The notes below the pieces were generated by a model. It saw only the letters and a list, made by a program, of their open reading frames with translations. It was not told where the DNA came from and ran no database searches. The translations under genes were made by a program, and so were the position numbers. Shown here piece by piece: positions 1 through 57,746 of a DNA stretch of 57,746 nucleotides. How positions within the stretch are numbered: position 1 is the first letter of the stretch; every line of letters begins with the position of its first letter. Where the stretch lies: the IMG/VR virus record IMGVR_UViG_3300014502_000007, positions 1 through 57,746 of that record, one strand, 5' to 3'. This DNA is from a virus (taxonomy: Duplodnaviria > Caudoviricetes).

Positions 1-310
1 ATGCATGTGTGTATGCATGTGTGTATGCATGTGTGTATGCATGTGTGTATGCATGTGTGTATGCATGTGTGTATGCATGTGTGTATGCATGTGTGTATGC
101 ATGTGTGTGCATGTGTGTGTATGCACGTGTGTATGCATGTGTGTATGCATGTGTATGTATGTGTGTGTGCATGTGTGTGTATACATGCCTATGTGCACAT
201 GCCTATGTGTACATGCCTATGTGTACATGCCTATGTGTACATGCCTATGTGTACATGCCTATGTGTACATGCCTATGTGTACACGCCTATGTACACGCCT
301 ATGTACACGC
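1..310. repeat. Simple tandem repeat tract: (ATGCATGTGTGT)x9 and variants, then about 7 copies of ACATGCCTATGTGT
   Basis: Directly visible. 1-108 is nine perfect 12-mers, 1-188 is strict purine/pyrimidine alternation, 183-280 is a 14-mer array. Confidence 0.97.
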
Positions 311-469
311 CTTACCCTTACCTGAAGGTGGCTTCTGTACTGGAGGCTTAGATGTACGACGTTGGTTCTCCTTAAGTCGCTTATCACTTGTCGTTCCCTT
401 ACTTGGCTTACCGCCCATGACTAACATCCTTTCATGTATGTGCGTGTGTGCATGTGTATGTGTGTATAT

Positions 470-585
470 GCCCTTAGACACGTCCTTAGACACGTCCTTA
501 GACACGCCCTTAGACACGCCCTTAGACACGCCCTTAGACACGCCCTTAGACACGCCCTTAGACACGTCCTTAGACACGTCCTTAG
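470..585. repeat. 12-bp tandem repeat GYCCTTAGACAC, 9 full copies plus a partial
   Basis: Directly visible; the last partial copy contains the TAA stop of the 582..836 gene. Confidence 0.97.
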
Positions 586-836
586 GGTGGTGTAACCTCG
601 GTTGTTGCCTCTATCTTTCGATAGAGACCAAGAACATTCTCTTCAACTATCTCATCGATTGCTTGTTCGATCGCAAGACTTTGATCAGCATCAGACAGTT
701 CATCTGAAGTCCTTACTATCCTTGCAAGAAACGACGGTGTGTGATACCCATGTATGTCATCCCATGCATACCACTCATCAAAGTGAGTGAAAGGATTCCA
801 TGGATTGTCTACTGTTGTTAACATATGTTCAACCAT
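582..836 (-). CDS. Conserved-looking phage hypothetical protein (84 aa)
   Basis: GGAGGA RBS; LTTVDNPWNPFTHFDEW motif; directly follows the 900-aa gene. Confidence 0.85.
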   Translation of the reverse strand: MVEHMLTTVDNPWNPFTHFDEWYAWDDIHGYHTPSFLARIVRTSDELSDADQSLAIEQAIDEIVEENVLGLYRKIEATTEVTPP

Positions 837-848
837 GCGTCATCCTCC

Positions 849-3551
849 TCACCCCATACTCTTCATCAATGTGGATACAGACACACCTAATGCATCAGCA
901 ACCTCAGCCTGCGTGTATCCAGAGTCAAGCATTGAACGTGCTCTACTCTTCTTTGATGTTGTCATGACCATAACCTTTTTTGGCGTGGCCAACTTCTTAA
1001 TCTGATCTATGTCACCGTTGTTAAGAACCTTCTCTAGTTGATCTTTACTAATGGCGCCTGCTTGTATGGCTTCCCACTCTTTACTTGTTAGTATGATCTT
1101 TGGTTTCCTGGCCCCGGTTCTTTCACGTGCTGCTTCTAGGGCTTGAAACCTAATCTTCTTTATCTCGGCGGGTTCCATGTCTGCATTAGCGGCCTTCTTA
1201 GCAGCAAAGTTAGTGTTTGCCAGAACCTGTGCTTGCCTTTCAAGCGGTGCGTTCCTTAAAGCAAGATCCAACTTAGCTTTAATAGACTTAACCTCACTTG
1301 AATACACCTTCTTTGCTGACGGTTCAACCTTATTATACTTTACATGAACCATCTCTAGTCGCGCAGTGTTGGCTAGACCCTTCAATTTGTTAGAGTGATC
1401 CGCATAGATCTTCTCTATTGGAGTACCTGATGAAAGGGTATGCGCATTTTCAGTCTCGACCAATTTAAGAGAATGTTGCTTGTTAACTATTAGTTTCTCA
1501 GTTACCTTGCCAGTCCTCTTGTTAGTTGTAGTCTTAATGTAAGACTCTCCAGTTGGCACAAAGACAAGTTTTCCAGTCTTCTTGTCAATTGGCCCACCCT
1601 CTTTTGCTGAACGAGCCTTATATTTAGGAACATCTATTCTTGCTGTAGCTCTAGAGATAAGCGTTGACGCCCCAGCACGAGAACCGCCTTGATAGTCCTT
1701 CTTAAGTTGTGCTATATTATTATCACTAGCGGATAATTTCCAATTTAGTTTATGTTTTTCCGCATCAATAACAACCATAGAATGCTTAACTGCTCGAGCA
1801 AGTTCAGCGTGGGATGCTCCTCGAATAGTCATGTCTGTAATTAGGTTAGAGATCTTTCCCATCTCAACACCTTTAGTTCGGGTGTCCATAACCGTCATAC
1901 CATCATATTTTTTATACAATTCTTTAGGTTTAAAATCTTTCAACTCTGCTAAAGCCGGTGATGTCTTGATCGTATGTCTATTGTTTGGAATAACAAGAAC
2001 AGAATCGCCATCAAAGTCAGCGCCAGAAAGTCTCTCAGCAACCTTTGAGTTTATACCTATAGCATCTTCGGGTCGACCAAGAAGTTTCTTAGACTGAGGA
2101 TGGTTGTTATTTACGGTAAGTTCTGGAATCTCAAATGTTCCACCATGCGGATAGCGAATTAAGGCAACACGTTCACCATTACGGAATTTGGGCGCATAAA
2201 CCTCAGTATCTTTCAAACTATCAACCGGAAGAATAACATGCCAACTCGAACGAGGAAGAGCTGCCGCCTTAAGGTGAACTGCTGATGAATCGGCAGAATC
2301 CGCGAAAGTTTTCAATAATTTTGCGCGAACAACAGGGTTTGTCAGTGCTGATATGCCATCGAGTTCAGCCTTCTTTTTTTCATAGGTCATGGCTAACTGC
2401 GATTTAGCAAAAACAGAACTTTGTTTAGACAACATCTGAGACGAGAGACTCTTCGAATACTTACCCCAACCACCCTCTTCACCAGAACCCGGCTTTGTTC
2501 CAACCAAATTCATTGCTGAGGTAACGTGTTCTTTACCATTAGAATCTTTAGCTTTTATCTGATGAACGACGGCTCCGAATGGGTTACCTTCATCATCTGA
2601 TACAGGCTTCATAGCATCAAGTTTATTACCCGTATCATCTTTACTTGTGTTGAATTCAAGATCTGTTCCTTTAGGTAGACCATCTTTATACATGGCCATA
2701 CCCTTCATATAATGGGTACCATCAACAGCAATACGAACTTGACCATAAGGAGTAGACCCCAAAGAAACATCCGGTACACCAGGTCGGACATAAATTACAC
2801 CATCAGCCTTTGATCCACCTTGGTTTGCATAACGAACCTTAATTCGATCTGAATTTACCTGGATCGGAGGAAGAAGACCAGACCAAGACTTTCCACCATC
2901 ATCAGAGTAATCTGTAATAGAATGAATCTTATCTTTGTTGGACACGATGTCACGGTATGTGGTTCCAGGAGGAGCTAAAACCCTAATGTTAGTTTTCTGA
3001 TTTCCTCCAGTACCAAGTTGATCAACCTGAACTGGGTGTACGGCATAACCATTTACCTTCATAACTTCAATGGCTTTACCAAGTTTGTCTTTGCTAACGT
3101 TTAGATGATATTCAACACCAACCCCAACATCGACAAACCCTTTCTTTGCTACTTGGTCTTTCAACATATTGACTGTTCCCATAAGAGACTCAGCTTTTAG
3201 TTTCTGACCAGGAAGAAGCAACGAACGAACCGAGGATTCGTTTATGTGCATTTCTCGACCAATAGCACTAGTACTCATACCGGTATCACGAAGACGCTGA
3301 GCCTGACTAATGTCTGCCTGCTTCTGAGAACTCTTATACATCAACTTCCTGGCTTGAAGTTCACCTCTGGTCATTCCAAGACCTTTAGCAATCTGAGTGT
3401 CATTCAAACCATGTCTATGAAGATCAGCAACATGGTCAAAGAAAGTCTTACTTCGCATATCTTCAGGATGTTCACCTGATCCCCAAGCATAGCGACCAGA
3501 TTTATGAAGAGTGCCGAAATGCATGAGGTAATCTTCTTCATTAATTATCAC
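849..3551 (-). CDS. Putative single-chain two-barrel (DPBB) DNA-directed RNA polymerase with terminal HTH motifs
   Basis: GADFDGD at aa 510-516 (nt 2004-2024), upstream RYPH, downstream GKISNL and VIDAEK; HTH-like segments at both ends (DTQIAKGLGMT, TSAIGREMHINESSVRS, TQAEVADALGVSVSTL). Confidence 0.75.
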   Translation of the reverse strand: MIINEEDYLMHFGTLHKSGRYAWGSGEHPEDMRSKTFFDHVADLHRHGLNDTQIAKGLGMTRGELQARKLMYKSSQKQADISQAQRLRDTGMSTSAIGREMHINESSVRSLLLPGQKLKAESLMGTVNMLKDQVAKKGFVDVGVGVEYHLNVSKDKLGKAIEVMKVNGYAVHPVQVDQLGTGGNQKTNIRVLAPPGTTYRDIVSNKDKIHSITDYSDDGGKSWSGLLPPIQVNSDRIKVRYANQGGSKADGVIYVRPGVPDVSLGSTPYGQVRIAVDGTHYMKGMAMYKDGLPKGTDLEFNTSKDDTGNKLDAMKPVSDDEGNPFGAVVHQIKAKDSNGKEHVTSAMNLVGTKPGSGEEGGWGKYSKSLSSQMLSKQSSVFAKSQLAMTYEKKKAELDGISALTNPVVRAKLLKTFADSADSSAVHLKAAALPRSSWHVILPVDSLKDTEVYAPKFRNGERVALIRYPHGGTFEIPELTVNNNHPQSKKLLGRPEDAIGINSKVAERLSGADFDGDSVLVIPNNRHTIKTSPALAELKDFKPKELYKKYDGMTVMDTRTKGVEMGKISNLITDMTIRGASHAELARAVKHSMVVIDAEKHKLNWKLSASDNNIAQLKKDYQGGSRAGASTLISRATARIDVPKYKARSAKEGGPIDKKTGKLVFVPTGESYIKTTTNKRTGKVTEKLIVNKQHSLKLVETENAHTLSSGTPIEKIYADHSNKLKGLANTARLEMVHVKYNKVEPSAKKVYSSEVKSIKAKLDLALRNAPLERQAQVLANTNFAAKKAANADMEPAEIKKIRFQALEAARERTGARKPKIILTSKEWEAIQAGAISKDQLEKVLNNGDIDQIKKLATPKKVMVMTTSKKSRARSMLDSGYTQAEVADALGVSVSTLMKSMG

Positions 3552-3567
3552 ACGACACTCCTTTCAC

Positions 3568-4128
3568 TCATTGAGCCAACTCCGCTTTGATGGATTCAAT
3601 TCGTTTATTAAAAGTAACAATTCGATCCATAATGTGGACAAGGACGTCAGGATCTGCCTCATAGATTCGAACTTCATCATTCTGGTAGATACGAAGTTCA
3701 GTCTCAATATCAAATGGCCTAACATGATACTCAAGACAGAAAAGTGCAGCATACACTTCTAACTGGTGTTCTGAAGTCTGAGTTACACCAGTCTTTAAAT
3801 CATGAACCCTAAGTTTGTTACGATGAAACGAAATGGTATCAGCAGTGCCAAAACAATTATCAGAATAGTATAAGATCTGTTCAGAAGTCATCCTATATCC
3901 AATGGCATCGTTAACATACAAATGCAGAGTCTTTACTGTCTTTGGAAGTTTGATACCTAACCGAATAGCCTCATGGGCAAACACATGAAGCTCGGTCCCT
4001 CGACGAGCTGCAAGAGCAGCAATGTAGACGCGGTCAATCTTTTCATCATCATACCCAATCCAATGGTATTTGGATGCACTAAGGAATGCATGCTGACCTA
4101 TAAGATTACTATGCTCATTAAACTGCAT
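3568..4128 (-). CDS. PD-(D/E)XK exonuclease (Cas4/DUF2800-like)
   Basis: HAFLSAS, RGTELH, FGTAD, HDLKTG and QLEVYA motifs. Confidence 0.8.
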   Translation of the reverse strand: MQFNEHSNLIGQHAFLSASKYHWIGYDDEKIDRVYIAALAARRGTELHVFAHEAIRLGIKLPKTVKTLHLYVNDAIGYRMTSEQILYYSDNCFGTADTISFHRNKLRVHDLKTGVTQTSEHQLEVYAALFCLEYHVRPFDIETELRIYQNDEVRIYEADPDVLVHIMDRIVTFNKRIESIKAELAQ

Positions 4129-4143
4129 ACAGCAACCTCCTAG

Positions 4144-4437
4144 TCAGTGAATTCGAAAGTGTCTTTTAAGTTCATCCAGAATAGTCACTTCATTAGCAGG
4201 CCAGATAAAAGCAGCATACGACATTTTGTCAAGTTCATAAACATAGTATTCTTGATTAGCCTGAGTTGATGATTCTACTGATGCCTTAACCTCAAGCATA
4301 GCCCACCTATCTTTGTATAAGATGGTGAGGTCTGGAATGCCTTGTATGTAATCTGTGTCGTTCTTTAAAATAATACAACCAGGAAATCTATGATGAAGCC
4401 TTTTTATTAGCCGGGCTTGATACTCTCGTTCTAACAC
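4144..4437 (-). CDS. VRR-NUC / Holliday-junction-resolvase-like nuclease
   Basis: E..YQ, GIPDL, LEVK, Q.NQ pattern in 97 aa; GGAGG RBS, GTG start. Confidence 0.8.
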   Translation of the reverse strand: MLEREYQARLIKRLHHRFPGCIILKNDTDYIQGIPDLTILYKDRWAMLEVKASVESSTQANQEYYVYELDKMSYAAFIWPANEVTILDELKRHFRIH

Positions 4438-4492
4438 ACGGCCTCCAAGACAAAATTAAATGAAATGAATTTTAGTAATTTTCCCCTCTTCT

Positions 4493-4517
4493 ATTATAAC
4501 CCGCGAATTATGTGCGG
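4493..4517 (-). promoter_or_regulatory. Phage promoter motif CCGC-N15-TATAAT upstream of the nuclease/RNAP operon
   Basis: Minus strand CCGCACATAATTCGCGGGTTATAAT; same spacing as 13 other copies. Confidence 0.65.
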
Positions 4518-4531
4518 GTTAATACCATATG

Positions 4532-5035
4532 TCAGATATATTGTAAACTGAACCCTGTTGGAAAGATACATTTCTCATTCAATATAGCGTTGTGTATTCC
4601 AAGATCAGTTCCCTCAAGAAGACCATAGATAACTGCGCAGTCTCTTGGGTGGTAAAACACTTCGTTGGTGTCAATTATCTCAAACGGTCTGGTCCAATTT
4701 GGAAATGGTTCATTACGCCTCTCTTGATGATACCTAACAGCAAACCAACGAGGACGCCACATAAGATTGTCAACTCGACAGTTCGAACGATCGCCATCTA
4801 ATTGAATTGGCGTTGTAAAATCATCACGTGGTGGGTCTGGTAAAAAGGTTTGCGCAACTAAGAGCGCAACTGACATTGTGAGGTAGTGTTTATCTTGATA
4901 GAGAGTTATCTTCTCAACTCCTTGTTGATTTTGAGAAGATGTTATAGGTTGCCCTGTTTTACGACTTTCAACGTTCCCAAGTGTACTTAATAGATAGTTT
5001 GACGCTTTTGGTATTGGTATCCAATTTTCAAGCAT
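4532..5035 (-). CDS. NUMOD4 + HNH-like protein (degenerate HNH)
   Basis: WIPIP..SNYLLSTLGNV N-terminus; VALLVAQTF; IQLDGDRSNCRVDNLMW. Confidence 0.75.
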   Translation of the reverse strand: MLENWIPIPKASNYLLSTLGNVESRKTGQPITSSQNQQGVEKITLYQDKHYLTMSVALLVAQTFLPDPPRDDFTTPIQLDGDRSNCRVDNLMWRPRWFAVRYHQERRNEPFPNWTRPFEIIDTNEVFYHPRDCAVIYGLLEGTDLGIHNAILNEKCIFPTGFSLQYI

Positions 5036-5059
5036 TTATGTCCTTTCAACGTTTATTCT

Positions 5060-5410
5060 TGCCCGTACAGTATTAAGTCCTAATCGGTCAAAATTTGCCA
5101 AGATTTTAGGCCTATAGAGTCTGTATATTTCTTATGTTAATACTATAGTATTAAGTGACGAATTGTAGTACAGAGTTTACGATAATTCTTGGCAGATTGT
5201 AGGACAACAAAAAAGGGTTGTTTTTCTGTATAATGCCTGCTCAGAGGCTTTTGGTGCCCGTACAGTATTAAGTCCAAATCGGTCAAATCTGAAAATGGTT
5301 TTTAAAACCGTTTTTTGGACCACCTTTTTTGGACCAATTTTTGCCCTATTTTTGCCCTCATTTTAACACCCATTTTTGCAAAATCTTGGCAATTCTTGGC
5401 AAACTTAATA
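5060..5410. other. Probable replication origin (direct repeats, AT-rich)
   Basis: 33-bp direct repeat at 5060-5092 and 5255-5287 (1 mismatch); TCTTGGCA, TTTTTGGACCA and TTTTTGCCCT repeats; non-coding; next to the helicase. Confidence 0.55.
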
Positions 5411-5421
5411 CCATAGTTCCT

Positions 5422-6591
5422 CTAATTCCCGATTTTTGACAAGAAACTGGACTCATTAAAGTTCCTCTTTCCCGACAAAGATTTCGCGATTGCTTGGTCA
5501 ATTACCGATTTTGACTTCAATGTAAAGTAGTAAAGATCAGTAAACGGAGTGTTCAGTCGATCGATTCTACCATGCGCCTGATGCCAATTCTTATACGAAT
5601 ATGTCAAAGAATAGAACACAACAGCATCAGTATCTATACAATTCCATCCTTCCGATCCAGCAACATACTGAACCAAATATACCCATTTATCTCCGGTGGG
5701 AATGTCTTCATGACGATGCCCATTCCACTCAGCCACAGGAATGTACTTACCCAATAGTCGAAGCATCTCCAACTCATAATCAAAATTATAGAAAATTATA
5801 AGTTTGTCATGACTGTCCATAAGTTTACGGACGGCCATGAGTCTTGATAGATCTGAGTTGACTACCTTCCGCAAGACATAGAACATCTCTGCCACATTCT
5901 TGAGCGGCCTTTCCTCAAAGACATTCCAGCGCTTCTTTAGAACAGTATTGAACTTCTCCTCATTGTAGTCAACCAAGATTGTTGACGAATGCCTAACCGT
6001 ATGCTTCTCATAAGGCATCTCAACGAGGATGTCATTACGAAGTCGTACAAGTCTTCCGACATTTTGGTATCTTAGGATCTTAGGAAACTTTGAGAAAGCC
6101 GCATAGATGACATGCTGGTCTTTGAACTGGGTTCTGTTCTTATAAAAGCCGTTGGCGATGAAGACAGGGATGTAATCAATCCAGGTATCGCCAGGAGTAG
6201 CGCTAAGTAGTATCCATCGATTAAGTCTTGCAATCTTGATGAACGCTTTGGACCATGCTCCGCTTCCCACAAGACGTTGTTCGTCAAAAATGAAGAAGGC
6301 ATTCTCAACTCCCGTGTAGTTTCCAATGTTGTTCCAAGAGTCAACAGTCAGTACTCCAGCAACTGTAGCATTCCTTTCTTTCCCGATGCCATAATGTACA
6401 AACTCTTTCTCCCAATCAAGACTATCACGTTTCTTAGCCGTGGTAATCACATAGACATCTTTTGGTGCTTCATTCTTCATGTAGTAGGCAGCAGCAACTT
6501 TGGATTTACCCGAGCCAACGCCTCCCCAAAGAATGGAGCCATTTCGCAGTTTCTTTACAGCATCCTTTTGATGCTGATACAAAGTGTCCAT
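5422..6591 (-). CDS. SF2 (SNF2/DEAD-like) helicase
   Basis: GGVGSGKS Walker A, FIFDE Walker [14 protein letters not shown]. Confidence 0.92.
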
Positions 6592-6603
6592 GGCTCCTCC
6601 TTT

Positions 6604-6783
6604 CTAGTCAGTTAAATCAGTAACAACCCATAAGATGAAAGCTAAGATAAGGAAAACAGAACCGGTGTCCACCAGTCGATCGTGTAGGTCTTTTGATAAC
6701 CAAATAGAACCTAAAAATGTTATTAGAGATAAGAACAGAGAAATACCAGCCAGAACACGACCTGTTGTTTTATTGGCTTTCAT
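6604..6783 (-). CDS. Small two-TM membrane protein
   Basis: AGGAGGAG RBS before ATG at 6783; two hydrophobic segments. Confidence 0.7.
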   Translation of the reverse strand: MKANKTTGRVLAGISLFLSLITFLGSIWLSKDLHDRLVDTGSVFLILAFILWVVTDLTD

Positions 6784-6794
6784 CACTCCTCCTT

Positions 6795-7052
6795 TCAACC
6801 AATTAGACGAAACCCGTCACTGATCTTTACTGACATAGCGATTAGTGTGTTATGTAACCTATCAAACAAATCCCCATTCATACCCGACACAAGAACATCA
6901 GGCGTAAAGTAAACTTGAGTAATTCTCAACCCTTCTATCTTACAAACAGCCTTTGAGTTATTAATCACAACGTAGTCAAACTCAAGAGTACCGAGAAACT
7001 TCTTGACAAACTCAAGATCAATACCATCTTTAACAACCAGTACTGATGTCAT
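6795..7052 (-). CDS. Hypothetical protein
   Basis: AAGGAGGAG RBS; fits the gene chain. Confidence 0.75.
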   Translation of the reverse strand: MTSVLVVKDGIDLEFVKKFLGTLEFDYVVINNSKAVCKIEGLRITQVYFTPDVLVSGMNGDLFDRLHNTLIAMSVKISDGFRLIG

Positions 7053-7224
7053 TACTCCTCCTTATTTATACCGGGCTCGCCACCATCCGAGCATTGACAA
7101 GGATATCCTGTAAGATGTCCTTTCTCAAAATGGTGATGGTGTGGTCTTAACTGCGGTTTGGTGCAACCCATCAACGAACAGTACTCAATTCGCTTTCCTG
7201 CATTATGTGTTGGCCTGAACCAAT

Positions 7225-7422
7225 TCATCTCGGCCTCATTTCAAACTTATCGGGATCAATGCCAGCCGCCATGAGCTCGAAAGGTGTCGGGGGTTTACAG
7301 AAAGCATCATGATGATGATGTAATCTTTCTGGGCAGTCCTTAGTACCAATACCATGATGCGTACCATTGTGACCAAACGACCAATCACCGTTCTTTAGAC
7401 GAAGAATACGTGATGTTGTCAT
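7225..7422 (-). CDS. Hypothetical His/Cys-rich protein
   Basis: AAGGA RBS; abuts the upstream stop. Confidence 0.65.
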   Translation of the reverse strand: MTTSRILRLKNGDWSFGHNGTHHGIGTKDCPERLHHHHDAFCKPPTPFELMAAGIDPDKFEMRPR

Positions 7423-7423
7423 G

Positions 7424-7711
7424 TTATTCCTTATGCTTCTCTAACCAAGCGATGATCACATCACCATGGCAAGGGTTTGGTGGGCAGTAACAAGATAGAT
7501 CATGCCCTCGTAAGGAGAGAATTGCATCTCGATAATCTAATCGAGTATCAACCTGACTATGAAACCAGATCCTATACAAGTCGATAACTCGCTCGCGTTC
7601 CTCCTCAGTGTCAACAGTCATCCTGAATGGGTTACCGAAGAAACCAGGCCTCCCAATGTAGATACTGCCATTTGGCGTTTGGTCACCTCGTTCGCAATGT
7701 ATCACCTTCAT
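7424..7711 (-). CDS. DUF4326-family protein
   Basis: YIGRP..FGNPF and LRGHDLSCYCPPNPCHGDVI motifs. Confidence 0.85.
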   Translation of the reverse strand: MKVIHCERGDQTPNGSIYIGRPGFFGNPFRMTVDTEEERERVIDLYRIWFHSQVDTRLDYRDAILSLRGHDLSCYCPPNPCHGDVIIAWLEKHKE

Positions 7712-8037
7712 GGTTTCTCCCTATCCCTACCAAGAGTTTTGTAGCAAGTACAGATCAAAACTTGACCATGCCGAGTGTTCATAAGTTCAAACTCCCCTCC
7801 ACAATAAAGATGCTCGATATACCAGAGTTGCCATGGTGCGAGATCGTCTGAGTTTACCGTCAAGGTTTTGTTTATAAGATCTCTGGACAACTGTCGTAAC
7901 GTTCGTTTTGGTGGTTCTGGGTCTGGTCCATACCACTTATACGGAGGAACTGTGCTATATCGGTTTCGTCTTAGAATAGAACTCGCCAGCTCAGCTTCTT
8001 TCTTGAAAGCCTCAACATTTTCTTTCGACGTCATCAA
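7708..8037 (-). CDS. Hypothetical protein
   Basis: GGAGG RBS; ATGA overlap with the next gene. Confidence 0.7.
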   Translation of the reverse strand: MMTSKENVEAFKKEAELASSILRRNRYSTVPPYKWYGPDPEPPKRTLRQLSRDLINKTLTVNSDDLAPWQLWYIEHLYCGGEFELMNTRHGQVLICTCYKTLGRDREKP

Positions 8038-8046
8038 TCCACCCTC

Positions 8047-8259
8047 CTAATCAATGTCATACGTACGACTTGCGATATCAGCCAATACTTGAGCGACAAT
8101 AAAGGGTGCTGCTTCCCTCACAGGAACAATCGCCATCTCACGAAGTTGCACCTGCATCATCACGTCGGTTGTGTCCCAGTCAATGCCAGCATCGTTTCCA
8201 ATAGCCTTCGCTGCCTCCTCAACAGCCTCAGTTATATTTAAACCGATGTGTTCAATCAT
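8047..8259 (-). CDS. Hypothetical protein (start likely MIEH)
   Basis: GAAAGGA RBS before ATG at 8259. Confidence 0.7.
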   Translation of the reverse strand: MIEHIGLNITEAVEEAAKAIGNDAGIDWDTTDVMMQVQLREMAIVPVREAAPFIVAQVLADIASRTYDID

Positions 8260-8291
8260 ATGACTTCCTTTCAAGGTAGTCTCCTTAGAGG

Positions 8292-8327
8292 CAAAAACTA
8301 AAACCGATTCTTTGGTCTTAGTTTTTG
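8292..8327 (-). terminator. Intrinsic terminator closing a cassette
   Basis: CAAAAACTAAGACC / GGTTTTAGTTTTTG inverted repeat, followed by CC. Confidence 0.7.
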
Positions 8328-8346
8328 AGGTTTCTAGTTGGGTTGA

Positions 8347-8472
8347 TCAATTCTCCTTATCTTTCGTAACAACGATGATCACAACCATTCCAATAATCAT
8401 AGCTGTTTGGAACGCGATGACTTTGATGAATGATTTGGTGTTCGGGTCGAAGTTCTTCCATTTGTTGAACAT
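8347..8472 (-). CDS. 41-aa membrane peptide (cassette gene, not in ORF track)
   Basis: MFNKWKNFDPNTKSFIKVIAFQTAMIIGMVVIIVVTKDKEN; shared leader GAGACCCTATGAAAGGAAAGACC-ATG. Confidence 0.8.
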   Translation of the reverse strand: MFNKWKNFDPNTKSFIKVIAFQTAMIIGMVVIIVVTKDKEN

Positions 8473-8495
8473 GGTCTTTCCTTTCATAGGGTCTC

Positions 8496-8520
8496 GTTAT
8501 AACCTATGTTTTACACGCGA
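8496..8520 (-). promoter_or_regulatory. Phage promoter motif TCGC-N15-TATAAC
   Basis: TCGCGTGTAAAACATAGGTTATAAC. Confidence 0.8.
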
Positions 8521-8524
8521 AGGC

Positions 8525-8561
8525 AAACCTAAAGCCCGTGTATATGTGGGCTGTCGGCTTT
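8525..8561 (-). terminator. Intrinsic terminator abutting the next promoter
   Basis: AAAGCCGACAGCCC-loop-GGGCTTTAGGTTTGCC. Confidence 0.7.
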
Positions 8562-8823
8562 AGAACCTTTTGATTTGTGTAACGTAGCTCAAGTGGGCAT
8601 AACGAACAGCAGCATCATCGTCGAAGGCAAAGGTCTTATGGAATTTGTCCGCAGGTACAATGGTGGATGTGCGCTTTAGCACGAGGAGGTAGTCGCCATT
8701 TTGGATATATGGTTCTGCTTCACTCGGGGAAAAGTCGAACAAGTCTTTGTAGTTGGACATGGATTCTGGTGTAATCTTTACAGCAGCGCCGGTGATGAGC
8801 TTCCGTTTGAATATGTTGAACAT
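8560..8823 (-). CDS. 87-aa cassette protein (true start MFNIFK at 8823)
   Basis: The ORF-track N-terminal extension is translated promoter/leader; AAAGGA RBS before ATG at 8823. Confidence 0.8.
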   Translation of the reverse strand: MFNIFKRKLITGAAVKITPESMSNYKDLFDFSPSEAEPYIQNGDYLLVLKRTSTIVPADKFHKTFAFDDDAAVRYAHLSYVTQIKRF

Positions 8824-8847
8824 GGTCTTTCCTTTCATAGGGGTCTC

Positions 8848-8872
8848 ATTATATGAAAGGTTTTTCCTGCGA
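8848..8872 (-). promoter_or_regulatory. Phage promoter motif TCGC-N15-TATAAT
   Basis: TCGCAGGAAAAACCTTTCATATAAT. Confidence 0.85.
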
Positions 8873-8875
8873 GGC

Positions 8876-8909
8876 AAACCGTAAGCCCGTGTTAGGGGCT
8901 GTGGGTTTT
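8876..8909 (-). terminator. Intrinsic terminator, CTAACA loop
   Basis: AAAACCCACAGCCC-CTAACAC-GGGCTTACGGTTTGCC. Confidence 0.7.
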
Positions 8910-9159
8910 AGATCTTGTTGTAATTCAAGACGATGTCGTAGAATTGGTATTGTGTCTTGCGGTATTCATTGCGTTCAGTTCTGCTAAGCGTACTGTCGTT
9001 CACCTTCGAAAGTATACGTTTCCTATCAGCATCCCATTCAGCGGCGTGTTCACGCTTTGCTTCATTGAATTTGACTTGGTCAGTAACTTTCTTGGAGAAC
9101 ACAAATGCTGTAACGCTGACTACAACGACCACAACAAGTACAATCTTATTATGGTTCAT
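8908..9159 (-). CDS. 83-aa N-terminally anchored membrane protein (cassette gene)
   Basis: Shared leader; MNHNKIVLVVVVVVSVTAFVF. Confidence 0.8.
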   Translation of the reverse strand: MNHNKIVLVVVVVVSVTAFVFSKKVTDQVKFNEAKREHAAEWDADRKRILSKVNDSTLSRTERNEYRKTQYQFYDIVLNYNKI

Positions 9160-9183
9160 GGTCTTTCCTTTCATAGGGGTCTC

Positions 9184-9208
9184 ATTATATCCCATGATTT
9201 TCCTGCGA
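9184..9208 (-). promoter_or_regulatory. Phage promoter motif TCGC-N15-TATAAT
   Basis: TCGCAGGAAAATCATGGGATATAAT. Confidence 0.85.
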
Positions 9209-9232
9209 GAGGAATTTTTATAAGCCTTGTTC

Positions 9233-9377
9233 GAGAGAGGGTAAGAGCCTCGACGGGAGACCCCTACCCTCTCTCTATCTACACTTTAGCCAGGCAGTAG
9301 ACGCCTTATCTGTCAGCACATTCCTAACAGACTGCCAGGGGACGAACCCTCGTGCAGGTGCTTATGGTAGCTATTCA
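9233..9377 (-). ncRNA. Candidate structured RNA with a 3' long hairpin
   Basis: Non-coding; nested stems CTGCAC/GTGTAG, GGCAGT/ACTGCC, TCTGTTAG/CTGACAGA (G-U pairs favour the minus strand); 11-bp stem at 9233-9275. Confidence 0.5.
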
Positions 9378-9489
9378 ATTATAGGCGGGAGTTACCCGCG
9401 GTGGCATCGGACTCACCTCCCCCAAACATAGATCTTACTGCAGGATGAGTTCTTCAAATCTTCTCCAACTCATCCTGAGAATATGGTGG

Positions 9490-9693
9490 TTAAGCCCGAT
9501 TCTTCTTCCGAGACTTACCAGCGACTTTGTTTTTGGCTCGACGTTTGTTAACTTTGTTCTGGTTGGGTGTCTGTGCTTGGACGTTTGTGCTCATCCGTCC
9601 ACCCCCGTTATAGACAGTGTTAGGTTTTATCCTCATGCTTTTAGCGGCTTCTGGCGAAACCTTAACGTGTGGGTTGAAGTGCGGACGATCCAT
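9490..9693 (-). CDS. Small basic protein
   Basis: AAGGAG RBS; K/R-rich C-terminus. Confidence 0.7.
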   Translation of the reverse strand: MDRPHFNPHVKVSPEAAKSMRIKPNTVYNGGGRMSTNVQAQTPNQNKVNKRRAKNKVAGKSRKKNRA

Positions 9694-9828
9694 ATCACTC
9701 CTTTTTTCAGAAAGTCGTTTTGTCCCTTTTGTACCCCTCTTAATAACAGGACATAATAGGACATATCGGGCACTAAAGTTCTCTGTAAGCGATCCTAAGA
9801 ATGTGGTTTTGATTAAGCATGGATACCC

Positions 9829-10137
9829 CTACTTCGACTCAAGCCACTTACGAAAGCGCTGGAGCCATAACTCCCTATCCCCAGGAGTTATATTTCGACC
9901 ATAACTATAATTCCCATGGCATACAAGACACTTGGGATTAGGTGGTGAGGACTCACAAGCAGGACAGAATCCTTGGGCAAGCCAGAGCATACGGAATGGG
10001 TGACGCAGCCAAAGCTTTATGTCGGTCATTTCCTTAGTCGCTCCATTTGAGTTGTCGTTAAGTTCTTTGACTTTCCAGCAAGGATACCCAGTAGAACAAG
10101 CCTCATGGTCAGGACAGTCAGAACAGAAGGCGCTCAC
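9829..10137 (-). CDS. Cys-rich (Zn-binding-like) hypothetical protein
   Basis: CxxC pairs; GTGA overlap with the upstream gene. Confidence 0.7.
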   Translation of the reverse strand: MSAFCSDCPDHEACSTGYPCWKVKELNDNSNGATKEMTDIKLWLRHPFRMLWLAQGFCPACESSPPNPKCLVCHGNYSYGRNITPGDRELWLQRFRKWLESK

Positions 10138-10391
10138 GTCTTTGGTATAGATGGAATGATCTCGACACCAAGAGTTAGTGGCTTCTCCTTACAACCATAA
10201 CTACGTGAGTGTTCGCCAATGAGCAACAATCTGCCGTCTTTGTTACGCCCATAAATCTTGCATCCACAGGCATCCCCTGGGATAAGGCCAACCTCAGTCA
10301 AAGCGTTAGTTTCAAGATTTATAGCGTTAATGACAATCGGGTCGTCTTCCCTGAGTTGGATGACGCTTTCCCAAAGCTTATCAACAACCAT
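10134..10391 (-). CDS. Hypothetical protein flanked by a 35-bp direct repeat
   Basis: AGGAGG RBS; repeat at 10102-10136 and 10427-10461. Confidence 0.7.
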   Translation of the reverse strand: MVVDKLWESVIQLREDDPIVINAINLETNALTEVGLIPGDACGCKIYGRNKDGRLLLIGEHSRSYGCKEKPLTLGVEIIPSIPKT

Positions 10392-10458
10392 AACTATCTC
10401 ATCCTCCTTTTCTGAATGGTTTGAGTCTCATGGTCAGGACAGTCAGAACAGAAGGCGC

Positions 10459-10812
10459 TCATCCTTTTGGTAGACATCCCCAATCAAGAGCACATTTATT
10501 AAGCATGTCTCTTATACGGTCAAGCTCGATAATACGACTTTTGTGGTATTTGTTCTCAACCCGGATGTTTGCCTCATACAAAGCCATTGCTAGTTCAAGT
10601 TCTTCCTCATGCCGAGAAGTTTCGTCATGGATTAATGCGAATATCTCATCTTTGGCCTGAGCAAGCGATACTTGGGCGTTGCCACTAAACGTAATGTCGG
10701 AAAGACCGGCAATAACACGCATAGCGTCCCGCCATTCATGCGATCCAGCCTTTAGATCAGGTTTAGTCTGTCGAAGATAATGCTGAATCTCCAACATCTT
10801 CTGAACTGTCAT
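10459..10812 (-). CDS. Hypothetical helical protein
   Basis: Minus-strand ORF in the gene chain. Confidence 0.7.
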   Translation of the reverse strand: MTVQKMLEIQHYLRQTKPDLKAGSHEWRDAMRVIAGLSDITFSGNAQVSLAQAKDEIFALIHDETSRHEEELELAMALYEANIRVENKYHKSRIIELDRIRDMLNKCALDWGCLPKG

Positions 10813-10939
10813 TCAGCCACCCATATCCTAAAATTGCCAATATAGCATCTGAAGCCTTTTGTTGTGTAACAGCGCCCCTAATTGACAGCGATTCTACTAT
10901 TGGTTTCACTCTCCAAGCGAGTTCTTCATCAGTGGGCAT
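10763..10939 (-). CDS. 58-aa hypothetical protein (not in ORF track)
   Basis: GAAAGGGA RBS; MPTDEELAWRVKPIVES... Confidence 0.55.
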   Translation of the reverse strand: MPTDEELAWRVKPIVESLSIRGAVTQQKASDAILAILGYGWLNDSSEDVGDSALSSTD

Positions 10940-11075
10940 GATTCCCTTTCAAAGATAAGTCTCAGGGTGTTGTATCCGTTTCTTCCCCTGAGTTAGGATC
11001 GGCTGGGCAGGAGTGCACTCCTTACCTAACGTGACGCTGGCCTAACGTCACTCGGGAGCCGATCAACTCTATCGG

Positions 11076-11204
11076 TTACTTCTTTGTATACCGAGTTACA
11101 GGCTGAGGTTGCCCAGGATGTCTCGGATTCCAGTAGTATCGGTCCCAGACGTGACGAATAACGACTGCGACGATGGCGCCGATTAGCACCATAAGAAACC
11201 CCAT
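11076..11204 (-). CDS. 42-aa membrane peptide (not in ORF track)
   Basis: AGGAG RBS; MGFLMVLIGAIVAVVIRHVWDRYYWNP... Confidence 0.65.
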   Translation of the reverse strand: MGFLMVLIGAIVAVVIRHVWDRYYWNPRHPGQPQPVTRYTKK

Positions 11205-11230
11205 TATAATTCTCCTATCCACGCTATGAA

Positions 11231-11410
11231 CTAGTTCCGAATATGCCTGCCAGCCATGGTAAGCACTACCATGACAATGACACAGAACAAACCTACCTCA
11301 GCGAATGTACTGCCAGGGGACGAAGAGCTTGACGCGGCAAGTCCTGTGCCTATTCCAGCCAGGATCCACCCACAGGCGAGGGCCTCTCGTACTTGCTTTC
11401 GTGTTCTCAT
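11231..11410 (-). CDS. Small two-TM protein
   Basis: TGATG overlap with the 131-aa gene; two hydrophobic helices. Confidence 0.65.
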   Translation of the reverse strand: MRTRKQVREALACGWILAGIGTGLAASSSSSPGSTFAEVGLFCVIVMVVLTMAGRHIRN

Positions 11411-11805
11411 CACGTACACCACGCATATCCTGGTCCGAAGGAGAATGCTCTAACCCACAGGTAGTGAGAGCAGTCACCATGTCCGTTCAGGTAGACCTCA
11501 CCTATCGCAAAAGTTACTGCTACCAACGGACATGGCACTCCAACGTAGCAGAGGAACGCACCAATCGCAGCAGCACTACCAGCATGTAACGCCTGTTGGT
11601 CAGTTCTGTTGAAGTCGGTACAGAAGGCTGGGTTCCACCATGATGATGTACAGTTACGCACGCCAATTGTTGGTAACGCAACACTCTGACTTACTGTCTG
11701 AACCTGTGCAGTTGTGCGTCCAACAGCAAATGCCGGAGAGGCAGAGATTGCCGTGAACATAAGTGTCGACACAATCACACCTATTGTGAGGCGTCTAATA
11801 TTCAT
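11410..11805 (-). CDS. Secreted Cys-containing protein
   Basis: Signal-peptide-like N-terminus ending ASPAFA; six Cys; central hydrophobic stretch. Confidence 0.75.
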   Translation of the reverse strand: MNIRRLTIGVIVSTLMFTAISASPAFAVGRTTAQVQTVSQSVALPTIGVRNCTSSWWNPAFCTDFNRTDQQALHAGSAAAIGAFLCYVGVPCPLVAVTFAIGEVYLNGHGDCSHYLWVRAFSFGPGYAWCT

Positions 11806-12194
11806 TCGGTATCTTTCACAAAGGTTGGTTTAAACCGGAGAGTAAATGATAGTGGGAGAAGGATGTTATACCTAGCGCATAACACTTAGTCCTCCTCCCA
11901 CTACCTTCATTCGCTGCCGTATGCTCCATGCAACAGGCAATTGAGTAATGACTTGGAGTAGTCAATCCTCTCTGCTCCCTCGCGGGATAATAGTCCACGA
12001 ACAGGTGTTTTTACAACTTACGCTTATCAGCCGTCGCCGATACACGCCTTCGGTGTTATTCCTTCACCGCTCACGCCACTACAGAACAAGTGCACCAGGG
12101 TATTAGCGTCTCATGGGACAATCCCTGTTGTGCTACCGTCTTTTTACTCATTCTGTAGTGGCCGCTCTGAGCCTAAGAGGCTGTTTATACTCAC

Positions 12195-12404
12195 TCAGAC
12201 GAGTTCCTTCGAACGAAACAGAGCATTGAGCTCATCGATAGCCGAATTCAGCTCAGCACCAACTCGCTCTTGATAGGTTATCTCAGCTTTTACACCAACG
12301 ATAACTAAACCAACAACGACAGTTCCAACACCGACCAGAATAATTGCATCTTCGTGGCGTCGAGCCCACAACTTGAAGCGTTCGTACTTAGACTCTGGTA
12401 TCAT
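12195..12404 (-). CDS. Small membrane protein
   Basis: GGGAG RBS; one TM segment. Confidence 0.75.
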   Translation of the reverse strand: MIPESKYERFKLWARRHEDAIILVGVGTVVVGLVIVGVKAEITYQERVGAELNSAIDELNALFRSKELV

Positions 12405-12405
12405 T

Positions 12406-12690
12406 TCAGCTCCCAGTCAGACGCTGAGACCGGACGACCTCAACGAGATTGTCATGATTAGCCTGAGCATCTTCTGACATACGAACCACAGTCGTTTTCA
12501 GAAACTTGATCGTATTAGCGATGTTGTTGAAAGACATCCGTAATTCAGGATCCAGTCGGGAACTAGCTGTGAAACGTGTGAGATAGTCAATGGCGTAGTT
12601 TGCATCGCGTATAAGTTCGGCGTTAGGACGAGGCTTAGGCGGAATGACAATCTCGGGCGTTGGGACAATCTGTGAATTCTGTTCAGTCAT
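12406..12690 (-). CDS. Hypothetical protein
   Basis: AGGAG RBS. Confidence 0.75.
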   Translation of the reverse strand: MTEQNSQIVPTPEIVIPPKPRPNAELIRDANYAIDYLTRFTASSRLDPELRMSFNNIANTIKFLKTTVVRMSEDAQANHDNLVEVVRSQRLTGS

Positions 12691-12744
12691 TTGAAGCTCC
12701 TATATAAAAGGACTAAAAATTTAAGACCATATAATGGTCTCTTC

Positions 12745-12769
12745 ATTATAAGCGGTGTTTTTCTTGCGA
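12745..12769 (-). promoter_or_regulatory. Phage promoter motif followed directly by a mini-hairpin and T-tract
   Basis: TCGCAAGAAAAACACCGCTTATAAT then GAAGAGACCAT-TAT-ATGGTCTTAAATTTTT. Confidence 0.8.
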
Positions 12770-12852
12770 ATACTAGCGTGGCTGATAGTAGTTAGAGTGT
12801 TCGACTATCACTTACCCTCATGCTCAGAGCATTAGTCATGAGACCACAATTA

Positions 12853-13233
12853 CTAGATTGGTTCGCTTTCAACGCAATCTAGATTTATACACTTCTCTGA
12901 AGCACTTAAAACAGACCCGCATTTCCAACATTGTCCATTTGCTGGGTCGGTATCCTTTGTGTATTCCGTTTGATTCTTAACAAAGTTCTGAATCTCAGGG
13001 TCAATCGTTGTTTCTTTTCCGATAAACGAGTAAGTTGGTTCAACTTGAACGGTTTGAGGTTTCCAAGGATCCTTACCGTCGATAATCCAACCTGCAACTG
13101 CAATCAAATCAACCGTGCTAACAGATCTGACATGGCTAGAAAATGGCCCACCACTATGTTCAGCCAACACCTCACGAGATGCTTTGAGGGCCTCTATTCG
13201 GGCATTCTGTTCCTCATTGAGTGATTCGATCAT
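12853..13233 (-). CDS. Hypothetical protein with C-terminal Zn-ribbon-like motif
   Basis: GGAGG RBS; CWKCG...CINLDC. Confidence 0.75.
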   Translation of the reverse strand: MIESLNEEQNARIEALKASREVLAEHSGGPFSSHVRSVSTVDLIAVAGWIIDGKDPWKPQTVQVEPTYSFIGKETTIDPEIQNFVKNQTEYTKDTDPANGQCWKCGSVLSASEKCINLDCVESEPI

Positions 13234-13361
13234 CAGTCCTCCAACTTAGCATTCCGGTAGTACTCTTTCTCTGCTTCAGTCAGGGTCTCCCAGAACGCAA
13301 TTGCCTCTTTTGCTGACACCGGCTTCTCTGGAGTGGACAAGAACCTCTTGATATCGCTCAT
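13233..13361 (-). CDS. 42-aa hypothetical protein (not in ORF track)
   Basis: MSDIKRFLSTPEKPVSAKEAIAFWETLTEAEKEYYRNAKLED; TGATG overlap with the next gene. Confidence 0.6.
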   Translation of the reverse strand: MSDIKRFLSTPEKPVSAKEAIAFWETLTEAEKEYYRNAKLED

Positions 13362-13375
13362 GCTTTTGGCATTCG

Positions 13376-13891
13376 TTACTCCTTGGGTTGGGTCTTATCT
13401 TCCTGAGTAGCCTTGTCATTAGCAATGCCGTTAACAGCAGGCTGTTCGAAGATCTCCTTGAGTAATGCCGTGCCAGCATCCTCATCCGTTGTTAGAAGTT
13501 CCTCAATGTCCGACCCAGGATCACCGGCAGCCAACTCCTCAGCCTTGATAGCCTCCTCGAAGACATTGTGCACAAGACCTTTAGGCTCTTCTACGTCCAC
13601 CGGGTCAAAGTTGCTTGTGAATGCCTTGTTCGTGTACACTTTGAAACTAGTACCCGCATACAGGATATGGTCTCCGACATAGGCCTTTGTCTGTCGCTCG
13701 TTGAGTGGCCTGTGAACACGAACTTTTATAAACCTGTCGATCGTCGTTCGACCTTTGGCGCTATTTGTATGCTCCTCAGTGCGTACCTCCCCTTTACACC
13801 ACTCCGCTACTTCTTCCATATTTGCGTCTGTTACCCGGACACCCTCAATATGGAAGACCTTACGGACAAACTTCTCAGTCTTAAGGATCAT
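13376..13891 (-). CDS. Hypothetical phage protein
   Basis: KFVRK..IEGVRVT..N..EVAEWC and AYVGDHI motifs; acidic tail. Confidence 0.8.
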   Translation of the reverse strand: MILKTEKFVRKVFHIEGVRVTDANMEEVAEWCKGEVRTEEHTNSAKGRTTIDRFIKVRVHRPLNERQTKAYVGDHILYAGTSFKVYTNKAFTSNFDPVDVEEPKGLVHNVFEEAIKAEELAAGDPGSDIEELLTTDEDAGTALLKEIFEQPAVNGIANDKATQEDKTQPKE

Positions 13892-13915
13892 AACGCCTCT
13901 TTCTTAGTTAGTGTG

Positions 13916-14257
13916 TCAGTGCTGTGACTGGGAAAGTACGTTTTTCTTGATTGCAGCTTTAATCTTTTCCCTGTTTCTCCACAAGACGTATGTGGTTCCA
14001 ACAACCCCGACGATAATGATAGACCGTTTGAGGTTGCCTTTGTTCGTTTTGTTGACTATGTCGGTAGCCATGTCGTGAAGTAGTGCTAGGGTGTACTCAA
14101 GGCCATCCGCAACGCCCATGTAGTATGAACATTCCTCAGGCACAGTTGACATGTCAGCATCACCCAAAGCAGTAACATACCACTCAGTGATAGTGGCAAC
14201 CTTTTTTGGTGTTAGTGTTGGTACGCCAGGAAACTCTGCTGGAGTTGTGGTAGCCAT
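13916..14257 (-). CDS. Hypothetical membrane protein
   Basis: AAGGA RBS; C-terminal TM segment. Confidence 0.75.
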   Translation of the reverse strand: MATTTPAEFPGVPTLTPKKVATITEWYVTALGDADMSTVPEECSYYMGVADGLEYTLALLHDMATDIVNKTNKGNLKRSIIIVGVVGTTYVLWRNREKIKAAIKKNVLSQSQH

Positions 14258-14319
14258 AATTATTCCTTCTTAGATTGGTATTACAAGGGGTGGGTGGTCG
14301 GGAACAGATCTCAATCGTC

Positions 14320-14775
14320 TCATTTGAACTTCAGAATTGGTTCTCCACCACAGGTAGGACAGTCTCTGAAACAATCTCGGCCATGCTCATGCGGTTTACT
14401 CCAACAGGCACGACCATGCGGACGTTCATCTTTCACATCTATCACTGGTTCATACGTCGCCCTGAAGAAGTCGGGTTTACATTTGGTGAATGTACCATCC
14501 GGATTCTGGACTATCCAGTCACCATAAGTAGCCCTAACGTCGCCTCCAGAGGTGTGGATAACCAGTTCGCCTGTGGCAGGGTCAAGGAATATGCCATCGC
14601 CTCCGGCTTTACCACCGCCTTCAGGTACGAGAGTTGATGGGTCAAGCAAAGCGTTTCCAAGTAGCCATGGGTATCCACAGTCTCTAACCCATTCACATAC
14701 TGCCATGGTGTCCCCGGCAGTGCCGTATAACTGACGAGCCTCTACCTCAACAGGCTTCTTCTTGAATCTACCCAT
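14320..14775 (-). CDS. Conserved phage protein (RFKKKPVEVEA / GDWIV family)
   Basis: AAGGA RBS before MGRF; KKPVEVEARQ, GDWIV and CKPDFFRATYE motifs. Confidence 0.8.
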   Translation of the reverse strand: MGRFKKKPVEVEARQLYGTAGDTMAVCEWVRDCGYPWLLGNALLDPSTLVPEGGGKAGGDGIFLDPATGELVIHTSGGDVRATYGDWIVQNPDGTFTKCKPDFFRATYEPVIDVKDERPHGRACWSKPHEHGRDCFRDCPTCGGEPILKFK

Positions 14776-14895
14776 CAGTTTCCTTCCTTGATTTTTGCTC
14801 TGATTTCCGACCATTTCTCATGATGCATTATTTTGGTTGACGTAACGAAAAGTATCATTCCTACGAAATTTCGGAATGAGTCGAACCTCACATAT

Positions 14896-15084
14896 TTATA
14901 GGCCATCTGATTCCTTTACTTTTTGCCACCCAGCTTTTTCCAAGGCATCAAGACGGATTTGGGCATTATCGAGTTGGTAGCAGTTACACTTTGTATGGTC
15001 TTTGTGCACAACACACCTCTCGTCATGCGCCTTCATAGGCTCGACTAAGAGCAGTGTCAGAAGACCATCATCGTGAGCACTCAC
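14896..15084 (-). CDS. Hypothetical protein (likely GTG start at 15084)
   Basis: GAGGA RBS; Cys/His cluster. Confidence 0.55.
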   Translation of the reverse strand: MSAHDDGLLTLLLVEPMKAHDERCVVHKDHTKCNCYQLDNAQIRLDALEKAGWQKVKESDGL

Positions 15085-15376
15085 TATCCTCCTCAAAACT
15101 TCCTTCCTTAATGGATACGTTACCATGAGAATATTGGGGAAGGCCTTTACCTTTGGTTACTTTGAACCACCCAACTCCTTCTCTGTTATCAAGGTAAGTA
15201 ACGCCACCGCCAGAATTTACTCCATCGAGGTCCACATAAACGACTGGGATCCGTATTCCAATTATGGCTCGTGCCCAATACTCCGGAAACTCTGGGGTAT
15301 CGGCAACAACAGCAGTACCACGTGATGCTGTGGTGAGTAGACCATTCCAGTAAGTAAGTTCTCGTGAGACCATCAA
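15068..15376 (-). CDS. Hypothetical protein
   Basis: AAGGAGG RBS. Confidence 0.75.
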   Translation of the reverse strand: MMVSRELTYWNGLLTTASRGTAVVADTPEFPEYWARAIIGIRIPVVYVDLDGVNSGGGVTYLDNREGVGWFKVTKGKGLPQYSHGNVSIKEGSFEEDSECSR

Positions 15377-15457
15377 TCCTCCTTAGACTTCGGTGAAGCA
15401 CCTATGCCATACCCCACCATGACACCGATGAGCATAATTCCTGCCCCTACGAGCATC

Positions 15458-16285
15458 TCAACCATTAACAACACCATAGTCATCAGTAACTAATGGTTTG
15501 GGAATGTAGTTCGCCTTAACCCAGGCGACCATCTCATCGGCAATTATTTTAGCACGATCAGATTCAAATATGCCAGCGCCAGAAAGATTATCCCAACATG
15601 CACTACCAGCGCCAACGCCTTGGAATATAACCTCAGATAACGTTTCTGGTTGATTATGTCCTGTAAACAGCCAATGCTCAGTCACAACGTCGACATGACC
15701 GCCTAAACGAATAGGCTTCTCCACAAACAGACGCACCATGTCTGGGTTGTACCGATTTAGTGCATCAAACCAAGACCAACCGGCCTGTGCTGGGAGCATA
15801 TCATTGCCAACATACTCCACAGTAAGGCGGATAGCTTCGGCAAGGTCTTCTGCTGCAGTATAAACAGAGTTCATCTGATATTCAGGATTCGATGGGATGT
15901 TTGGATAGATACCCTCTATTTTCTCTAAGACACAACACATATTCTGCGCCGCAGCGATAATGTCAATGTCCTCAAGATTTGCCACATATGGATCGGTATC
16001 ATCATGTATTCCGGCGGCCCGGTTAACTCCTACAAGGAATGCATTATAAACATCCTTATAAGTCACTACCGGCTTTCTTTTGTTCAAAATAGTAGCTCCG
16101 CGCTCACCAATAAAGGTCTGCGGTTGACCTTCATTAGACGGTGTCGATGCACCAGTACGCTCTAACAGAGCACCAGCGAGATCCTTTATCGAGGCAATCA
16201 ACGCCTCTTTGGGGAAACTGTCAAGCGTATCTGCTGCTGCCAAAGCCTCCCACTGAAGACGTAGTTCTTCTAGTTCAGTACCCAT
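15458..16285 (-). CDS. Hypothetical multi-segment protein
   Basis: 275-aa ORF with GAAGGA RBS. Confidence 0.8.
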   Translation of the reverse strand: MGTELEELRLQWEALAAADTLDSFPKEALIASIKDLAGALLERTGASTPSNEGQPQTFIGERGATILNKRKPVVTYKDVYNAFLVGVNRAAGIHDDTDPYVANLEDIDIIAAAQNMCCVLEKIEGIYPNIPSNPEYQMNSVYTAAEDLAEAIRLTVEYVGNDMLPAQAGWSWFDALNRYNPDMVRLFVEKPIRLGGHVDVVTEHWLFTGHNQPETLSEVIFQGVGAGSACWDNLSGAGIFESDRAKIIADEMVAWVKANYIPKPLVTDDYGVVNG

Positions 16286-16466
16286 TGGTTATCCTTCCAA
16301 CTAGTCGCCAGCCTCTGTGGTTATGCTCTCGTACAAGTTGGTCGTAGATAGGCGTCTCACCAACTAGTTTTCGGCGAAGTGCACTATTCGCTAACAGATA
16401 TAGAATCACTAATGACTGAGTTATAACTCCCAGTAAGAATATGATCGTTATTATATTTAGGGTCAT
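16275..16466 (-). CDS. Small membrane protein
   Basis: TGATG overlap with SSB; N-terminal TM segment. Confidence 0.7.
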   Translation of the reverse strand: MTLNIITIIFLLGVITQSLVILYLLANSALRRKLVGETPIYDQLVREHNHRGWRLVGRITNGY

Positions 16467-16969
16467 CAGTCTCTCATCTTCCGTTCTTCGTCAAGCCTGG
16501 CGTATTTCTCAGCAAGGTAGTCTTCCTCGATGTCGACATATAGTGACTGCAGATATAGTGGATGGTGAACAACCCCATTGATCTTCGTCTCCCAAGGACG
16601 GATAATCATGTCCGCATTGACAATGTCCGCTGAGTCGAGAATATCCACCTCACCTTCACCTAGATGAGTACGATTACGAGAGGTGCTCATGAAAATCTGT
16701 GGAGGCTTGAACCCGTCAAAGTTGACTTTGACTTTGATAAATGGAACGCCATGGATTACCTCACCCTCATCATCTTCACGATCCCTGGTGTGCTTGACAC
16801 CCAAACCGTCTTTGAACATCTGCTCAGCAAGATCGTCGGGTAGAAGTACGGCGAAGTCTCGAACACCACCATCTTTATTGTAGGGGGTTGGCCTACCGGC
16901 AAAGTTACGGTAGTTGCCTGGCAGTATCTGAACACCCTCAAGGATTATATTTCCGTCGTCGCGTGCCAT
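16466..16969 (-). CDS. Putative single-stranded DNA-binding protein
   Basis: YRNFAG, RDFAVLL, ADMIIRPW, YLQSLYV; acidic C-terminus; downstream of the replicase. Confidence 0.65.
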   Translation of the reverse strand: MARDDGNIILEGVQILPGNYRNFAGRPTPYNKDGGVRDFAVLLPDDLAEQMFKDGLGVKHTRDREDDEGEVIHGVPFIKVKVNFDGFKPPQIFMSTSRNRTHLGEGEVDILDSADIVNADMIIRPWETKINGVVHHPLYLQSLYVDIEEDYLAEKYARLDEERKMRD

Positions 16970-17338
16970 CTAGTTCTCCTTATAAATTTGGACCGGTATT
17001 CCGGCCTTCTCAGCGAGTTTTATACAGTTGGCTGTGCCTTTGGATCCATTACGAAGGAAGGCAAGACAGATATCAGCACCCGAGTTCACCATACGCTGGT
17101 TACGTTGATGGCCAGCACTCTTACCCTCTTTCTCCCAATGAGCTTTATGCGGCTCGATGGTGAAACCAAGAGTCTCGCCAAACATCTCAGCGAAGGTGTC
17201 AACACCACGGGCTCTACCGACAATCAAGATGGTATCTTTTGGAGACCCAGCCTCCTGCCAAGTGGAGATTATGGCATCGCTAATTATTTCAACGTTCTCC
17301 CAAACCCTTGACCCTGTGATTAGGATTCTATAGGTCAT
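16970..17338 (-). CDS. SLOG-superfamily (DUF2493/YspA-like) protein
   Basis: ILITGSR, GRARGVD, AGHQRNQRMV and SKGTANCI motifs. Confidence 0.85.
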   Translation of the reverse strand: MTYRILITGSRVWENVEIISDAIISTWQEAGSPKDTILIVGRARGVDTFAEMFGETLGFTIEPHKAHWEKEGKSAGHQRNQRMVNSGADICLAFLRNGSKGTANCIKLAEKAGIPVQIYKEN

Positions 17339-17690
17339 TAGCCTTTAGTTTCCTCGATTCGTTCAGCCTCTGCAAGGATGGCAACTCAACGGATTCGCCT
17401 CGCCATTGAGCACGATGACTTACCGCTTCGTTAAAACTCTTGAGGCAGTCGATCATGTATTTTGCAAGGATGAAGTCAGGCGTTCCAGACACGTTCTCTG
17501 CACAATAACCATTGAGAAGAACTGATAACGCCCTCTCAATAGCACCATCAGAGTCATCACGGTCTTTTACAGAGAATCCTACAACCATCCCTCTACTGAT
17601 CTTCTCAATCATATCAGGATCGGTGATCTCCATCTCGATTGGTGACAAGGTACCACTGCCATCCAAATCAGCCATTCCTTTGATCTTCAT
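17328..17690 (-). CDS. Hypothetical protein
   Basis: ENVSGTPDFILAKY motif; AAGGAG RBS. Confidence 0.75.
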   Translation of the reverse strand: MKIKGMADLDGSGTLSPIEMEITDPDMIEKISRGMVVGFSVKDRDDSDGAIERALSVLLNGYCAENVSGTPDFILAKYMIDCLKSFNEAVSHRAQWRGESVELPSLQRLNESRKLKANDL

Positions 17691-17831
17691 ACATCGCTCC
17701 TTCAGACTTCCGACGGCTCTTCATCTTCCTACGAATCTCCGTAGGACAAGACTCTTCCTGATTTGGATCGGCAATCGCGGCAATCAATCTACCAGTAAGC
17801 CGAGCTCCGCAAGTTGGACAGTACTCCACGT

Positions 17832-18095
17832 CTACTCCTTCTGCTTGGCTGGAATAAGATTGGGCCGAATCGTGATACTGTCAGCAAAGCCTAGCATAAG
17901 ATTATCCTTGATCTCTTTTGCGACTGTTGTACTGCCAAAAGTAGCCGTGATGGTGTTGTCAGTAATTATAGCCGTCCCAATGACAAAACCTTCGAACTTG
18001 ACAGGAACGGTTATACTGTTCTCCTCGTCGTGGCACCGGCAACCAAGCCCACCACACCTGATCCCCACGTGTGTCCGATATGCACAATCGCACAT
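17832..18095 (-). CDS. Hypothetical protein
   Basis: GAGGAG RBS; Cys-rich N-terminus. Confidence 0.7.
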   Translation of the reverse strand: MCDCAYRTHVGIRCGGLGCRCHDEENSITVPVKFEGFVIGTAIITDNTITATFGSTTVAKEIKDNLMLGFADSITIRPNLIPAKQKE

Positions 18096-18109
18096 GTCTT
18101 CTCCTCACC

Positions 18110-18613
18110 TTAATCGGCTTGGTCTGGAACGCAGACGTTATCAAACTTCTTGTAGGCATCCAAATACGTCTCGCCAATCTCACCATTATAGGTGATTTCG
18201 TAGTACATTCCGTCTGGAAGGTTGGTGCTAATCAGTGCCTTCCAGTTCTGGAGCGTCTTAGAGAACCAGACAACATAGACATCCTCGATTAGTAGGATCA
18301 CTTTGTCAGTCTTCTCGAGACGCTCGTTAACGTAATCCGTTACGATGATTCTTGCTTTTAGTTGCATGTCCATTTTTTCTCCCTTATCCTGCTCCGAGTC
18401 AAATATGGCTACTATCTGTTTAGCAGTATTGCTGACAGCCGCATAGACATGCATGATCTTGACATGACTTTTGTTTAGAAGTTTCCCACCTGCCCTAATC
18501 TGCATTATGGCCTCGACAAGTGCCCGTTCCTTATCAGGACCACAATCATACTCAACAACAATTACGAGACGGTTACGCTCATTCATTCTAGTCGGCCTAG
18601 GCGCTCTAGTCAT
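18110..18613 (-). CDS. Protein with a C-terminal DUF6275-like domain
   Basis: VYVVWFSKTLQNWKALIST and YYEITYNG..GETYLDAYKK motifs. Confidence 0.8.
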   Translation of the reverse strand: MTRAPRPTRMNERNRLVIVVEYDCGPDKERALVEAIMQIRAGGKLLNKSHVKIMHVYAAVSNTAKQIVAIFDSEQDKGEKMDMQLKARIIVTDYVNERLEKTDKVILLIEDVYVVWFSKTLQNWKALISTNLPDGMYYEITYNGEIGETYLDAYKKFDNVCVPDQAD

Positions 18614-18948
18614 TCAGGCATTATCTGAACATACATTGGGGTGAAACTACCAGGCTCAGTAGGTGTTGGATCCTCGGCCATAGTGTAGAACCGACCAGTT
18701 TGGCCAAGCCAACCTACTTGACTGAAGACAATATGTTTCTCGAAATCTTTTTCTTCTGGGTTGATGAGTAGATCTGAGGGACTAATCCACCTCACTTTCG
18801 GCTCCTCTCTTTCAAATATGGTGTTAAGCCAATTGGCATCTGGTTGATGACACAACATGCATATTCGAGCAGAGTTACTAGTTCCGGCTGGACTCACCCA
18901 AGCCCAGTAATGCTCACACTTTTCTGCCTCCGCGCAATTTTCAGTCAT
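18610..18948 (-). CDS. Hypothetical protein (start MTENC)
   Basis: ATGA overlap with the upstream 55-aa ORF. Confidence 0.7.
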   Translation of the reverse strand: MTENCAEAEKCEHYWAWVSPAGTSNSARICMLCHQPDANWLNTIFEREEPKVRWISPSDLLINPEEKDFEKHIVFSQVGWLGQTGRFYTMAEDPTPTEPGSFTPMYVQIMPE

Positions 18949-19112
18949 GTGGTCCACGTTTTTCCACAGTGAGTGCACAAAAATATTTTATGCATTCCAG
19001 TGTCGCTCATTGTGAAGGCAATCCACGTTACGGCCGGCTTTGCTGCTCCAGATAATCCTCGATCATGATGGAAGCAGTCACGTTGCTTTCTCCACTTAGT
19101 TATCAGTATCAT
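18945..19112 (-). CDS. 55-aa Cys/His protein (not in ORF track)
   Basis: MILITKWRKQRDCFHHD...CTHCGKTWTT; ATGA overlaps at both ends. Confidence 0.65.
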   Translation of the reverse strand: MILITKWRKQRDCFHHDRGLSGAAKPAVTWIAFTMSDTGMHKIFLCTHCGKTWTT

Positions 19113-19327
19113 TCAAGATCCAAAGCAATTCGATCGAATTCAAATTCTTCTAGGATCTTCATAAGTTCATCATGATCTGTAATAGCCCCAATGAGTCTTT
19201 CGACATGCTTATCTCTAGCGTGTCCTACGATATAAAGACTCTCATTGAAAGTTTTTCTTTCTTTCACAATCACGCAAATCCAAAACAGAGAGGTTCCAAA
19301 TATGGTAAGAACAACACGACGATTCAT
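19109..19327 (-). CDS. Small membrane protein
   Basis: AAGGAGAG RBS; N-terminal TM segment. Confidence 0.75.
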   Translation of the reverse strand: MNRRVVLTIFGTSLFWICVIVKERKTFNESLYIVGHARDKHVERLIGAITDHDELMKILEEFEFDRIALDLE

Positions 19328-19338
19328 AATTACTCTCC

Positions 19339-22300
19339 TTATTCACAGTTAGAGTCAACAAACGACTCGTAGTCACCGAATTTATTGATTGTCTTGATTG
19401 CCTCATTGGTGAGGTTCTCAAAATAGGCCATGTCGATCTCAAGGTCGTCTCCAAGTTGTTTGGCCATATCAGCCTCGATCCAGAAGAACCCCTTCGTGCC
19501 AGAGACAGCATAACTCTTATCATCTTTTATTCGCATAAGAAGTGCTCCACCTGACTCTGGAGTCACAGGGATGAATCGTCCCGTACGACCGACAAAATGC
19601 TTAGACTCAGTCTCATCAAATATAAGGTACATTGCACCCTGAGTCACCTGCTTAGTCTCACACATGTCATCAAATTTGACATCTTGGATGTCAAACAAGG
19701 TCTTGAACACATATGGGTGCTGGAACTGAGCGCCTACAGCTACCCAAGATTTAGTATTCGGATTCTCTGGCTCATCTACCCTGGCAATATAGACCGCGTC
19801 GTTAACCAGGCAGAACTTAGTGTAGGTTGCCTCGTGCTCGAAATCGTAACCATATTTTGAACCGAACTGAGTAACCTTTTCGATAATATCCTGTGTTGCA
19901 TTCGGGATCTTGATCGAGTCTGTCTTGATATGTGCAACCGTGAAACCAAGACTCTGCACATACTCCTTCAGATCAATCATGAATAGAGCACCACGCTTCG
20001 CCACGATATTGTCGACGTTGCGTATGTCTCGGAAAGGGTTGTCAAACTTGGCTGACGTCAGACCATAGACGATATTGATCACAATCTTAAGCGCATATGA
20101 AAGCGCCTTTGCATCCTTCTCGTCTTTCAAATATGGTTTGAGTTTGCCGCCAAGCATCTTTCTGGCCGAGTCGTAGTCCTCATGCTTGATCGCAATACGC
20201 GCATCCTTGAGTGCCGAGAAGTTCGGCGTATATTCACCAAACAAGTTCAACTGCTCGATGGTGGTTGGGTGCATTGATGCAATATCTAACAGAGCGACAT
20301 TCTCATACATCCCAGGCTCAGCAGAGACATAACCGCCTTCCCCAGTCTCTTCACCTTTATAAAAGCTCTTGCCTAACGCAAAATTATAACCAGGGAACTC
20401 TTTGCTGAGATCGGTATATTTGAAACTCTTCTGAGGATACTTATCATTACCAAATATGATCTTCGCAGTATGCCTTTGCGTCGTGTCATTGACTGTGAGA
20501 CCACTCAAATCAGCAAGAATCTGCCGGGCAATAAAGTCCTGCTCACGATCGTCGAGAACAGCCTCAGTAGCAATTACGTCATTGACGCAATACTCAACAA
20601 CCCGCTCAACATCCTCCTCGGCGACAGGTTCATCCCAAGGCAAATCCAACTCCATGTGGTGAAGCCCTAAGTCAATCTCAAACTTCTTCAAACCCTGCTT
20701 CTTCGAACTGAAATCATAAATGTCGGTATATGAGATGTTGTAAGCCTCACCGAACATACCATTACGCTCGTTTGCGATGATCTTCTGGGAAAGAATGTAG
20801 AGTTGCTCATTGTTGTAACCCATGTAGCGAGCATAGAGAATATGGTTGTCATACCGACGATTGTTAAAACCAACCAATTTTAACGAGAACAGACCCTCAA
20901 CCTCTTGCGCGTTTGGGTTAATCATACGAACTACATTGTCATCACCCCGATACTTCCAGCATACGACAAAGAGATTCGGGTAGACCTCAATATCGAATAG
21001 GACTATACGACTGTCCTTAGCCTTCTCCAAGAATGGATCAGCATCCTCTTTCCCCTGAAACTGCATCTTCTGAACGATCTTCAATGCCTGTAAAGGCTGG
21101 TTGCTGCTATTATTGGCGAATGCGACAATTTTAGATCGCAAGTCAGTAACATCATATGCAAGGCCATCATTATATGCATCATCAAGAATCTTTTGGATGA
21201 AGTCGATTGAGGGTTTTGTCCCTGGATGAATCTCTTTACGCAAATTTCTGGCGATCAGGTCACGGAGACCCTTCTCGCTCTGGATAGTACTCGAATGGAG
21301 CATCTTCTTCTCCTTAAACGGAAGCCCACTGTTTATGGACGCCACAGGGACATTATTACACTTCGTGAGCTTCCTGCGCAATGCGCTTTTGCCCGTATAG
21401 ACCTTCACCTCAATGCCTGTTGAGTACTCACTCGCAAGTTCAGAGACATCGCCATCATAAATATAGTGGAGATGAACGCCTGACTCGCCTTTGCTAATCT
21501 CAGCATAAGTCGCTGGCCATACACTAGCCGCCGCTAGGTTCATCTCTAGAGACTTCTCTCCGCTTTCATCCTTCAAGTCGAAGTCAATCACGATATGGTT
21601 CTCAGGGATTCGAACATAATGAGTCTTTGTCGTGTCGATCTCAGACAGTGTCGTCTTGACCGATGACCACCTTTTTAGCGGCGTCCCATCATCATTGGCA
21701 TATTGTGCCGGATAGTCTCCATACTCTTTGTCAAATATGGACCTTGTCTCGTCCATTACCAGTAAAAAATACTGGTCATCCTTTGATGGCGTTTTAAATT
21801 TGTTAGCATTGAATCCTAAATAATAACTTCGTACTGTTACCCCATCGATTACAATACGATCTTTAAATTCATCGAAATAGTTTTGTAACTCATCTCGAAT
21901 TTTGTATTGAGGAAGTTGTCGCTCAATCCCAGTTTCATTGCAATACTCTTTGTACATAGAATATGCTTGTTTTAGGGATATGCCATTCTGCGACTTAAAT
22001 ACATCATAATAAGACTCGATGAAGTTGAAGAAAATGTTTGTTGAGAACATCATATCGAGTGGTCTATACGAGTTGTAATGGTTCTTTCCCATTTTAAGAT
22101 AGACATCAAGACAGTGTTGAGCAATAGCGCCCAACTCAAAATCTATCTGAGTCATTAGTGATTGATAGTGATTAGCCGGAAAACGAACACCAGTTGGATG
22201 CACATCAATTAAACGTCGTATAATCCCAGATTTGGCATCAGATATCTTTACCGGCTGATTGGTTCCCATAAACAAGAACGCATTTATCTTTGCGGTATAA

Positions 22301-23082
22301 CTTGGCCGAAATTTTTCATTTATAGTCATAGGTTCATGGGCAATAATACTGTTTAGTCTAGTATTGTCCTCTATTTTTGAGAGATCTCCGTCATGTTGAA
22401 TAGCTACAAGCGGATTATCTCGGAAAGACTCAGTGGAAAAAGTCCCATTATTTGACCCTAAAGCTTTAGCCTCAAACGAAGCAACATAACCGTCAAACAG
22501 TTTGGCTATGATGTTCAAAATGGTTGACTTACCGCTACCAGCGGGACCGTATAATACAAGAAATTTTTGGATCTTTCTCGAGTCTCCTGAGACAACGGCT
22601 CCGATAGCCCATTCGATCTTAGCTCTTTCCTCTGGCGAGTAAAGAATTCCAATAAGTTCATCCCAAGCAGGATAATCGCCAGGGGCAAGAGTATAAAGAA
22701 GACTGCGAGAAACATAATCAGATTTTTTAGGTTTATCATTAGCAAAAGTAAGTTTTTCATCTAATTGATTATAACTATTGCTAATGTTTTGCATATATTT
22801 TCGAAACTCTTTCCAACCCTGATTGCCGAAGGATTGAAGATATTTCACATTACACGATACTCCAGAAGAAGACTTCATTTCTTCTGCATACTGACGAAGT
22901 TCTTCATCTACCAAACGTTGTACATCATATTCGTCAGTTGACCAACGCCCTCGTTCTTCATCCCAACATGCATAAAAGGATTTTGCTCTGACCATCAAGT
23001 CTTTTGAGCGGGCGACAACAAAGTCTGGGTATATCTCGAGTTTACCCTTGCCTTCCTTGGTGGCAATCTTATAGAAATCCAT
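19339..23082 (-). CDS. Helicase-primase-exonuclease-DNA polymerase fusion (replicase)
   Basis: SF3-like GPAGSGKST; primase-like VIDFD and SKGESGVHLHY; exonuclease FDIEVYPN; PolB DIASMHP, KIVINIVYG, KTDS. Confidence 0.9.
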   Translation of the reverse strand: MDFYKIATKEGKGKLEIYPDFVVARSKDLMVRAKSFYACWDEERGRWSTDEYDVQRLVDEELRQYAEEMKSSSGVSCNVKYLQSFGNQGWKEFRKYMQNISNSYNQLDEKLTFANDKPKKSDYVSRSLLYTLAPGDYPAWDELIGILYSPEERAKIEWAIGAVVSGDSRKIQKFLVLYGPAGSGKSTILNIIAKLFDGYVASFEAKALGSNNGTFSTESFRDNPLVAIQHDGDLSKIEDNTRLNSIIAHEPMTINEKFRPSYTAKINAFLFMGTNQPVKISDAKSGIIRRLIDVHPTGVRFPANHYQSLMTQIDFELGAIAQHCLDVYLKMGKNHYNSYRPLDMMFSTNIFFNFIESYYDVFKSQNGISLKQAYSMYKEYCNETGIERQLPQYKIRDELQNYFDEFKDRIVIDGVTVRSYYLGFNANKFKTPSKDDQYFLLVMDETRSIFDKEYGDYPAQYANDDGTPLKRWSSVKTTLSEIDTTKTHYVRIPENHIVIDFDLKDESGEKSLEMNLAAASVWPATYAEISKGESGVHLHYIYDGDVSELASEYSTGIEVKVYTGKSALRRKLTKCNNVPVASINSGLPFKEKKMLHSSTIQSEKGLRDLIARNLRKEIHPGTKPSIDFIQKILDDAYNDGLAYDVTDLRSKIVAFANNSSNQPLQALKIVQKMQFQGKEDADPFLEKAKDSRIVLFDIEVYPNLFVVCWKYRGDDNVVRMINPNAQEVEGLFSLKLVGFNNRRYDNHILYARYMGYNNEQLYILSQKIIANERNGMFGEAYNISYTDIYDFSSKKQGLKKFEIDLGLHHMELDLPWDEPVAEEDVERVVEYCVNDVIATEAVLDDREQDFIARQILADLSGLTVNDTTQRHTAKIIFGNDKYPQKSFKYTDLSKEFPGYNFALGKSFYKGEETGEGGYVSAEPGMYENVALLDIASMHPTTIEQLNLFGEYTPNFSALKDARIAIKHEDYDSARKMLGGKLKPYLKDEKDAKALSYALKIVINIVYGLTSAKFDNPFRDIRNVDNIVAKRGALFMIDLKEYVQSLGFTVAHIKTDSIKIPNATQDIIEKVTQFGSKYGYDFEHEATYTKFCLVNDAVYIARVDEPENPNTKSWVAVGAQFQHPYVFKTLFDIQDVKFDDMCETKQVTQGAMYLIFDETESKHFVGRTGRFIPVTPESGGALLMRIKDDKSYAVSGTKGFFWIEADMAKQLGDDLEIDMAYFENLTNEAIKTINKFGDYESFVDSNCE

Positions 23083-23141
23083 GCATATCCCCCTCTCTTA
23101 GACTAAATTATATTAAGTTAGGCAAGGGTTTCAGTCTTTTC

Positions 23142-23675
23142 TCATATCTCCTCTCGTTCTATAAGGTAACTACACATCTGATACCAGATCTCGACGTCAC
23201 GCTGGTCTTTTTTCGGCCACTGTAATGGGAATAACCCCCCGGAGCCATCCGGCGCATAAGTTCTCCAAATTACCCTGTTTAATATCTCCTCAACTTCGTC
23301 TCTCGGGATGTTAACTCTGTCGTTATAAATTTCTAGTCCCAAATTATCCATGAGATGCCAAAACCAACCACGGGCCCTTTTATCAGTCTCAAAAGAAAGC
23401 CTTCGTGACAGGCTGATCAACATCTCAAGCATGGAACAGCCAAGATTTATCCATTCAAGATCGACGTCTTCAAGTCGTTCGGCGTCGATGAACTCGTACC
23501 TTAGATCTTTACCATCCTCAACTCGATTGTCATCATTAGCGACAATCCAGACAAACTCCTTGTTATAGAGTATCTTTAGAAGAGACCAGAAGGTCCGTGA
23601 CGGGTTCTTAAGCTTTACGGAAGCAACTTGACTGTAGAGCCATGTAAGATATAGCTCGTCCAGTTCGCTGTTCAC
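23142..23675 (-). CDS. Conserved phage hypothetical protein
   Basis: NDDNRVEDGKDLR and GGLFPL motifs; GAGG RBS. Confidence 0.85.
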   Translation of the reverse strand: MNSELDELYLTWLYSQVASVKLKNPSRTFWSLLKILYNKEFVWIVANDDNRVEDGKDLRYEFIDAERLEDVDLEWINLGCSMLEMLISLSRRLSFETDKRARGWFWHLMDNLGLEIYNDRVNIPRDEVEEILNRVIWRTYAPDGSGGLFPLQWPKKDQRDVEIWYQMCSYLIEREEI

Positions 23676-24427
23676 TCATTTCCACCTCGAAACTTACGAA
23701 TTTTACGCTGATCGGAATGCTGAACAAAACCGAGAACCTCCTCAACATACTTATTCTGACTCTGCACCACTTCGAAGTCGAGTTCCAGTCGGTCATTTCG
23801 AATATAGACGATCTTGGGATCTTTTGACCCATGACCAAACTGTTTGAGATTCTCAACCCCAACCGTCTCCTCGATATCCTCAATGACTTGATCCCGCTCA
23901 TCAGACAGAACGTCATCACCCTCGAAGAATGTAATTGTGACCTGCTGATATCCGGGTTCAGACTCCATGAACTCATCGTGAGAGATCACATACGGGGCAT
24001 ACTCGGTTCGGTTCTTAATCTCCTCCGGATAGTCAAATTCTGCTAGTGGATCCCCATCACCATCATCTTTGAATATGTTTACCTCGCCCGTCACCTCGAT
24101 CGGGCCTTTGCTCGGATCCACTTCAGCATCGATTGACACAGCCTCAATGGTAAGATCTTCGACAACTCGAGGCTTCCCTTGATAGTCTAAAACAGCCTTA
24201 ACAGCATTCAGACCAAGACTCTCAACAGCAGACTCCGGAGTGTCGTACTCGTCCCTCTTATGGAGGGCGTTATAGAACTGCTTGGCCTCGGCGATCTCTT
24301 TGTTTGAGATCTCAAGATACTGGTTCTCCAACTTCTTCTTTGCAAAGAAATAACCCGAGACAGCGCCAAGACCGAGCGAGATAATTACAGTCCCGCCAAG
24401 GATCATATAAGATTGCTTTACATTCAT
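23672..24427 (-). CDS. Membrane-anchored acidic phage protein
   Basis: N-terminal TM segment; PYVISHDEF and VYIRNDRL motifs. Confidence 0.85.
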   Translation of the reverse strand: MNVKQSYMILGGTVIISLGLGAVSGYFFAKKKLENQYLEISNKEIAEAKQFYNALHKRDEYDTPESAVESLGLNAVKAVLDYQGKPRVVEDLTIEAVSIDAEVDPSKGPIEVTGEVNIFKDDGDGDPLAEFDYPEEIKNRTEYAPYVISHDEFMESEPGYQQVTITFFEGDDVLSDERDQVIEDIEETVGVENLKQFGHGSKDPKIVYIRNDRLELDFEVVQSQNKYVEEVLGFVQHSDQRKIRKFRGGNE

Positions 24428-25341
24428 TATACGTCCCTTCCAACCTTCTCGTAGACGACGCCGTCGACATTGAAGTCGAGCAGGATGGCACCCTCTTGGC
24501 CACTAACGAAATCGTAGAAACGGTCCATACGTTGACCATCAAATATGCCGAAGTCAACCGTGTCATCGCCCTCGCCCTTCACCCAGCCAACTACACAACC
24601 TTCCGGTGACCGATCAAGACCAAGCGCATCATATACATCATTCAGAAGAACGTGACCTCGGGCCTGAAGTCTTTCGTTCGCATAATTCTGCTGAGAACGG
24701 AGAAACAACAGGTTGTATTCAGGCTGAGGGGACCATGACGTTGAGCGATTGTCAAAGAACCGAGCATAAATTGACGCACCGTCAGATCCAACTCGCTTGG
24801 TTTCGACCGTCTTCGACTTACCATTCTCGTCGATCTTAGTCTCGACTACTGTCTCCGAGCCATAGCGAAACTCTCGATCCTTATCCACGCCAAGTTCATC
24901 GCGGACACGACCACGATACTCAGTAAAACCCTTCTCGATAACCGCATAAGCAGCGGTCAGACCAAGATTGCGCCTTGTTAGGATAACATGAGAACCGGTC
25001 AGGCAACCGATTGACACAATCCCAACCACGACTGCCGGAGCATAAAGTTTTGCTACGGTCGTGACAGCACGAACACGGAGGATTACCTTATCCTGCGCAT
25101 AGTCCTTGTCGTTATAACTCGCAACATTCCTATCGTGGAGAGACTCTGCTTTTTCCATATTGTCCTGGATTTCCTGGATTGTCATGTCCAGGTTTAGAGT
25201 TGCCCGAGATGCAAGAACCACGGTGGCGACAACGCCGACCACACCAGCGGCGAATAGGATCGTCGGTGAGTGTTTCTGACCGATGAGTACCTGACGAGCA
25301 ACCTTCGATGTGATTACGTTCTTAAGCGAACTGATGTTCAT
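24427..25341 (-). CDS. DUF6353-like protein
   Basis: KHSPTIL, LTAAY, LLNDVYDALG, VVGW and ILLDFNVDG motifs. Confidence 0.8.
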   Translation of the reverse strand: MNISSLKNVITSKVARQVLIGQKHSPTILFAAGVVGVVATVVLASRATLNLDMTIQEIQDNMEKAESLHDRNVASYNDKDYAQDKVILRVRAVTTVAKLYAPAVVVGIVSIGCLTGSHVILTRRNLGLTAAYAVIEKGFTEYRGRVRDELGVDKDREFRYGSETVVETKIDENGKSKTVETKRVGSDGASIYARFFDNRSTSWSPQPEYNLLFLRSQQNYANERLQARGHVLLNDVYDALGLDRSPEGCVVGWVKGEGDDTVDFGIFDGQRMDRFYDFVSGQEGAILLDFNVDGVVYEKVGRDV

Positions 25342-25399
25342 TTCTTCTCCTTGTCGAGCAAGTATTGAGATGCAAGATATAGCGGACTTGGCGTGTATT

Positions 25400-25669
25400 C
25401 TATACCTTTTTCTTCTTATCTTTCTTGATCTTCAGTTCCGATGCAAATGCACCATAAGGACTATACCTATTACGAGCAGGACTAGGTTTCCATGGCTCAT
25501 CACCATACATCTTTTTGAAAAGCCATTTCGAACCATTATCCATTAACACTTCGTGGATCTCTGGATTACGATCAATCGCCTGGACTAACAACAATCCAAC
25601 AACGAAGGAACCAACAGACCCAACGAAAACGCCACCTGCAAAAGGAATAACAATCTTGAAAACCTTCAT
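25400..25669 (-). CDS. Membrane protein
   Basis: AAGGAG RBS; Gly-rich TM segment. Confidence 0.75.
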   Translation of the reverse strand: MKVFKIVIPFAGGVFVGSVGSFVVGLLLVQAIDRNPEIHEVLMDNGSKWLFKKMYGDEPWKPSPARNRYSPYGAFASELKIKKDKKKKV

Positions 25670-25695
25670 TTTATCTCCTTTATAATTTGTTTTTC

Positions 25696-26352
25696 TTAAT
25701 CTAGTAGTTCGGGCTTTGGCAGATCTAGCAGATATCCGTCACGAACTCGAGCGACGTTTGCGCCACGAAGACCGCCATCACTAGTCCAACCATATTTGTT
25801 ATCGGTGTAACTGGCATCTATTCCAACCAACTCATAGAGTTCGGAGACCGTCGCCGACTCAAACTCAGATACTAGATTGAAAAGTCGATCTAGAACCTCA
25901 TCAGCTTCGACCCGAGTTGGCAAAATGATCTCGTCAAAGTCATGCGCGGCTCTTGCCCTTCGACTCATACCGCTTCGCCGCTCATCTGGATAGTCTCGAT
26001 CCCTTGGCGTATTCTGAGAATATCGATTGCCATAGTTGGTGTAGACATTCGACATACTCGGACGACGCCCAGTTCTCCTACTGCTGGACCGAGCTTCTCC
26101 AAATATCATTCGCTCAATACCCTGACTGACGGCATCTGCGATTGCATCTTTGGCTGCTGGGATAAGAACGTCCATTGTCACATAATTAAGGACACCCTTT
26201 ACAGGTTGACCACCGGTGAACATCTCAACAAATCGCTTTCCCATTGGCTTCTTGCGCCGAACAACTTCTCCGGAAATAACCTTCTCGATCTTCTTTGGCT
26301 CTGGCTTCTCAACTTTGTGCTTGTTACTGTTACTGGGGAATTCGCTTTCCAT
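25696..26352 (-). CDS. Conserved phage hypothetical protein
   Basis: DVLIPAAKD, TVSELYELVG, DNKYGW and GYLLDLP motifs. Confidence 0.85.
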   Translation of the reverse strand: MESEFPSNSNKHKVEKPEPKKIEKVISGEVVRRKKPMGKRFVEMFTGGQPVKGVLNYVTMDVLIPAAKDAIADAVSQGIERMIFGEARSSSRRTGRRPSMSNVYTNYGNRYSQNTPRDRDYPDERRSGMSRRARAAHDFDEIILPTRVEADEVLDRLFNLVSEFESATVSELYELVGIDASYTDNKYGWTSDGGLRGANVARVRDGYLLDLPKPELLD

Positions 26353-26367
26353 TACGTCCTCAATCCT

Positions 26368-26646
26368 TTAGAATCTATCTACAGTAAAGACTTCGGCCAA
26401 TTCACCATCTGGAGAATAGACTCTTATGACTGGCATGGTGTGTGATATGTTGTTTTCTGCAAAACGCAAAGCAGCATTTATCTTCGGGAAATGAATCGGC
26501 AATTGCTCACCGTATATAGTTGGCCATACCATGGATTTGATCCGGACAAAGTAATGACCTTGGTCGTTCTCGAATATTTTAGGACTTGGCACAGGAAAAT
26601 TCTTCATGATTCCTCGCTGCTTATAACTATTACCTGGATAGTCCAT
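26368..26646 (-). CDS. Hypothetical protein (start MDYPGNS)
   Basis: GAGGA RBS; N-terminus resembles that of the next gene (EFPSNS). Confidence 0.7.
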   Translation of the reverse strand: MDYPGNSYKQRGIMKNFPVPSPKIFENDQGHYFVRIKSMVWPTIYGEQLPIHFPKINAALRFAENNISHTMPVIRVYSPDGELAEVFTVDRF

Positions 26647-26666
26647 AATTTCCTCTAGACAAAGAG

Positions 26667-26700
26667 AAAACAAGATACCGTGGTTCTGGTATCCTGCTTT
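26667..26700 (-). terminator. Intrinsic terminator closing a cassette
   Basis: AAAGCAGGATACC-loop-GGTATCTTGTTTT. Confidence 0.7.
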
Positions 26701-26724
26701 GAGTTGTTATGCAAGTAGTTTCTT

Positions 26725-26955
26725 CTAGACTGTGGTTTGGTACCAAACCATCACACTGTCGATCGATCGGTCTACGTACTGCTCTGCAAGATCGGATACT
26801 AACATTCCAAGGACAACGCTGCCAACCCAAACTTCAGTTTTTTGGAACTTGTCTTGGGGGCTGACGTTGTTGGAAATGACGTTGCTGATCACGAATACAG
26901 TACTAAGTCCAACGACGACTTTTGCGACGAATTTGGTTACTTTAATTTTGGTCAT
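26725..26955 (-). CDS. 76-aa membrane protein (cassette gene)
   Basis: Leader GAGACCCCTATGAAAGGAATTATC-ATG; two hydrophobic segments. Confidence 0.8.
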   Translation of the reverse strand: MTKIKVTKFVAKVVVGLSTVFVISNVISNNVSPQDKFQKTEVWVGSVVLGMLVSDLAEQYVDRSIDSVMVWYQTTV

Positions 26956-26979
26956 GATAATTCCTTTCATAGGGGTCTC

Positions 26980-27004
26980 ATTATAGGGCATGTTCTTCTT
27001 GCGA
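26980..27004 (-). promoter_or_regulatory. Phage promoter motif TCGC-N15-TATAAT
   Basis: TCGCAAGAAGAACATGCCCTATAAT. Confidence 0.85.
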
Positions 27005-27025
27005 GGTGGGCACATGTTTCTCCTT

Positions 27026-27112
27026 GGGGAGGGGAATGCTCGGCTGTCGTTTATAAGTCAGCATCCGGAATAGGGCGAGACCCTAAGAAAGGACCCTTGC
27101 CGACTCCCACCT
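27026..27112 (-). ncRNA. Candidate structured RNA
   Basis: Intergenic; stems GGGAG/CTCCC, GTCGGC/GCTGAC, TAGGG/CCCTA. Confidence 0.4.
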
Positions 27113-27127
27113 TTGCAAATATGGAGG

Positions 27128-27661
27128 TTACTCTTTTGAGTTCTCAGCAATTCTTGTCTTCATGGCCTCAACCAATTCCTCACGAGTCATATCTTGAGGA
27201 CGCTTTGGACCCTTGATTTCTTTCTTTGGTTCCTCGGGAAGCGAGACATCCTGAAGGATTGTCCCTTTGAGAACGGAGGTGTCGGTGTCAGAAGTAATGT
27301 TGAATCCATCAGGGACCACCCCGTTGAAGAATTGCAACATGGCCTTTTCATCACTAACAAGTTCCATGAAAAGTTTAGAATATGCCTCGGTGCCCATGAA
27401 GTGTTGAATTAGTTCAGGTGACTTTTCGAAACTCTTGTTATCGGCATTGCGAACGCCATATGCCTTAGTCAGAATCTCTTCGAATGCATCAACAATTTCC
27501 TGATTATTATCGGCCGCAACGATTTGCTTGAGATACGAGGACAAACCACCTTTCGTACGAAGTTCCCATTTGGCAAGTTCCGCTGTGAAAAGGTGGAAAT
27601 AGAAGTCCTCGGTGAGCATGTTACCGTCGAGGTCTGGGTATGTAATAGTCTTCTTGAACAT
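27128..27661 (-). CDS. Conserved phage hypothetical protein
   Basis: KKTITY.D.DG, EDFYFHL, AYG, F..TEAYSKLFMEL; TAATG overlap. Confidence 0.85.
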   Translation of the reverse strand: MFKKTITYPDLDGNMLTEDFYFHLFTAELAKWELRTKGGLSSYLKQIVAADNNQEIVDAFEEILTKAYGVRNADNKSFEKSPELIQHFMGTEAYSKLFMELVSDEKAMLQFFNGVVPDGFNITSDTDTSVLKGTILQDVSLPEEPKKEIKGPKRPQDMTREELVEAMKTRIAENSKE

Positions 27662-28026
27662 TAGAGCCTTTCAGAGATAGGAAGGTATGAAGCTTGAGAG
27701 ACATCCTTCTTAGACACGCACTCATTCAATTCCTCATTGACCACTGCCTTAAGCAGAATGAGATAATTGATGTGGTCAGTAATTTTCTCTTCCCATACCG
27801 CCATAGGAAAGACATTACCACTTTGACACATGTCAAATATGGAAATGGTATGCTTGGCCAACATGCCGGCAACGGCCTGACGAACAGTACAACCCTCGAG
27901 TTCTGCTGCAACTTTGAAGTTGTGGAGACGGTCCTCGGTGGCATATTCCTTAGCCTTAACCACCAGGGTGTCCCGACACATGTCGATTTGTTCATCGAAA
28001 ATATGTTCAAAATTATCTGCATCCAT
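27661..28026 (-). CDS. All-alpha nucleotide-modification-associated (DUF1599/Nmad1-like) protein
   Basis: KAKEYA.EDRLHNF, KH and EKITDHINYL motifs. Confidence 0.6.
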   Translation of the reverse strand: MDADNFEHIFDEQIDMCRDTLVVKAKEYATEDRLHNFKVAAELEGCTVRQAVAGMLAKHTISIFDMCQSGNVFPMAVWEEKITDHINYLILLKAVVNEELNECVSKKDVSQASYLPISERL

Positions 28027-28467
28027 TTAGACCCAGTTCTTGTCAATGTTGTGGTTGATTTTCCAGATACCAAACTTAGTTTTGGCCTTGCGGTAGTACT
28101 TCTTTCCCTCAGCAAGTGCTACCTTGTCGAGACCTGTCTGGTGTGCTACAACTCCAATGGTGACGATGATGAGAAGTCCAGTAGAGAGCCCTCGACGGTC
28201 TCCTCGAAGAAGGGCTTTTGCATTCTTACCAATCATATTCGATCGGTCAATGTGTTTGCGCTCCTTGGCAGCCTTTATGGCAAGGTTCGCAAAGGGCTGT
28301 TTGCTATAAGCCTTATTAAAAGCCTCGTTGTAGTTAGATATGTTCTCAACCTTGTGGGCGATCTCAGCCGAAAGCAACTTACGTCGCGTCCCAGCACCCT
28401 CACCGAAGAACAACTCCGCATATGCCCATTTTGCCGCGTCTTTAGCGGCGATTTTATTGATGTTCAT
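28027..28467 (-). CDS. Hypothetical membrane-associated protein
   Basis: AAGGAG RBS; FFGEGAGTRRKL motif. Confidence 0.8.
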   Translation of the reverse strand: MNINKIAAKDAAKWAYAELFFGEGAGTRRKLLSAEIAHKVENISNYNEAFNKAYSKQPFANLAIKAAKERKHIDRSNMIGKNAKALLRGDRRGLSTGLLIIVTIGVVAHQTGLDKVALAEGKKYYRKAKTKFGIWKINHNIDKNWV

Positions 28468-28479
28468 GGATTACTCCTT

Positions 28480-28665
28480 CTAGTGACCATTCACATGAAG
28501 CAAATGCTCTGCATCTTCTTCTTTGATCTCAACCCAGAAATTCTTATCCATGTCAATGTCGTAGAACTCTTTGTAGAGCTTTCCATTGAATCGGAAGATT
28601 GCTGGAGGATCTAATCGATAGATCTTGAACTGTCTAGACTGTTTCACACCAAGAAGTCCAGCCAT
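28480..28665 (-). CDS. Hypothetical protein
   Basis: GGAG RBS. Confidence 0.65.
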   Translation of the reverse strand: MAGLLGVKQSRQFKIYRLDPPAIFRFNGKLYKEFYDIDMDKNFWVEIKEEDAEHLLHVNGH

Positions 28666-28667
28666 AA

Positions 28668-28814
28668 TTAGTACTCCACTCCTGGGTGATCATGCTCAAA
28701 AGTAGCTTTCTTGAGTTCAAGTTTGGCTGTGAGATCCTTTATATACTTGATAATCTCGGGTCGATACTTAATGTAACACCAGCAGGTAACGAATCCGAAG
28801 GCAAACTTTTTCAT
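28668..28814 (-). CDS. 48-aa hypothetical protein (not in ORF track)
   Basis: GAAAGGA RBS; MKKFAFGFVTCWCYIKYRP... Confidence 0.65.
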   Translation of the reverse strand: MKKFAFGFVTCWCYIKYRPEIIKYIKDLTAKLELKKATFEHDHPGVEY

Positions 28815-28849
28815 GACAGTTCCTTTCAGAACATAATTGGGGTAAAGGC

Positions 28850-28882
28850 AAAACAGAAGACCTTGTTAGGGTCTCCTGCTTT
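28850..28882 (-). terminator. Intrinsic terminator, CTAACAA loop
   Basis: AAAGCAGGAGACC-CTAACAA-GGTCTTCTGTTTTGCC. Confidence 0.75.
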
Positions 28883-28904
28883 GTGAGCCGGTCTTGATGG
28901 GCAA

Positions 28905-29078
28905 TCAGACTTCGGTGGACAGAGCGTCAGCGATCTCGACGGGGCTGGTCTTCAACTTGACGACGACAACTACGGCGACGACGACAGCAAGTGCTGCGAC
29001 GCCAACGCGGATGGCATTGGTCTTGGTGAAAACCGACTTCGAGGGGAGGGCGGCGACGTTGTTGGTTTCTTCGGTCAT
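28905..29078 (-). CDS. 57-aa membrane protein (cassette gene)
   Basis: Leader GAGACCCCCTATGAAAGGAATTATC-ATG; Val/Ala TM segment. Confidence 0.8.
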   Translation of the reverse strand: MTEETNNVAALPSKSVFTKTNAIRVGVAALAVVVAVVVVVKLKTSPVEIADALSTEV

Positions 29079-29105
29079 GATAATTCCTTTCATAGGGGGT
29101 CTCTC

Positions 29106-29130
29106 ATTAGAGGCCATGTTTTTCTTGCGA
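29106..29130 (-). promoter_or_regulatory. Phage promoter motif TCGC-N15-TCTAAT
   Basis: TCGCAAGAAAAACATGGCCTCTAAT. Confidence 0.8.
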
Positions 29131-29150
29131 GGTTAACTTGGGTGTAACCT

Positions 29151-29930
29151 CTAATACGTGGTGTGACTCCGGTAATAGTCTCTTATTGGGGCCACATGGA
29201 ATGCGATGGAGATACACGGACGACTATCCTCAGACATACACGTCGAGAAATCCAACTCCATTAACTTATCTGTATTCCACCCAACCTCTTCAGAATTTGC
29301 GGTCGTTGGAATGCCGATCTTGTTGTAGAAGTCACTAAGAGAGGCGTAACCGTCATTGAGCACCAGGTAGTTGGTGTCGTTTTGACCTCTCTTCAACTCC
29401 TCCATACTACTCATGAAGTAGCGACCAGTGAACGCCTCATAACAGAGAACTTCCCCGCTACCTGTTATGATGATCTCACGTGCACCTACAGGGTCTCGAT
29501 TGATACGTTCTTGGGCGATCTCGTCCCGAACGATCTGTTCTTTTGGTGCTCCGATCTTCTCAATGACCTTCGTCTTGTACTCGGAGAAGGCTTTCTCAGA
29601 GATCGAATATGCAGCAGCAACTGCGGCGGCTCGTCGTGAACCAATCTTATTGGCTCCGATGATGCAAACTATCGTCAGGATTCCAGTGCCAATCGCTGGA
29701 ATATAAAACTTCCAGACGAAACGAGTACGCTCTTTGACTGTGGGCCAGCCATCTTCAGCTTTTCCACCAACCTCTTCCTCGGCATGAATGATCTCTGCAG
29801 CCTTGAACGTGGCCCTTCCTGTGAGATATGCGGTGGTGATGGTTCCGGTGACCCCAATTGCAGTCAAAATAGATGGCGAGTTGTCGATAGTCAGTTTTTC
29901 GACCTTTTTGAGAATACTAACCAAATTCAT
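29151..29930 (-). CDS. DUF6353-like protein (paralog)
   Basis: NSPSILTAIG, AAAYSISE, GRYF, SLSDFY and VGWN motifs; AAAGGA RBS. Confidence 0.8.
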   Translation of the reverse strand: MNLVSILKKVEKLTIDNSPSILTAIGVTGTITTAYLTGRATFKAAEIIHAEEEVGGKAEDGWPTVKERTRFVWKFYIPAIGTGILTIVCIIGANKIGSRRAAAVAAAYSISEKAFSEYKTKVIEKIGAPKEQIVRDEIAQERINRDPVGAREIIITGSGEVLCYEAFTGRYFMSSMEELKRGQNDTNYLVLNDGYASLSDFYNKIGIPTTANSEEVGWNTDKLMELDFSTCMSEDSRPCISIAFHVAPIRDYYRSHTTY

Positions 29931-29941
29931 TTTGTTTCCTT

Positions 29942-30055
29942 TCAACGCCGACGCATTTCACGAACAAAGATCCAAATCAACCACAAGCCTCCAGTAAGGA
30001 AGCACATGAAGACGTCGAGTAGAAAACTGAAAAGACCGTAACGTTTTGACAACAT
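29942..30055 (-). CDS. 37-aa membrane peptide
   Basis: AAAGGA RBS; LTGGLWLIWIFVREMR. Confidence 0.75.
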   Translation of the reverse strand: MLSKRYGLFSFLLDVFMCFLTGGLWLIWIFVREMRRR

Positions 30056-30081
30056 GACTTTTCCTTTGCTGTGAGTTGGCG

Positions 30082-30155
30082 AAAAATTAAGAGCACGATT
30101 CATCAGTATAGTGGTTGATGTTTCGTCTTTGCTTGGGGGCAAAGTTGGCTCTCTC
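30082..30155 (-). ncRNA. Candidate small RNA (74 nt)
   Basis: Starts right after the promoter motif; closing stem GAGAGC/GCTCTT; two inner hairpins; T-tract. Confidence 0.6.
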
Positions 30156-30180
30156 ATTATAGGGCATGTTTTTTCTGCGA
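30156..30180 (-). promoter_or_regulatory. Phage promoter motif TCGC-N15-TATAAT
   Basis: TCGCAGAAAAAACATGCCCTATAAT. Confidence 0.85.
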
Positions 30181-30183
30181 GGC

Positions 30184-30215
30184 AAAACAAGAGGCCTGGT
30201 TAGGGCCCCCTGTTT
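30184..30215 (-). terminator. Intrinsic terminator, CTAACCA loop
   Basis: AAACAGGGGGCC-CTAACCA-GGCCTCTTGTTTTGCC. Confidence 0.75.
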
Positions 30216-30223
30216 CCTGAGAG

Positions 30224-30388
30224 TTACTTCTGGTCGGAAGGATCCCCGATCTTGTCCTCTCCACTATTCAGTGAGTCCAAGAACTCCTGTGCTTCTATAC
30301 GCTGTTCAGGTGCCTTGAAGAAATCGTGAACCATCCTTTCTGCAAGGGCGGGGTCGTGGCCATAGTCACGCTCGAACTGTGTCACCAT
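30224..30388 (-). CDS. 54-aa acidic protein (not in ORF track)
   Basis: AGGAG RBS; MVTQFERDYGHDPALAERMVHDFF... Confidence 0.65.
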   Translation of the reverse strand: MVTQFERDYGHDPALAERMVHDFFKAPEQRIEAQEFLDSLNSGEDKIGDPSDQK

Positions 30389-30626
30389 CTTGGGTCTCCT
30401 TGGTGATGAGCATCCTGAATTGGGTGGGGTGTGCGCTCACGAAGAACTCGTAGGTCTTGTCGAAGTACTCTTTCGACACACACCTCCAGTTATCGGGGTC
30501 TTGAGGGTCCCTGATCAGGTAGTAGCCTTTGGCCTGATCGTAGTTCAGTCGCCCCTCTTCCTCCCGAAGCGGCATATCGAGGTATTTGTTGAAGGACTTC
30601 TTTGTGATCTTCAAGGCTTCCAGCAT
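30366..30626 (-). CDS. Hypothetical protein
   Basis: GAGGAG RBS. Confidence 0.8.
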   Translation of the reverse strand: MLEALKITKKSFNKYLDMPLREEEGRLNYDQAKGYYLIRDPQDPDNWRCVSKEYFDKTYEFFVSAHPTQFRMLITKETQDGDTVRA

Positions 30627-30635
30627 GGTTTCTCC

Positions 30636-30797
30636 TCAGATCATGTCGACTTCGACGAAGAAATCCTCGTCTTGGGTGTTAGCAAAGCGGTATTTCGCGA
30701 AGAAGTCCTCCTCAGTCAGTATCTCGTTGCTAGCGTTGTGGTCGTACGGGAAGAAGAAGTAGTCATACTTCTTATGCGCATCGTCAATTTCGGGCAT
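30636..30797 (-). pseudogene. Probable frameshifted small gene
   Basis: GGAGG-ATG MPEIDD...NEITD*; removing one A gives ...NEILTEEDFFAKYRF...VDMI, which ends at the next RBS. Confidence 0.4.
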
Positions 30798-30852
30798 AAT
30801 CCCTCCATTCAGACCGCGATCTTGTCTCGATTCGTCGTCGTGATCATGATCG

Positions 30853-31446
30853 CTAGGCCAACGGACCTGGGTTTGCGCGGCGACTTCGTCGATGAACTAG
30901 ACGGGTTTGCGCGGCGACTTCGTCGATGGTGTCGTTCAACTCGCGAAGATCTGAATCAAGACGAAGCATTTGCCTCTCAAGAACTTCAACTCGTGCTTGT
31001 GCCACGTCGAGCAGGTTTTCGAGATTCTGTATGGTCGCGTTACTCTCCGAAAGTTTGCCTTCTGAATCAGCGAGTCCACCTGCGAGTCTATCGCCCTTCA
31101 ACAATGCCTCTTTGAGTTCGGTTGACAGTTCTTGGATGGTCTTGTCACGCTCGGCAAGTTCCCGAGTAAGTTTTCCAACCAAGATCGCCGTGGACCTCTC
31201 AGAGACCGTCGCGGTCCTCCCAGTCCCCTTCTGGGTAACTTTCATGGTCGCAGGTTTCCTAGGCTTCCGTTCGACGGTGGTAACGGTTTGGGTTGGTGGC
31301 GTCGTCTTGTGATGAACCACCTTCTTGTAGTAGGTGCGTTTGACAGGCTGACCACCATTTGCGACTTTGGCTGCGGAACGTTCTCTTGAAAGGGCAGCCA
31401 TCTTCTCAGCATGAGCAGCAGGATCTTTGGGATATCCAGCAGGCAT
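30853..31446 (-). CDS. Basic N-terminus / coiled-coil protein
   Basis: AAGGAG RBS; heptad-rich C-terminal half. Confidence 0.8.
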   Translation of the reverse strand: MPAGYPKDPAAHAEKMAALSRERSAAKVANGGQPVKRTYYKKVVHHKTTPPTQTVTTVERKPRKPATMKVTQKGTGRTATVSERSTAILVGKLTRELAERDKTIQELSTELKEALLKGDRLAGGLADSEGKLSESNATIQNLENLLDVAQARVEVLERQMLRLDSDLRELNDTIDEVAAQTRLVHRRSRRANPGPLA

Positions 31447-31505
31447 GACAATCTCCTTATAATTAGTGTTGCTGTTTTGATAATGATGGTTCTTTAATAT
31501 TGGCG

Positions 31506-31598
31506 AAAAAGGAAAGACCTATTTCCAATCGTTCAATTTCATGTCACTGCATCTGCGGGTAGCGTGGCATTAAACGTTGTGGTTTAATAGATCTCTCT
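31506..31598 (-). ncRNA. Candidate small RNA (93 nt)
   Basis: After the promoter motif; 12-bp closing stem GAGAGATCTATT/AATAGGTCTTTC; T5 tract; no RBS-ORF. Confidence 0.65.
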
Positions 31599-31623
31599 AT
31601 TATAGGGCATGTTTTTTCTGCGA
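31599..31623 (-). promoter_or_regulatory. Phage promoter motif TCGC-N15-TATAAT
   Basis: TCGCAGAAAAAACATGCCCTATAAT, identical to the copy at 30156. Confidence 0.85.
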
Positions 31624-31626
31624 GGC

Positions 31627-31720
31627 AAAAAGAAAGGAGGTCACTGGTGTTGCTCGGGCCTTATAACTATGACGCGATTAGTCTTCGACATTACTATCTA
31701 AGATACCATAGTTTCCTTTC
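31627..31720 (-). ncRNA. Candidate small RNA (94 nt)
   Basis: Closing stem GAAAGGA/TCCTTTC; inner AACTATG/CATAGTT; T5 tract; only a 3-codon ORF. Confidence 0.6.
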
Positions 31721-31745
31721 ATTATAGGGCATGATTTTCTTGCGA
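31721..31745 (-). promoter_or_regulatory. Phage promoter motif TCGC-N15-TATAAT
   Basis: TCGCAAGAAAATCATGCCCTATAAT. Confidence 0.85.
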
Positions 31746-31748
31746 GGT

Positions 31749-31780
31749 AAAACAAGAAGCCTTGTTAGGGCTTCCTGCTT
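31749..31780 (-). terminator. Intrinsic terminator, CTAACAA loop
   Basis: AAGCAGGAAGCC-CTAACAA-GGCTTCTTGTTTTACC. Confidence 0.75.
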
Positions 31781-31964
31781 AGAGCTCCAGGTTATCCAGA
31801 GCGAACTTGATGTTGTTGACCGTGTTGTTCGTCTTCGTCTTCACTTCTTCCATCTCAGACTTCATCTTCCTAGAACCAACTAGCACAATGGCTAGAGTGG
31901 TTGTAGAAGCGATTAGGCTTAAAGAGGAAAGCGTGATGAGGACGACGGATGTCGTGGTGTTCAT
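31779..31964 (-). CDS. 61-aa membrane-anchored protein (cassette gene)
   Basis: Leader GGAGACCCCAACGAAAGAAAGGAACGAG-ATG. Confidence 0.8.
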   Translation of the reverse strand: MNTTTSVVLITLSSLSLIASTTTLAIVLVGSRKMKSEMEEVKTKTNNTVNNIKFALDNLEL

Positions 31965-31992
31965 CTCGTTCCTTTCTTTCGTTGGGGTCTCC

Positions 31993-32017
31993 ATTATAAG
32001 CCGTGATATTTATGCGA
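31993..32017 (-). promoter_or_regulatory. Phage promoter motif TCGC-N15-TATAAT
   Basis: TCGCATAAATATCACGGCTTATAAT. Confidence 0.8.
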
Positions 32018-32056
32018 GACCTTAGTCGAATTCTTCCTCCGCGGGAAAATTGAGGC

Positions 32057-32142
32057 AAACAAAATAGAAAGCCGTGGAACCTCAGTAGTCGAGGTTCGTT
32101 TTGGCCTGTCGATTGCTTACCTGTTCTAAGGGTATTCTATTC
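32057..32142 (-). ncRNA. Candidate small RNA (86 nt)
   Basis: Closing stem GAATAGAA/TTCTATTT; inner hairpins TACC/GGTA and GAACCTC/GAGGTTC; T-tract. Confidence 0.65.
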
Positions 32143-32167
32143 ATTATAAGGCATGTAAATCCTGCGA
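32143..32167 (-). promoter_or_regulatory. Phage promoter motif TCGC-N15-TATAAT
   Basis: TCGCAGGATTTACATGCCTTATAAT. Confidence 0.85.
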
Positions 32168-32170
32168 GAC

Positions 32171-32202
32171 AAACCTAAAGTCCTGGCTAGGGGCTGTCGG
32201 TT
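32171..32202 (-). terminator. Intrinsic terminator, CTAGCCA loop
   Basis: AACCGACAGCCC-CTAGCCA-GGACTTTAGGTTTG; resembles the 8525 terminator. Confidence 0.6.
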
Positions 32203-32210
32203 CTTGAGAT

Positions 32211-32354
32211 TCAGCGTTCTTCGTGGTCGAGAAGCCAAAGGTAGTATCGATTCGTTTCCTCTTCGAGGGCCGGGTCCTGACGTCGTGTCATACGTGTGTT
32301 GTTGACAATGACGTCGGAGTGGTCGACGAAGGAGGAGATTGGTGTATAAAACAT
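32211..32354 (-). CDS. 47-aa protein (cassette gene; start MFYTP)
   Basis: TAAGGA RBS after the promoter motif. Confidence 0.7.
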   Translation of the reverse strand: MFYTPISSFVDHSDVIVNNTRMTRRQDPALEEETNRYYLWLLDHEER

Positions 32355-32390
32355 TTTGGGGTCCTTAGTGTAGAATATGGTTGTGGTCTC

Positions 32391-32415
32391 ATTATATACC
32401 ATGTAAATCCTGCGA
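32391..32415 (-). promoter_or_regulatory. Phage promoter motif TCGC-N15-TATAAT
   Basis: TCGCAGGATTTACATGGTATATAAT. Confidence 0.85.
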
Positions 32416-32460
32416 TATGTTAGGCAAAAATTAGAACCCTTGTAAAGTGAGGAGCAAACA

Positions 32461-32501
32461 TAGAGGGCGTGCAAGAGTGTTTAGTTCTCACACGCCCTCT
32501 A
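32461..32501 (-). terminator. Long hairpin after the 95-aa gene
   Basis: TAGAGGGCGTG / CACGCCCTCTA, 11-bp perfect stem. Confidence 0.65.
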
Positions 32502-32532
32502 CATTTGATCTTCCTTTCAAGTGATCAGCACT

Positions 32533-32820
32533 TCATCGAAGTTTGAGCACAAAACTCAGGGCTTTCGAAGTCACGACATTTGCTCGCTCGAATCCGACGA
32601 TGATCAGAATTCCGAGGAGGTTTCCAGCGATGATGGCCATCGTGTCAGGACTTATTCCTTTAGGGCGATCTCCATCCCTTAGGGCATAAAGCTTGACTAG
32701 TTGGTCCGCCATCTTTGAATACTCTTCGGTATCACTCATTACCGAGTTCATCTCGCTGAGCAAGTCGTCGATAACTTTCTCAAGTCTTGACGGTTCATGC
32801 AGGGTCTTCTTAGTGAACAT
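32533..32820 (-). CDS. Membrane protein
   Basis: Leader GAGACCACCTATGAAAAGGAG; ISPDTMAIIAGNLLGILIIVGFE. Confidence 0.85.
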   Translation of the reverse strand: MFTKKTLHEPSRLEKVIDDLLSEMNSVMSDTEEYSKMADQLVKLYALRDGDRPKGISPDTMAIIAGNLLGILIIVGFERANVVTSKALSFVLKLR

Positions 32821-32846
32821 GCTTTCTCCTTTTCATAGGTGGTCTC

Positions 32847-32871
32847 ATTATAGGCGATGTTTAAACCGCGA
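32847..32871 (-). promoter_or_regulatory. Phage promoter motif TCGC-N15-TATAAT (first copy after the structural block)
   Basis: TCGCGGTTTAAACATCGCCTATAAT. Confidence 0.8.
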
Positions 32872-32886
32872 GCCCACCAACATGAA

Positions 32887-33198
32887 TTATTTGTTAACTT
32901 TGAAGACAATCTGGTTCTTCTTGTCTAGATCGTTTGGATCAGAGTTAAGGTTAAGTGAGAAAGTCTTCTTACCGTCTTCTTGCTGAATCACATCTATATC
33001 GCCGTCGGGTTCACCTTTAGAGTTGGTTGTCCAATAGGTGGCCTGGAACGCAACGATGGTTGCAATCGCTATGGTAAGGATCTCGACTGTTGTAAACCCA
33101 TCTGGTGCAGAAAGTTTAGCGGAACTTAGTAGAGAGACTAGCGCAGCAACATATGCTTTACTGGCTTTTGGGCTTAACATCGTCTTAATTACTACCAT
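32887..33198 (-). CDS. Putative holin
   Basis: Two TM segments (KAYVAALV..., ILTIAIATIVAF) ending YWTTN; at the end of the tail block. Confidence 0.55.
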   Translation of the reverse strand: MVVIKTMLSPKASKAYVAALVSLLSSAKLSAPDGFTTVEILTIAIATIVAFQATYWTTNSKGEPDGDIDVIQQEDGKKTFSLNLNSDPNDLDKKNQIVFKVNK

Positions 33199-33223
33199 TT
33201 TGACGCCTCCATCTGACTGTTCG

Positions 33224-33646
33224 TCACTCTTTGTTCAAAGTAGTTTCTAGTTCGGTGGCAGTCTTGTCCGCTTCGTCTGTTAATGCAGCGGCAGCAGCGG
33301 CGGCAGTTTCCTGCATGTGAATGTCAGCCGCAGCAGTTAGTTTAGCGATTGCTTTGAGACTCTCAGCAGCGAGAACAGCATCCGCCTCCAACTTGGCTCG
33401 AGCGATGGCCTGCAACTCAGTACGTAAGACGATTTCGCCTTCTTCGAGTCTCTCAATGTGTTGACCAATGGTCAATCCACTATTTGTCTTGAGTAGTTGG
33501 TTGTTCTGACGGGACTGAGCGGCAGCCTGTTTTGCCATCCATGCTGCAAACATCGCTGTTATAGATGTGATTACTCCGAGTATGATCGACGTCCAGTCGA
33601 GGTCAGCTAATGTTGATGTGTCTGTTACTAATGCAGTTGCGATCAT
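33224..33646 (-). CDS. Membrane protein (lysis-associated?)
   Basis: One TM segment plus an Ala-rich coiled coil; TNSG.TIGQ.I.RLE motif. Confidence 0.7.
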   Translation of the reverse strand: MIATALVTDTSTLADLDWTSIILGVITSITAMFAAWMAKQAAAQSRQNNQLLKTNSGLTIGQHIERLEEGEIVLRTELQAIARAKLEADAVLAAESLKAIAKLTAAADIHMQETAAAAAAALTDEADKTATELETTLNKE

Positions 33647-33663
33647 CTCTTTCCTAACGTTTA

Positions 33664-35193
33664 TTAATCATGGAATAACTGATAAAACCCTCCACCTTCA
33701 CCACCAACCCACCAAAGATCAGGAACTAACAATGGAGATGCGCTTTTTTGTCTTACTTCTTGTCGGGTATCGGTAGTTACGCCATCGTTGCGTGCTCGCT
33801 GACGAAGTGGTGGTACTCCACCAGCAACCTCAATCCACCAGTCATGAATTCGAAGACCCGAACCATTGATGTTTTCCCAGCCAACTACGTCTAGATAGAA
33901 CTGAGAAGGTCCGGAGCCGAGATCTGCCAGAGAGCCGGTAAGGTTAATGCCGTTACCTCCGATCATAGGGCCGGTATCACAGTTAGCTGGCACCCCTGTT
34001 AGGGGACCCTCATACCCTAACGAATCTCCAAAGTACGCCGTAACTGCGAGGGAAGAAGAACCAACAATCCGTAGATTGATGAAATTGCCCAAGACCTGCG
34101 GTTGATCTTCTGTATACACTTCAAGAGATACTCTGACGAACAGTCTAAGTCTAGCGGGCATCCCTGAAAGAGTGATGCGACCGCAGTCACTGGTAGGGTC
34201 AAACCACTCATCCTGTACTGAACCTGCACTATTTTCAAGATAAGTATCATCATTCTGATCTGACATCCCTCCGCCAGTACCATCAATGTTCTGCCAACCA
34301 CGAGCATGGAGTTGATTCATGCCCTCATGATCGAAAATTGGTCGGAAGATCCGAACACCAAAAGTGGGCGTTACGGAACCGACCTTGTAGCAGATATCCA
34401 CCTCGCCTGAGGTAGAGCTGTTGTCGACGACGATCGTGTGCTGACCGCAGTCGGTAACCACATCAGTCGCAGTCCAGGTGATGGCCGGATGGGTGGTGCC
34501 AGTGGTGAGGTTGATGCCGGTCATCGGGGTACTGAAGGTGTTCGGGTAGTCCGTGGCGGCCGTGATGCTGTAGGCCTCTAGTGTCTCGATGCACCAGGTC
34601 AGTTCTTCAACGTTGGTGATGTTCAGTGTTGTGTTCGCGATGCCGTCGAATTCGCAACTGTAGGAGTGCTGGGCGCCGCTGGTGCCGGTCATGACCATGA
34701 CCCCGGTCAGAACATCACCGACGTTGACATTCACGGGAGTAGTGTAGAAGGAATGGCCGGTCGAGGCGGCGTACCAGCTCGAGACAGCCCAGTTTGCTCC
34801 GCCACCGGCGGCTGACGGCCCCCACTGAAGGACGGGTTGGTAGATCATCGTGGAGTTCTGGATCCCGCTGAACAGGAAGATCGTCTGTCCGTTGGATGTC
34901 AAGGGTTCTGGCGGTACTGTCCAGGTCGTTGCAAAGCGGGATACGGGGGTACCGATGTCGTTCGTCCACGATGCGTAGGTGATCCAGCCGCTGCCGAAGG
35001 CAGGTACGATCTTCTCTTCGGGTGCATAGATGTTCAAAGGGCGCAACGGTCCGTGATCGGCGAGCACGTCTCCCGTAAGACTCAGTTGACGGAGGCGACC
35101 CTGAGACGTGTCGATCACCGTATCCGCGGCCACGTGATGCACCAGTGCGGCGTCACGGTATCCGCCCGGAGTAAGAACGAGATTGTTCGGCAT
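33664..35193 (-). CDS. Tail-region protein with an N-terminal beta-sandwich (G1 peptidase/ConA-like) domain
   Basis: TTWTVPP, IFLFSGIQ, IYQPVLQWG, TLEAY motifs; elevated GC in the 5' half. Confidence 0.65.
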   Translation of the reverse strand: MPNNLVLTPGGYRDAALVHHVAADTVIDTSQGRLRQLSLTGDVLADHGPLRPLNIYAPEEKIVPAFGSGWITYASWTNDIGTPVSRFATTWTVPPEPLTSNGQTIFLFSGIQNSTMIYQPVLQWGPSAAGGGANWAVSSWYAASTGHSFYTTPVNVNVGDVLTGVMVMTGTSGAQHSYSCEFDGIANTTLNITNVEELTWCIETLEAYSITAATDYPNTFSTPMTGINLTTGTTHPAITWTATDVVTDCGQHTIVVDNSSTSGEVDICYKVGSVTPTFGVRIFRPIFDHEGMNQLHARGWQNIDGTGGGMSDQNDDTYLENSAGSVQDEWFDPTSDCGRITLSGMPARLRLFVRVSLEVYTEDQPQVLGNFINLRIVGSSSLAVTAYFGDSLGYEGPLTGVPANCDTGPMIGGNGINLTGSLADLGSGPSQFYLDVVGWENINGSGLRIHDWWIEVAGGVPPLRQRARNDGVTTDTRQEVRQKSASPLLVPDLWWVGGEGGGFYQLFHD

Positions 35194-35236
35194 AGCCTTA
35201 CTCCTTTGAGTCTGGTGGTCTTCTGATACTCATAGA

Positions 35237-37684
35237 TCAACTCCCTAATGGTGAATTACGGAATTGACCGGCAACCCGAGTAGATTGGTTACAGTACTCA
35301 GCAACCCACAAATATGGTGGGGATGTGGACTCCCAATCCCAAGATGATCCGTCCATCAACTTTCCAGTCAATGCATCACCCTCACTACCAGCGCCTGGCC
35401 AGTGACCTGCAGGTTGGTCAGATGCGCCATAAGCCTGAAGCAAACCAGCAGCCGTCAATTGGGTAGCCTTTTTAGTCCAAACTCTAGCAGCAGACAATGG
35501 GTCACCAACAAGATTCCACAAGAAATTAGACGTTATCGGCTGACCAAATATGGCAATGCAGAACTCGTGAGCATCGACTAAAGGTTCTTCTGACGTAAAT
35601 GCATTGTCGATTTGTGCATATGATGTCAACGCTGAAGAACACATATATCTCGTCGTGACAATGGTGCCTATCTGTCCGGCAGGAATACGAACGACAGTCC
35701 AGAAACCACCTTGTAGGTTGTGAAGCGGTATCTTACCGCCACCAGCCTCTTCATCCCACGGCACAACAGTAACCTTCGTTACCGCAGGAGACGGTGTTTT
35801 ACCAGCACGACGTCCTGGGTCAAGAGTATCTTTGTTACGTTTCATAATTGCAGCAAGAGTAGTCATGTCATGACCGAGATAACTCAACGTGAGACTAGCC
35901 TCTCCTCCAGGAGTAATCGAGGCCTGACTAATATGCAGAAGCAACCCGTCCTCAACACCAAGCAATTTAAGAGGTGGATACATGAATTTGGCGAATAGAT
36001 TCTGACCCGCTTTCATTTCCCAACGTGATCCTTCTTCTGGATCCATAGCCAACGTAGCAGAACCAACCCATAGTGGATCATAGATAGTTCTTGGTTGAAT
36101 TTCACCGAGGGCAAATGCTAGTCCTTCTTTCTTACTTACACCTGCTCCATAGTCTACAAATCGTCCAATAGCCAAATTAGACTTATTGTATTGCGGGTTA
36201 GGACCTATGATCGAGCCGTCAAGACGCTCAAGAAATTGCACATTCTCAGTAACTGCTGCCAATGGAGCGATATGGGCGCCATCTAGAGACGGAATAGACC
36301 CGCCACAACCAAAGAATGCGGCCCAAGTTTGTGCTCCAACAACGCCATCGACCGTGATTCCATAATTGAGTTGTGCGTTACGTACACTAGCGACATCACT
36401 GACCACATAAGTATCACCAGATACCATCCGATACCCATGAGTACGTAACTCATCAGCAAGAGCATCAAATCCAGTATGACCATCACCGGCTGAGAATACC
36501 TCGCCAACAGGCAATGGAAACAACGGTGCATCATCAATACGAACGCCCGGATACTTAGCGTTAAACCAAGAGCCTCCGTCTACGTCTACACCGCCTCCCC
36601 ATATCATTCCCATCATCTGCTGAAAATCATTGTCCAACTTCAATTTCAATCCAGGGTGACCTATAGCCATTGACCAATGTTTTGTTGTCTTGTCCTTCAA
36701 CTGAATACTAGGACGACGACCGGGAAGATTTGTGATAGTCCATTGGTTAGTTCCATCGGCGACGAAGGCTGTAGACAATAAACTTTGAACTGCCCCAGTC
36801 AATCGAGCATCACCAGTACCACGAATATTCGTGGTTATTCCGGTAACTGGACGATTACATGGCAGGAAGTGACGACTAATTGTCCCATCCATGATATCAG
36901 CAATCGCGGTACCAATATCTCTATGCATAAAATACAACTCTTGAATGTATGGAGTGTGATCAGCCTGATACAAAACGCCAAGAACATTAACTGTGATGCC
37001 CATTCCTTGTCCATCATGTCCAACGCCAACCACAAGTCCTTCAAATAAGGTCTTTTGGGTACCATTTTGACGATGGAGAATAATGTTGACATCAACGCCA
37101 CCGGCGATCCAAGCCAACTCGCCATGATTTGGCCGTTCAAACCAACTGACTTGAGGAAAGTGGATTGACGTTGCGGCATCGCCATTTGGTTCGTTGCTCG
37201 ACCATGGCCCCATCTCAGACGGATGGGCACGGAAATACGTGACATCCTTACCGTCAATGATGATCTGGATCTTACCCCAAACTTCACTGATCTTGTTGAC
37301 TGGTGTCCAGTTGACTGGGATGTGGAACCGTCCGAATATTGCAGGTTTGTTGAACAACAAAGATTCACGTCGCAACTCTACTTCAGAAACAGCCCAGGTT
37401 TGTGTTGCATTTATCGTGATGGTTGGATTTGGACTAACATTATCGCCAGACAGTTTAGGATGACCATCACCATCATTGAGAAGTACTGTACCCACAGGAT
37501 ACGGGGTATATGTATTATCGACCTGAGTTCCATCTGCTGAGTAAGACCCAACAGGAACGCCAGTGTCCACCGAAGTAACTATTCCACTATTTATTGAGAA
37601 AGTAACATCGACAGATGGAGGATACGGCAGAAGGAGTACTTCTGATGATGCATTAAAAACAATTGGAGCTACGCTTGTGGTCAT
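35237..37684 (-). CDS. Minor tail / baseplate protein with a peptidoglycan-binding motif
   Basis: Position in the tail block; VRNAQLNYGITVDGVVGAQTW. Confidence 0.75.
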   Translation of the reverse strand: MTTSVAPIVFNASSEVLLLPYPPSVDVTFSINSGIVTSVDTGVPVGSYSADGTQVDNTYTPYPVGTVLLNDGDGHPKLSGDNVSPNPTITINATQTWAVSEVELRRESLLFNKPAIFGRFHIPVNWTPVNKISEVWGKIQIIIDGKDVTYFRAHPSEMGPWSSNEPNGDAATSIHFPQVSWFERPNHGELAWIAGGVDVNIILHRQNGTQKTLFEGLVVGVGHDGQGMGITVNVLGVLYQADHTPYIQELYFMHRDIGTAIADIMDGTISRHFLPCNRPVTGITTNIRGTGDARLTGAVQSLLSTAFVADGTNQWTITNLPGRRPSIQLKDKTTKHWSMAIGHPGLKLKLDNDFQQMMGMIWGGGVDVDGGSWFNAKYPGVRIDDAPLFPLPVGEVFSAGDGHTGFDALADELRTHGYRMVSGDTYVVSDVASVRNAQLNYGITVDGVVGAQTWAAFFGCGGSIPSLDGAHIAPLAAVTENVQFLERLDGSIIGPNPQYNKSNLAIGRFVDYGAGVSKKEGLAFALGEIQPRTIYDPLWVGSATLAMDPEEGSRWEMKAGQNLFAKFMYPPLKLLGVEDGLLLHISQASITPGGEASLTLSYLGHDMTTLAAIMKRNKDTLDPGRRAGKTPSPAVTKVTVVPWDEEAGGGKIPLHNLQGGFWTVVRIPAGQIGTIVTTRYMCSSALTSYAQIDNAFTSEEPLVDAHEFCIAIFGQPITSNFLWNLVGDPLSAARVWTKKATQLTAAGLLQAYGASDQPAGHWPGAGSEGDALTGKLMDGSSWDWESTSPPYLWVAEYCNQSTRVAGQFRNSPLGS

Positions 37685-39184
37685 CTAATCCATCTCCCGT
37701 CTATAGACTATATATCCATCGGCTCCTAAGATAACAGGGTATGTCATAGTTACAGTATCCTCTGTTGTCAAGGTTACCGGTTCAGACAAAGGCGATGGTG
37801 CAGTTGCTTGGCCAATATCACCAACCCATGCGGCATATGCATAACGATATGTTCCAGCCGCCAAGTGACCATCCGCGGTGTCAGAGGCTACACAAATTGG
37901 AGCGACTATTGGATTGGGAATGCCAGGAAAGTCAACCGGTGGGGTTGGCGTAGGTTGAGCCGGATCGATACGTCCAGTAAGTAAAATGGATATCAAAATA
38001 TCACTTGGTTCACCCGTATAACCTTCAAGTGATCCGCCTTGAGATGATACACCAGATGCTTCGATAGAGATTGGCGCAAGGTTGAAGATTGGCGAGTGAG
38101 ATCTTGTGGATGCACCGATTGTGAATGGCGAATGATTGAAGATAGGACCATGTGATCTGGTTGACGCTGAGATTCGAATTGGTGATGGTGTAGCAGGAGA
38201 ATCCAAACCAGAAACAACTGTGTTCATATAGGTTGCGAAAGGCCAAGCGTCAATGTCATGGTACGTCCAATAGGTCCCATCAGGAGATGTGGAAACTCTT
38301 CCAACACCTTGAAGATAGCCTATGAGTATAAACAGATGAAATTCTACGGACCAAAGAACCTGTTCAACATGAAGCGCAAGGGATGAACCGTTTGTCCAGT
38401 TAATACCATCAACCGATTTAATGGTATCTGATCCATCATCAATGGCTAGGAACATTTCTAACTCAGGAGACCACGCAACAGTTTGGTCACCCTCACCCAA
38501 AGTTACTGCGTGTGTCCAATTGATACCATCAACTGAATATGCTATATCTTTGATGTATTGGTAACTCTCATTCATACCTCCACCAACAGCAACAAATACG
38601 CCAAGCAAAGAAGACCAAGCAAGGTCATAAATGCTGTTAGATCCAAAGCCACCGTCAATAGGTGTCCAGTTAATACCATCGGATGAATGGGCCATCCCAG
38701 GGTTGATGAATCCAGAAACCGCTACCATTAACCCTAACTCAGGAGACCAACAAATATTATTCAGTCCATAAGATAATGTCTCAAGACCACTTGACTGATT
38801 AGTCCAGACTATTCCGTCAGGAGATGTGGCAACAAATGCTGGATGAGTAGGACTAGGCGTGCCAACAGCGACAAATATAGACAGTTCTGAAATCCAAACC
38901 ACATCGAAGATATAACCGAGATCATTTGTTCTTGATGTCCAAGCAACACCATCTTGGGATGTAAGTATGCAACCTTTACGTGTCACATAATAGTCATTCC
39001 CACTACCATTCCCAACGATTACAAACAATCCCAATTCAGGAGACCAACACGAACCATAAGTGGCAATGTTCGCCCCAACGCCAAGGCTACCATGGGGCCA
39101 ATTAACACCATCGTATGAATATGTAATTGGGGCTCCGCCATATGGATATGATGGTGCTCCACCGGCGACGAGAATGGCCGCCAT
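37685..39184 (-). CDS. Tail protein with a 7-repeat Asp-box beta-propeller
   Basis: Seven SxDGxxW repeats alternating with WSPELG-like motifs; GGAG RBS before MAAIL. Confidence 0.8.
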   Translation of the reverse strand: MAAILVAGGAPSYPYGGAPITYSYDGVNWPHGSLGVGANIATYGSCWSPELGLFVIVGNGSGNDYYVTRKGCILTSQDGVAWTSRTNDLGYIFDVVWISELSIFVAVGTPSPTHPAFVATSPDGIVWTNQSSGLETLSYGLNNICWSPELGLMVAVSGFINPGMAHSSDGINWTPIDGGFGSNSIYDLAWSSLLGVFVAVGGGMNESYQYIKDIAYSVDGINWTHAVTLGEGDQTVAWSPELEMFLAIDDGSDTIKSVDGINWTNGSSLALHVEQVLWSVEFHLFILIGYLQGVGRVSTSPDGTYWTYHDIDAWPFATYMNTVVSGLDSPATPSPIRISASTRSHGPIFNHSPFTIGASTRSHSPIFNLAPISIEASGVSSQGGSLEGYTGEPSDILISILLTGRIDPAQPTPTPPVDFPGIPNPIVAPICVASDTADGHLAAGTYRYAYAAWVGDIGQATAPSPLSEPVTLTTEDTVTMTYPVILGADGYIVYRREMD

Positions 39185-39186
39185 AA

Positions 39187-39585
39187 CTATGCTCCAGATA
39201 CTTGACCGATACCACAACTTACGGTGATCTCAGTCTGGGCAACCGCAGTTTCGGTCTGTTCAAGTTGGTGCGCCATTCTGTATACACCATCTTCTTCAGA
39301 ATCCCAGCCACCCCAGTACGTATATGTTCCTGCTGGAGCATCAAACACTACTTCACTACTCCATGCGACACCAACCGTAGCGGGTTGTTTTACTGTTCCA
39401 AGAACACCTTCAACGCCCGCTGCAGTGAATGTTACTGCTAGACGAATATATGGTGGAGTACCTCCTGCCGCTTCGTTTGATCCATCAATACCGGGACTTG
39501 CCGTATGAAGTGATAGAAATTGAATACGTCCAGCCTCAAAATCAGCTATAGCATTCCGATCTGCATCAGCCATCAAAGTTGTCAT
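39187..39585 (-). CDS. Minor tail protein
   Basis: LSLHTASPG..GSNE..GG..Y.R motif typical of small tail-tip proteins. Confidence 0.75.
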   Translation of the reverse strand: MTTLMADADRNAIADFEAGRIQFLSLHTASPGIDGSNEAAGGTPPYIRLAVTFTAAGVEGVLGTVKQPATVGVAWSSEVVFDAPAGTYTYWGGWDSEEDGVYRMAHQLEQTETAVAQTEITVSCGIGQVSGA

Positions 39586-39597
39586 GGTGGTTCCTTT

Positions 39598-40011
39598 CTA
39601 TATGGGCATTGTGATAACGATTTGCCCGGCAGGAAGCCGTGCTGTCATACCAGCTTTCAACAAATATGGGTTTGTTATGCCATACCCAAGATACACACCA
39701 TATGGATCGTAGATTGTGTATCCAAGAATTTGACCCCAATCAACTGTTGCTTGTTCAAATACAACATCAGTTAACGACTCCATAGATCGAGAACCAACAC
39801 CCATAGACCCCCATGACCCTGAATCTGCTGGAATCCAGACTTGAGCATAGTCAATCGCACTCGGAGCAACCAATCCGGTTCCATTAACATCAGACGGAAG
39901 ATCAAGCGTCAATCCGATATTAAAACCATATGGAAGATTCCAAGATTGACCGGGAAAGACTGCCGAAAGAATGCTGTCAGCAAACGCATCACTGATGTGT
40001 CCGTTGGCCAT
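39598..40011 (-). CDS. Minor tail protein
   Basis: VFEQATVDWGQI motif; position. Confidence 0.75.
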   Translation of the reverse strand: MANGHISDAFADSILSAVFPGQSWNLPYGFNIGLTLDLPSDVNGTGLVAPSAIDYAQVWIPADSGSWGSMGVGSRSMESLTDVVFEQATVDWGQILGYTIYDPYGVYLGYGITNPYLLKAGMTARLPAGQIVITMPI

Positions 40012-40012
40012 G

Positions 40013-40450
40013 TCAGAACCCACTTATTCTGTTGTGAGGGACTGTAAAATAGACTATTTGAGTATGCAACTTAAGAAATCCAACATGAACAATCCCAGTT
40101 TGACCAACAGCCCAGTCGGCAGTCTCACATTGCCAGGTTCCGCTCAATCCGTCCCATGACCAAGCCAACATAAATCGGAATTGTGTCATCGCATCGATAA
40201 TGGTCTGACAATCAGCCTGAAGATTAGCTTCTGTAGATATAACGTGAACGGCAATGTTTCCAGTACGATCGGACTCAACAATACTGGATAGGTATCGTCC
40301 CTTGACCATCGGACTGTCTGATGTAACACGAGTGTGTCCAGTTTCACCAGCACCAAAAGTTCCATCTGGGAGATAATATTTATCCTTCTGTTCCAACTGA
40401 AGATCGGATAAACCAAGTTCTGTTCTTGATACTACTACTGATCTACTCAT
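40013..40450 (-). CDS. Distal-tail-like minor tail protein
   Basis: Immediately after the tape measure gene; ATGA overlap. Confidence 0.65.
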   Translation of the reverse strand: MSRSVVVSRTELGLSDLQLEQKDKYYLPDGTFGAGETGHTRVTSDSPMVKGRYLSSIVESDRTGNIAVHVISTEANLQADCQTIIDAMTQFRFMLAWSWDGLSGTWQCETADWAVGQTGIVHVGFLKLHTQIVYFTVPHNRISGF

Positions 40451-43400
40451 ATCCCCAACCCCACAATCTGTGTCGAGTCTCCGCCTTCAGCCAATGACAC
40501 CATTGTGTTAGCTGCTCTAGCTCGACGTAGAAGACTATCTCCGTCCTGAATAGTGCCGATATGGAACTCGACTGGACGAGGAGTAGTTTTAGTTGTAGTT
40601 ACTGGTTTTGCAGCAAGTGCTGCTGTTAAAGTATCAGCTAACGTTTTTGCAGAATTGGCGGGAAGTGTAAGACCAGTTGATACAGTATTAGCATTAGAAT
40701 ATGTTGTGCCAACTGAGATTGGCTTAGTGGTCAACATACTCCCTAGTTGTCCAGCACCTTTTTGCACATTTGTCAAATCCAATACCGGCGTAATCGTCGG
40801 GTTAATGTCAATTGGTTCAGACATAAGGTCTGACATTCCACTAATAGACTTCCGCATTGACTCTATAGTCGCATGACCAACACCTTCTGCCGACTTTTCT
40901 GCGACTCCAGAATATGAAGTCAATCCATTACTAATACCTTGAGCCAAATCCATACCAAACGTGAACGTTTTTGTCGAAGGAGATTTAGCACCTAAAGCAT
41001 CGGCCATCTTTCCAAGAAGGAAGCCCATCGGCCCGCCAACACCATTTGCTACTTCGCGAATGGCAGCACCGAAACCATCCTTGAGACCCCTACCTAGTGA
41101 CACCATCAACTTTCCAGCAGCTTTTCCTATTTCTGTTGAATGTTTGTCAATCGCTGTAGAAAGACCATTAATGAAATTGAGAATACAGGTAGCAGCGGCA
41201 TCTAGAATGTTGGCAATGTTTTTAGGATCACTAATACCCTCAAGGAACTTAACAATTAGATCAGCACCTGCAGTAATTATCTTACTGAGATTACCAGCGA
41301 TACCTTCAATAAACTTGACGATAAGGTTAGCACCTGCCGTAATGATCCGACCTATATTATTAGCGAGACCATTTAGGAAGTTCACCATAACATTTGTTGC
41401 TGACGTAACAATCGTACCAATATTAGCTGCGATGCCTTGACATAGCGCGACAATGAAGTTAACACCCGCTGTAGTTAACCTCGGAAGAGCAGCCGTTAGA
41501 GCTGTAAGGAAATTCACAATAATGTTTGCCACAGTTGTGGTGATATCACCAATGTGGTTTTGGATACCTGTAAGAAGATCTTGGAGAATCTTCCAACCCG
41601 CTTCAATTAACTGTGGTGCAATGACAACTAATGCAGCGAGCAACATCACAATGAGACGCATCAATGTGGTGATAATCAACGGTGTCAACGTTGCTATCGA
41701 CGTGATAAGAGCCTGAAGAATAACAGTAATTCCCTGCGTAATCGCCGCACTAGACTGTGCAATTACTATAACTAATAGTATAAGACCTTGACCAACCTTC
41801 TGAATGACCATTGGGATTAAGCCAACAAGACCTGCAACAATAGCCACAAGAGTTGCAATGCCTGCTGCGCCAGAGATACTAAGAGCTGTGAGACCTACCG
41901 AGAACAGAGAAAGACCAACGCCAGCGGTAAGCATTCCTACACCAAGAAGGAGAACCGCCATACCCAAACTAAGAAGTGTTGGCACCATTGGCGTAAGTAA
42001 GAGACCTGCAATACCAAGTACCGCAAAGACTCCAGCAAGCATGAGAAGACTTTTACCCATCTGTTCCCAAGACATGTTCCCAAAGACCATAAGAATTGGT
42101 GCAAGAACAGCAAGAGAGGCCGCAATAACAAGTAATGCCGCAGCTCCAGGAAGCGCTCCCGTCATTGCATACATCGCAATAGCGATAATACCAAGCGAAC
42201 CAGCAAGAACAATAAGACCCTTGCCAATCACTTCCCAAGACATTCCACCCATTGTTCCAAGTGCATTCGCAATTAGACCAAGAGAAGATGCCACAATAAG
42301 AATTGCCGCTGCAGAAAGCAGTGTCGACGGCGGCAGGAGCGCGAGCGCTGCAGCAATTATACCTAGAGCACCAGCAAGAGACACGAGTCCCTTACCGATA
42401 GCTTCCCAAGACATTCCACCCATTGCGCCGAGTGCTGTTGCAATTATCCCTAGAGAAGATGCAACAATAAGAATGGCGGCTGCCGAAAGCAGTGATGACG
42501 GAGGCATAAGTTTTAATGCCAACGCCATAATCGCAAGACCACCAGCCATACCGACTAAACCCTTAGCAATATCTTCCCAACTAAGAGCCGCAAAGACACC
42601 CATAGCACTTGCAAGAATCTTGACTCCTGTTGCAAGCAAAATAAGCCCAATACCTTGAGAGATGCCACCTTTGTCCGTCTCGGCAAACTTGGTGAAAAGT
42701 GCCAGTGATCCCAGAAGAACTCCAACACCAACAAGACCTTTGGACATATCAGCCCAACTTAGGCCTGAAAGATCAGTTACAGCACTTACAAGAATCTTTA
42801 TACCTATAGCCAGAAGTAAGAGACCCGCCCCAGTCGAGACCATCTTCTCATTATTACCAGACATAGCCTTAACTGCGACTGAAAGACCACCAAGAAGCAC
42901 AGTAACCCCGAGCAGACCCTTAGACAACTCGTTCCAATTTAGATCAGACATTTTCTTAACGGCCGAGACCAGAATATCAACCGCGATAGCAAGTAGTATC
43001 ATTCCAGCAGCCATCATAAGCATTTGAAGACCCCCGCCTTTAGCGGCAATCTTCTGGAAAACGGTCATGGCTACAAACAATTGTGTAAACAACATAGCAA
43101 GACCAGTTAAAGCTGATGCCAATTTCTTTGGATCGATCAAAGAAAGGGCTACAACAGAAGCAGCAAGTAGAGCAACTGCTGCCGCAAGCATTAGTAGAGT
43201 CCCGGCTTTAAGAGAGTTCTGCATTACTCGAAGACTGTTTGTCAACTGGGTGATGGTCGCTTTGAGTGAAGCAATCACTGTAAACTTTGATTGTCCTGTA
43301 AACAATCCGACAACTTTAGTCTCAAAGTTACGAATCATAAGGAGACCCGCAGCGAATAGACCCGTATTCATCATACCAAGGACGTCGCCAGTCTTCATAC

Positions 43401-45114
43401 CCTTCATGGCATCTGAGATCCTAGTGGTTAGATTCTCAAAACCTGTTGCCATAGCCGAAGCCATTGGTTCGAAGAATCCCCATACAGCCTTAAAGACAGT
43501 ACCAACTTTAGTCCAAATCCAAGTTATCATGTCGCCAAGTTTTGTAAGCGGTGCGAAACTCTTTTGCAACCGCGTACCAAGGGCGTCTATTCCGCCAGTG
43601 TCAACACCACTCAGTTTATCAAAAGCCGACTGTAGAAGTACCCCAAATCCTTTGACAAGAGCAATCGGGATCTCGAGAACAGTTTCAAGTTTATTGAAGA
43701 AAGTCGTTAGACCAGTTCCTCGTTTAATTGCCTCATCGACTTTGACGAGGAAGTCACCAATATTACCTGTAAAGTCGAGAATACCTCCCGAACTCACACC
43801 AGTTGAATGGAAGAGATCGGAAAACATATTGATGACCTTCTTGAGAATCTGCCATCCAATATCGAAAACAGCAAAGACTCCAGCAAAGGTTCGTCTTAGG
43901 TTGTTTGCTGTGGTTTCACCAATTATTAACTTTGCACTGAATACTTCAATAGTCTTGGCAATGTCTTCAATTGGCTTACCTGCGCCAGGAGGAAAGATCT
44001 CTTGAAAGGCATTCTTAATCGGAGCTAATATAGCGCCAATTGCAGAAAAGACATTTTTAATTATGCCAAGAACTGACGGTATTGATTTGGTTAATCCAGT
44101 AAAATCTAAACTCTTAAGTGAAGTGACAAGTTTATCGCTATTGAGATTCAGGAATGTGCCGAAAGCCGATATCAGTGGTAGAAGCGCCGCGTGAATGTTA
44201 TCAATTACTGGTGTTAAAGCGTTGAATACTTTTCGTTGAGCCTCATAAGCAGGCGCAGCGACCTCGGCGCCAAGACGAGCTAATGCCGCCTGCATGTTTG
44301 CTAATGAACCAGCAAAGGTTTTATTGGCATCCTGAGCATGGGCACCGAAAGCACCATCCATGGCATCAGAGAACTGTTTAAAACTAATCTGTCCTGCGGT
44401 GACCATGTCCCGAATTTGAGGTTCGGTCTTACCAAGTGATTTAGCAAGTGTCGCTGCAGCATTGATACCTCGATCCGAAAGCCGCAGGAGATCTTGACCC
44501 ATTAAGCGACCCTGACCAGCAACCGATGTGAAAACGTCAGATATATCTGAATATGAACTTCCGGTCATGGCAGCAACGCCTGCGATAGCACGCAGAGAAC
44601 TCACCATTTGCGGTCCGGCTTTTATACCAGAAGCACCAAACATTGACGCCGCTTTCGCAGCATCAGCAAGACTGTAGGCAGTACCAAGCACAGCCGTCCT
44701 GGCGTTAGCCATAGTTGCAGCAACATCCATGCCAAGACCTTGAAACTGAAACTTAGCCTGTTCGATTGTCAGAGCACGTGTTTTTCCACCCTGAACTAAA
44801 GGATCAACTATCGAACTAAGTAAATTCGACCCGAAATTCATGGCAGAACTTGTTAGATTCTGAAGAACTGAGAAACCTATTGCGCCAAAGGCATTGAACT
44901 TCGAGGAGATGTTGTCAACACCAGAAGCAATCCCTGAAAGTGAAGGTGAGACATTTTGGGCTGCAGTTGCGACATCGCCGAGGCCTTTAGAAGCACCAGT
45001 GAGACTAAGTCCTTTTTTAAGAGTATCTAGTGAACTAAGAGTTTGTTTAATTCCGTCTTCGAATTGCCCATTATCGAACCGCATCTCAACAACGCGAGAG
45101 TCGATACTGCTCAT
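40447..45114 (-). CDS. Tape measure protein
   Basis: About 1555 aa, Ala/Gly/Leu-rich with periodic MSWE repeats; start MSSIDSRVVEM. Confidence 0.93.
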   Translation of the reverse strand: MSSIDSRVVEMRFDNGQFEDGIKQTLSSLDTLKKGLSLTGASKGLGDVATAAQNVSPSLSGIASGVDNISSKFNAFGAIGFSVLQNLTSSAMNFGSNLLSSIVDPLVQGGKTRALTIEQAKFQFQGLGMDVAATMANARTAVLGTAYSLADAAKAASMFGASGIKAGPQMVSSLRAIAGVAAMTGSSYSDISDVFTSVAGQGRLMGQDLLRLSDRGINAAATLAKSLGKTEPQIRDMVTAGQISFKQFSDAMDGAFGAHAQDANKTFAGSLANMQAALARLGAEVAAPAYEAQRKVFNALTPVIDNIHAALLPLISAFGTFLNLNSDKLVTSLKSLDFTGLTKSIPSVLGIIKNVFSAIGAILAPIKNAFQEIFPPGAGKPIEDIAKTIEVFSAKLIIGETTANNLRRTFAGVFAVFDIGWQILKKVINMFSDLFHSTGVSSGGILDFTGNIGDFLVKVDEAIKRGTGLTTFFNKLETVLEIPIALVKGFGVLLQSAFDKLSGVDTGGIDALGTRLQKSFAPLTKLGDMITWIWTKVGTVFKAVWGFFEPMASAMATGFENLTTRISDAMKGMKTGDVLGMMNTGLFAAGLLMIRNFETKVVGLFTGQSKFTVIASLKATITQLTNSLRVMQNSLKAGTLLMLAAAVALLAASVVALSLIDPKKLASALTGLAMLFTQLFVAMTVFQKIAAKGGGLQMLMMAAGMILLAIAVDILVSAVKKMSDLNWNELSKGLLGVTVLLGGLSVAVKAMSGNNEKMVSTGAGLLLLAIGIKILVSAVTDLSGLSWADMSKGLVGVGVLLGSLALFTKFAETDKGGISQGIGLILLATGVKILASAMGVFAALSWEDIAKGLVGMAGGLAIMALALKLMPPSSLLSAAAILIVASSLGIIATALGAMGGMSWEAIGKGLVSLAGALGIIAAALALLPPSTLLSAAAILIVASSLGLIANALGTMGGMSWEVIGKGLIVLAGSLGIIAIAMYAMTGALPGAAALLVIAASLAVLAPILMVFGNMSWEQMGKSLLMLAGVFAVLGIAGLLLTPMVPTLLSLGMAVLLLGVGMLTAGVGLSLFSVGLTALSISGAAGIATLVAIVAGLVGLIPMVIQKVGQGLILLVIVIAQSSAAITQGITVILQALITSIATLTPLIITTLMRLIVMLLAALVVIAPQLIEAGWKILQDLLTGIQNHIGDITTTVANIIVNFLTALTAALPRLTTAGVNFIVALCQGIAANIGTIVTSATNVMVNFLNGLANNIGRIITAGANLIVKFIEGIAGNLSKIITAGADLIVKFLEGISDPKNIANILDAAATCILNFINGLSTAIDKHSTEIGKAAGKLMVSLGRGLKDGFGAAIREVANGVGGPMGFLLGKMADALGAKSPSTKTFTFGMDLAQGISNGLTSYSGVAEKSAEGVGHATIESMRKSISGMSDLMSEPIDINPTITPVLDLTNVQKGAGQLGSMLTTKPISVGTTYSNANTVSTGLTLPANSAKTLADTLTAALAAKPVTTTKTTPRPVEFHIGTIQDGDSLLRRARAANTMVSLAEGGDSTQIVGLGI

Positions 45115-45488
45115 GCTGATGTCACCGCCTTCCATACCTTGTCTTCAATATCATCAAATACAGGTTTTATAGCAGGATTGATATAATCCTGACCTTGAAC
45201 ATACCCGCCAGTACCAGTTCCATGGCCGTATTGAAGCATGATGACTACAGGGAAACCATTCTCAATATCGGTGTTTGTCCAAGACAGGGTGTATGACCCT
45301 CCGGACTGACTAACGTCATAACCCCACGATGATGACGCCAACCTGGTATCGACTGGTGTTGCGTGGGCCAATGCTGTAACACCCTCTTCGGCATACGAAT
45401 CTAATAAACCTAGGAGGTTCAGTTTGGTCATAGCCTTAAGGAAAGACTCCGTGTGATCGAAGGAACCTCTCGATGTAAAAGAGAACAT
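45111..45488 (-). CDS. HK97 gp10-like neck / tail completion protein
   Basis: ATPVDT.LASSSW, LQYGHGT and DYINPAI motifs. Confidence 0.7.
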   Translation of the reverse strand: MFSFTSRGSFDHTESFLKAMTKLNLLGLLDSYAEEGVTALAHATPVDTRLASSSWGYDVSQSGGSYTLSWTNTDIENGFPVVIMLQYGHGTGTGGYVQGQDYINPAIKPVFDDIEDKVWKAVTSA

Positions 45489-45512
45489 GTAGGCCCCCGT
45501 TTCTTGATGAAA

Positions 45513-46055
45513 CTAGCCTTTAGTGTGCATCTGTATTTTTCGTGCTTCATTAAGAGCACGATTCCTCTGTGCAAGTTCACGCATGCTCATCTTCTTTGGT
45601 GGAGCATTCTTATTGTTACAAACTCTAACCAAAGTAAGTAATCGATTTAGATGCCAAGACTGACACTCGAAAGGAATGTTCAATGCAATCATCCAGTAAT
45701 AGATAATCTCAGCAGTGATGATCTCATGATTACGACTTTTATTTTCTATATCACTGAACCAAGTAGCCGTCATCTTAGCGTTAATGTAATCATTAATTGC
45801 TATGATGTTATCATTTGAAAATTTCTGAAAAACCTCCGGGGGAATTTTAGAAGTAAGTGTCATGGCTTGAATGTACCACAAAGTTTCTTCCGTAGTCTTT
45901 TCATTCAAATCTAAGAACGGTTTCTCAAAGAAAGACTCCCATTTTGAAAGTGAGACCAGAGAGTGCTCCAAATCCAAAGTGAACCATTCGGAAGTTACGA
46001 ACTCATTCGCTTCTTCATCAAACGATTCCGTTATTGGAACCTTTATCGTGAGCAC
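45513..46055 (-). CDS. Tail assembly chaperone
   Basis: Between the major tail and tape measure genes; [13 protein letters not shown] and WHLNRLL motifs. Confidence 0.65.
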
Positions 46056-46081
46056 TCTCCGGCCTCCTTTCAGTTACTGTT

Positions 46082-46954
46082 CTATGCTCCCACGAATTCG
46101 AAGAACCAGTCGTTGTCCGTAACCTCGGGGAGTTTATAACCAGCGATGGGTACAGCAGTTACCACTGTGTCTTCCGTGATAACAACCGAACCACTCACGC
46201 CAGCACCATTGATCTTGTAAACGAGTCCAGTTACCGTCGGAATCACGATGGTGTTGGTGAGTGAGGTGAATGTCGGGGCAACAGGAACAGTCTCAACGAC
46301 CGTACCACTAAAGAACGCGATTACCTCCGCAGGAGTAGGAAGCAAAGGTTCGACACCCACCGAACCATAGAGTGCATTCTCGAGCGCAGCCAACCCATTA
46401 GCATCTACCGTTGTCGAATCGATGGTCATAACGGACGTTTGCTTATAACCTGGAACGGAAACAGGCGTTGTTGTGATGTCCCAACTGAATGCCATAGCTT
46501 CAGGCTTATCGTTGACTGTGGCATACTTCTTCTCGGTTGGCGATGCGATAGCACCATAAATCAGGTGCAACTTGTAACCAAAGTCAGTACCATCGACATC
46601 ATTACCGAGTTGAGTACGGTAAGTCAAACCGAAAGTCTTACGCGACTGTTGACCGACAGTAACACCTGGTGTGGGTGCTGCTGTTCCATCACACTGCGCA
46701 AACTCCTCCGGATAAGTGAATGCCTCAACGGTACCGCCATACTCTTCTGCCGCAATGAGGTTCAGGTACTTAAGATTGTCGGCATACTGTGGGTTTGCAT
46801 CTGCACCAGTGGGCTTCTCGGTTACGGCCGTCAAACCGTTCCACGCGAAACCCGTGTCGTATACCCCGCCAACGTTCGGGATAAACAGAACTCCGTGGTC
46901 TACACCGGTCTCATAGGTCCGCTCTCCGACCTGATCCCATGCAACTTTCGTCAT
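46082..46954 (-). CDS. Major tail protein with a C-terminal Ig-like domain
   Basis: YETGVDHGVL, AWNGLT, YADN.KY and EAFTYP motifs. Confidence 0.9.
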   Translation of the reverse strand: MTKVAWDQVGERTYETGVDHGVLFIPNVGGVYDTGFAWNGLTAVTEKPTGADANPQYADNLKYLNLIAAEEYGGTVEAFTYPEEFAQCDGTAAPTPGVTVGQQSRKTFGLTYRTQLGNDVDGTDFGYKLHLIYGAIASPTEKKYATVNDKPEAMAFSWDITTTPVSVPGYKQTSVMTIDSTTVDANGLAALENALYGSVGVEPLLPTPAEVIAFFSGTVVETVPVAPTFTSLTNTIVIPTVTGLVYKINGAGVSGSVVITEDTVVTAVPIAGYKLPEVTDNDWFFEFVGA

Positions 46955-46966
46955 GGTCTTTCCTTT

Positions 46967-47272
46967 CTAAAAGTAGATTATGAAAACGTCGTGGTTGAGA
47001 TTGTTCGCCGTGAAGAACCTATTGTGAGAACACATCGGCAGAGCGGCGATTTTATCTGGAATCTCACTATCAGGATCCCGGTCAATGACAGTTGCCATAT
47101 ATCGCTTAGTATAACGATATGGACTATTTCCAGCGAACTTAGTGGCCGCGATATCTCGCTTATAAACGATACACGGATAATTCATTTGCACATTGGCTGG
47201 TGGTTGGAAGTATACTTGTCCACTACCAAGTACCCCCTCAAGGATAACTTGTAGTTGGAGCCTTTGGCCCAT
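46967..47272 (-). CDS. Tail terminator
   Basis: VYFQPP...MNYPCIVY motif; position. Confidence 0.75.
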   Translation of the reverse strand: MGQRLQLQVILEGVLGSGQVYFQPPANVQMNYPCIVYKRDIAATKFAGNSPYRYTKRYMATVIDRDPDSEIPDKIAALPMCSHNRFFTANNLNHDVFIIYF

Positions 47273-47579
47273 TGTAGACACCTCCCAACGTCAAGAGTAG
47301 GCGGGGACTCTGTACATCGACGTTTGAAACCGTCCATAAAGTCCCCGCCCACTTGATGTAGCAAATGGCAAAGAAATGTTCGTTGGCATATGCATCGGCG
47401 ACGATACTGATAGAATTTCCGACGGAGAGATCGTTGTTGACACTATCGCCCTCTTTGATGCTTCGGGTGTTTCTGACCACATCGCCATAGTATTTATACT
47501 CGACAATGACGTCTTCCCACACCCCGTCGGCCTTCTCCACAGATTCGCCATAGCCAATTTCACCGTAGAACTTTGCCAT
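47238..47579 (-). CDS. Head-to-tail stopper/adaptor
   Basis: Follows the capsid gene; ISIVADAYA and W.V..V.V..PRL motifs. Confidence 0.75.
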   Translation of the reverse strand: MAKFYGEIGYGESVEKADGVWEDVIVEYKYYGDVVRNTRSIKEGDSVNNDLSVGNSISIVADAYANEHFFAICYIKWAGTLWTVSNVDVQSPRLLLTLGGVYNGPKAPTTSYP

Positions 47580-47594
47580 GGTGATACTCCTTGA

Positions 47595-49952
47595 CTAGGC
47601 CGTGTAGATGAAGGTCCAGTCGGTCTCAATGTTGTGCGGGAAGTGGTAACCCGTGTCCGGAACAGCCATGACGTCCGTGGTCTCTTCAATGACAACCGGT
47701 CCGGGAGACACCGTCTCATCGTCAATCTGGTACAGAACACCAGCAACGGTCGGGATCGTGATCGTATGAGTGCCCGGGTTGTATGTCGGAACGGTAGGCG
47801 TAGCCAAGGTACCAGAAATGCGTCGAATAACGATGGCCGACTTCGGCTTCGTCAGTGCACCAGAGACACGAGTCTCAATCAGGTACTTGTACTGGTTGTA
47901 GTCGATGTCAAAGTCATCGAACATCGAGATGACACCACCGCGATCTGCACCCATGGTGTAGTCAGCAATGTTAACAACGACACCGAGCAGATCAGGAACA
48001 GACTCCATGACCTCAACGACGACAATACTGTCGACGCGAAGTGCCGCAGCCAACTCGACCTCGGTCGGGTAGAGACGACGACCCACACCATCCTTAAGCA
48101 GGATCATGTCGGTGAGGATGGAATCCGTGGTATAGAGCGTCGGAGTTCCAGTGCCCTTGTAGTAGGTACGTGCACGAAGAATCGACTCGACGATGCTTTC
48201 ACCAGAAATGTTTGATGCTACCGTAACCAGGTGTGCATACATTTCGTCGTCGAATGCGATCGGACGAAGGCAAGACTCATCGATCTTGTCCTCAGCTTCA
48301 GGGTCACGACCATCACCGATCAGGACTGCACGGGCAAGCTCCTCGTCCAACATGACGCGCATCTCAGCCTTGAGCCAAGCCACAACGTCAAGGTCCGTGA
48401 TGTCGATGATGTCGTCCCGGTCAAGTTTCTGCTTCTTGTAGACAGTGGTCGGAGTGGTCACTCGCTTGAGAAGCTTGATGACCTCTTCCTTCTTGAGAGT
48501 CGCCTTGACATAACCCTTTGCACGGGCCTCTTCGGCAGTCATGTCGACTGCGGTGGACTTGATTCGTGAGAATGGCGAGTGCTTTGCTCCGCCGATGACC
48601 GACTGAACCCACTCCATCCGACGACTGATGACGTCCGGCTGAGAGGTAACGTTCTGTGCATCCGGGAACAGGATATCAATGTCTTCGATGCCATACTCAA
48701 CAGCGTGAGCAAGGAAGGACTCCTTGAGGGAACCGATCCGCTGGGCATCCTCGACAATGGTTTTTAGCTGGTCGTGCGAGAGAGTAGGGCCGTTGTGCTG
48801 CTTCGTGATGCCGTTCTGCTCGAAGACGTTAGGCATGTCATCGGTTCCTTCCGTGTGTTTGAGGTCGCCCTCATCAGTGGTTTTGCCCTCATCGGCATTG
48901 TCGTCGGAGGAGTGTGTTGCAGTACTGCCAGACACTATGGCTGCGGCAGCATCCAGCATGGCTTTGCTAGCAACCACCATAGCTTTTGAGTCTTTTTTCT
49001 TCTTGGCATCCGTTAGGGCATTGTGTGCAGCTAACAAAGTTTTGTTATCGCCTGTTTTGTTAGCATCCATCAAAGCTTGACCAGCGTCAAGCATCTTCTG
49101 ACTTCCCATAAACACAGGGAATTTACTAGCAGCTACCAATGCTTGGTTGGCAGCCGTCAGGGCATCGTGTTGAACTGTGTCGGATGCCGCGACGATGTTT
49201 GTCTGATCTGGTTGAGAAACTTGAGTGACTTCTTCCAAAGCTGCGCCAATCATGTAGTTGACGACATCTTTCTGTTCTTGAGTCAACGAGTCATAAACGT
49301 CCTGAACAGTCCTATCCTGGACATGTGTTGGCGTAAGACCAGCAGCAGAAGCGAGCAAGTCGTGAACGATACTCTTCTGCTCTTCAGTGAATGTGTCGAA
49401 GACGTCTTCCGTAGACGAGTCGCCAATCTTGTCGTCACCTTCACTATTAGTCTTGTCATCGTCGTCATCAGATTTTCCGGAGGGCTTGTCCTCGTGCTCG
49501 AGTTCAAGACCGGTGTAGATGATGGCCTCATCTTCAAGTGTTTCGACATCGCCATCAGCATGCGCAAGACTGATGTTGTCGATAAGTGCTCCGGGGTTGG
49601 CACCAGAGAGTACCAGACTTACCTCTTTGATGCTGCCATGAAAGACACTCTTGGCGCGTTCAACCAGTTGGTTGGCATAGATGGAGAGTGCTGTGATATC
49701 CCCGTGTTGAACGAGAGCCTTGGCGTTTGTTGCCGCGCCGGTCTCGTTGAAGTATGCGTAAGCATACACTCCATCTTTCCGGTTCTCGAGTAGTGCATGT
49801 CCAAGAACATTCGATGGTTCATTGTGCCCATGCTGCCAGACGAGCGGAACCTTCTGTCCATCATTGTCCTTGAATGCATCAGGCATGATGGTCCGACCGT
49901 CGGAGCACTTGAGCCCAGCCTTAGTGGCATAACCGCTGAAATCAGCTTCCAT
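47595..49952 (-). CDS. Prohead protease - scaffold - major capsid fusion
   Basis: FSGYAT, VPLVWQH and EVSLVL.GANPGA (HK97-type protease); acidic linker; HK97-fold capsid region; Ig-like tail. Confidence 0.9.
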   Translation of the reverse strand: MEADFSGYATKAGLKCSDGRTIMPDAFKDNDGQKVPLVWQHGHNEPSNVLGHALLENRKDGVYAYAYFNETGAATNAKALVQHGDITALSIYANQLVERAKSVFHGSIKEVSLVLSGANPGALIDNISLAHADGDVETLEDEAIIYTGLELEHEDKPSGKSDDDDDKTNSEGDDKIGDSSTEDVFDTFTEEQKSIVHDLLASAAGLTPTHVQDRTVQDVYDSLTQEQKDVVNYMIGAALEEVTQVSQPDQTNIVAASDTVQHDALTAANQALVAASKFPVFMGSQKMLDAGQALMDANKTGDNKTLLAAHNALTDAKKKKDSKAMVVASKAMLDAAAAIVSGSTATHSSDDNADEGKTTDEGDLKHTEGTDDMPNVFEQNGITKQHNGPTLSHDQLKTIVEDAQRIGSLKESFLAHAVEYGIEDIDILFPDAQNVTSQPDVISRRMEWVQSVIGGAKHSPFSRIKSTAVDMTAEEARAKGYVKATLKKEEVIKLLKRVTTPTTVYKKQKLDRDDIIDITDLDVVAWLKAEMRVMLDEELARAVLIGDGRDPEAEDKIDESCLRPIAFDDEMYAHLVTVASNISGESIVESILRARTYYKGTGTPTLYTTDSILTDMILLKDGVGRRLYPTEVELAAALRVDSIVVVEVMESVPDLLGVVVNIADYTMGADRGGVISMFDDFDIDYNQYKYLIETRVSGALTKPKSAIVIRRISGTLATPTVPTYNPGTHTITIPTVAGVLYQIDDETVSPGPVVIEETTDVMAVPDTGYHFPHNIETDWTFIYTA

Positions 49953-50027
49953 TTTGACTGTCTCCTTCCTAACTTGATTGTGCTGAAGTTGCTGACTCCG
50001 ACGGAGCCGGCAAGTTGCTATTCATCG

Positions 50028-50522
50028 TCAAACACCCTTAAGAATGTTTTGCGCCTCAGTTGTCGTGATCTGCTCGTACTTGGATTTAACATCACTTGTT
50101 TGCTGTTTATATGATGCCCTTGCTTGGGCTAGAATAGTTTTTAAAGCACCGGCAATTTGGAGTTTTTTTGCGGCCGCATCTTTTTTTGCAACTGCCGTTT
50201 TTACCTTATCGCCTTGAAAGGAAGCGAACAATGCTGTCATTTGGGCTTTGATTTTATCTTGAGCCTCTTTGGCTGTCTGTCGAAGAGCATTTAACCTTGC
50301 TACTTCTGCACTACGATTAGATACCACTTCAGCTTTTTTCGCGACGCCAATATTACTTTTTGACACAGCAAATATTTGCTTCTGCTCCTTGGTCATGCCT
50401 TTAGTAATCGAAGGTTTCCGACCTGTTAGTTGACGAGTTCTCATATAATAATCATGAGCTTTTACAGGATCATAGTATGCCGATACAAAGTGCTGAATGA
50501 CGTCCTCAACTTTTTCACCCAT
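50028..50522 (-). CDS. Basic head-associated hypothetical protein
   Basis: YDPVKAHDYYMRTRQL; between portal and capsid. Confidence 0.8.
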   Translation of the reverse strand: MGEKVEDVIQHFVSAYYDPVKAHDYYMRTRQLTGRKPSITKGMTKEQKQIFAVSKSNIGVAKKAEVVSNRSAEVARLNALRQTAKEAQDKIKAQMTALFASFQGDKVKTAVAKKDAAAKKLQIAGALKTILAQARASYKQQTSDVKSKYEQITTTEAQNILKGV

Positions 50523-50529
50523 AAGTCAC

Positions 50530-51876
50530 TCAACCTCCTGTGTTAGCTAGTTGATTGATATGATCCTCTAGATTGGAGAACACGCCATTAACTATTGCAT
50601 CTTGAGCAGCAGAATCAATTGGCGCCGTTGTTTGTTGTGGCGCTGCACTTGTAGATTGTGCTGTGTTTGTCGTTGACGTTGACACAACTGGAATCGGCAT
50701 GTTACTATTTTGTAGTTTGTCAGCCTTTGGATCGGTCGACGGCTTCATACCAATGACTTGTCTGATCTCATTCGAACTCATAATCTCATTCCGAGCAAAT
50801 TTGTCTGCGATCTCCGCAATATTGGTAATCGGGACAAGCTTAAATGGGTCTCGGAAGTACATAATTGACTGAAATTGTGAACGTGCCGTCTTTGTCAAGA
50901 ATGTTCGCTTCATGGCTTCTGTAACTGCAGCCATAACCGGTTCGATAGTTCGATTGATATAATTAAGCATGGAGGCCTCATTAGCCGTCCCATTCATTAT
51001 CTCTTCGGTGAGACCAAGTTGTCCGTACAACATAGTCGTAAGGTATGTTATTTGTTCAAGTAGATTGTTATCAACAGGTCGATTAAGTTGAGTTACTTTC
51101 TCAGTGCCATCAGTATAAGCAATGCCGTACTTACTACCTTTTAATTGAAACTCAATATCTGCACGACGTTGCTCTGCTTGTTTCCGACGAGACTCAGATT
51201 TTATTATGTATGGCAGTTGAATAATCAAATCAAGTTTGCCAGAACTTGATTGCTCATCAACAGAATCAAGCATGTTAAGTTTACGGATAAGACGTTGAAG
51301 AGTAGAGTTCGGTTCATTCATAACCGAATAAAGCGGGTTCTCGACGATTGCAACAAACGATTTATTAAGAGTTATCTCTTGGCGATAACCAACGGCCTCA
51401 TTGTAAAGACTGATACGAACATGATGTGGATACCAAGCGACAATTTCTCCGACACGCATAGTCTTGACATCAAATGCACCAGTTGTTGCTGGGTCAAGTG
51501 TTGTGTCAACCGGAACTATGGCAGCAACACCTTTATCAAATACAGTCATCGCAATATCTTGACGGAACGCTCGAGCCGCTTGGTCAAGGTTGGCCTCAAC
51601 AGTAAGACATGAGTTGAGACCCGTGTCCATATCAGCGACATAACGAGCATTGGGATCCAAGCGAACGTGACGAACGTCAACTGAGGCAATATCAATACTA
51701 AGACGTGTATATATGGACGAAATAATTGAACGTTCGTTCGAGAATCGAAGTCTTACCCGATCAGGTCGAGATCCATAACTCGCTCCTAAAGCCCCAAATG
51801 ACGTATCAGCATTGGTCTCGTTTGGGTTTATAAAGGAGTTCCAAGCATGCACCAATCGATCAGTGAGTTTGGCCAT
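50530..51876 (-). CDS. Portal protein
   Basis: Follows TerL; size; AIVENPLY.VMNEPNSTLQRL and NEIR..IG motifs. Confidence 0.88.
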   Translation of the reverse strand: MAKLTDRLVHAWNSFINPNETNADTSFGALGASYGSRPDRVRLRFSNERSIISSIYTRLSIDIASVDVRHVRLDPNARYVADMDTGLNSCLTVEANLDQAARAFRQDIAMTVFDKGVAAIVPVDTTLDPATTGAFDVKTMRVGEIVAWYPHHVRISLYNEAVGYRQEITLNKSFVAIVENPLYSVMNEPNSTLQRLIRKLNMLDSVDEQSSSGKLDLIIQLPYIIKSESRRKQAEQRRADIEFQLKGSKYGIAYTDGTEKVTQLNRPVDNNLLEQITYLTTMLYGQLGLTEEIMNGTANEASMLNYINRTIEPVMAAVTEAMKRTFLTKTARSQFQSIMYFRDPFKLVPITNIAEIADKFARNEIMSSNEIRQVIGMKPSTDPKADKLQNSNMPIPVVSTSTTNTAQSTSAAPQQTTAPIDSAAQDAIVNGVFSNLEDHINQLANTGG

Positions 51877-51913
51877 AAGTCACCTCCTTTCTGAAGGATA
51901 TGGTCATGTGTAA

Positions 51914-53656
51914 TTACTCGAATGCATCACGATTTTCTTTCCAGGCAACATAAGCATCCATGAGAGCAGAGACATTATCAATCTTTTCATCTTGTCTCTT
52001 CTTCATGAGTTTACGGTTTCCGTTTGTATCTTCCATAGTAATCGCGTTGCCCATAGCAAAAGTCATCAGGTCTTGATCAAATATGAGTAGTCTTTCCTCG
52101 CTGAGATGCTTTAGTTCACCAAGAGGAACTGATTCAGTCCTAGCGCCTTGAATCACTTTGGTTATGCCAAAAGGTCCGTTTTCTGCTTCCCATCGAGTCA
52201 TAAACTCTTTAGCATTATATGGGTCAAAACCAACTGCACGGACGTCATACTCAAACTGTTGAATAAAAACATCCAAGTCATCAAAGACTTCCATCATATC
52301 TAAAATTGTTCCATCAAGTACCTGAAGACTTCCTTCGTTAATAAACTCGTCATACTTATGACGCATTGCTCCAGGAAGTTTCATTAAAGTTAAAGAGGTA
52401 ATGTAACTTCTAGTTTTTACACCGAATCCGTTACGCAAAGGAAATAAGAATGTAAAGGCTGTGAAGTCGTCACCCTGTGAAAGGTCTGCGCCAAGGGCAC
52501 AAGACATCTTCCAGAATTCACGGGGTCTATGCGGAAGTGTCTCTTCGTATGGGAAGAAATAAGTTAGACCTTCCATCGGAATCCCGAAACGCTTAGCAAG
52601 AATATCGTTCCTTGATGCGGGTGCTTTCTCAGCTCGCTCAACATCAAGTTGATATGTCTCATAGGAAATTGTCTTGCCAAGATTTGGATTTGCCTTAGGC
52701 CAAGTAGATGGATCTTTAACTTCTTCAATATCATCAAGTTTATAATGCCAGATCGAAACGTGTGGCGCAATAAATTCGCCTTTAAGAATGTCCGCTAATT
52801 CCATTTTAATTGTATCGCCACTACCGTTTCGAACGGTTCCTTCTGATGTTATTGAAATGATTAAATAGTCATCAAGTTTTGACGCGCCTTGCTCAATAGC
52901 ACCAACAACATCTTCTCGAATATCACCAGATAACCATTCATCAACAGTTGATACCTTAGGCCTAAGACCCTGAAGTTTATTGATTGTCATTGGGCGAACT
53001 TCAAGAAGAGAACCTGTTAGGAAATTCTCAATACCTTTTTTAGTCGAAGCAAGTTTCACACGATTAGCTCGAGAACCAGTCGTGTTCTGCATAGATCCCT
53101 CGGTTAAGAATTTGAAAAGTGGACCTCGACTTCGAGTAATGGCTGTACGAAAAGGTTGCATTACCTCTTCTGATTGCTTCATTGTGGGTGCGACTGTAAT
53201 TTGATGTGTAGTCTCAGTCTCAACATTTAGGAAATATGCTTGAATACACATAGCATACATCGACTTAGCTGCACCACGCGCGACTATTAGGAATTGTTTG
53301 GTTGTTAAACGTTTCCTGATCGTCTTTTGAACATAACGCCCGCCATGATTATCCGACGAAGGCTCATAGACGCTTCGTTCAATGAAATACCACCATCCAA
53401 ACACTTGTTCGGCCCATAATTTGAATACAGGTAGTAGATGAAGATCAGCTCCATCAGTCAATGTAAGTTCGTTCTCGCAATAAAGAATGAAACCATCTAC
53501 AGCTTTATCGTCATAGTAGATATTTGGGTTGGCGATGAGAGCATCTATTCGATTCATCTCCATGGTTACTTCCCGATTAACTGGGATATCACCATTTAGA
53601 ACTGCTTCACGAAACTGCCCATAGTAAATAGGTACAGTTTTATTAGATAGACTCAT
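51914..53656 (-). CDS. terL: Terminase large subunit
   Basis: VARGAAKS Walker A, VDE Walker B, KANPNLG, GADLS, KIDNVSA nuclease motif. Confidence 0.93.
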   Translation of the reverse strand: MSLSNKTVPIYYGQFREAVLNGDIPVNREVTMEMNRIDALIANPNIYYDDKAVDGFILYCENELTLTDGADLHLLPVFKLWAEQVFGWWYFIERSVYEPSSDNHGGRYVQKTIRKRLTTKQFLIVARGAAKSMYAMCIQAYFLNVETETTHQITVAPTMKQSEEVMQPFRTAITRSRGPLFKFLTEGSMQNTTGSRANRVKLASTKKGIENFLTGSLLEVRPMTINKLQGLRPKVSTVDEWLSGDIREDVVGAIEQGASKLDDYLIISITSEGTVRNGSGDTIKMELADILKGEFIAPHVSIWHYKLDDIEEVKDPSTWPKANPNLGKTISYETYQLDVERAEKAPASRNDILAKRFGIPMEGLTYFFPYEETLPHRPREFWKMSCALGADLSQGDDFTAFTFLFPLRNGFGVKTRSYITSLTLMKLPGAMRHKYDEFINEGSLQVLDGTILDMMEVFDDLDVFIQQFEYDVRAVGFDPYNAKEFMTRWEAENGPFGITKVIQGARTESVPLGELKHLSEERLLIFDQDLMTFAMGNAITMEDTNGNRKLMKKRQDEKIDNVSALMDAYVAWKENRDAFE

Positions 53657-53672
53657 CACCCCCTCCATTCTT

Positions 53673-54527
53673 TTATATCATTGCTAACCCTGCGGCAACC
53701 TGTGCAGCTCTTGCTGCTTTCTTTGCCCCCGAGGCTGCAATTGCTGAACTCACTTTAGCATTAGCATAGTTTGATGCTTGTTGATTACCAACATTACCAA
53801 GGAGTTTTCCAACAAACCTCTTACCAATACCTCCTGGATCAGACCTCATTCTGTCATATGACTGTTCCATGTTCATACGGTTAACTAAATCCTTCAACTC
53901 CTTATCAGAAAGAGAATCTGTAGAGCTTTTCTTTGCGGTCTGTTTAGCTATAGCGTGTCTTGTTGCATCTGCAGTTGCTGGATGGCCCTTTCCTCCAGAA
54001 GTTTTAATTCCAGGGCGACCCATTCTTTTTGTTCCAATGGTGACTGGCGTGGGCGTGGTACTCTTTTTACCACGATCTTTCCCAGTGTCTCCACTTCGAT
54101 GCCCCTCAGTACTCTTTCGAACTCCCCAGTGCATACCCAAAACGCCATGATGAGCAAGGACTTGCGATACCGAAAGGCTTAGTAATGATGGTGGTGGTTC
54201 TTTCTTCATATCTTTGTACATCTGAACCAGAGCTTTTGCTGCTTTTGCTTTTTCATCTAGGGTGGCGTTAACACCACCACGTGCACCAGCCAATGCTGCA
54301 GCAGCGGCGTAAACACCATTTTGGTTTATTGCACCGTTTGGGGTTCGGACTGGGAGTTTACACTCGCCCTTTGTGGTTGGAGGTCCTACGTGTTGGTGAA
54401 TAAGACAAGCAGCATGCCATTGTTCAAGTGTATAATCTGCAGCCGTATAATCACTCCACGGTTTTGTACTAATATGGGAAAGAATCTCAGTTACGGTCGC
54501 ACGACTACCGGATTTGGATCCGTCCAT
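53673..54527 (-). CDS. Putative virion protein with an HHGVxGMxWGVR motif
   Basis: LAHHGVLGMHWGVRK; LSDKELKDLVNRMNME; start MDGSK. Confidence 0.75.
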   Translation of the reverse strand: MDGSKSGSRATVTEILSHISTKPWSDYTAADYTLEQWHAACLIHQHVGPPTTKGECKLPVRTPNGAINQNGVYAAAAALAGARGGVNATLDEKAKAAKALVQMYKDMKKEPPPSLLSLSVSQVLAHHGVLGMHWGVRKSTEGHRSGDTGKDRGKKSTTPTPVTIGTKRMGRPGIKTSGGKGHPATADATRHAIAKQTAKKSSTDSLSDKELKDLVNRMNMEQSYDRMRSDPGGIGKRFVGKLLGNVGNQQASNYANAKVSSAIAASGAKKAARAAQVAAGLAMI

Positions 54528-54865
54528 GATGTTCCCTCTCTCTGAACATTGAGTCTCCACTCGAGTTCATGAATCTGTTCATTCATCGAAGTGATAACGT
54601 ATGACGTTGCTGGCGGATCGAAAAGTAGACGCACGCGTAGATAGACATAAGTCTTGACTGAATTCAAGCGCGGATCTTCACCAAGAAAGTCATCCCACGT
54701 AGAGACAGCGTCCTCGATCGCAAAACCGTTCTCGGGCCCGATGCCTAGTTGATTCAAAGTTGCGAGTATAGAGTTAATATGCATAAGAACATCAGCATCA
54801 AACGCTGTATAATCATCATTAAGGCCGAGGATCTTCTTAGTACTGTTTAAAATACTGTCACTCAT
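54491..54865 (-). CDS. Putative head-tail adaptor
   Basis: SILNSTKKILG, VRLLFDPP and ELEWRL motifs; AAGGAGG RBS. Confidence 0.65.
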   Translation of the reverse strand: MSDSILNSTKKILGLNDDYTAFDADVLMHINSILATLNQLGIGPENGFAIEDAVSTWDDFLGEDPRLNSVKTYVYLRVRLLFDPPATSYVITSMNEQIHELEWRLNVQREGTSWTDPNPVVVRP

Positions 54866-54893
54866 GCCGGTCACCTCCTTGGTTGTTAGTTGA

Positions 54894-55715
54894 CTAGGTC
54901 ACAGGTGAAGTCCAAGCAGCGTTCCAAGTTCGAACACCAACAAGTGAGTCTGGTACAAGACCCTTCTCTACCTGGAACCGATGAGCAATATTCGCTGTTT
55001 CATCTCCGAACAGACCGTCAACTGTAATAGCCCATCCACGATCTGCCATCCGAGCCTGCCATGGAGCAAGAGCTCCTTTGTACGAGTAGTATCCAGAAAT
55101 ACAATCCGAAGGACCGGTCCTCGGACCGAAATACCACCCTGGAGGTAGTGGAAAGGCTGGCGCCTTAATGACCGGAGGATTGACTGGCGGAACTGGATGA
55201 CTTCCAGTAAAGAAATCGTAAGCAACCTGAGTCGTAGCCATGATCGAGTTCCAAATAGAACGAATATATGGGCCAGCACAATCAGTGGAAGACCAGTGAC
55301 TGTGCACGAAAAAATTACTCGAACTTGGCCGTGCTCCGATAACCCTTGCGAAAAGCCAACCGGCAAGACGAGCAGCAGACTTCCATGTTGCATCAGCAAC
55401 AATCCAACTAGGAGCAAGTGTTGAGTCTGCCATCTCAATACTGATTGAACTCATATTGCCTTCAGTGTCACCAACAGCCCAGGCATACTCATTCACCCTG
55501 ACAAACTGAGCAATTGCTCCTGACAAATCTGAGTCAAAGTGAGCCGACGCCTCACGAGTGCGCCACACATCGAGAACACCTTCGTGTGAAAGACGACCTC
55601 CATTATGGTGAAGTGTAACTGACGTCTTCCTGTAAGCTGTATGTGTTACATGATATGTCGCATCGAGTTGTGCAATTAGATCCTTTACTGGTTGATCATA
55701 AGCAATGGTGGTCAT
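54894..55715 (-). CDS. Endolysin (N-acetylmuramoyl-L-alanine amidase + PG-binding domain)
   Basis: VTLHH, SAH, AWAVG, SISIE, H...TDC.G; C-terminal VDGLFG..T and FQ..KGL..D..VG..TW. Confidence 0.9.
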   Translation of the reverse strand: MTTIAYDQPVKDLIAQLDATYHVTHTAYRKTSVTLHHNGGRLSHEGVLDVWRTREASAHFDSDLSGAIAQFVRVNEYAWAVGDTEGNMSSISIEMADSTLAPSWIVADATWKSAARLAGWLFARVIGARPSSSNFFVHSHWSSTDCAGPYIRSIWNSIMATTQVAYDFFTGSHPVPPVNPPVIKAPAFPLPPGWYFGPRTGPSDCISGYYSYKGALAPWQARMADRGWAITVDGLFGDETANIAHRFQVEKGLVPDSLVGVRTWNAAWTSPVT

Positions 55716-55867
55716 TTGTCGTCCTCCTTTTTCTCAACATCATCTGTGGCGAAGGCGACGAAGTTACTTGGGGGAAGAGAGGAGAGATCATCAGTTCCAG
55801 GACCATCTTTGGTGTCTCTTCCAAGAGCCGATAATACATCTACGACATCAAAGTTCTGTGCAGTCAT
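55712..55867 (-). CDS. 51-aa acidic protein (not in ORF track)
   Basis: GGAAGGA RBS; ATGA overlap with the endolysin. Confidence 0.65.
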   Translation of the reverse strand: MTAQNFDVVDVLSALGRDTKDGPGTDDLSSLPPSNFVAFATDDVEKKEDDK

Positions 55868-55890
55868 GATGATTCCTTCCTGTTATAACA

Positions 55891-56251
55891 TTAAAACCAG
55901 GTAATCGCAGAAACGTTTATTATGTTGTGGATCGTATTGTCAGCGATAATCATAAGCCAAACCGCCATGAATGGCGGACGAGTTATTGGATATCCAGTTG
56001 GCTGACATTCACGCCATCAGATTTTTAACCCAGACAACATGACGAGCAAGTCGGTAATGATCGATTATGACGTGGGTAACAATGATGACTGCAATTGCAG
56101 GGATTGACCTCGTTACAACCAAAAATGGCAGTCCATAGGTTAACGCATGTGCAATCGCTGGCCACCATCGTTTAGTCTTCTCCTGTGCCATCCAATCTGA
56201 CTGAAGAAGATAGTCGCCTATGAAATGCGAAAGAAAGGCGAGAGCAATCAT
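55891..56251 (-). pseudogene. DUF3307-like membrane protein split by a frameshift
   Basis: HFIGDYLLQSDWMA...KNLMA*, then the +1 frame reads ECQPTGYP..RPPFMAVWLMIIADNTIH...WF*. Confidence 0.7.
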
Positions 56252-56478
56252 TCGGCTTCTGGAACAACATCTGGTGTTAGTATAAGAATATACGGTCGAT
56301 TGAGTTCGAACTTTTTAGCAACAGAATCACGAACAACGATGCTGAAGTTCAGAATTGGGGTAAACCTAGCCCACTCCTTGTTCTTGTCATCAGTATAGTT
56401 GACACCAAATCTAAGAGTGGTCTGATTATCACCGATTGGATTTTTGCCAGTAACTTTGATCTTGGCAGTTATGCTGAT
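56248..56478 (-). CDS. Hypothetical protein with an ATC codon at the RBS-defined start
   Basis: AAAGGAG-AACAAC-ATC AGC ATA; NKEWARFTP motif; ATGA overlap downstream. Confidence 0.6.
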   Translation of the reverse strand: MSITAKIKVTGKNPIGDNQTTLRFGVNYTDDKNKEWARFTPILNFSIVVRDSVAKKFELNRPYILILTPDVVPEAE

Positions 56479-56494
56479 GTTGTTCTCCTTTCGG

Positions 56495-56902
56495 TTACCA
56501 CAATAATGTGTCACCACGTCTACGTTCAGCGAGAGGCCGGGGAAGTAGTTTCTCGTCGCCATAGTGGATGGCTTTGTGGGTTCGATGTGTTGTTGTTATT
56601 AGAAACTCGGGATCGAGAATACTTGAGTCACCATGCGTGATTGCCTCTGCATTCATCGGGTTCATATGATGAATGAGAATCCCGCTATGGATCTCGTAGC
56701 CGTCAATGCCCAAGTCACAACCATTATCTCGAGTAATGATCTGGTGTCGAACTTGACGCCACTGACGTGAGTTATAGAACTGTTGATTTATGTAACGATC
56801 GTAACCGAAAGTAGAAACACCAACGTTTCCACGAAGAGCGAGATAGCGATATCGTTCCTCGAACTCATCTAGATGTCTTAGTTCTGAATATGTCTTAATC
56901 AT
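56495..56902 (-). CDS. HNH endonuclease (packaging-associated)
   Basis: RDNGCDLG, IHHMNP and TH.AIH motifs; near the terminase. Confidence 0.85.
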   Translation of the reverse strand: MIKTYSELRHLDEFEERYRYLALRGNVGVSTFGYDRYINQQFYNSRQWRQVRHQIITRDNGCDLGIDGYEIHSGILIHHMNPMNAEAITHGDSSILDPEFLITTTHRTHKAIHYGDEKLLPRPLAERRRGDTLLW

Positions 56903-57240
56903 GCGACGACCCACTTGCCTTTACGTATGAAACCGTGATCTCCACATTCACATAAAATACTAGGAGAGATAGTTAGTGGATCCCACGATTCTACAATCCA
57001 TTTGGGTCTATTAGGCTCGACCTGTTGTGAAGTAGGACTATCAAACGTTATATAACCCTCGCATAATTCATCTTCATGATTAAGATGCGTTATGATTGCA
57101 CCGTAATGTTCGACATCAAGGACATTATCACCATACTGAGGATTTAATTCACGATCTGGTGCCCAACTAACAAAACGAAGTTCATGATTTGATCCAAGAT
57201 CAAGTTCTGGGTCTCGATGCCAATCAATCATCGAACTCAT
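56899..57240 (-). CDS. DUF6527-like protein
   Basis: PLTISPSILC.CGDHGFIRKGKW. Confidence 0.7.
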   Translation of the reverse strand: MSSMIDWHRDPELDLGSNHELRFVSWAPDRELNPQYGDNVLDVEHYGAIITHLNHEDELCEGYITFDSPTSQQVEPNRPKWIVESWDPLTISPSILCECGDHGFIRKGKWVVA

Positions 57241-57577
57241 CTGAAATCTCCAGCGGTTCTTGTCCAGAATATGAACGCATTGCATCTAGTGCAGACTTGT
57301 ACAACTCCTCAACACGCGCTGCAGAAGCAAGATTTTCTCTCTTAGCATCCAATAGACTGTTCTCTTTTGATAGTCGCTCTTGCTCGAGTTTCTCTCGTGA
57401 TGAACCAAGTTTCAAATAATGAGTTTGAACTTGAGCAGTAGCTGTTCCATCTAAGAGTTGTTTCTCTGCTAGATCAACAGCGTATGCGATCATTTGGTTT
57501 TCTCGAGCCTCAGGAGTTGTCGCTGGTCTTCGCCGAGATATCTTTTCTTTTGGGGTATTAACCCGACGGGTAACCAT
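57224..57577 (-). CDS. Putative terminase small subunit
   Basis: First gene of the packaging block; helical and basic; PATTPEARENQMI. Confidence 0.5.
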   Translation of the reverse strand: MVTRRVNTPKEKISRRRPATTPEARENQMIAYAVDLAEKQLLDGTATAQVQTHYLKLGSSREKLEQERLSKENSLLDAKRENLASAARVEELYKSALDAMRSYSGQEPLEISDEFDD

Positions 57578-57746
57578 AGAATCAACTCCCTTCTAGGTTA
57601 GTTTCGGATGGGTTTTGGTTTGATCACACAGCCCCGGTCGTGTTCTCCAAACTACTAGTCAAAACCCTCAGAGCCGCTGTGGATTGTTTGGTCACTGCAA
57701 TCAACTGAGTAACAGCAACGCCTAGATCAGGATTCTCAACGTCAAA

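Follow-up and report, generated by a model that had tools for sequence, protein, structure and literature searches.

A probable single-chain two-barrel RNA polymerase with terminal helix-turn-helix units in an uncultured phage

The predicted polymerase core

What does a 900-residue reading frame in the genome of an uncultured peat/permafrost phage encode, and which sequences would its product read? A sequence-only reading of the window, that is, of the whole stretch of 57,746 nt analysed here, had proposed a compact and divergent phage RNA polymerase (RNAP). Single-chain two-barrel RNAPs are rare windows on the cellular enzyme as it may have been before subunits and sigma factors and, to our knowledge, only a few have been studied, namely YonO, crAss gp66 and the P23-45 enzymes. 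The reading frame is indeed present at 849..3551, with a GTG start, and lies on the minus strand, which the sequence-only reading had left unspecified; the plus-strand translation of the same interval contains many stops. From the sequence and from the structural model, we consider it probable (about 80%) that the product, P0001, is a single-chain two-barrel nucleotidyl transferase of the QDE-1/phage single-subunit RNAP clade, which would transcribe phage DNA.

The motifs on which this proposal was founded are found where they had been placed. In the minus-strand translation, RYPH occupies aa 466-469, at a distance of 43 residues from D512, LSGADFDGD occupies aa 508-516, and GKISNL and VIDAEK follow at aa 565-570 and 594-599, respectively. 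Homologues were compared in an alignment of 60 sequences, made up of P0001 and 59 of 150 listed representatives (2011 matches at E<=1e-3), the homologues being 43-53% identical to P0001. R466, P468, H469, G510, D512, D514, G515 and D516 are invariant in all 60, and the same is true downstream for G565, N569, L570, D573, D596 and K599. Conservation of DFDGD, which had been named as a check, therefore holds throughout the alignment, and the motif is also present in orf75 of Lactococcus phage 1706, 37% identical to P0001. Judged from this conservation, the motifs of P0001 are beyond chance. The codons of D512-F-D514-G-D516 (2004..2018, minus strand) are predicted to specify the Mg2+-binding catalytic loop, a DxDGD loop of the kind that characterizes the two-barrel RNAP superfamily, in the beta-prime-like barrel. 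The invariant R466-Y-P468 upstream agrees, in pattern and position only, with the conserved R-x-P of the superfamily, for which the available text of PMC2919709 names Rpb1 R446/P448 as equivalents.

The double-psi beta-barrel fold, another of the checks proposed, is likewise supported, as a double-barrel polymerase core (aa 228-738; 1338..2870, minus strand) is confidently predicted in the model of P0001, with two barrels in one core and a fold like that of solved members. The first, beta-like barrel region (2502..2867, minus strand) was delimited from model strands 237-350, from coverage of the QDE-1 alignment and from the invariant Q271, R273, K283 and G284; D250/D261 are at least 90% conserved among the 60 sequences. 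Equivalents of Rpb2 K979, K987 and D837 are expected in this barrel across the superfamily; R273, K283 and D250/D261 are the candidates in P0001, and may match these basic residues and Asp one by one. The second, beta-prime-like barrel (1986..2246, minus strand) carries R466-Y-P468-H and the metal loop. It is followed by two long helices (aa 557-600; 1752..1883, minus strand), modelled at 557-576 and 581-600 and containing GKISNLITDMT and VIDAEK, which their position and the Rpb1 alignment range suggest to be bridge-helix-like. In the mechanism that we propose, D512, D514 and D516 would bind the catalytic Mg2+ where the beta-like barrel (aa ~229-350) meets the beta-prime-like barrel (aa ~436-522), and P0001 would be catalytically active. 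Its most likely job would be to transcribe the phage's own genes from DNA, independently of the host RNA polymerase.

The best structural matches of the model are exclusively two-barrel RNA polymerases, the top ones being the RNAi polymerases QDE-1 and plant RDR2, at 11-16% identity; gp66 (6VR4) is absent among the matches listed. PDB sequence searches with P0001 and with the 60-sequence profile returned HTH matches only; at the Asp loop, the P23-45 gp96 chain and AR9 beta-prime were matched without significance (E 0.4-1.3). Similarity to YonO was undetected by hhalign (probability 1.2%) in what was a weak test, a 60-sequence profile against a single YonO sequence. Together, the predicted core, the two-barrel structural matches and the invariant DFDGD argue for the compact, divergent phage RNAP originally put forward.

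Terminal helix-turn-helix units and the known family

The helix-turn-helix (HTH) domains that had been seen to flank the core are recovered at both ends. At the C terminus, a pair of units (aa 823-899; 855..1085, minus strand) matches HTH_23 (E 1.9e-7) and HTH_7 (E 5.5e-6), both past the Pfam cut-offs, and is modelled as three-helix units. The N-terminal pair (aa 34-137; 3141..3452, minus strand) forms three-helix units in the model (helices 34-46/51-57/62-89 and 94-101/105-111/114-137), with weaker matches, to CENP-B_N and GerE in Pfam and to the HTHs of NarL, resolvase and ECF sigma factors in profile searches. Sigma70_r4_2 also matches P0001 (E 6.6e-5), at 22.9 bits and thus below its cut-off of 25.7, and at E<=0.01 it matches 48 of the 50 family members; no match to sigma-70 region 2 was found in P0001 with Pfam. 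Since generic HTH families outscore Sigma70_r4_2, these units are best taken as HTHs of the same clan and not as a sigma factor. HTH matches of the Terminase_5 type occur in 21 of the 50 members. Between the N-terminal HTHs and the core, the secondary structure of the model indicates a small alpha/beta domain (aa 139-205; 2937..3137, minus strand).

P0001 is a new member of an already known and experimentally uncharacterised family. It matches PHROG 4291 ("RNA-dependent RNA polymerase") over its full length (residues 4-899 aligned with profile positions 7-905 of 909; E=0, 1235 bits); the family comprises 865 clusters at E<=1e-30, and homologues occur in 250 phage records, from phages of Arthrobacter, Gordonia and Streptomyces, the Lactococcus 1706-like phages and others. 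Its carriers grow on laboratory hosts that are harmless. To call the enzyme hidden was therefore an overstatement, as PHROG 4291 and several RefSeq records name an RNA-dependent RNA polymerase (RdRP) and two in silico descriptions have been published. The expectation that annotation would stop at the HTHs was closer to the mark: among 40 rows listed of the 250 records, 23 read HTH or DNA-binding, seven RNA-dependent RNA polymerase, nine hypothetical or unnamed and one 'excise'. Going by these rows, the gene is labelled just as an HTH protein in most of the records. As far as their available text goes, a 2010 paper (PMC2919709) counts the family as one of five YonO-like families, the link that it draws between the 1706 protein and YonO being only a distant one, and a 2021 preprint (bioRxiv 10.1101/842583) considers it a probable RNAP; both portray its members as two-barrel polymerases that carry DxDGD and have HTHs at their termini. 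No published biochemical test or activity of any member was found in a literature search, and neither a promoter nor an RNA polymerase came up for these clusters in term searches of surveys of Arthrobacter, Gordonia and Rhodococcus phages.

In comparison with the PHROG 4291 family (1706 orf75; clusters AM, AU, AW, BI, CC, DJ and EL; Lactococcus/Faecalibacterium relatives), P0001 is 37-57% identical over the full length, the closest relative in phage records being 57.4% identical; a megablast search of the gene against those records gave no match. It shares with 1706 orf75 and the actinophage family the length class, the HTHs at both ends and LSGADFDGD, as well as a place at the right genome end, after an endonuclease and a Cas4-like exonuclease and before a small conserved ORF. 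Other phage polymerases differ in build. For instance, the non-virion RNAPs of Thermus phages P23-45 (gp64) and P74-26 (gp62) are without HTH modules, the gp64 type having ~600 aa, and the virion RNAP gp96 of P23-45 is fused to the tape measure. YonO of SPbeta, a single-chain two-barrel DNA-dependent RNAP from a Gram-positive siphovirus-like phage, is a functional analogue; the available accounts of it report no HTH flanks and have it serve a single late operon. We know of no two-barrel RNAP outside this family with DNA-binding HTH modules fused to its catalytic core.

Promoter-like cassettes and their possible reader

If P0001 is an RNAP, its promoters might be sought among 13 near-identical cassettes of this genome, all on the gene strand. 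In each, a CGCA box stands 13 nt and an ACAY box 4 nt upstream of TATAAT, and a conserved leader follows. Nine form a cluster ahead of small genes (26977..32870, minus strand; repeat families D4/D5, fuzzy search and position weight matrix (PWM) scan), with 27-nt cores at 26977, 29103, 30153, 31596, 31718, 31990, 32140, 32388 and 32844 and the form CTCGCA-r-GAAAAACATGCCC-TATAAT-GAGACCCC leader. Four others like them, found by repeats, fuzzy search and PWM, lie at 8493-8519, 8845-8871, 9181-9207 and 12742-12768 (minus strand). The PWM scan gave 13 gene-strand sites, 12 of which had themselves served to build the matrix, and no antisense site; a scan with a simple pattern gave 10 and none, with 1.5 expected. 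A degenerate promoter-like site (CCGCA ... TATAAT-AGAAG; 4493..4522, minus strand) lies upstream of the endonuclease-exonuclease-RNAP group; seen by inspection of the sequence and consensus scan, it falls below the PWM threshold, and in Circum, ReqiPoco6 and L009 this position is taken by better conserved counterparts.

Circum, Kenosha, ReqiPoco6, Bilo, P162 and 1706 also have cassettes of this architecture, the diverged ones of Circum, P162 and 1706 having been found by eye only. Cassettes are common to RNAP-bearing phages of different host phyla. With a 63-nt cassette as blastn query, 132 of 50,697 phage records were matched, and 129 of these belong to RNAP-carrying groups (Gordonia 55, Streptomyces 53, 'Siphovirus contig89' 12, Arthrobacter 5, Rhodococcus 4). 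Left unmatched were 90 of the 95 Arthrobacter records and all 13 of Lactococcus, along with seven of Curtobacterium, four of Microbacterium and two of Faecalibacterium. Common descent of the phages confounds the joint occurrence of cassette and RNAP. A literature text search with the core sequence of the cassette found no relevant paper.

Given an active enzyme, we put at about even odds that the four terminal HTH units find promoters without a sigma factor and that the 13 cassettes are their targets. The pair would then be a compact, self-contained promoter-polymerase system, in which start-site selection by a minimal two-barrel enzyme could be tested directly. The promoter motifs described for the P23-45 polymerases in the available text are AT-rich and GC-rich, and not a TATAAT cassette.

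A credible, though not the favored, alternative keeps the active phage RNAP and takes the cassettes as early promoters for host sigma-A, the enzyme serving middle or late, structural genes from a promoter other than these, as YonO does for the late operon of SPbeta. TATAAT is the textbook -10 element of sigma-A, and a -35 is often missing from actinobacterial promoters; hence, the cassettes may be promoters of the host type, combined with an operator to which another phage regulator binds. Their position, ahead of small early-type genes directly after the tail genes, would suit such a role, as would the lack of a preceding cassette at the structural genes in the PWM scan and the fact that late-gene transcription by YonO begins, in the accounts available, at a single start site. 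Furthermore, TTGCCT, which agrees with -35 in four of six positions, occurs with an 18-nt spacing at three of the 13 sites. However, the -35 position is not conserved among the cassettes, whereas CGCA and ACAY are, and the CGCA box is too near TATAAT to be a -35 element. The same boxes are also present in Lactococcus phages and in those of four genera of actinobacteria, the Lactococcus versions having neither a -35 nor a TG-extended -10. Nor was an alternative conserved late motif found, but the contig has a break at the very junction at which it would be expected.

Delivery, genome context and template

Two routes by which the enzyme reaches the DNA can be envisaged: it may be made first from its genome end and then fire the cassettes, in a T7-like manner, or it may travel inside the virion and enter with the DNA. 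Packaging and injection are possible, but we lean against them. Phage 1706 orf75 was labelled 'structural protein' by its depositors (GenBank EU081845), with a matching note in the ReqiPoco6 record; this is an annotation label only, and the sole pointer to a virion location. Reasoning of a similar style was accepted for the P23-45 polymerases, as far as the available text conveys. Five long fused forms of RNAP homologues were also found. Two of them (DNA polymerase-RNAP and RNAP-tape measure) are likely assembly chimeras, as both partners are truncated; the other three share an N-terminal extension of ~1050 aa, which includes a portal domain in one. A scan of viral contigs with the portal-bearing form gave ordinary unfused genes only, and the fusion is therefore given no weight here.

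Two further elements accompany the enzyme. The first is a conserved N-terminal peptide (aa 8-26; 3474..3530, minus strand; consensus L-x-HYG-x-x-R-x-SGRYPWGSG), predicted to be disordered (pLDDT <50 for aa 1-33 of the model), in which G13, S18, G19, R20 and G24 do not vary in any of the 60 aligned sequences; in a six-frame scan, the motif occurred once per genome and only in the RNAP homologue, in 7/7 genomes. The second is the gene directly downstream (582..836, minus strand), for a highly conserved 84-aa acidic protein of phrog_4303 (PHROG E 2.6e-37), with relatives in 1134 clusters at E<=1e-5, the best 70-85% identical. At every one of 17 loci it comes after the RNAP gene, and its product is a possible partner of the RNAP; a complex prediction scored 0.00, which says nothing for or against the pairing. 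The RNAP gene stands beside the genome end in this genome and in relatives. An ORF at 3-707 (plus strand) was rejected as a gene, as it lies within tandem repeats and has no PHROG match.

The most ambitious version of the proposal, in which a virion-injected, sigma-free RNAP reads CGCA/ACAY/TATAAT through its HTHs, with the N-terminal peptide perhaps as a packaging or docking signal and perhaps together with the 84-aa protein, we regard as rather unlikely. Only if packaged in the virion would P0001 resemble the virion RNAPs N4 vRNAP and crAss-like phi14:2 gp66, injected enzymes that fire conserved early promoters. If the ambitious version held, early genes would be transcribed without the host RNAP in the dairy phage 1706 group and in hundreds of actinophages isolated in classrooms, and such a system, with a 100-kDa RNAP, would be widespread in Gram-positive siphoviruses. 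N4 vRNAP is itself T7-like, and not a two-barrel enzyme.

It is improbable that P0001 is an RNA-templated polymerase like QDE-1 and RDR2, copying phage or host RNA, for instance into double-stranded or antisense RNA. RNAi polymerases are its best structural matches, and the sole Pfam polymerase match is RdRP (PF05183; E 0.0056, aa 503-605 only), the name that databases repeat. Nevertheless, these labels derive from the Pfam name and not from assays. The match scores 15.9 bits against a gathering cut-off of 23.8, so that P0001 is related to PF05183 by fold and falls outside it by Pfam's rule; RdRP matches 23 of 50 homologues at E<=0.01, the best at 8.9e-5. Moreover, QDE-1 and RDR2 are eukaryotic, use RNA templates and have no terminal HTH units, whereas P0001 has four HTH units of a DNA-binding type and belongs to a dsDNA phage with promoter-like cassettes. 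The QDE-1 entries among the structural matches listed include DNA templates, and the characterised phage members of the clade covered by the available sources are all DNA-dependent.

A chiefly DNA-binding protein with a relic polymerase core (a regulator, a genome-end or packaging factor, or an injected protein) would accord with the HTH-only labels, the Terminase_5-type matches, the position beside the genome end and the structural label of the 1706 homologue, but is very improbable, because a dead enzyme would not retain three Asp, the R-x-P and first-barrel basic residues invariant across the 60 aligned sequences. Finally, the genome encodes its own primase-polymerase, and a primase role for P0001 is therefore not needed.

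A predicted two-barrel polymerase of a recognised family

The 900-aa reading frame proposed by the sequence-only reading at 849-3551 is real; its coding strand is the minus strand and it begins with a GTG codon. The four motifs quoted for its product, P0001 (LSGADFDGD, RYPH, GKISNL and VIDAEK), all occur where they had been placed. Among 1.84 billion cluster representatives searched, 2011 match at E<=1e-3, of which 865 reach E<=1e-30; in the 150 listed, identity is 43-58% and nearly all are full length. In an alignment of P0001 with 59 of these 150, the expected conservation of DFDGD is borne out, with G510, D512, D514, G515 and D516 unchanged in all 60 sequences. The same is true of R466, P468 and H469, of G565, N569, L570 and D573, of D596 and K599, and of an upstream block (Q271, R273, K283, G284). 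Even orf75 of Lactococcus phage 1706, which is 37% identical to P0001, retains LSGADFDGD and RYPHGG.

An AlphaFold2 model built from the 60-sequence alignment (pLDDT 84.6, pTM 0.71) agrees with the two-barrel fold that had been suggested. In a Foldseek search of the PDB, its best matches are the eukaryotic RNAi polymerases QDE-1 (E 2.4e-9) and maize and Arabidopsis RDR2, together with the gp64-type polymerases of Thermus phages P23-45 and P74-26 (target TM 0.40-0.43), followed by P23-45 gp96 and then Rpb1 chains. Matches in BFVD are viral 'RdRP' proteins and P23-45 gp64. Because of these matches, the modelled core is assigned to the two-barrel polymerases of the QDE-1 and phage single-subunit clade. 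The predicted HTH flanks are also found: the model has two three-helix units at aa 34-137, a small alpha/beta domain at aa 139-205, a helical region at aa 744-812 and two further three-helix units at aa 823-899, the C-terminal HTHs being confirmed by Pfam matches to HTH_23 and HTH_7. Pfam RdRP scores 15.9 bits on P0001, under the cut-off of 23.8, but at E<=0.01 it matches 23 of 50 relatives. In two homologues of about 1065 aa (P0009 and P0028), the full HTH-polymerase-HTH protein is preceded by an additional N-terminal 2H-phosphoesterase domain (2'-5' RNA ligase superfamily; E 3e-6 in P0009, a weaker 0.006 in P0028).

The polymerase interpretation is thus supported, for a predicted enzyme, and the underlying observation is confirmed. 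The protein is not hidden, since PHROG 4291 ('RNA-dependent RNA polymerase'), which covers it end to end, and two papers name the family. The phage 1706 protein figures among five YonO-like two-barrel families (Ruprich-Robert and Thuriaux 2010), and a preprint on cluster BI (bioRxiv 10.1101/842583) reports PF05183 by HHpred, HTH domains at both ends and a DxDGD loop, in a protein that 'could potentially have RNA polymerase activity'. By tblastn, 250 phage records carry a homologue, all below 60% identity (Arthrobacter 95, Gordonia 55, Streptomyces 54, Lactococcus 13, 'Siphovirus contig89' 12, Curtobacterium 7, Rhodococcus 4, Microbacterium 4, and others). In the best 40 of these 250, the gene lies without exception at the right end of the genome, and the guess that annotation would say HTH protein is right for 23, labelled HTH or DNA-binding; 7 are labelled RdRP, 9 are hypothetical or unnamed and 1 is called 'excise'. 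In the openly readable literature, no experimental test of the family was found, nor any paper connecting it with virions or with a promoter. As the family has already been recognised computationally, P0001 is therefore a member of a known, uncharacterised kind, and the leads open to test are the promoter-like cassettes, a pointer to the virion and a conserved candidate partner gene.

Promoter-like cassettes in polymerase-bearing phages

A cassette of about 50 nt occurs in 13 copies in the window, every one on the gene strand. Its upstream part, often with a hairpin and T-run, reads CTCGCA-r-GAAAAACATGCCC and then TATAAT; downstream, GAGACCCCTATGAAAGGA forms a leader with a ribosome-binding site, followed by ATG. 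Nine copies lie directly past the tail and lysis genes, before small genes, and four further on; none was found ahead of the window's structural genes. A PWM scan gives 13 sites, all of them on the gene strand, a result that is partly circular, the matrix being derived from 12 of the sites. A simple pattern gives 10 against 0, with 1.5 expected. A weaker variant, TATAAT or TATAGT and then AGAAGG, stands ahead of the endonuclease-exonuclease-polymerase group in Circum, ReqiPoco6 and an IMG/VR relative; the window has a degenerate form of it.

The same architecture is common to six polymerase-bearing phages without DNA alignable to the window: Circum (Arthrobacter, 5-6 sites), Kenosha (Gordonia, 7), ReqiPoco6 (Rhodococcus, 13), Bilo (Streptomyces, 61% GC; 5, with a variant -10), P162 (Lactococcus, 12) and 1706 (Lactococcus, 10, with TATAGT). 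A 63-nt cassette query matched 132 of 50,697 phage records, 129 of them in polymerase-carrying groups (Gordonia 55/55, Streptomyces 53/54, contig89 12/12, Rhodococcus 4/4 of the polymerase records); the remaining three are at chance level. The query did not pick up most of the Arthrobacter records, or any from Lactococcus, Curtobacterium, Microbacterium or Faecalibacterium, in which the cassettes have diverged from it.

Such co-occurrence alone proves little, because the phages share ancestry. The case for promoters of the phage polymerase lies instead in boxes unlike those of sigma factors and kept across host phyla. The CGCA box is 13 nt from the -10 hexamer and therefore too close for a -35 element, and conservation is absent at the true -35 position. 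The same logic was applied to the P23-45 polymerases. TATAAT could equally serve host sigma-A, and for this reason the probability that the cassettes are promoters of P0001 is put at about 50%.

Possible virion packaging or early expression

In the phage 1706 record (GenBank EU081845), orf75 carries its depositors' label 'structural protein', which is repeated in the ReqiPoco6 record; RefSeq relabelled orf75 RdRP. Near the N-terminus (aa 8-26; 3474-3530, minus strand) lies a nearly invariant peptide, HYG..R.SGRYPWGSG, which is predicted to be disordered and occurs once in each of the seven genomes scanned, in the polymerase only, in Lactococcus phages as well as actinophages. It may act as a signal for docking, packaging or cleavage. 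The polymerase gene adjoins the genome end and therefore lies beside the structural genes in a circularised genome. Moreover, three homologues of about 1800 aa, known from one contig each (P0026, P0039 and P0152), join an N-terminal extension of about 1050 aa to a polymerase core without the HTH ends, and the extension of P0026 starts with a portal domain (E 2.9e-29). When viral contigs were scanned for this portal-linked form, only unfused genes were found. The peptide, the genome-end position and the rare portal-linked form fit packaging of the polymerase in the virion, without showing it; alternatively, its gene may be expressed first from the entering end, in the style of T7.

Genome context and environmental occurrence

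The 57.7-kb record, with an estimated completeness of 96% (CheckV), is written in reverse complement relative to the usual phage map, with nearly all genes on the minus strand. It encodes terminase, portal, capsid-protease fusion, major tail protein and tape measure, as well as a primase-polymerase, a helicase, HNH and VRR-Nuc-type endonucleases and a Cas4-like exonuclease. The head maturation protease and major capsid protein are fused in 785 aa (47595-49952, minus strand), and similar fusions are described for clusters AM and AU (Klyczek 2017).

Directly after the polymerase gene is an acidic 84-aa reading frame, phrog_4303 (582-836, minus strand), which holds this place in 17 of 17 loci checked. 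Homologous to it are 1134 clusters, with 70-85% identity in the best, and it is under far tighter constraint than the polymerase; neither a Pfam family nor a fold match was found for it. Just past this module, three tandem arrays of 12-14-nt units occupy the contig end (1-585), at 1-178 (15 copies), 178-304 (9) and 470-585 (10). A plus-strand reading frame at 3-707 was rejected as an artefact of these repeats. The right ends of Circum, Bilo and Kenosha have no such arrays; the assembly of the window probably broke at its own. In junction-spanning contigs, a conserved element (G-run, GGTCTCGC, C-run, CTGCATCGC) lies between the small reading frame and the first left-end gene (L014, 10660-10720; L015, 9165-9215), and it is also present at the right terminus of Bilo; it is probably the cos region.

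Near-identical DNA is present in at least 20 runs from 16 studies of peat, permafrost or wetland, three of them possibly the source. Of the words sampled from 24000-33000, 27-57% occur in each of six metatranscriptome runs, which indicates presence in RNA libraries only. The GC content of the window, 45.5%, is like that of the low-GC actinophages among the polymerase-bearing phages.

Follow-up and report, generated by a model that had tools for sequence, protein, structure and literature searches.

End-clamped RNA units behind a recurrent 25-bp phage promoter and a candidate two-barrel RNA polymerase that may read it

In a 57,746-nucleotide stretch of viral DNA (the window, meaning the whole stretch that was analysed) four copies of a 25-bp promoter are followed not by a ribosome-binding site and an ORF but by 74, 93, 94 and 86 nt that end in a T-tract, which agrees with a preliminary description of the sequence. 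On balance, and with slightly better than even confidence, we take these four units (A to D) to be genuine and each transcribed separately from a phage-specific promoter, read by a phage polymerase that starts at or near TATAAT. The enzyme would most likely be the phage's own single-chain two-barrel RNA polymerase, a 900-aa protein with a DFDGD motif, and initiation would take place at, or at most 2 nt from, the G after TATAAT. Each unit would give an "end-clamped" RNA in which the first bases pair with those just before the U-tract, so that a hidden 5' end and a terminator-like 3' end enclose a variable structured cargo. Units C and D would yield stand-alone small RNAs. In A and B the same device would serve as 5' leader and, close to the promoter, as a leaky terminator, and because of this leakiness some transcripts would continue into the operons behind.

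The promoter consensus in the window is TCGCA-N7-CAYG-N3-TATAAT (25 bp, minus strand). A pattern scan with TCGCRN7CAYN4TATAAT gives 13 exact matches on the reverse strand, all of them on the coding strand, and none on the forward strand; the same pattern run backwards as a control has no match in the window, and a shorter core pattern is found eight times where 0.61 matches are expected. Copies of the mRNA type carry a Shine-Dalgarno site at +12 to +24 and a start codon at +23 to +36. The promoters of units A to D, unlike the other copies in the window, have neither a ribosome site nor an ORF behind them. Five mRNA-type copies lie in the early region, interspersed with short hairpin-plus-T terminators; behind each come GAGACC.. 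and a ribosome site. Promoters A and B are identical over 32 nt, counting the promoter and seven upstream bases.

Table 1. Features of the window. Units read from the higher to the lower coordinate (A, 30155->30082; B, 31598->31506; C, 31720->31627; D, 32142->32057).
Feature	Position	Strand	Basis
Candidate phage RNA polymerase, 900 aa, two-barrel type	849..3551	-	phrog_4291, DFDGD motif
Fifth, minimal case: promoter 12745-12769, 5' hairpin (nt 4-22), AAAUUUUU, ribosome site, 94-aa ORF	12709..12769	-	
Early region, promoter-dense, with five mRNA-type copies of the unit promoter	26980..32871	-	pattern matches
mRNA-type promoter copies	32847-32871, 32391-32415, 31993-32017, 29106-29130, 26980-27004	-	pattern match
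Unit A, 74 nt, two inner hairpins, then AAUUUUU	30082..30155	-	fold
Promoter of unit A	30156..30180	-	exact pattern match
Unit B, 93 nt	31506..31598	-	fold
Promoter of unit B	31599..31623	-	exact pattern match
Unit C, 94 nt, stand-alone	31627..31720	-	fold
Promoter of unit C	31721..31745	-	exact pattern match
Unit D, 86 nt, stand-alone, U/G-rich tract after the helix	32057..32142	-	fold
Promoter of unit D, TCGCAGGATTTACATGCCTTATAAT	32143..32167	-	exact pattern match

When the RNAs are cut at the T-tract, the closing helix is part of the minimum-free-energy (MFE) fold of all four units. This bears out the earlier statement that the first bases pair with those before the T-tract; the four units are mutually unrelated in sequence, as was also stated there. 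We computed how probably the 5' bases pair with the final 22 nt of the T-tract-cut RNA. As a null test we also set the 5' 14-mer against the 18 nt that precede each of the other T4+ tracts on the minus strand, and counted how often the real partner was beaten or equalled. In unit A, GAGAGC (30153-30148) pairs with GCUCUU (30094-30089) at a probability of 0.92-1.0 (nt 3-8); the whole-unit fold has a z of -4.3 with flanks included, and with 13/138 in the null test the closing helix alone is not significant. The 12-bp helix of unit B (nt 2-13 with nt 76-87, then UUUUU) has a probability of about 1.0 over nt 2-13, 0/138 in the null test and a whole-unit z of -4.6, again with flanks. For unit C, whose U-tract (31631-31627) abuts the upstream edge of promoter B, the helix GAAAGGA (31720-31714) with UCCUUUC (31638-31632) reaches 0.94-1.0 (nt 1-7) and 0/138; the whole unit with its flanks folds no better than shuffled sequences (z -0.9). 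Finally, unit D closes with GAAUAGAA (32142-32135) and UUCUAUUU (32069-32062) at a probability of 0.5-0.71 (nt 1-8) and 3/137 in the null test. Its whole-unit z is -4.5, and with flanks the best fold is a competing pairing that replaces the closing helix. In the minimal case the 5' hairpin pairs with a probability of 0.92-1.0. A simple scan for the terminator consensus picks up no T-tract site of units A to D.

The surroundings of the units differ. Unit A is the 5' leader of a small membrane-protein ORF (29942-30054) and a 264-aa gene (29151-29945), and unit B that of an operon headed by a 197-aa gene (30853-31446), with no promoter found between the two in the pattern scan of the window. Since promoters A and B are the sole promoters of the operons behind them, both units must be read through. 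About 35 nt beyond unit D comes the promoter at 31993-32017.

The design recurs. About 35 end-clamped units occur in related IMG/VR, metagenome and cultured phages, among them loci fetched via the neighbouring 264-aa protein and cultured phages of Rhodococcus, Gordonia and Arthrobacter. In these the same promoter is followed by GAGA.., which pairs with ..UCUC just before 4-8 T. The closing helix spans 50-120 nt, and the T-tract (4-8 T) lies 0-4 nt past it in 36 of 38 units, the remaining two having TTT. The next element is a promoter, not a gene, for units in L001, L002, L004, L010, L013, L178 and the Faecalibacterium phage FP_oengus. In L002, L006, L012, L021 and the closest record, G004, the small ORF that lies behind unit A is preceded by units of the same design that are unrelated in sequence; the clamps of G004 measure 10-16 bp, and its units fold with z of -2.4 to -7.4. 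Unit D has a copy in G004 (88% identical, query 333-421, E 4.6e-25) which keeps the helix despite a two-sided change, U4:A to G4:C, and the unit D core GGTAAGCRATCGRCAGGC also occurs in L004. The fetched loci contain no sequence relatives of units A, B or C.

Cargo in the relatives includes tRNA-like folds, a covarying 110-nt RNA and hairpin arrays. One cargo family, F1, is conserved in sequence and has covarying helices in Rhodococcus, Gordonia and metagenomic phages alike, and some of its members are leaders while others stand alone; our own covariance model of it (R1) gives 12 matches in the loci at E <= 5e-5, and its best match in the window (E 6.1) lies inside a coding region. The tRNA-like units of ReqiPepy6 and FP_oengus score 42.1 and 47.9 bits against the Rfam tRNA model, each with a 6-nt anticodon loop, and an extended 13-bp "acceptor" encloses the former; ARAGORN finds no tRNA in the window. 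In G004 units one small hairpin, of the CCC-GNUAA-GGG kind, is repeated in tandem (2 to 3.8 copies) within a single RNA; we take it to resemble lambda boxB. Repeated hairpins were not seen within units A to D. Rfam matches only Pistol in the whole window, away from the four units, and a search of 29900-32500 at E up to 10 gives five chance-level matches, all on the opposite strand. Moreover, we found no published description of such RNAs, which fits the earlier suggestion of an undescribed class.

The position of the helices relative to the promoter bears on the start site. We searched for perfect 7-bp helices in which the 7-mer at a given position pairs with a segment no more than 8 nt upstream of any T4+ tract. 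Among 38 non-coding units such helices start at +1 in 12, at -1 in 10, at -2 in eight and at -3 in five, with at most two at any position from -14 to -4; the 104 mRNA-type promoters that served as control have at most two helix starts at any position. In MFE folds of 36 units begun at -6, the outermost 5' paired base lies at -6 (2 units), -3 (1), -2 (8), -1 (7), +1 (3), +2 (1), +3 (6) or +4 (1), or is absent (7), so that closing helices begin at -3 to +4 in 27 of 36. The pair types at +5 to +12 vary between AU, GC, CG and UA. As the helix can be extended to U(-1):A in 16 of the 36 units, the exact start is blurred. The helix positions argue for a start somewhere from -2 to +1.

The candidate for the reading enzyme is the 900-aa protein, which has helix-turn-helix domains at its N- and C-terminus and matches phrog_4291 with 1235 bits. 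Its GADFDGD motif corresponds to the DxDGD catalytic loop of two-barrel RNA polymerases, and S509-D516 are invariant in all 71 aligned homologues. The match to the Pfam RdRP family PF05183 (E 0.0056, 15.9 bits) lies below the cut-off of 23.8, a cluster in the ESM Atlas that includes RdRP scores 0.88, which is a lead only, and PDB sequence searches gave no match. In bioRxiv 10.1101/842583 homologues are named as a putative polymerase. Motif, PHROG name, sub-threshold Pfam match and a published HHpred result together make the protein a candidate polymerase. At least 7998 homologues exist in public data, and a literature search found no promoter or start-site mapping for the family. A homologue is encoded by 30 of the 31 IMG/VR records of at least 40 kb with an exact promoter match, which are kin and hence not independent events, and by all 20 promoter-bearing records with a completeness of 90% or more. 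Within the arm driven by the unit promoters the polymerase gene comes last, which implies that the enzyme would be injected or made first from another promoter. None of nine ORFs (eight of more than 500 aa, one of 448 aa) matches Pfam RNA_pol, as a T7-like polymerase would. The large ORFs of the window include terminase, portal and tape measure.

The region of the units is transcribed, as judged from contigs of four peat metatranscriptome runs with size-selected libraries and uncontrolled DNA carry-over. At five promoters the promoter-proximal contig ends lie at +10 to +24 after TATAAT, six of them marked by adapter sequence, and these fit a start at +1 as well as one at about +7. Contigs run from unit B into the 197-aa gene (31269-31582, 31292-31575, 31317-31628 and 31275-31708) and across the T-tract of unit A (29830-30143, 29836-30146 and 29839-30185), and contigs from unit to gene have the same depth in both. 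As the T-tracts of all four units are bridged, they are not efficient stops, and any termination there would be partial; no contig ends at any of the four, though contigs cannot show RNA ends. Nor was a discrete small RNA seen, a species that contigs and size-selected libraries would not have revealed. In one run the assembly joins 30155->31599 ("both" = 32), because promoters A and B are identical. The preliminary description had called the units stable small RNAs. This holds only in part: C and D are stand-alone, A and B double as operon leaders, and the bridging contigs concern all four.

It is quite unlikely, in our view, that TATAAT is the -10 box of a host sigma-A/sigma-70 promoter, with a start about 7 nt downstream, GAGA as discriminator, the TCGCA and ACA blocks bound by a phage regulator, and closing stems that arise by chance or form in read-through RNA only. 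Early phage genes are usually transcribed by the host enzyme, TATAAT is a perfect -10 hexamer, ordinary hairpin-plus-T terminators lie between genes of the region, the contig ends also suit a start at about +7, and in a sigma-70 scan the promoters of units A, B and D reach 10/12 as TTGYCT-18-TATAAT (TTGTCT in D). However, 127 promoter copies are conserved in T-25CGCA-21, A-14CA-12, TATAAT and G+1AGA+4, while no position from -42 to -26 exceeds 0.22 bit of information; the spacing between the TCGCA block and TATAAT is 14 bp and not 17; and a -35 hexamer 16-18 bp upstream of TATAAT scores at least 4/6 in only three of the 13 window copies. The window and the actinophage-like relatives have a -10 hexamer TAnnnT, as TATAAT or TATAGT. 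FP_oengus, which encodes a homologue of the polymerase, has a homologous 25-nt motif, CGCGAAAAAT.CA......CTTTATG (11 copies, all on the coding strand), whose end TTTATG lacks A2 and T6 of the -10 box. Position 1 of its tRNA-like RNA, the beginning of the acceptor stem, is the second base after one motif copy, and another copy is followed by an RNA of ~115 nt that starts with GAAGGAAA and ends with UUUCCUUUUUC. The host reading is further opposed by helix starts at -3 to +1 in non-coding units only, with varied pair types, by the one compensatory change in the unit D helix, and by the polymerase-like gene that accompanies the promoter in nearly all records. Comparison thus supports TATAAT as the 3' edge of a 25-bp phage-specific promoter. 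Helix positions, polymerase linkage and the start of the FP_oengus tRNA-like RNA support, but do not prove, initiation at TATAAT by a phage polymerase; the support for the earlier claim to this effect comes from comparison and not from end mapping.

Other readings concern the units themselves. That they are purely cis-acting leaders and never separate RNAs, such as 5' stabilisers, attenuators or nut-like antitermination sites with the U-tract as a pause or standby site in place of an RNA end, we regard as unlikely, though to be taken seriously. A, B and most of the relatives' units lie directly before a ribosome site and a gene with no intervening promoter; in the window and many other loci the promoter unit next upstream of the operon of small membrane protein and 264-aa protein is a clamped one; contigs pass from unit to gene at equal depth; the minimal unit at 12744 is merely a 5' hairpin, U-tract and ribosome site; and the G004 hairpin arrays recall boxB. 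Against this, C and D, like the units listed above in seven relatives, are followed by a promoter and not a gene, some relatives' cargos are tRNA-like, and F1 is conserved in both settings. A closing helix that serves as a processing stalk, from which a double-strand-specific RNase frees the cargo as in rRNA leader-trailer pairs, would suit the 13-16 bp clamps in G004 and the 13-bp "acceptor" of ReqiPepy6; it is very unlikely, as the window helices have just 6-12 bp, which is short for RNase III. The RNA contigs give no sign of cleavage, though contigs would not reveal it. We give almost no credence to the view that the units are functionless remnants of promoter-gene-terminator cassettes that lost their gene. 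The lack of sequence relationship among the four units, the absence of relatives of A, B and C in the fetched loci and the chance-level fold of C would be expected of remnants; ordinary cassettes, however, end in local hairpins and not in pairing with the first transcribed bases, the +1-anchored helix is found in about 35 units and is absent behind the 104 mRNA-type promoters, and the compensatory change in D hints at selection on the helix.

The preferred reading, transcription by a phage polymerase, has parallels. Thermus P23-45 gp64/gp96 and Bacillus SPbeta YonO are phage-encoded, sigma-free DxDGD two-barrel polymerases, as the 900-aa protein may be; the 900-aa protein belongs to a different family, with a helix-turn-helix at both ends and no solved relative detectable by sequence. 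P23-45 polymerases use phage motifs of their own within -30 to +1 of mapped starts (bioRxiv 10.1101/2022.12.01.518664), and in SPbeta an unannotated non-coding RNA lies downstream of a start that depends on YonO (PMC5467207); the portions of these sources drawn on here do not mention end-clamped RNAs.

T7-type late promoters, such as that of the phi10 leader, have a 5'-terminal stem-loop and hairpin-plus-U terminators. The units resemble them in a compact promoter ending at the presumed start (..TATA|G..), purine-rich GAGA, a helix from +1 and putative, leaky hairpin-plus-U stops; they differ in that the window has no T7-like polymerase among the nine large ORFs, the partner of the 5' bases is a 3' strand 50-120 nt of cargo away, and many units are geneless. 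The lambda PR'-tR' 6S RNA, oop RNA and N-boxB are promoter-proximal short transcripts and nut/boxB leaders, in which genes beyond promoter, short structured RNA and terminator are likewise reached by read-through only, and G004 leaders share small GNRA-like pentaloop hairpins. The lambda devices work through the host polymerase and require N or Q proteins, neither identified in the window, whose units lack repeated hairpins; several units are stand-alone. Y RNA, YrlA, phi29 pRNA and 6S RNA are small RNAs closed by pairing of the 5' and 3' ends; like the units they have a terminal helix made from both ends and keep their shape while the sequence varies, and the tRNA-like module of YrlA has a counterpart in some relatives. 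Unlike them, the units match no Rfam family even at E up to 10, and Ro, Rtc or phi29-type packaging genes were not seen in the window. Finally, sponge RNAs of the CsrB/RsmZ type carry repeated protein-binding hairpins with GGA loops. The tandem hairpins of G004 are similarly arrayed in one RNA, but the motif is not a GGA loop and is absent from the window's four units.

As to function, a role in trans as protein-binding decoys or regulator RNAs is our best guess, by analogy with the tRNA-like folds and hairpin arrays of relatives. Of the functions proposed earlier, we find no support for an antisense effect on transcripts of the phage itself, and a decoy role is no more than suggested, by the G004 arrays. 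More tentatively, and with confidence well short of even, we propose that in a very large siphovirus clade (at least 7998 polymerase homologues) the early arm is read by a sigma-free, single-chain two-barrel polymerase, which has its own DNA-reading helix-turn-helix domains and initiates where the 25-bp promoter ends on its 3' side. This clade would employ a modular "clamp-and-cargo" RNA platform: a +1-anchored helix and U-tract around interchangeable cargo that would either act as a decoy, for translation factors or RNA-binding defence factors of the host, or provide antitermination modules for a non-canonical polymerase. The cargo would comprise tRNA look-alikes with a 6-nt anticodon loop, boxB-like hairpin arrays and complex folds (F1, A to D), and its rapid turnover between close relatives would reflect an arms race.

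If the preferred reading is correct, it would provide the first promoter model and predicted start site for the polymerase family of the 900-aa protein, a family so far known, from cultured actinophages (hundreds) and metagenomic phages (thousands), only as "putative RNA polymerase / HTH protein"; the model would be directly testable with phages in culture collections. It would caution annotators that a perfect TATAAT is not necessarily a -10 box. It would also supply a rule for finding RNA genes (promoter, no ribosome site, +1 helix before a T-tract) where current annotations list none except the ReqiPepy6 tRNA-like RNA ("tRNA-OTHER"). The F1 RNA, the hairpin arrays and the tRNA look-alikes with shortened anticodon loops would be new structured RNAs outside any Rfam family, and they may bear on phage-host conflict or on termination by a minimal polymerase.

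Read on the minus strand, the four non-coding stretches described previously (units A to D) all follow copies of one promoter, TCGCA-N7-CAYG-N3-TATAAT, and each copy is followed by GAGA-like bases. Searching the window for TCGCRN7CAYN4TATAAT with at most one mismatch recovers 13 copies on the minus strand, none on the plus strand and none for the backwards control; nine of the 13 lie within 26980-32871, just downstream of the lysis genes. With TATAAT counted as -6 to -1 and the next base as +1, most copies have a Shine-Dalgarno site at +12 to +24 and a start codon at +23 to +36. The four unit promoters have neither, and the distance to the T-tract is 74, 93, 94 and 86 nt for A, B, C and D, respectively. 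At 12744 a fifth, minimal case has a 5' hairpin and a U-tract ahead of a ribosome site and an ORF. The mRNA-type transcripts, in which the promoter precedes a ribosome site and an ORF (promoter ends 26980, 29106, 9184 and 8848, and many loci), share a short leader, GAGACCCCUA(U/C)GAAAGGA, which is kept from the window to phages of Rhodococcus, Gordonia and Streptomyces.

Pattern matches and folds bear out the preliminary description of four promoters without a ribosome site and ORF, followed by 74-94 nt to a T-tract and by closing stems. In folds of the four RNAs truncated at the T-tract, the initial bases of each pair with those directly before the tract, and the pairing probability of this closing helix, or clamp, is 0.92-1.0 for A, about 1.0 for B, 0.94-1.0 for C and 0.5-0.71 for D. 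With the 18 nt ahead of all other minus-strand T4+ tracts as competitors, the true 3' partner is beaten or equalled in 0 of 138 cases for B, 0 of 138 for C, 3 of 137 for D and 13 of 138 for A. Whole-unit fold z-scores with flanks are -4.3 (A), -4.6 (B), -4.5 (D) and -0.9 (C), and the best fold of D with its flanks is a competing pairing. Taken alone, the helix of A and the overall fold of C are weak. The triplet GCC is found within 3-8 nt after the T-tract in eight of nine units of the window and of G004, its closest whole record; in this lineage TTTTGCC also stands before many promoters. Over all units the count is 16 of 38, versus 20 of 139 T-tracts in the window background; the feature is lineage-limited.

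Coordinates of the features discussed (positions in the window unless a locus, L, of a related phage is named; the F1 members are a selection)
Feature	Location	Strand	Details
Unit A	30082-30155	-	
Unit B	31506-31598	-	
Unit C	31627-31720	-	
Unit D	32057-32142	-	
Primase-polymerase	after structural genes		phrog_4210
900-aa ORF, last gene	849-3551	-	phrog_4291 'RNA-dependent RNA polymerase', 1235 bits
Pistol self-cleaving ribozyme	12146-12204	-	RF02679, 38.3 bits (gathering score 34.5)
197-aa ORF	30853-31446	-	
Direct repeat, 26 nt	30869-30894 and 30903-30928		perfect, spacing 34 nt
mRNA region of 47-aa ORF	32106-32375	-	behind promoter 32391
tRNA look-alike, ReqiPepy6	L013 3384-3456		42.1 bits
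tRNA look-alike, FP_oengus	L053 2900-2969		ARAGORN call 'tRNA-???'
F1 RNA	L010 4722-4832		
F1 RNA	L040 133-243		
F1 RNA	L008 4238-4350		
F1 RNA	L014 1631-1736		
F1 RNA	L013 3519-3624		
Hairpin-array RNA, G004	L179 789-890		
Hairpin-array RNA, G004	L178 3849-3916		
Hairpin-array RNA, G004	L178 3719-3803		

The 57,746 bp constitute a whole or near-whole virus record (completeness estimate 96%) in which all genes are on the minus strand, and include a siphovirus-like set comprising a large terminase, a portal, a prohead protease and a tape-measure protein. ARAGORN detects no tRNA in the window, and Megablast detects no phage record matching 29000-33500. The sole Rfam match in the window, a Pistol ribozyme, lies away from units A to D, between the stop codon of one gene and the start of the next and about 540 nt downstream of promoter 12745. 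The direct repeat, at the 3' terminus of the 197-aa ORF, shifts the reading frame of the ORF's tail, since a spacing of 34 nt is not divisible by 3. There is a break in the RNA contigs at 30902, and the repeat may be a true duplication or an assembly effect.

Related phages were found through the neighbouring 264-aa protein, which yielded 12 IMG/VR loci (36-54% identity) and 28 metagenome loci (up to 63%); the 197-aa protein led to no IMG/VR relatives. These loci share the promoter family of the window, and about a quarter of their promoters have a non-coding stretch in place of the ribosome site, beginning with GAGA(A/G)G and ending in C(U/C)UCUC followed by 4-8 T. The same design is present in the cultured Rhodococcus phage ReqiPepy6, Gordonia phage Kerry and Arthrobacter phage Gordon, and there is no clamped unit in the 12.8 kb examined of Streptomyces phage Doxi13. 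G004, whose polymerase is 66% identical, has five units with clamps of 10-16 bp and z-scores of -2.4 to -7.4. In a position test that involves no choice of partner, a perfect 7-bp helix was sought between the 7-mer at each position and any segment lying no more than 8 nt ahead of any T4+ tract. The 38 non-coding units have such helices 12 times at +1, 10 times at -1, eight times at -2 and five times each at -3 and +2, with at most two at positions -14 to -4; 104 mRNA-type promoters give at most two at any position. In minimum-free-energy folds of 36 units begun at -6, the outermost paired 5' base is -6 (2 units), -3 (1), -2 (8), -1 (7), +1 (3), +2 (1), +3 (6), +4 (1) or none (7), some of the 'none' and '+3' cases being caused by the T-tract rule cutting into the 3' strand. 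From +5 inward the pairs of the closing helices vary between AU, GC, CG and UA. Judging by these comparisons, the clamp architecture characterises the phage group.

The content of the clamps is far less constant. Neither blastn-short nor nhmmer finds a sequence relative of A, B or C in 44 loci, and in the five closest whole records only D and the promoters were matched. The sole match to D in the 44 loci is in L004 (E 7e-4), where its core, GGTAAGCRATCGRCAGGC, lies within a long hairpin ending a gene. A search of IMG/VR with the core pattern returned eight stretches: two come from the L004 phage, and six, unrelated and apparently coding, were discarded. The copy of D in G004 (88% identical, E 4.6e-25) stands behind a promoter at a different place, as the leader of a gene, and has a longer clamp in which position 4 is changed on both sides, from U:A to G:C. 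In the place that unit A occupies, ahead of the small ORF for a 'GGLWLIWI' membrane protein and of the 264-aa gene, the clamped leaders of the relatives differ widely in content, and here the frame is kept as the cargo, the structured part inside the clamp, turns over.

The preliminary description had taken the RNAs for an apparently undescribed class, and in searches of the window and the region no Rfam family matches units A to D, either at the gathering score or at E up to 10. In the papers covered by our literature search, we found no description of the promoter or of end-clamped RNAs. Complementarity of the units to the phage's own transcripts is at chance level: the longest complements measure 10-11 nt, and those of shuffled units are just as long. 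Two relatives, ReqiPepy6 and FP_oengus, carry a tRNA look-alike with a 6-nt anticodon loop inside the clamp; such promoter-driven look-alikes with an extended leader-trailer helix are seen in phages of two host phyla. Another cargo, F1, is a covarying RNA of about 110 nt without an Rfam family, with five helices and the conserved loops GAGACACGAAUG, AGUUUU.G.U.GG and AACCC. Phages of Rhodococcus and Gordonia carry it, as do metagenomic phages, in some cases as a leader and in others as a stand-alone unit; the internal GAGACACGAAUG of F1 resembles the mRNA-type leader. Its covariance model, R1, has 12 matches at E <=5e-5 in the loci, and neither model nor motif is found in the window. A ten-member MAFFT alignment, in which the ends were misaligned and the outer helices lost, was replaced by a 5-sequence and a model-based alignment. 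The model-based alignment, of 11 members, was built to fit the structure; 96% of its cells are paired, with a covariation score of 0.616, compared with 0.214 for shuffles (0 of 500 reach 0.616) and at most 0.127 for slid partners; 'helix 1' of distant members is an inner helix, so these values say little on the terminal clamp. Finally, in three clamped RNAs of G004 the cargo is a tandem array of small CCC-GNUAA-GGG hairpins (a 27-nt unit in 3.8 copies, a 25-nt unit in 2.7 copies and, in the third RNA, 2 copies), with the loops GUUAA, GAUAA and CUUA on CCC/GGG stems. These cargos of relatives, the sole hints to what the RNAs might do, look like protein-binding modules.

Conservation in a set of 127 promoter copies falls on T-25CGCA-21, an A/T run, A-14CA-12, TATAAT (-6 to -1) and G+1AGA+4, and is absent upstream of -25; the set was chosen with a pattern, which inflates conservation at the pattern positions. 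The promoters could be host-type and read by sigma-70, and in a sigma-70 scan those of A, B and D score 10/12. However, the 14 bp from TCGCA to TATAAT are not the geometry of a -35 box. A candidate for a phage-encoded reader is the 900-aa protein, which has helix-turn-helix domains at both ends and contains GADFDGD, S509-D516 being invariant in 71 of 71 homologues. The Pfam RdRP match over its catalytic stretch is sub-threshold (E 0.0056), and sequence and profile searches of the PDB recover only a helix-turn-helix repeat. A search for homologues yields at least 7998 proteins at E 1e-10 or better, and 250 phage records match it by tblastn, including Arthrobacter (95), Gordonia (55), Streptomyces (54) and Lactococcus (13); source annotations of the family are mostly 'DNA-binding CsgD family transcriptional regulator' or 'helix-turn-helix protein'. 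In the parts of a preprint consulted here (10.1101/842583), homologues are called putative RNA polymerases from HHpred and a DxDGD loop, and no promoter is described for them.

More than 106 stretches of IMG/VR contain the exact promoter pattern, and 30 of the 31 such records of at least 40 kb encode a homologue of the 900-aa protein, as do 20 of 20 among those at least 90% complete; these 31 are kin, so the counts reflect linkage and not independent events. FP_oengus, a Faecalibacterium phage with a Firmicute host, also encodes a homologue, and in it the motif CGCGAAAAAT.CA......CTTTATG, of the same 25-nt length and layout, is present 11 times, always on the coding strand. Going by its sequence, this motif with its TTTATG end cannot be a -10 box. 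A tRNA-like RNA (Rfam tRNA, 47.9 bits) follows one copy, its position 1 falling on base 2 downstream of the motif, and with a start 7 nt downstream its acceptor strand would be lost. Promoter-gene co-occurrence and the FP_oengus motif, as comparative evidence, tie the promoter to the polymerase-like gene. Against a phage polymerase counts that its gene is the last in the arm that it would transcribe. Initiation at TATAAT by a non-host polymerase, as originally proposed, is the best reading of the comparative data, and is unproven.

The region containing the units is present in 20 of the 24 public runs listed, six being RNA libraries from peat; expression was assessed in four RNA runs as contigs only. 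The contig ends nearest the promoters are 30143 and 30146 (A), 31582 and 31575 (B), 31708 (C), 32375 (promoter 32391) and 32835 and 32832 (promoter 32847). They fall at +10 to +24 after TATAAT, six carry adapter sequence, and they are compatible with a start at +1 and at +7 alike. Contig depth, a crude measure, varies between 3 and 539, a spread more in keeping with RNA than with DNA. By the same crude measure, the mRNA region of the 47-aa ORF has by far the greatest depth in two RNA runs (539 and 138, versus 3-115 elsewhere). A contig joint from 30155 to 31599 was put down to assembly, promoters A and B being identical over 32 nt. RNA contigs cross the T-tracts of all four units and none ends at one, which argues neither for nor against small RNAs, as contigs cannot show these. 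The promoter neighbourhoods are thus present in RNA libraries, and read-through exists.

The operons behind A and B have no other promoter, and these two units must therefore act also in cis. The view of all four as stable small RNAs is half right: C and D are putative stand-alone RNA genes, and A and B would be leaky promoter-proximal terminators and leaders. We propose that one device would have two uses in these phages, and the cargos of relatives suggest that the RNAs may serve as decoys, sponges or nut-like sites.
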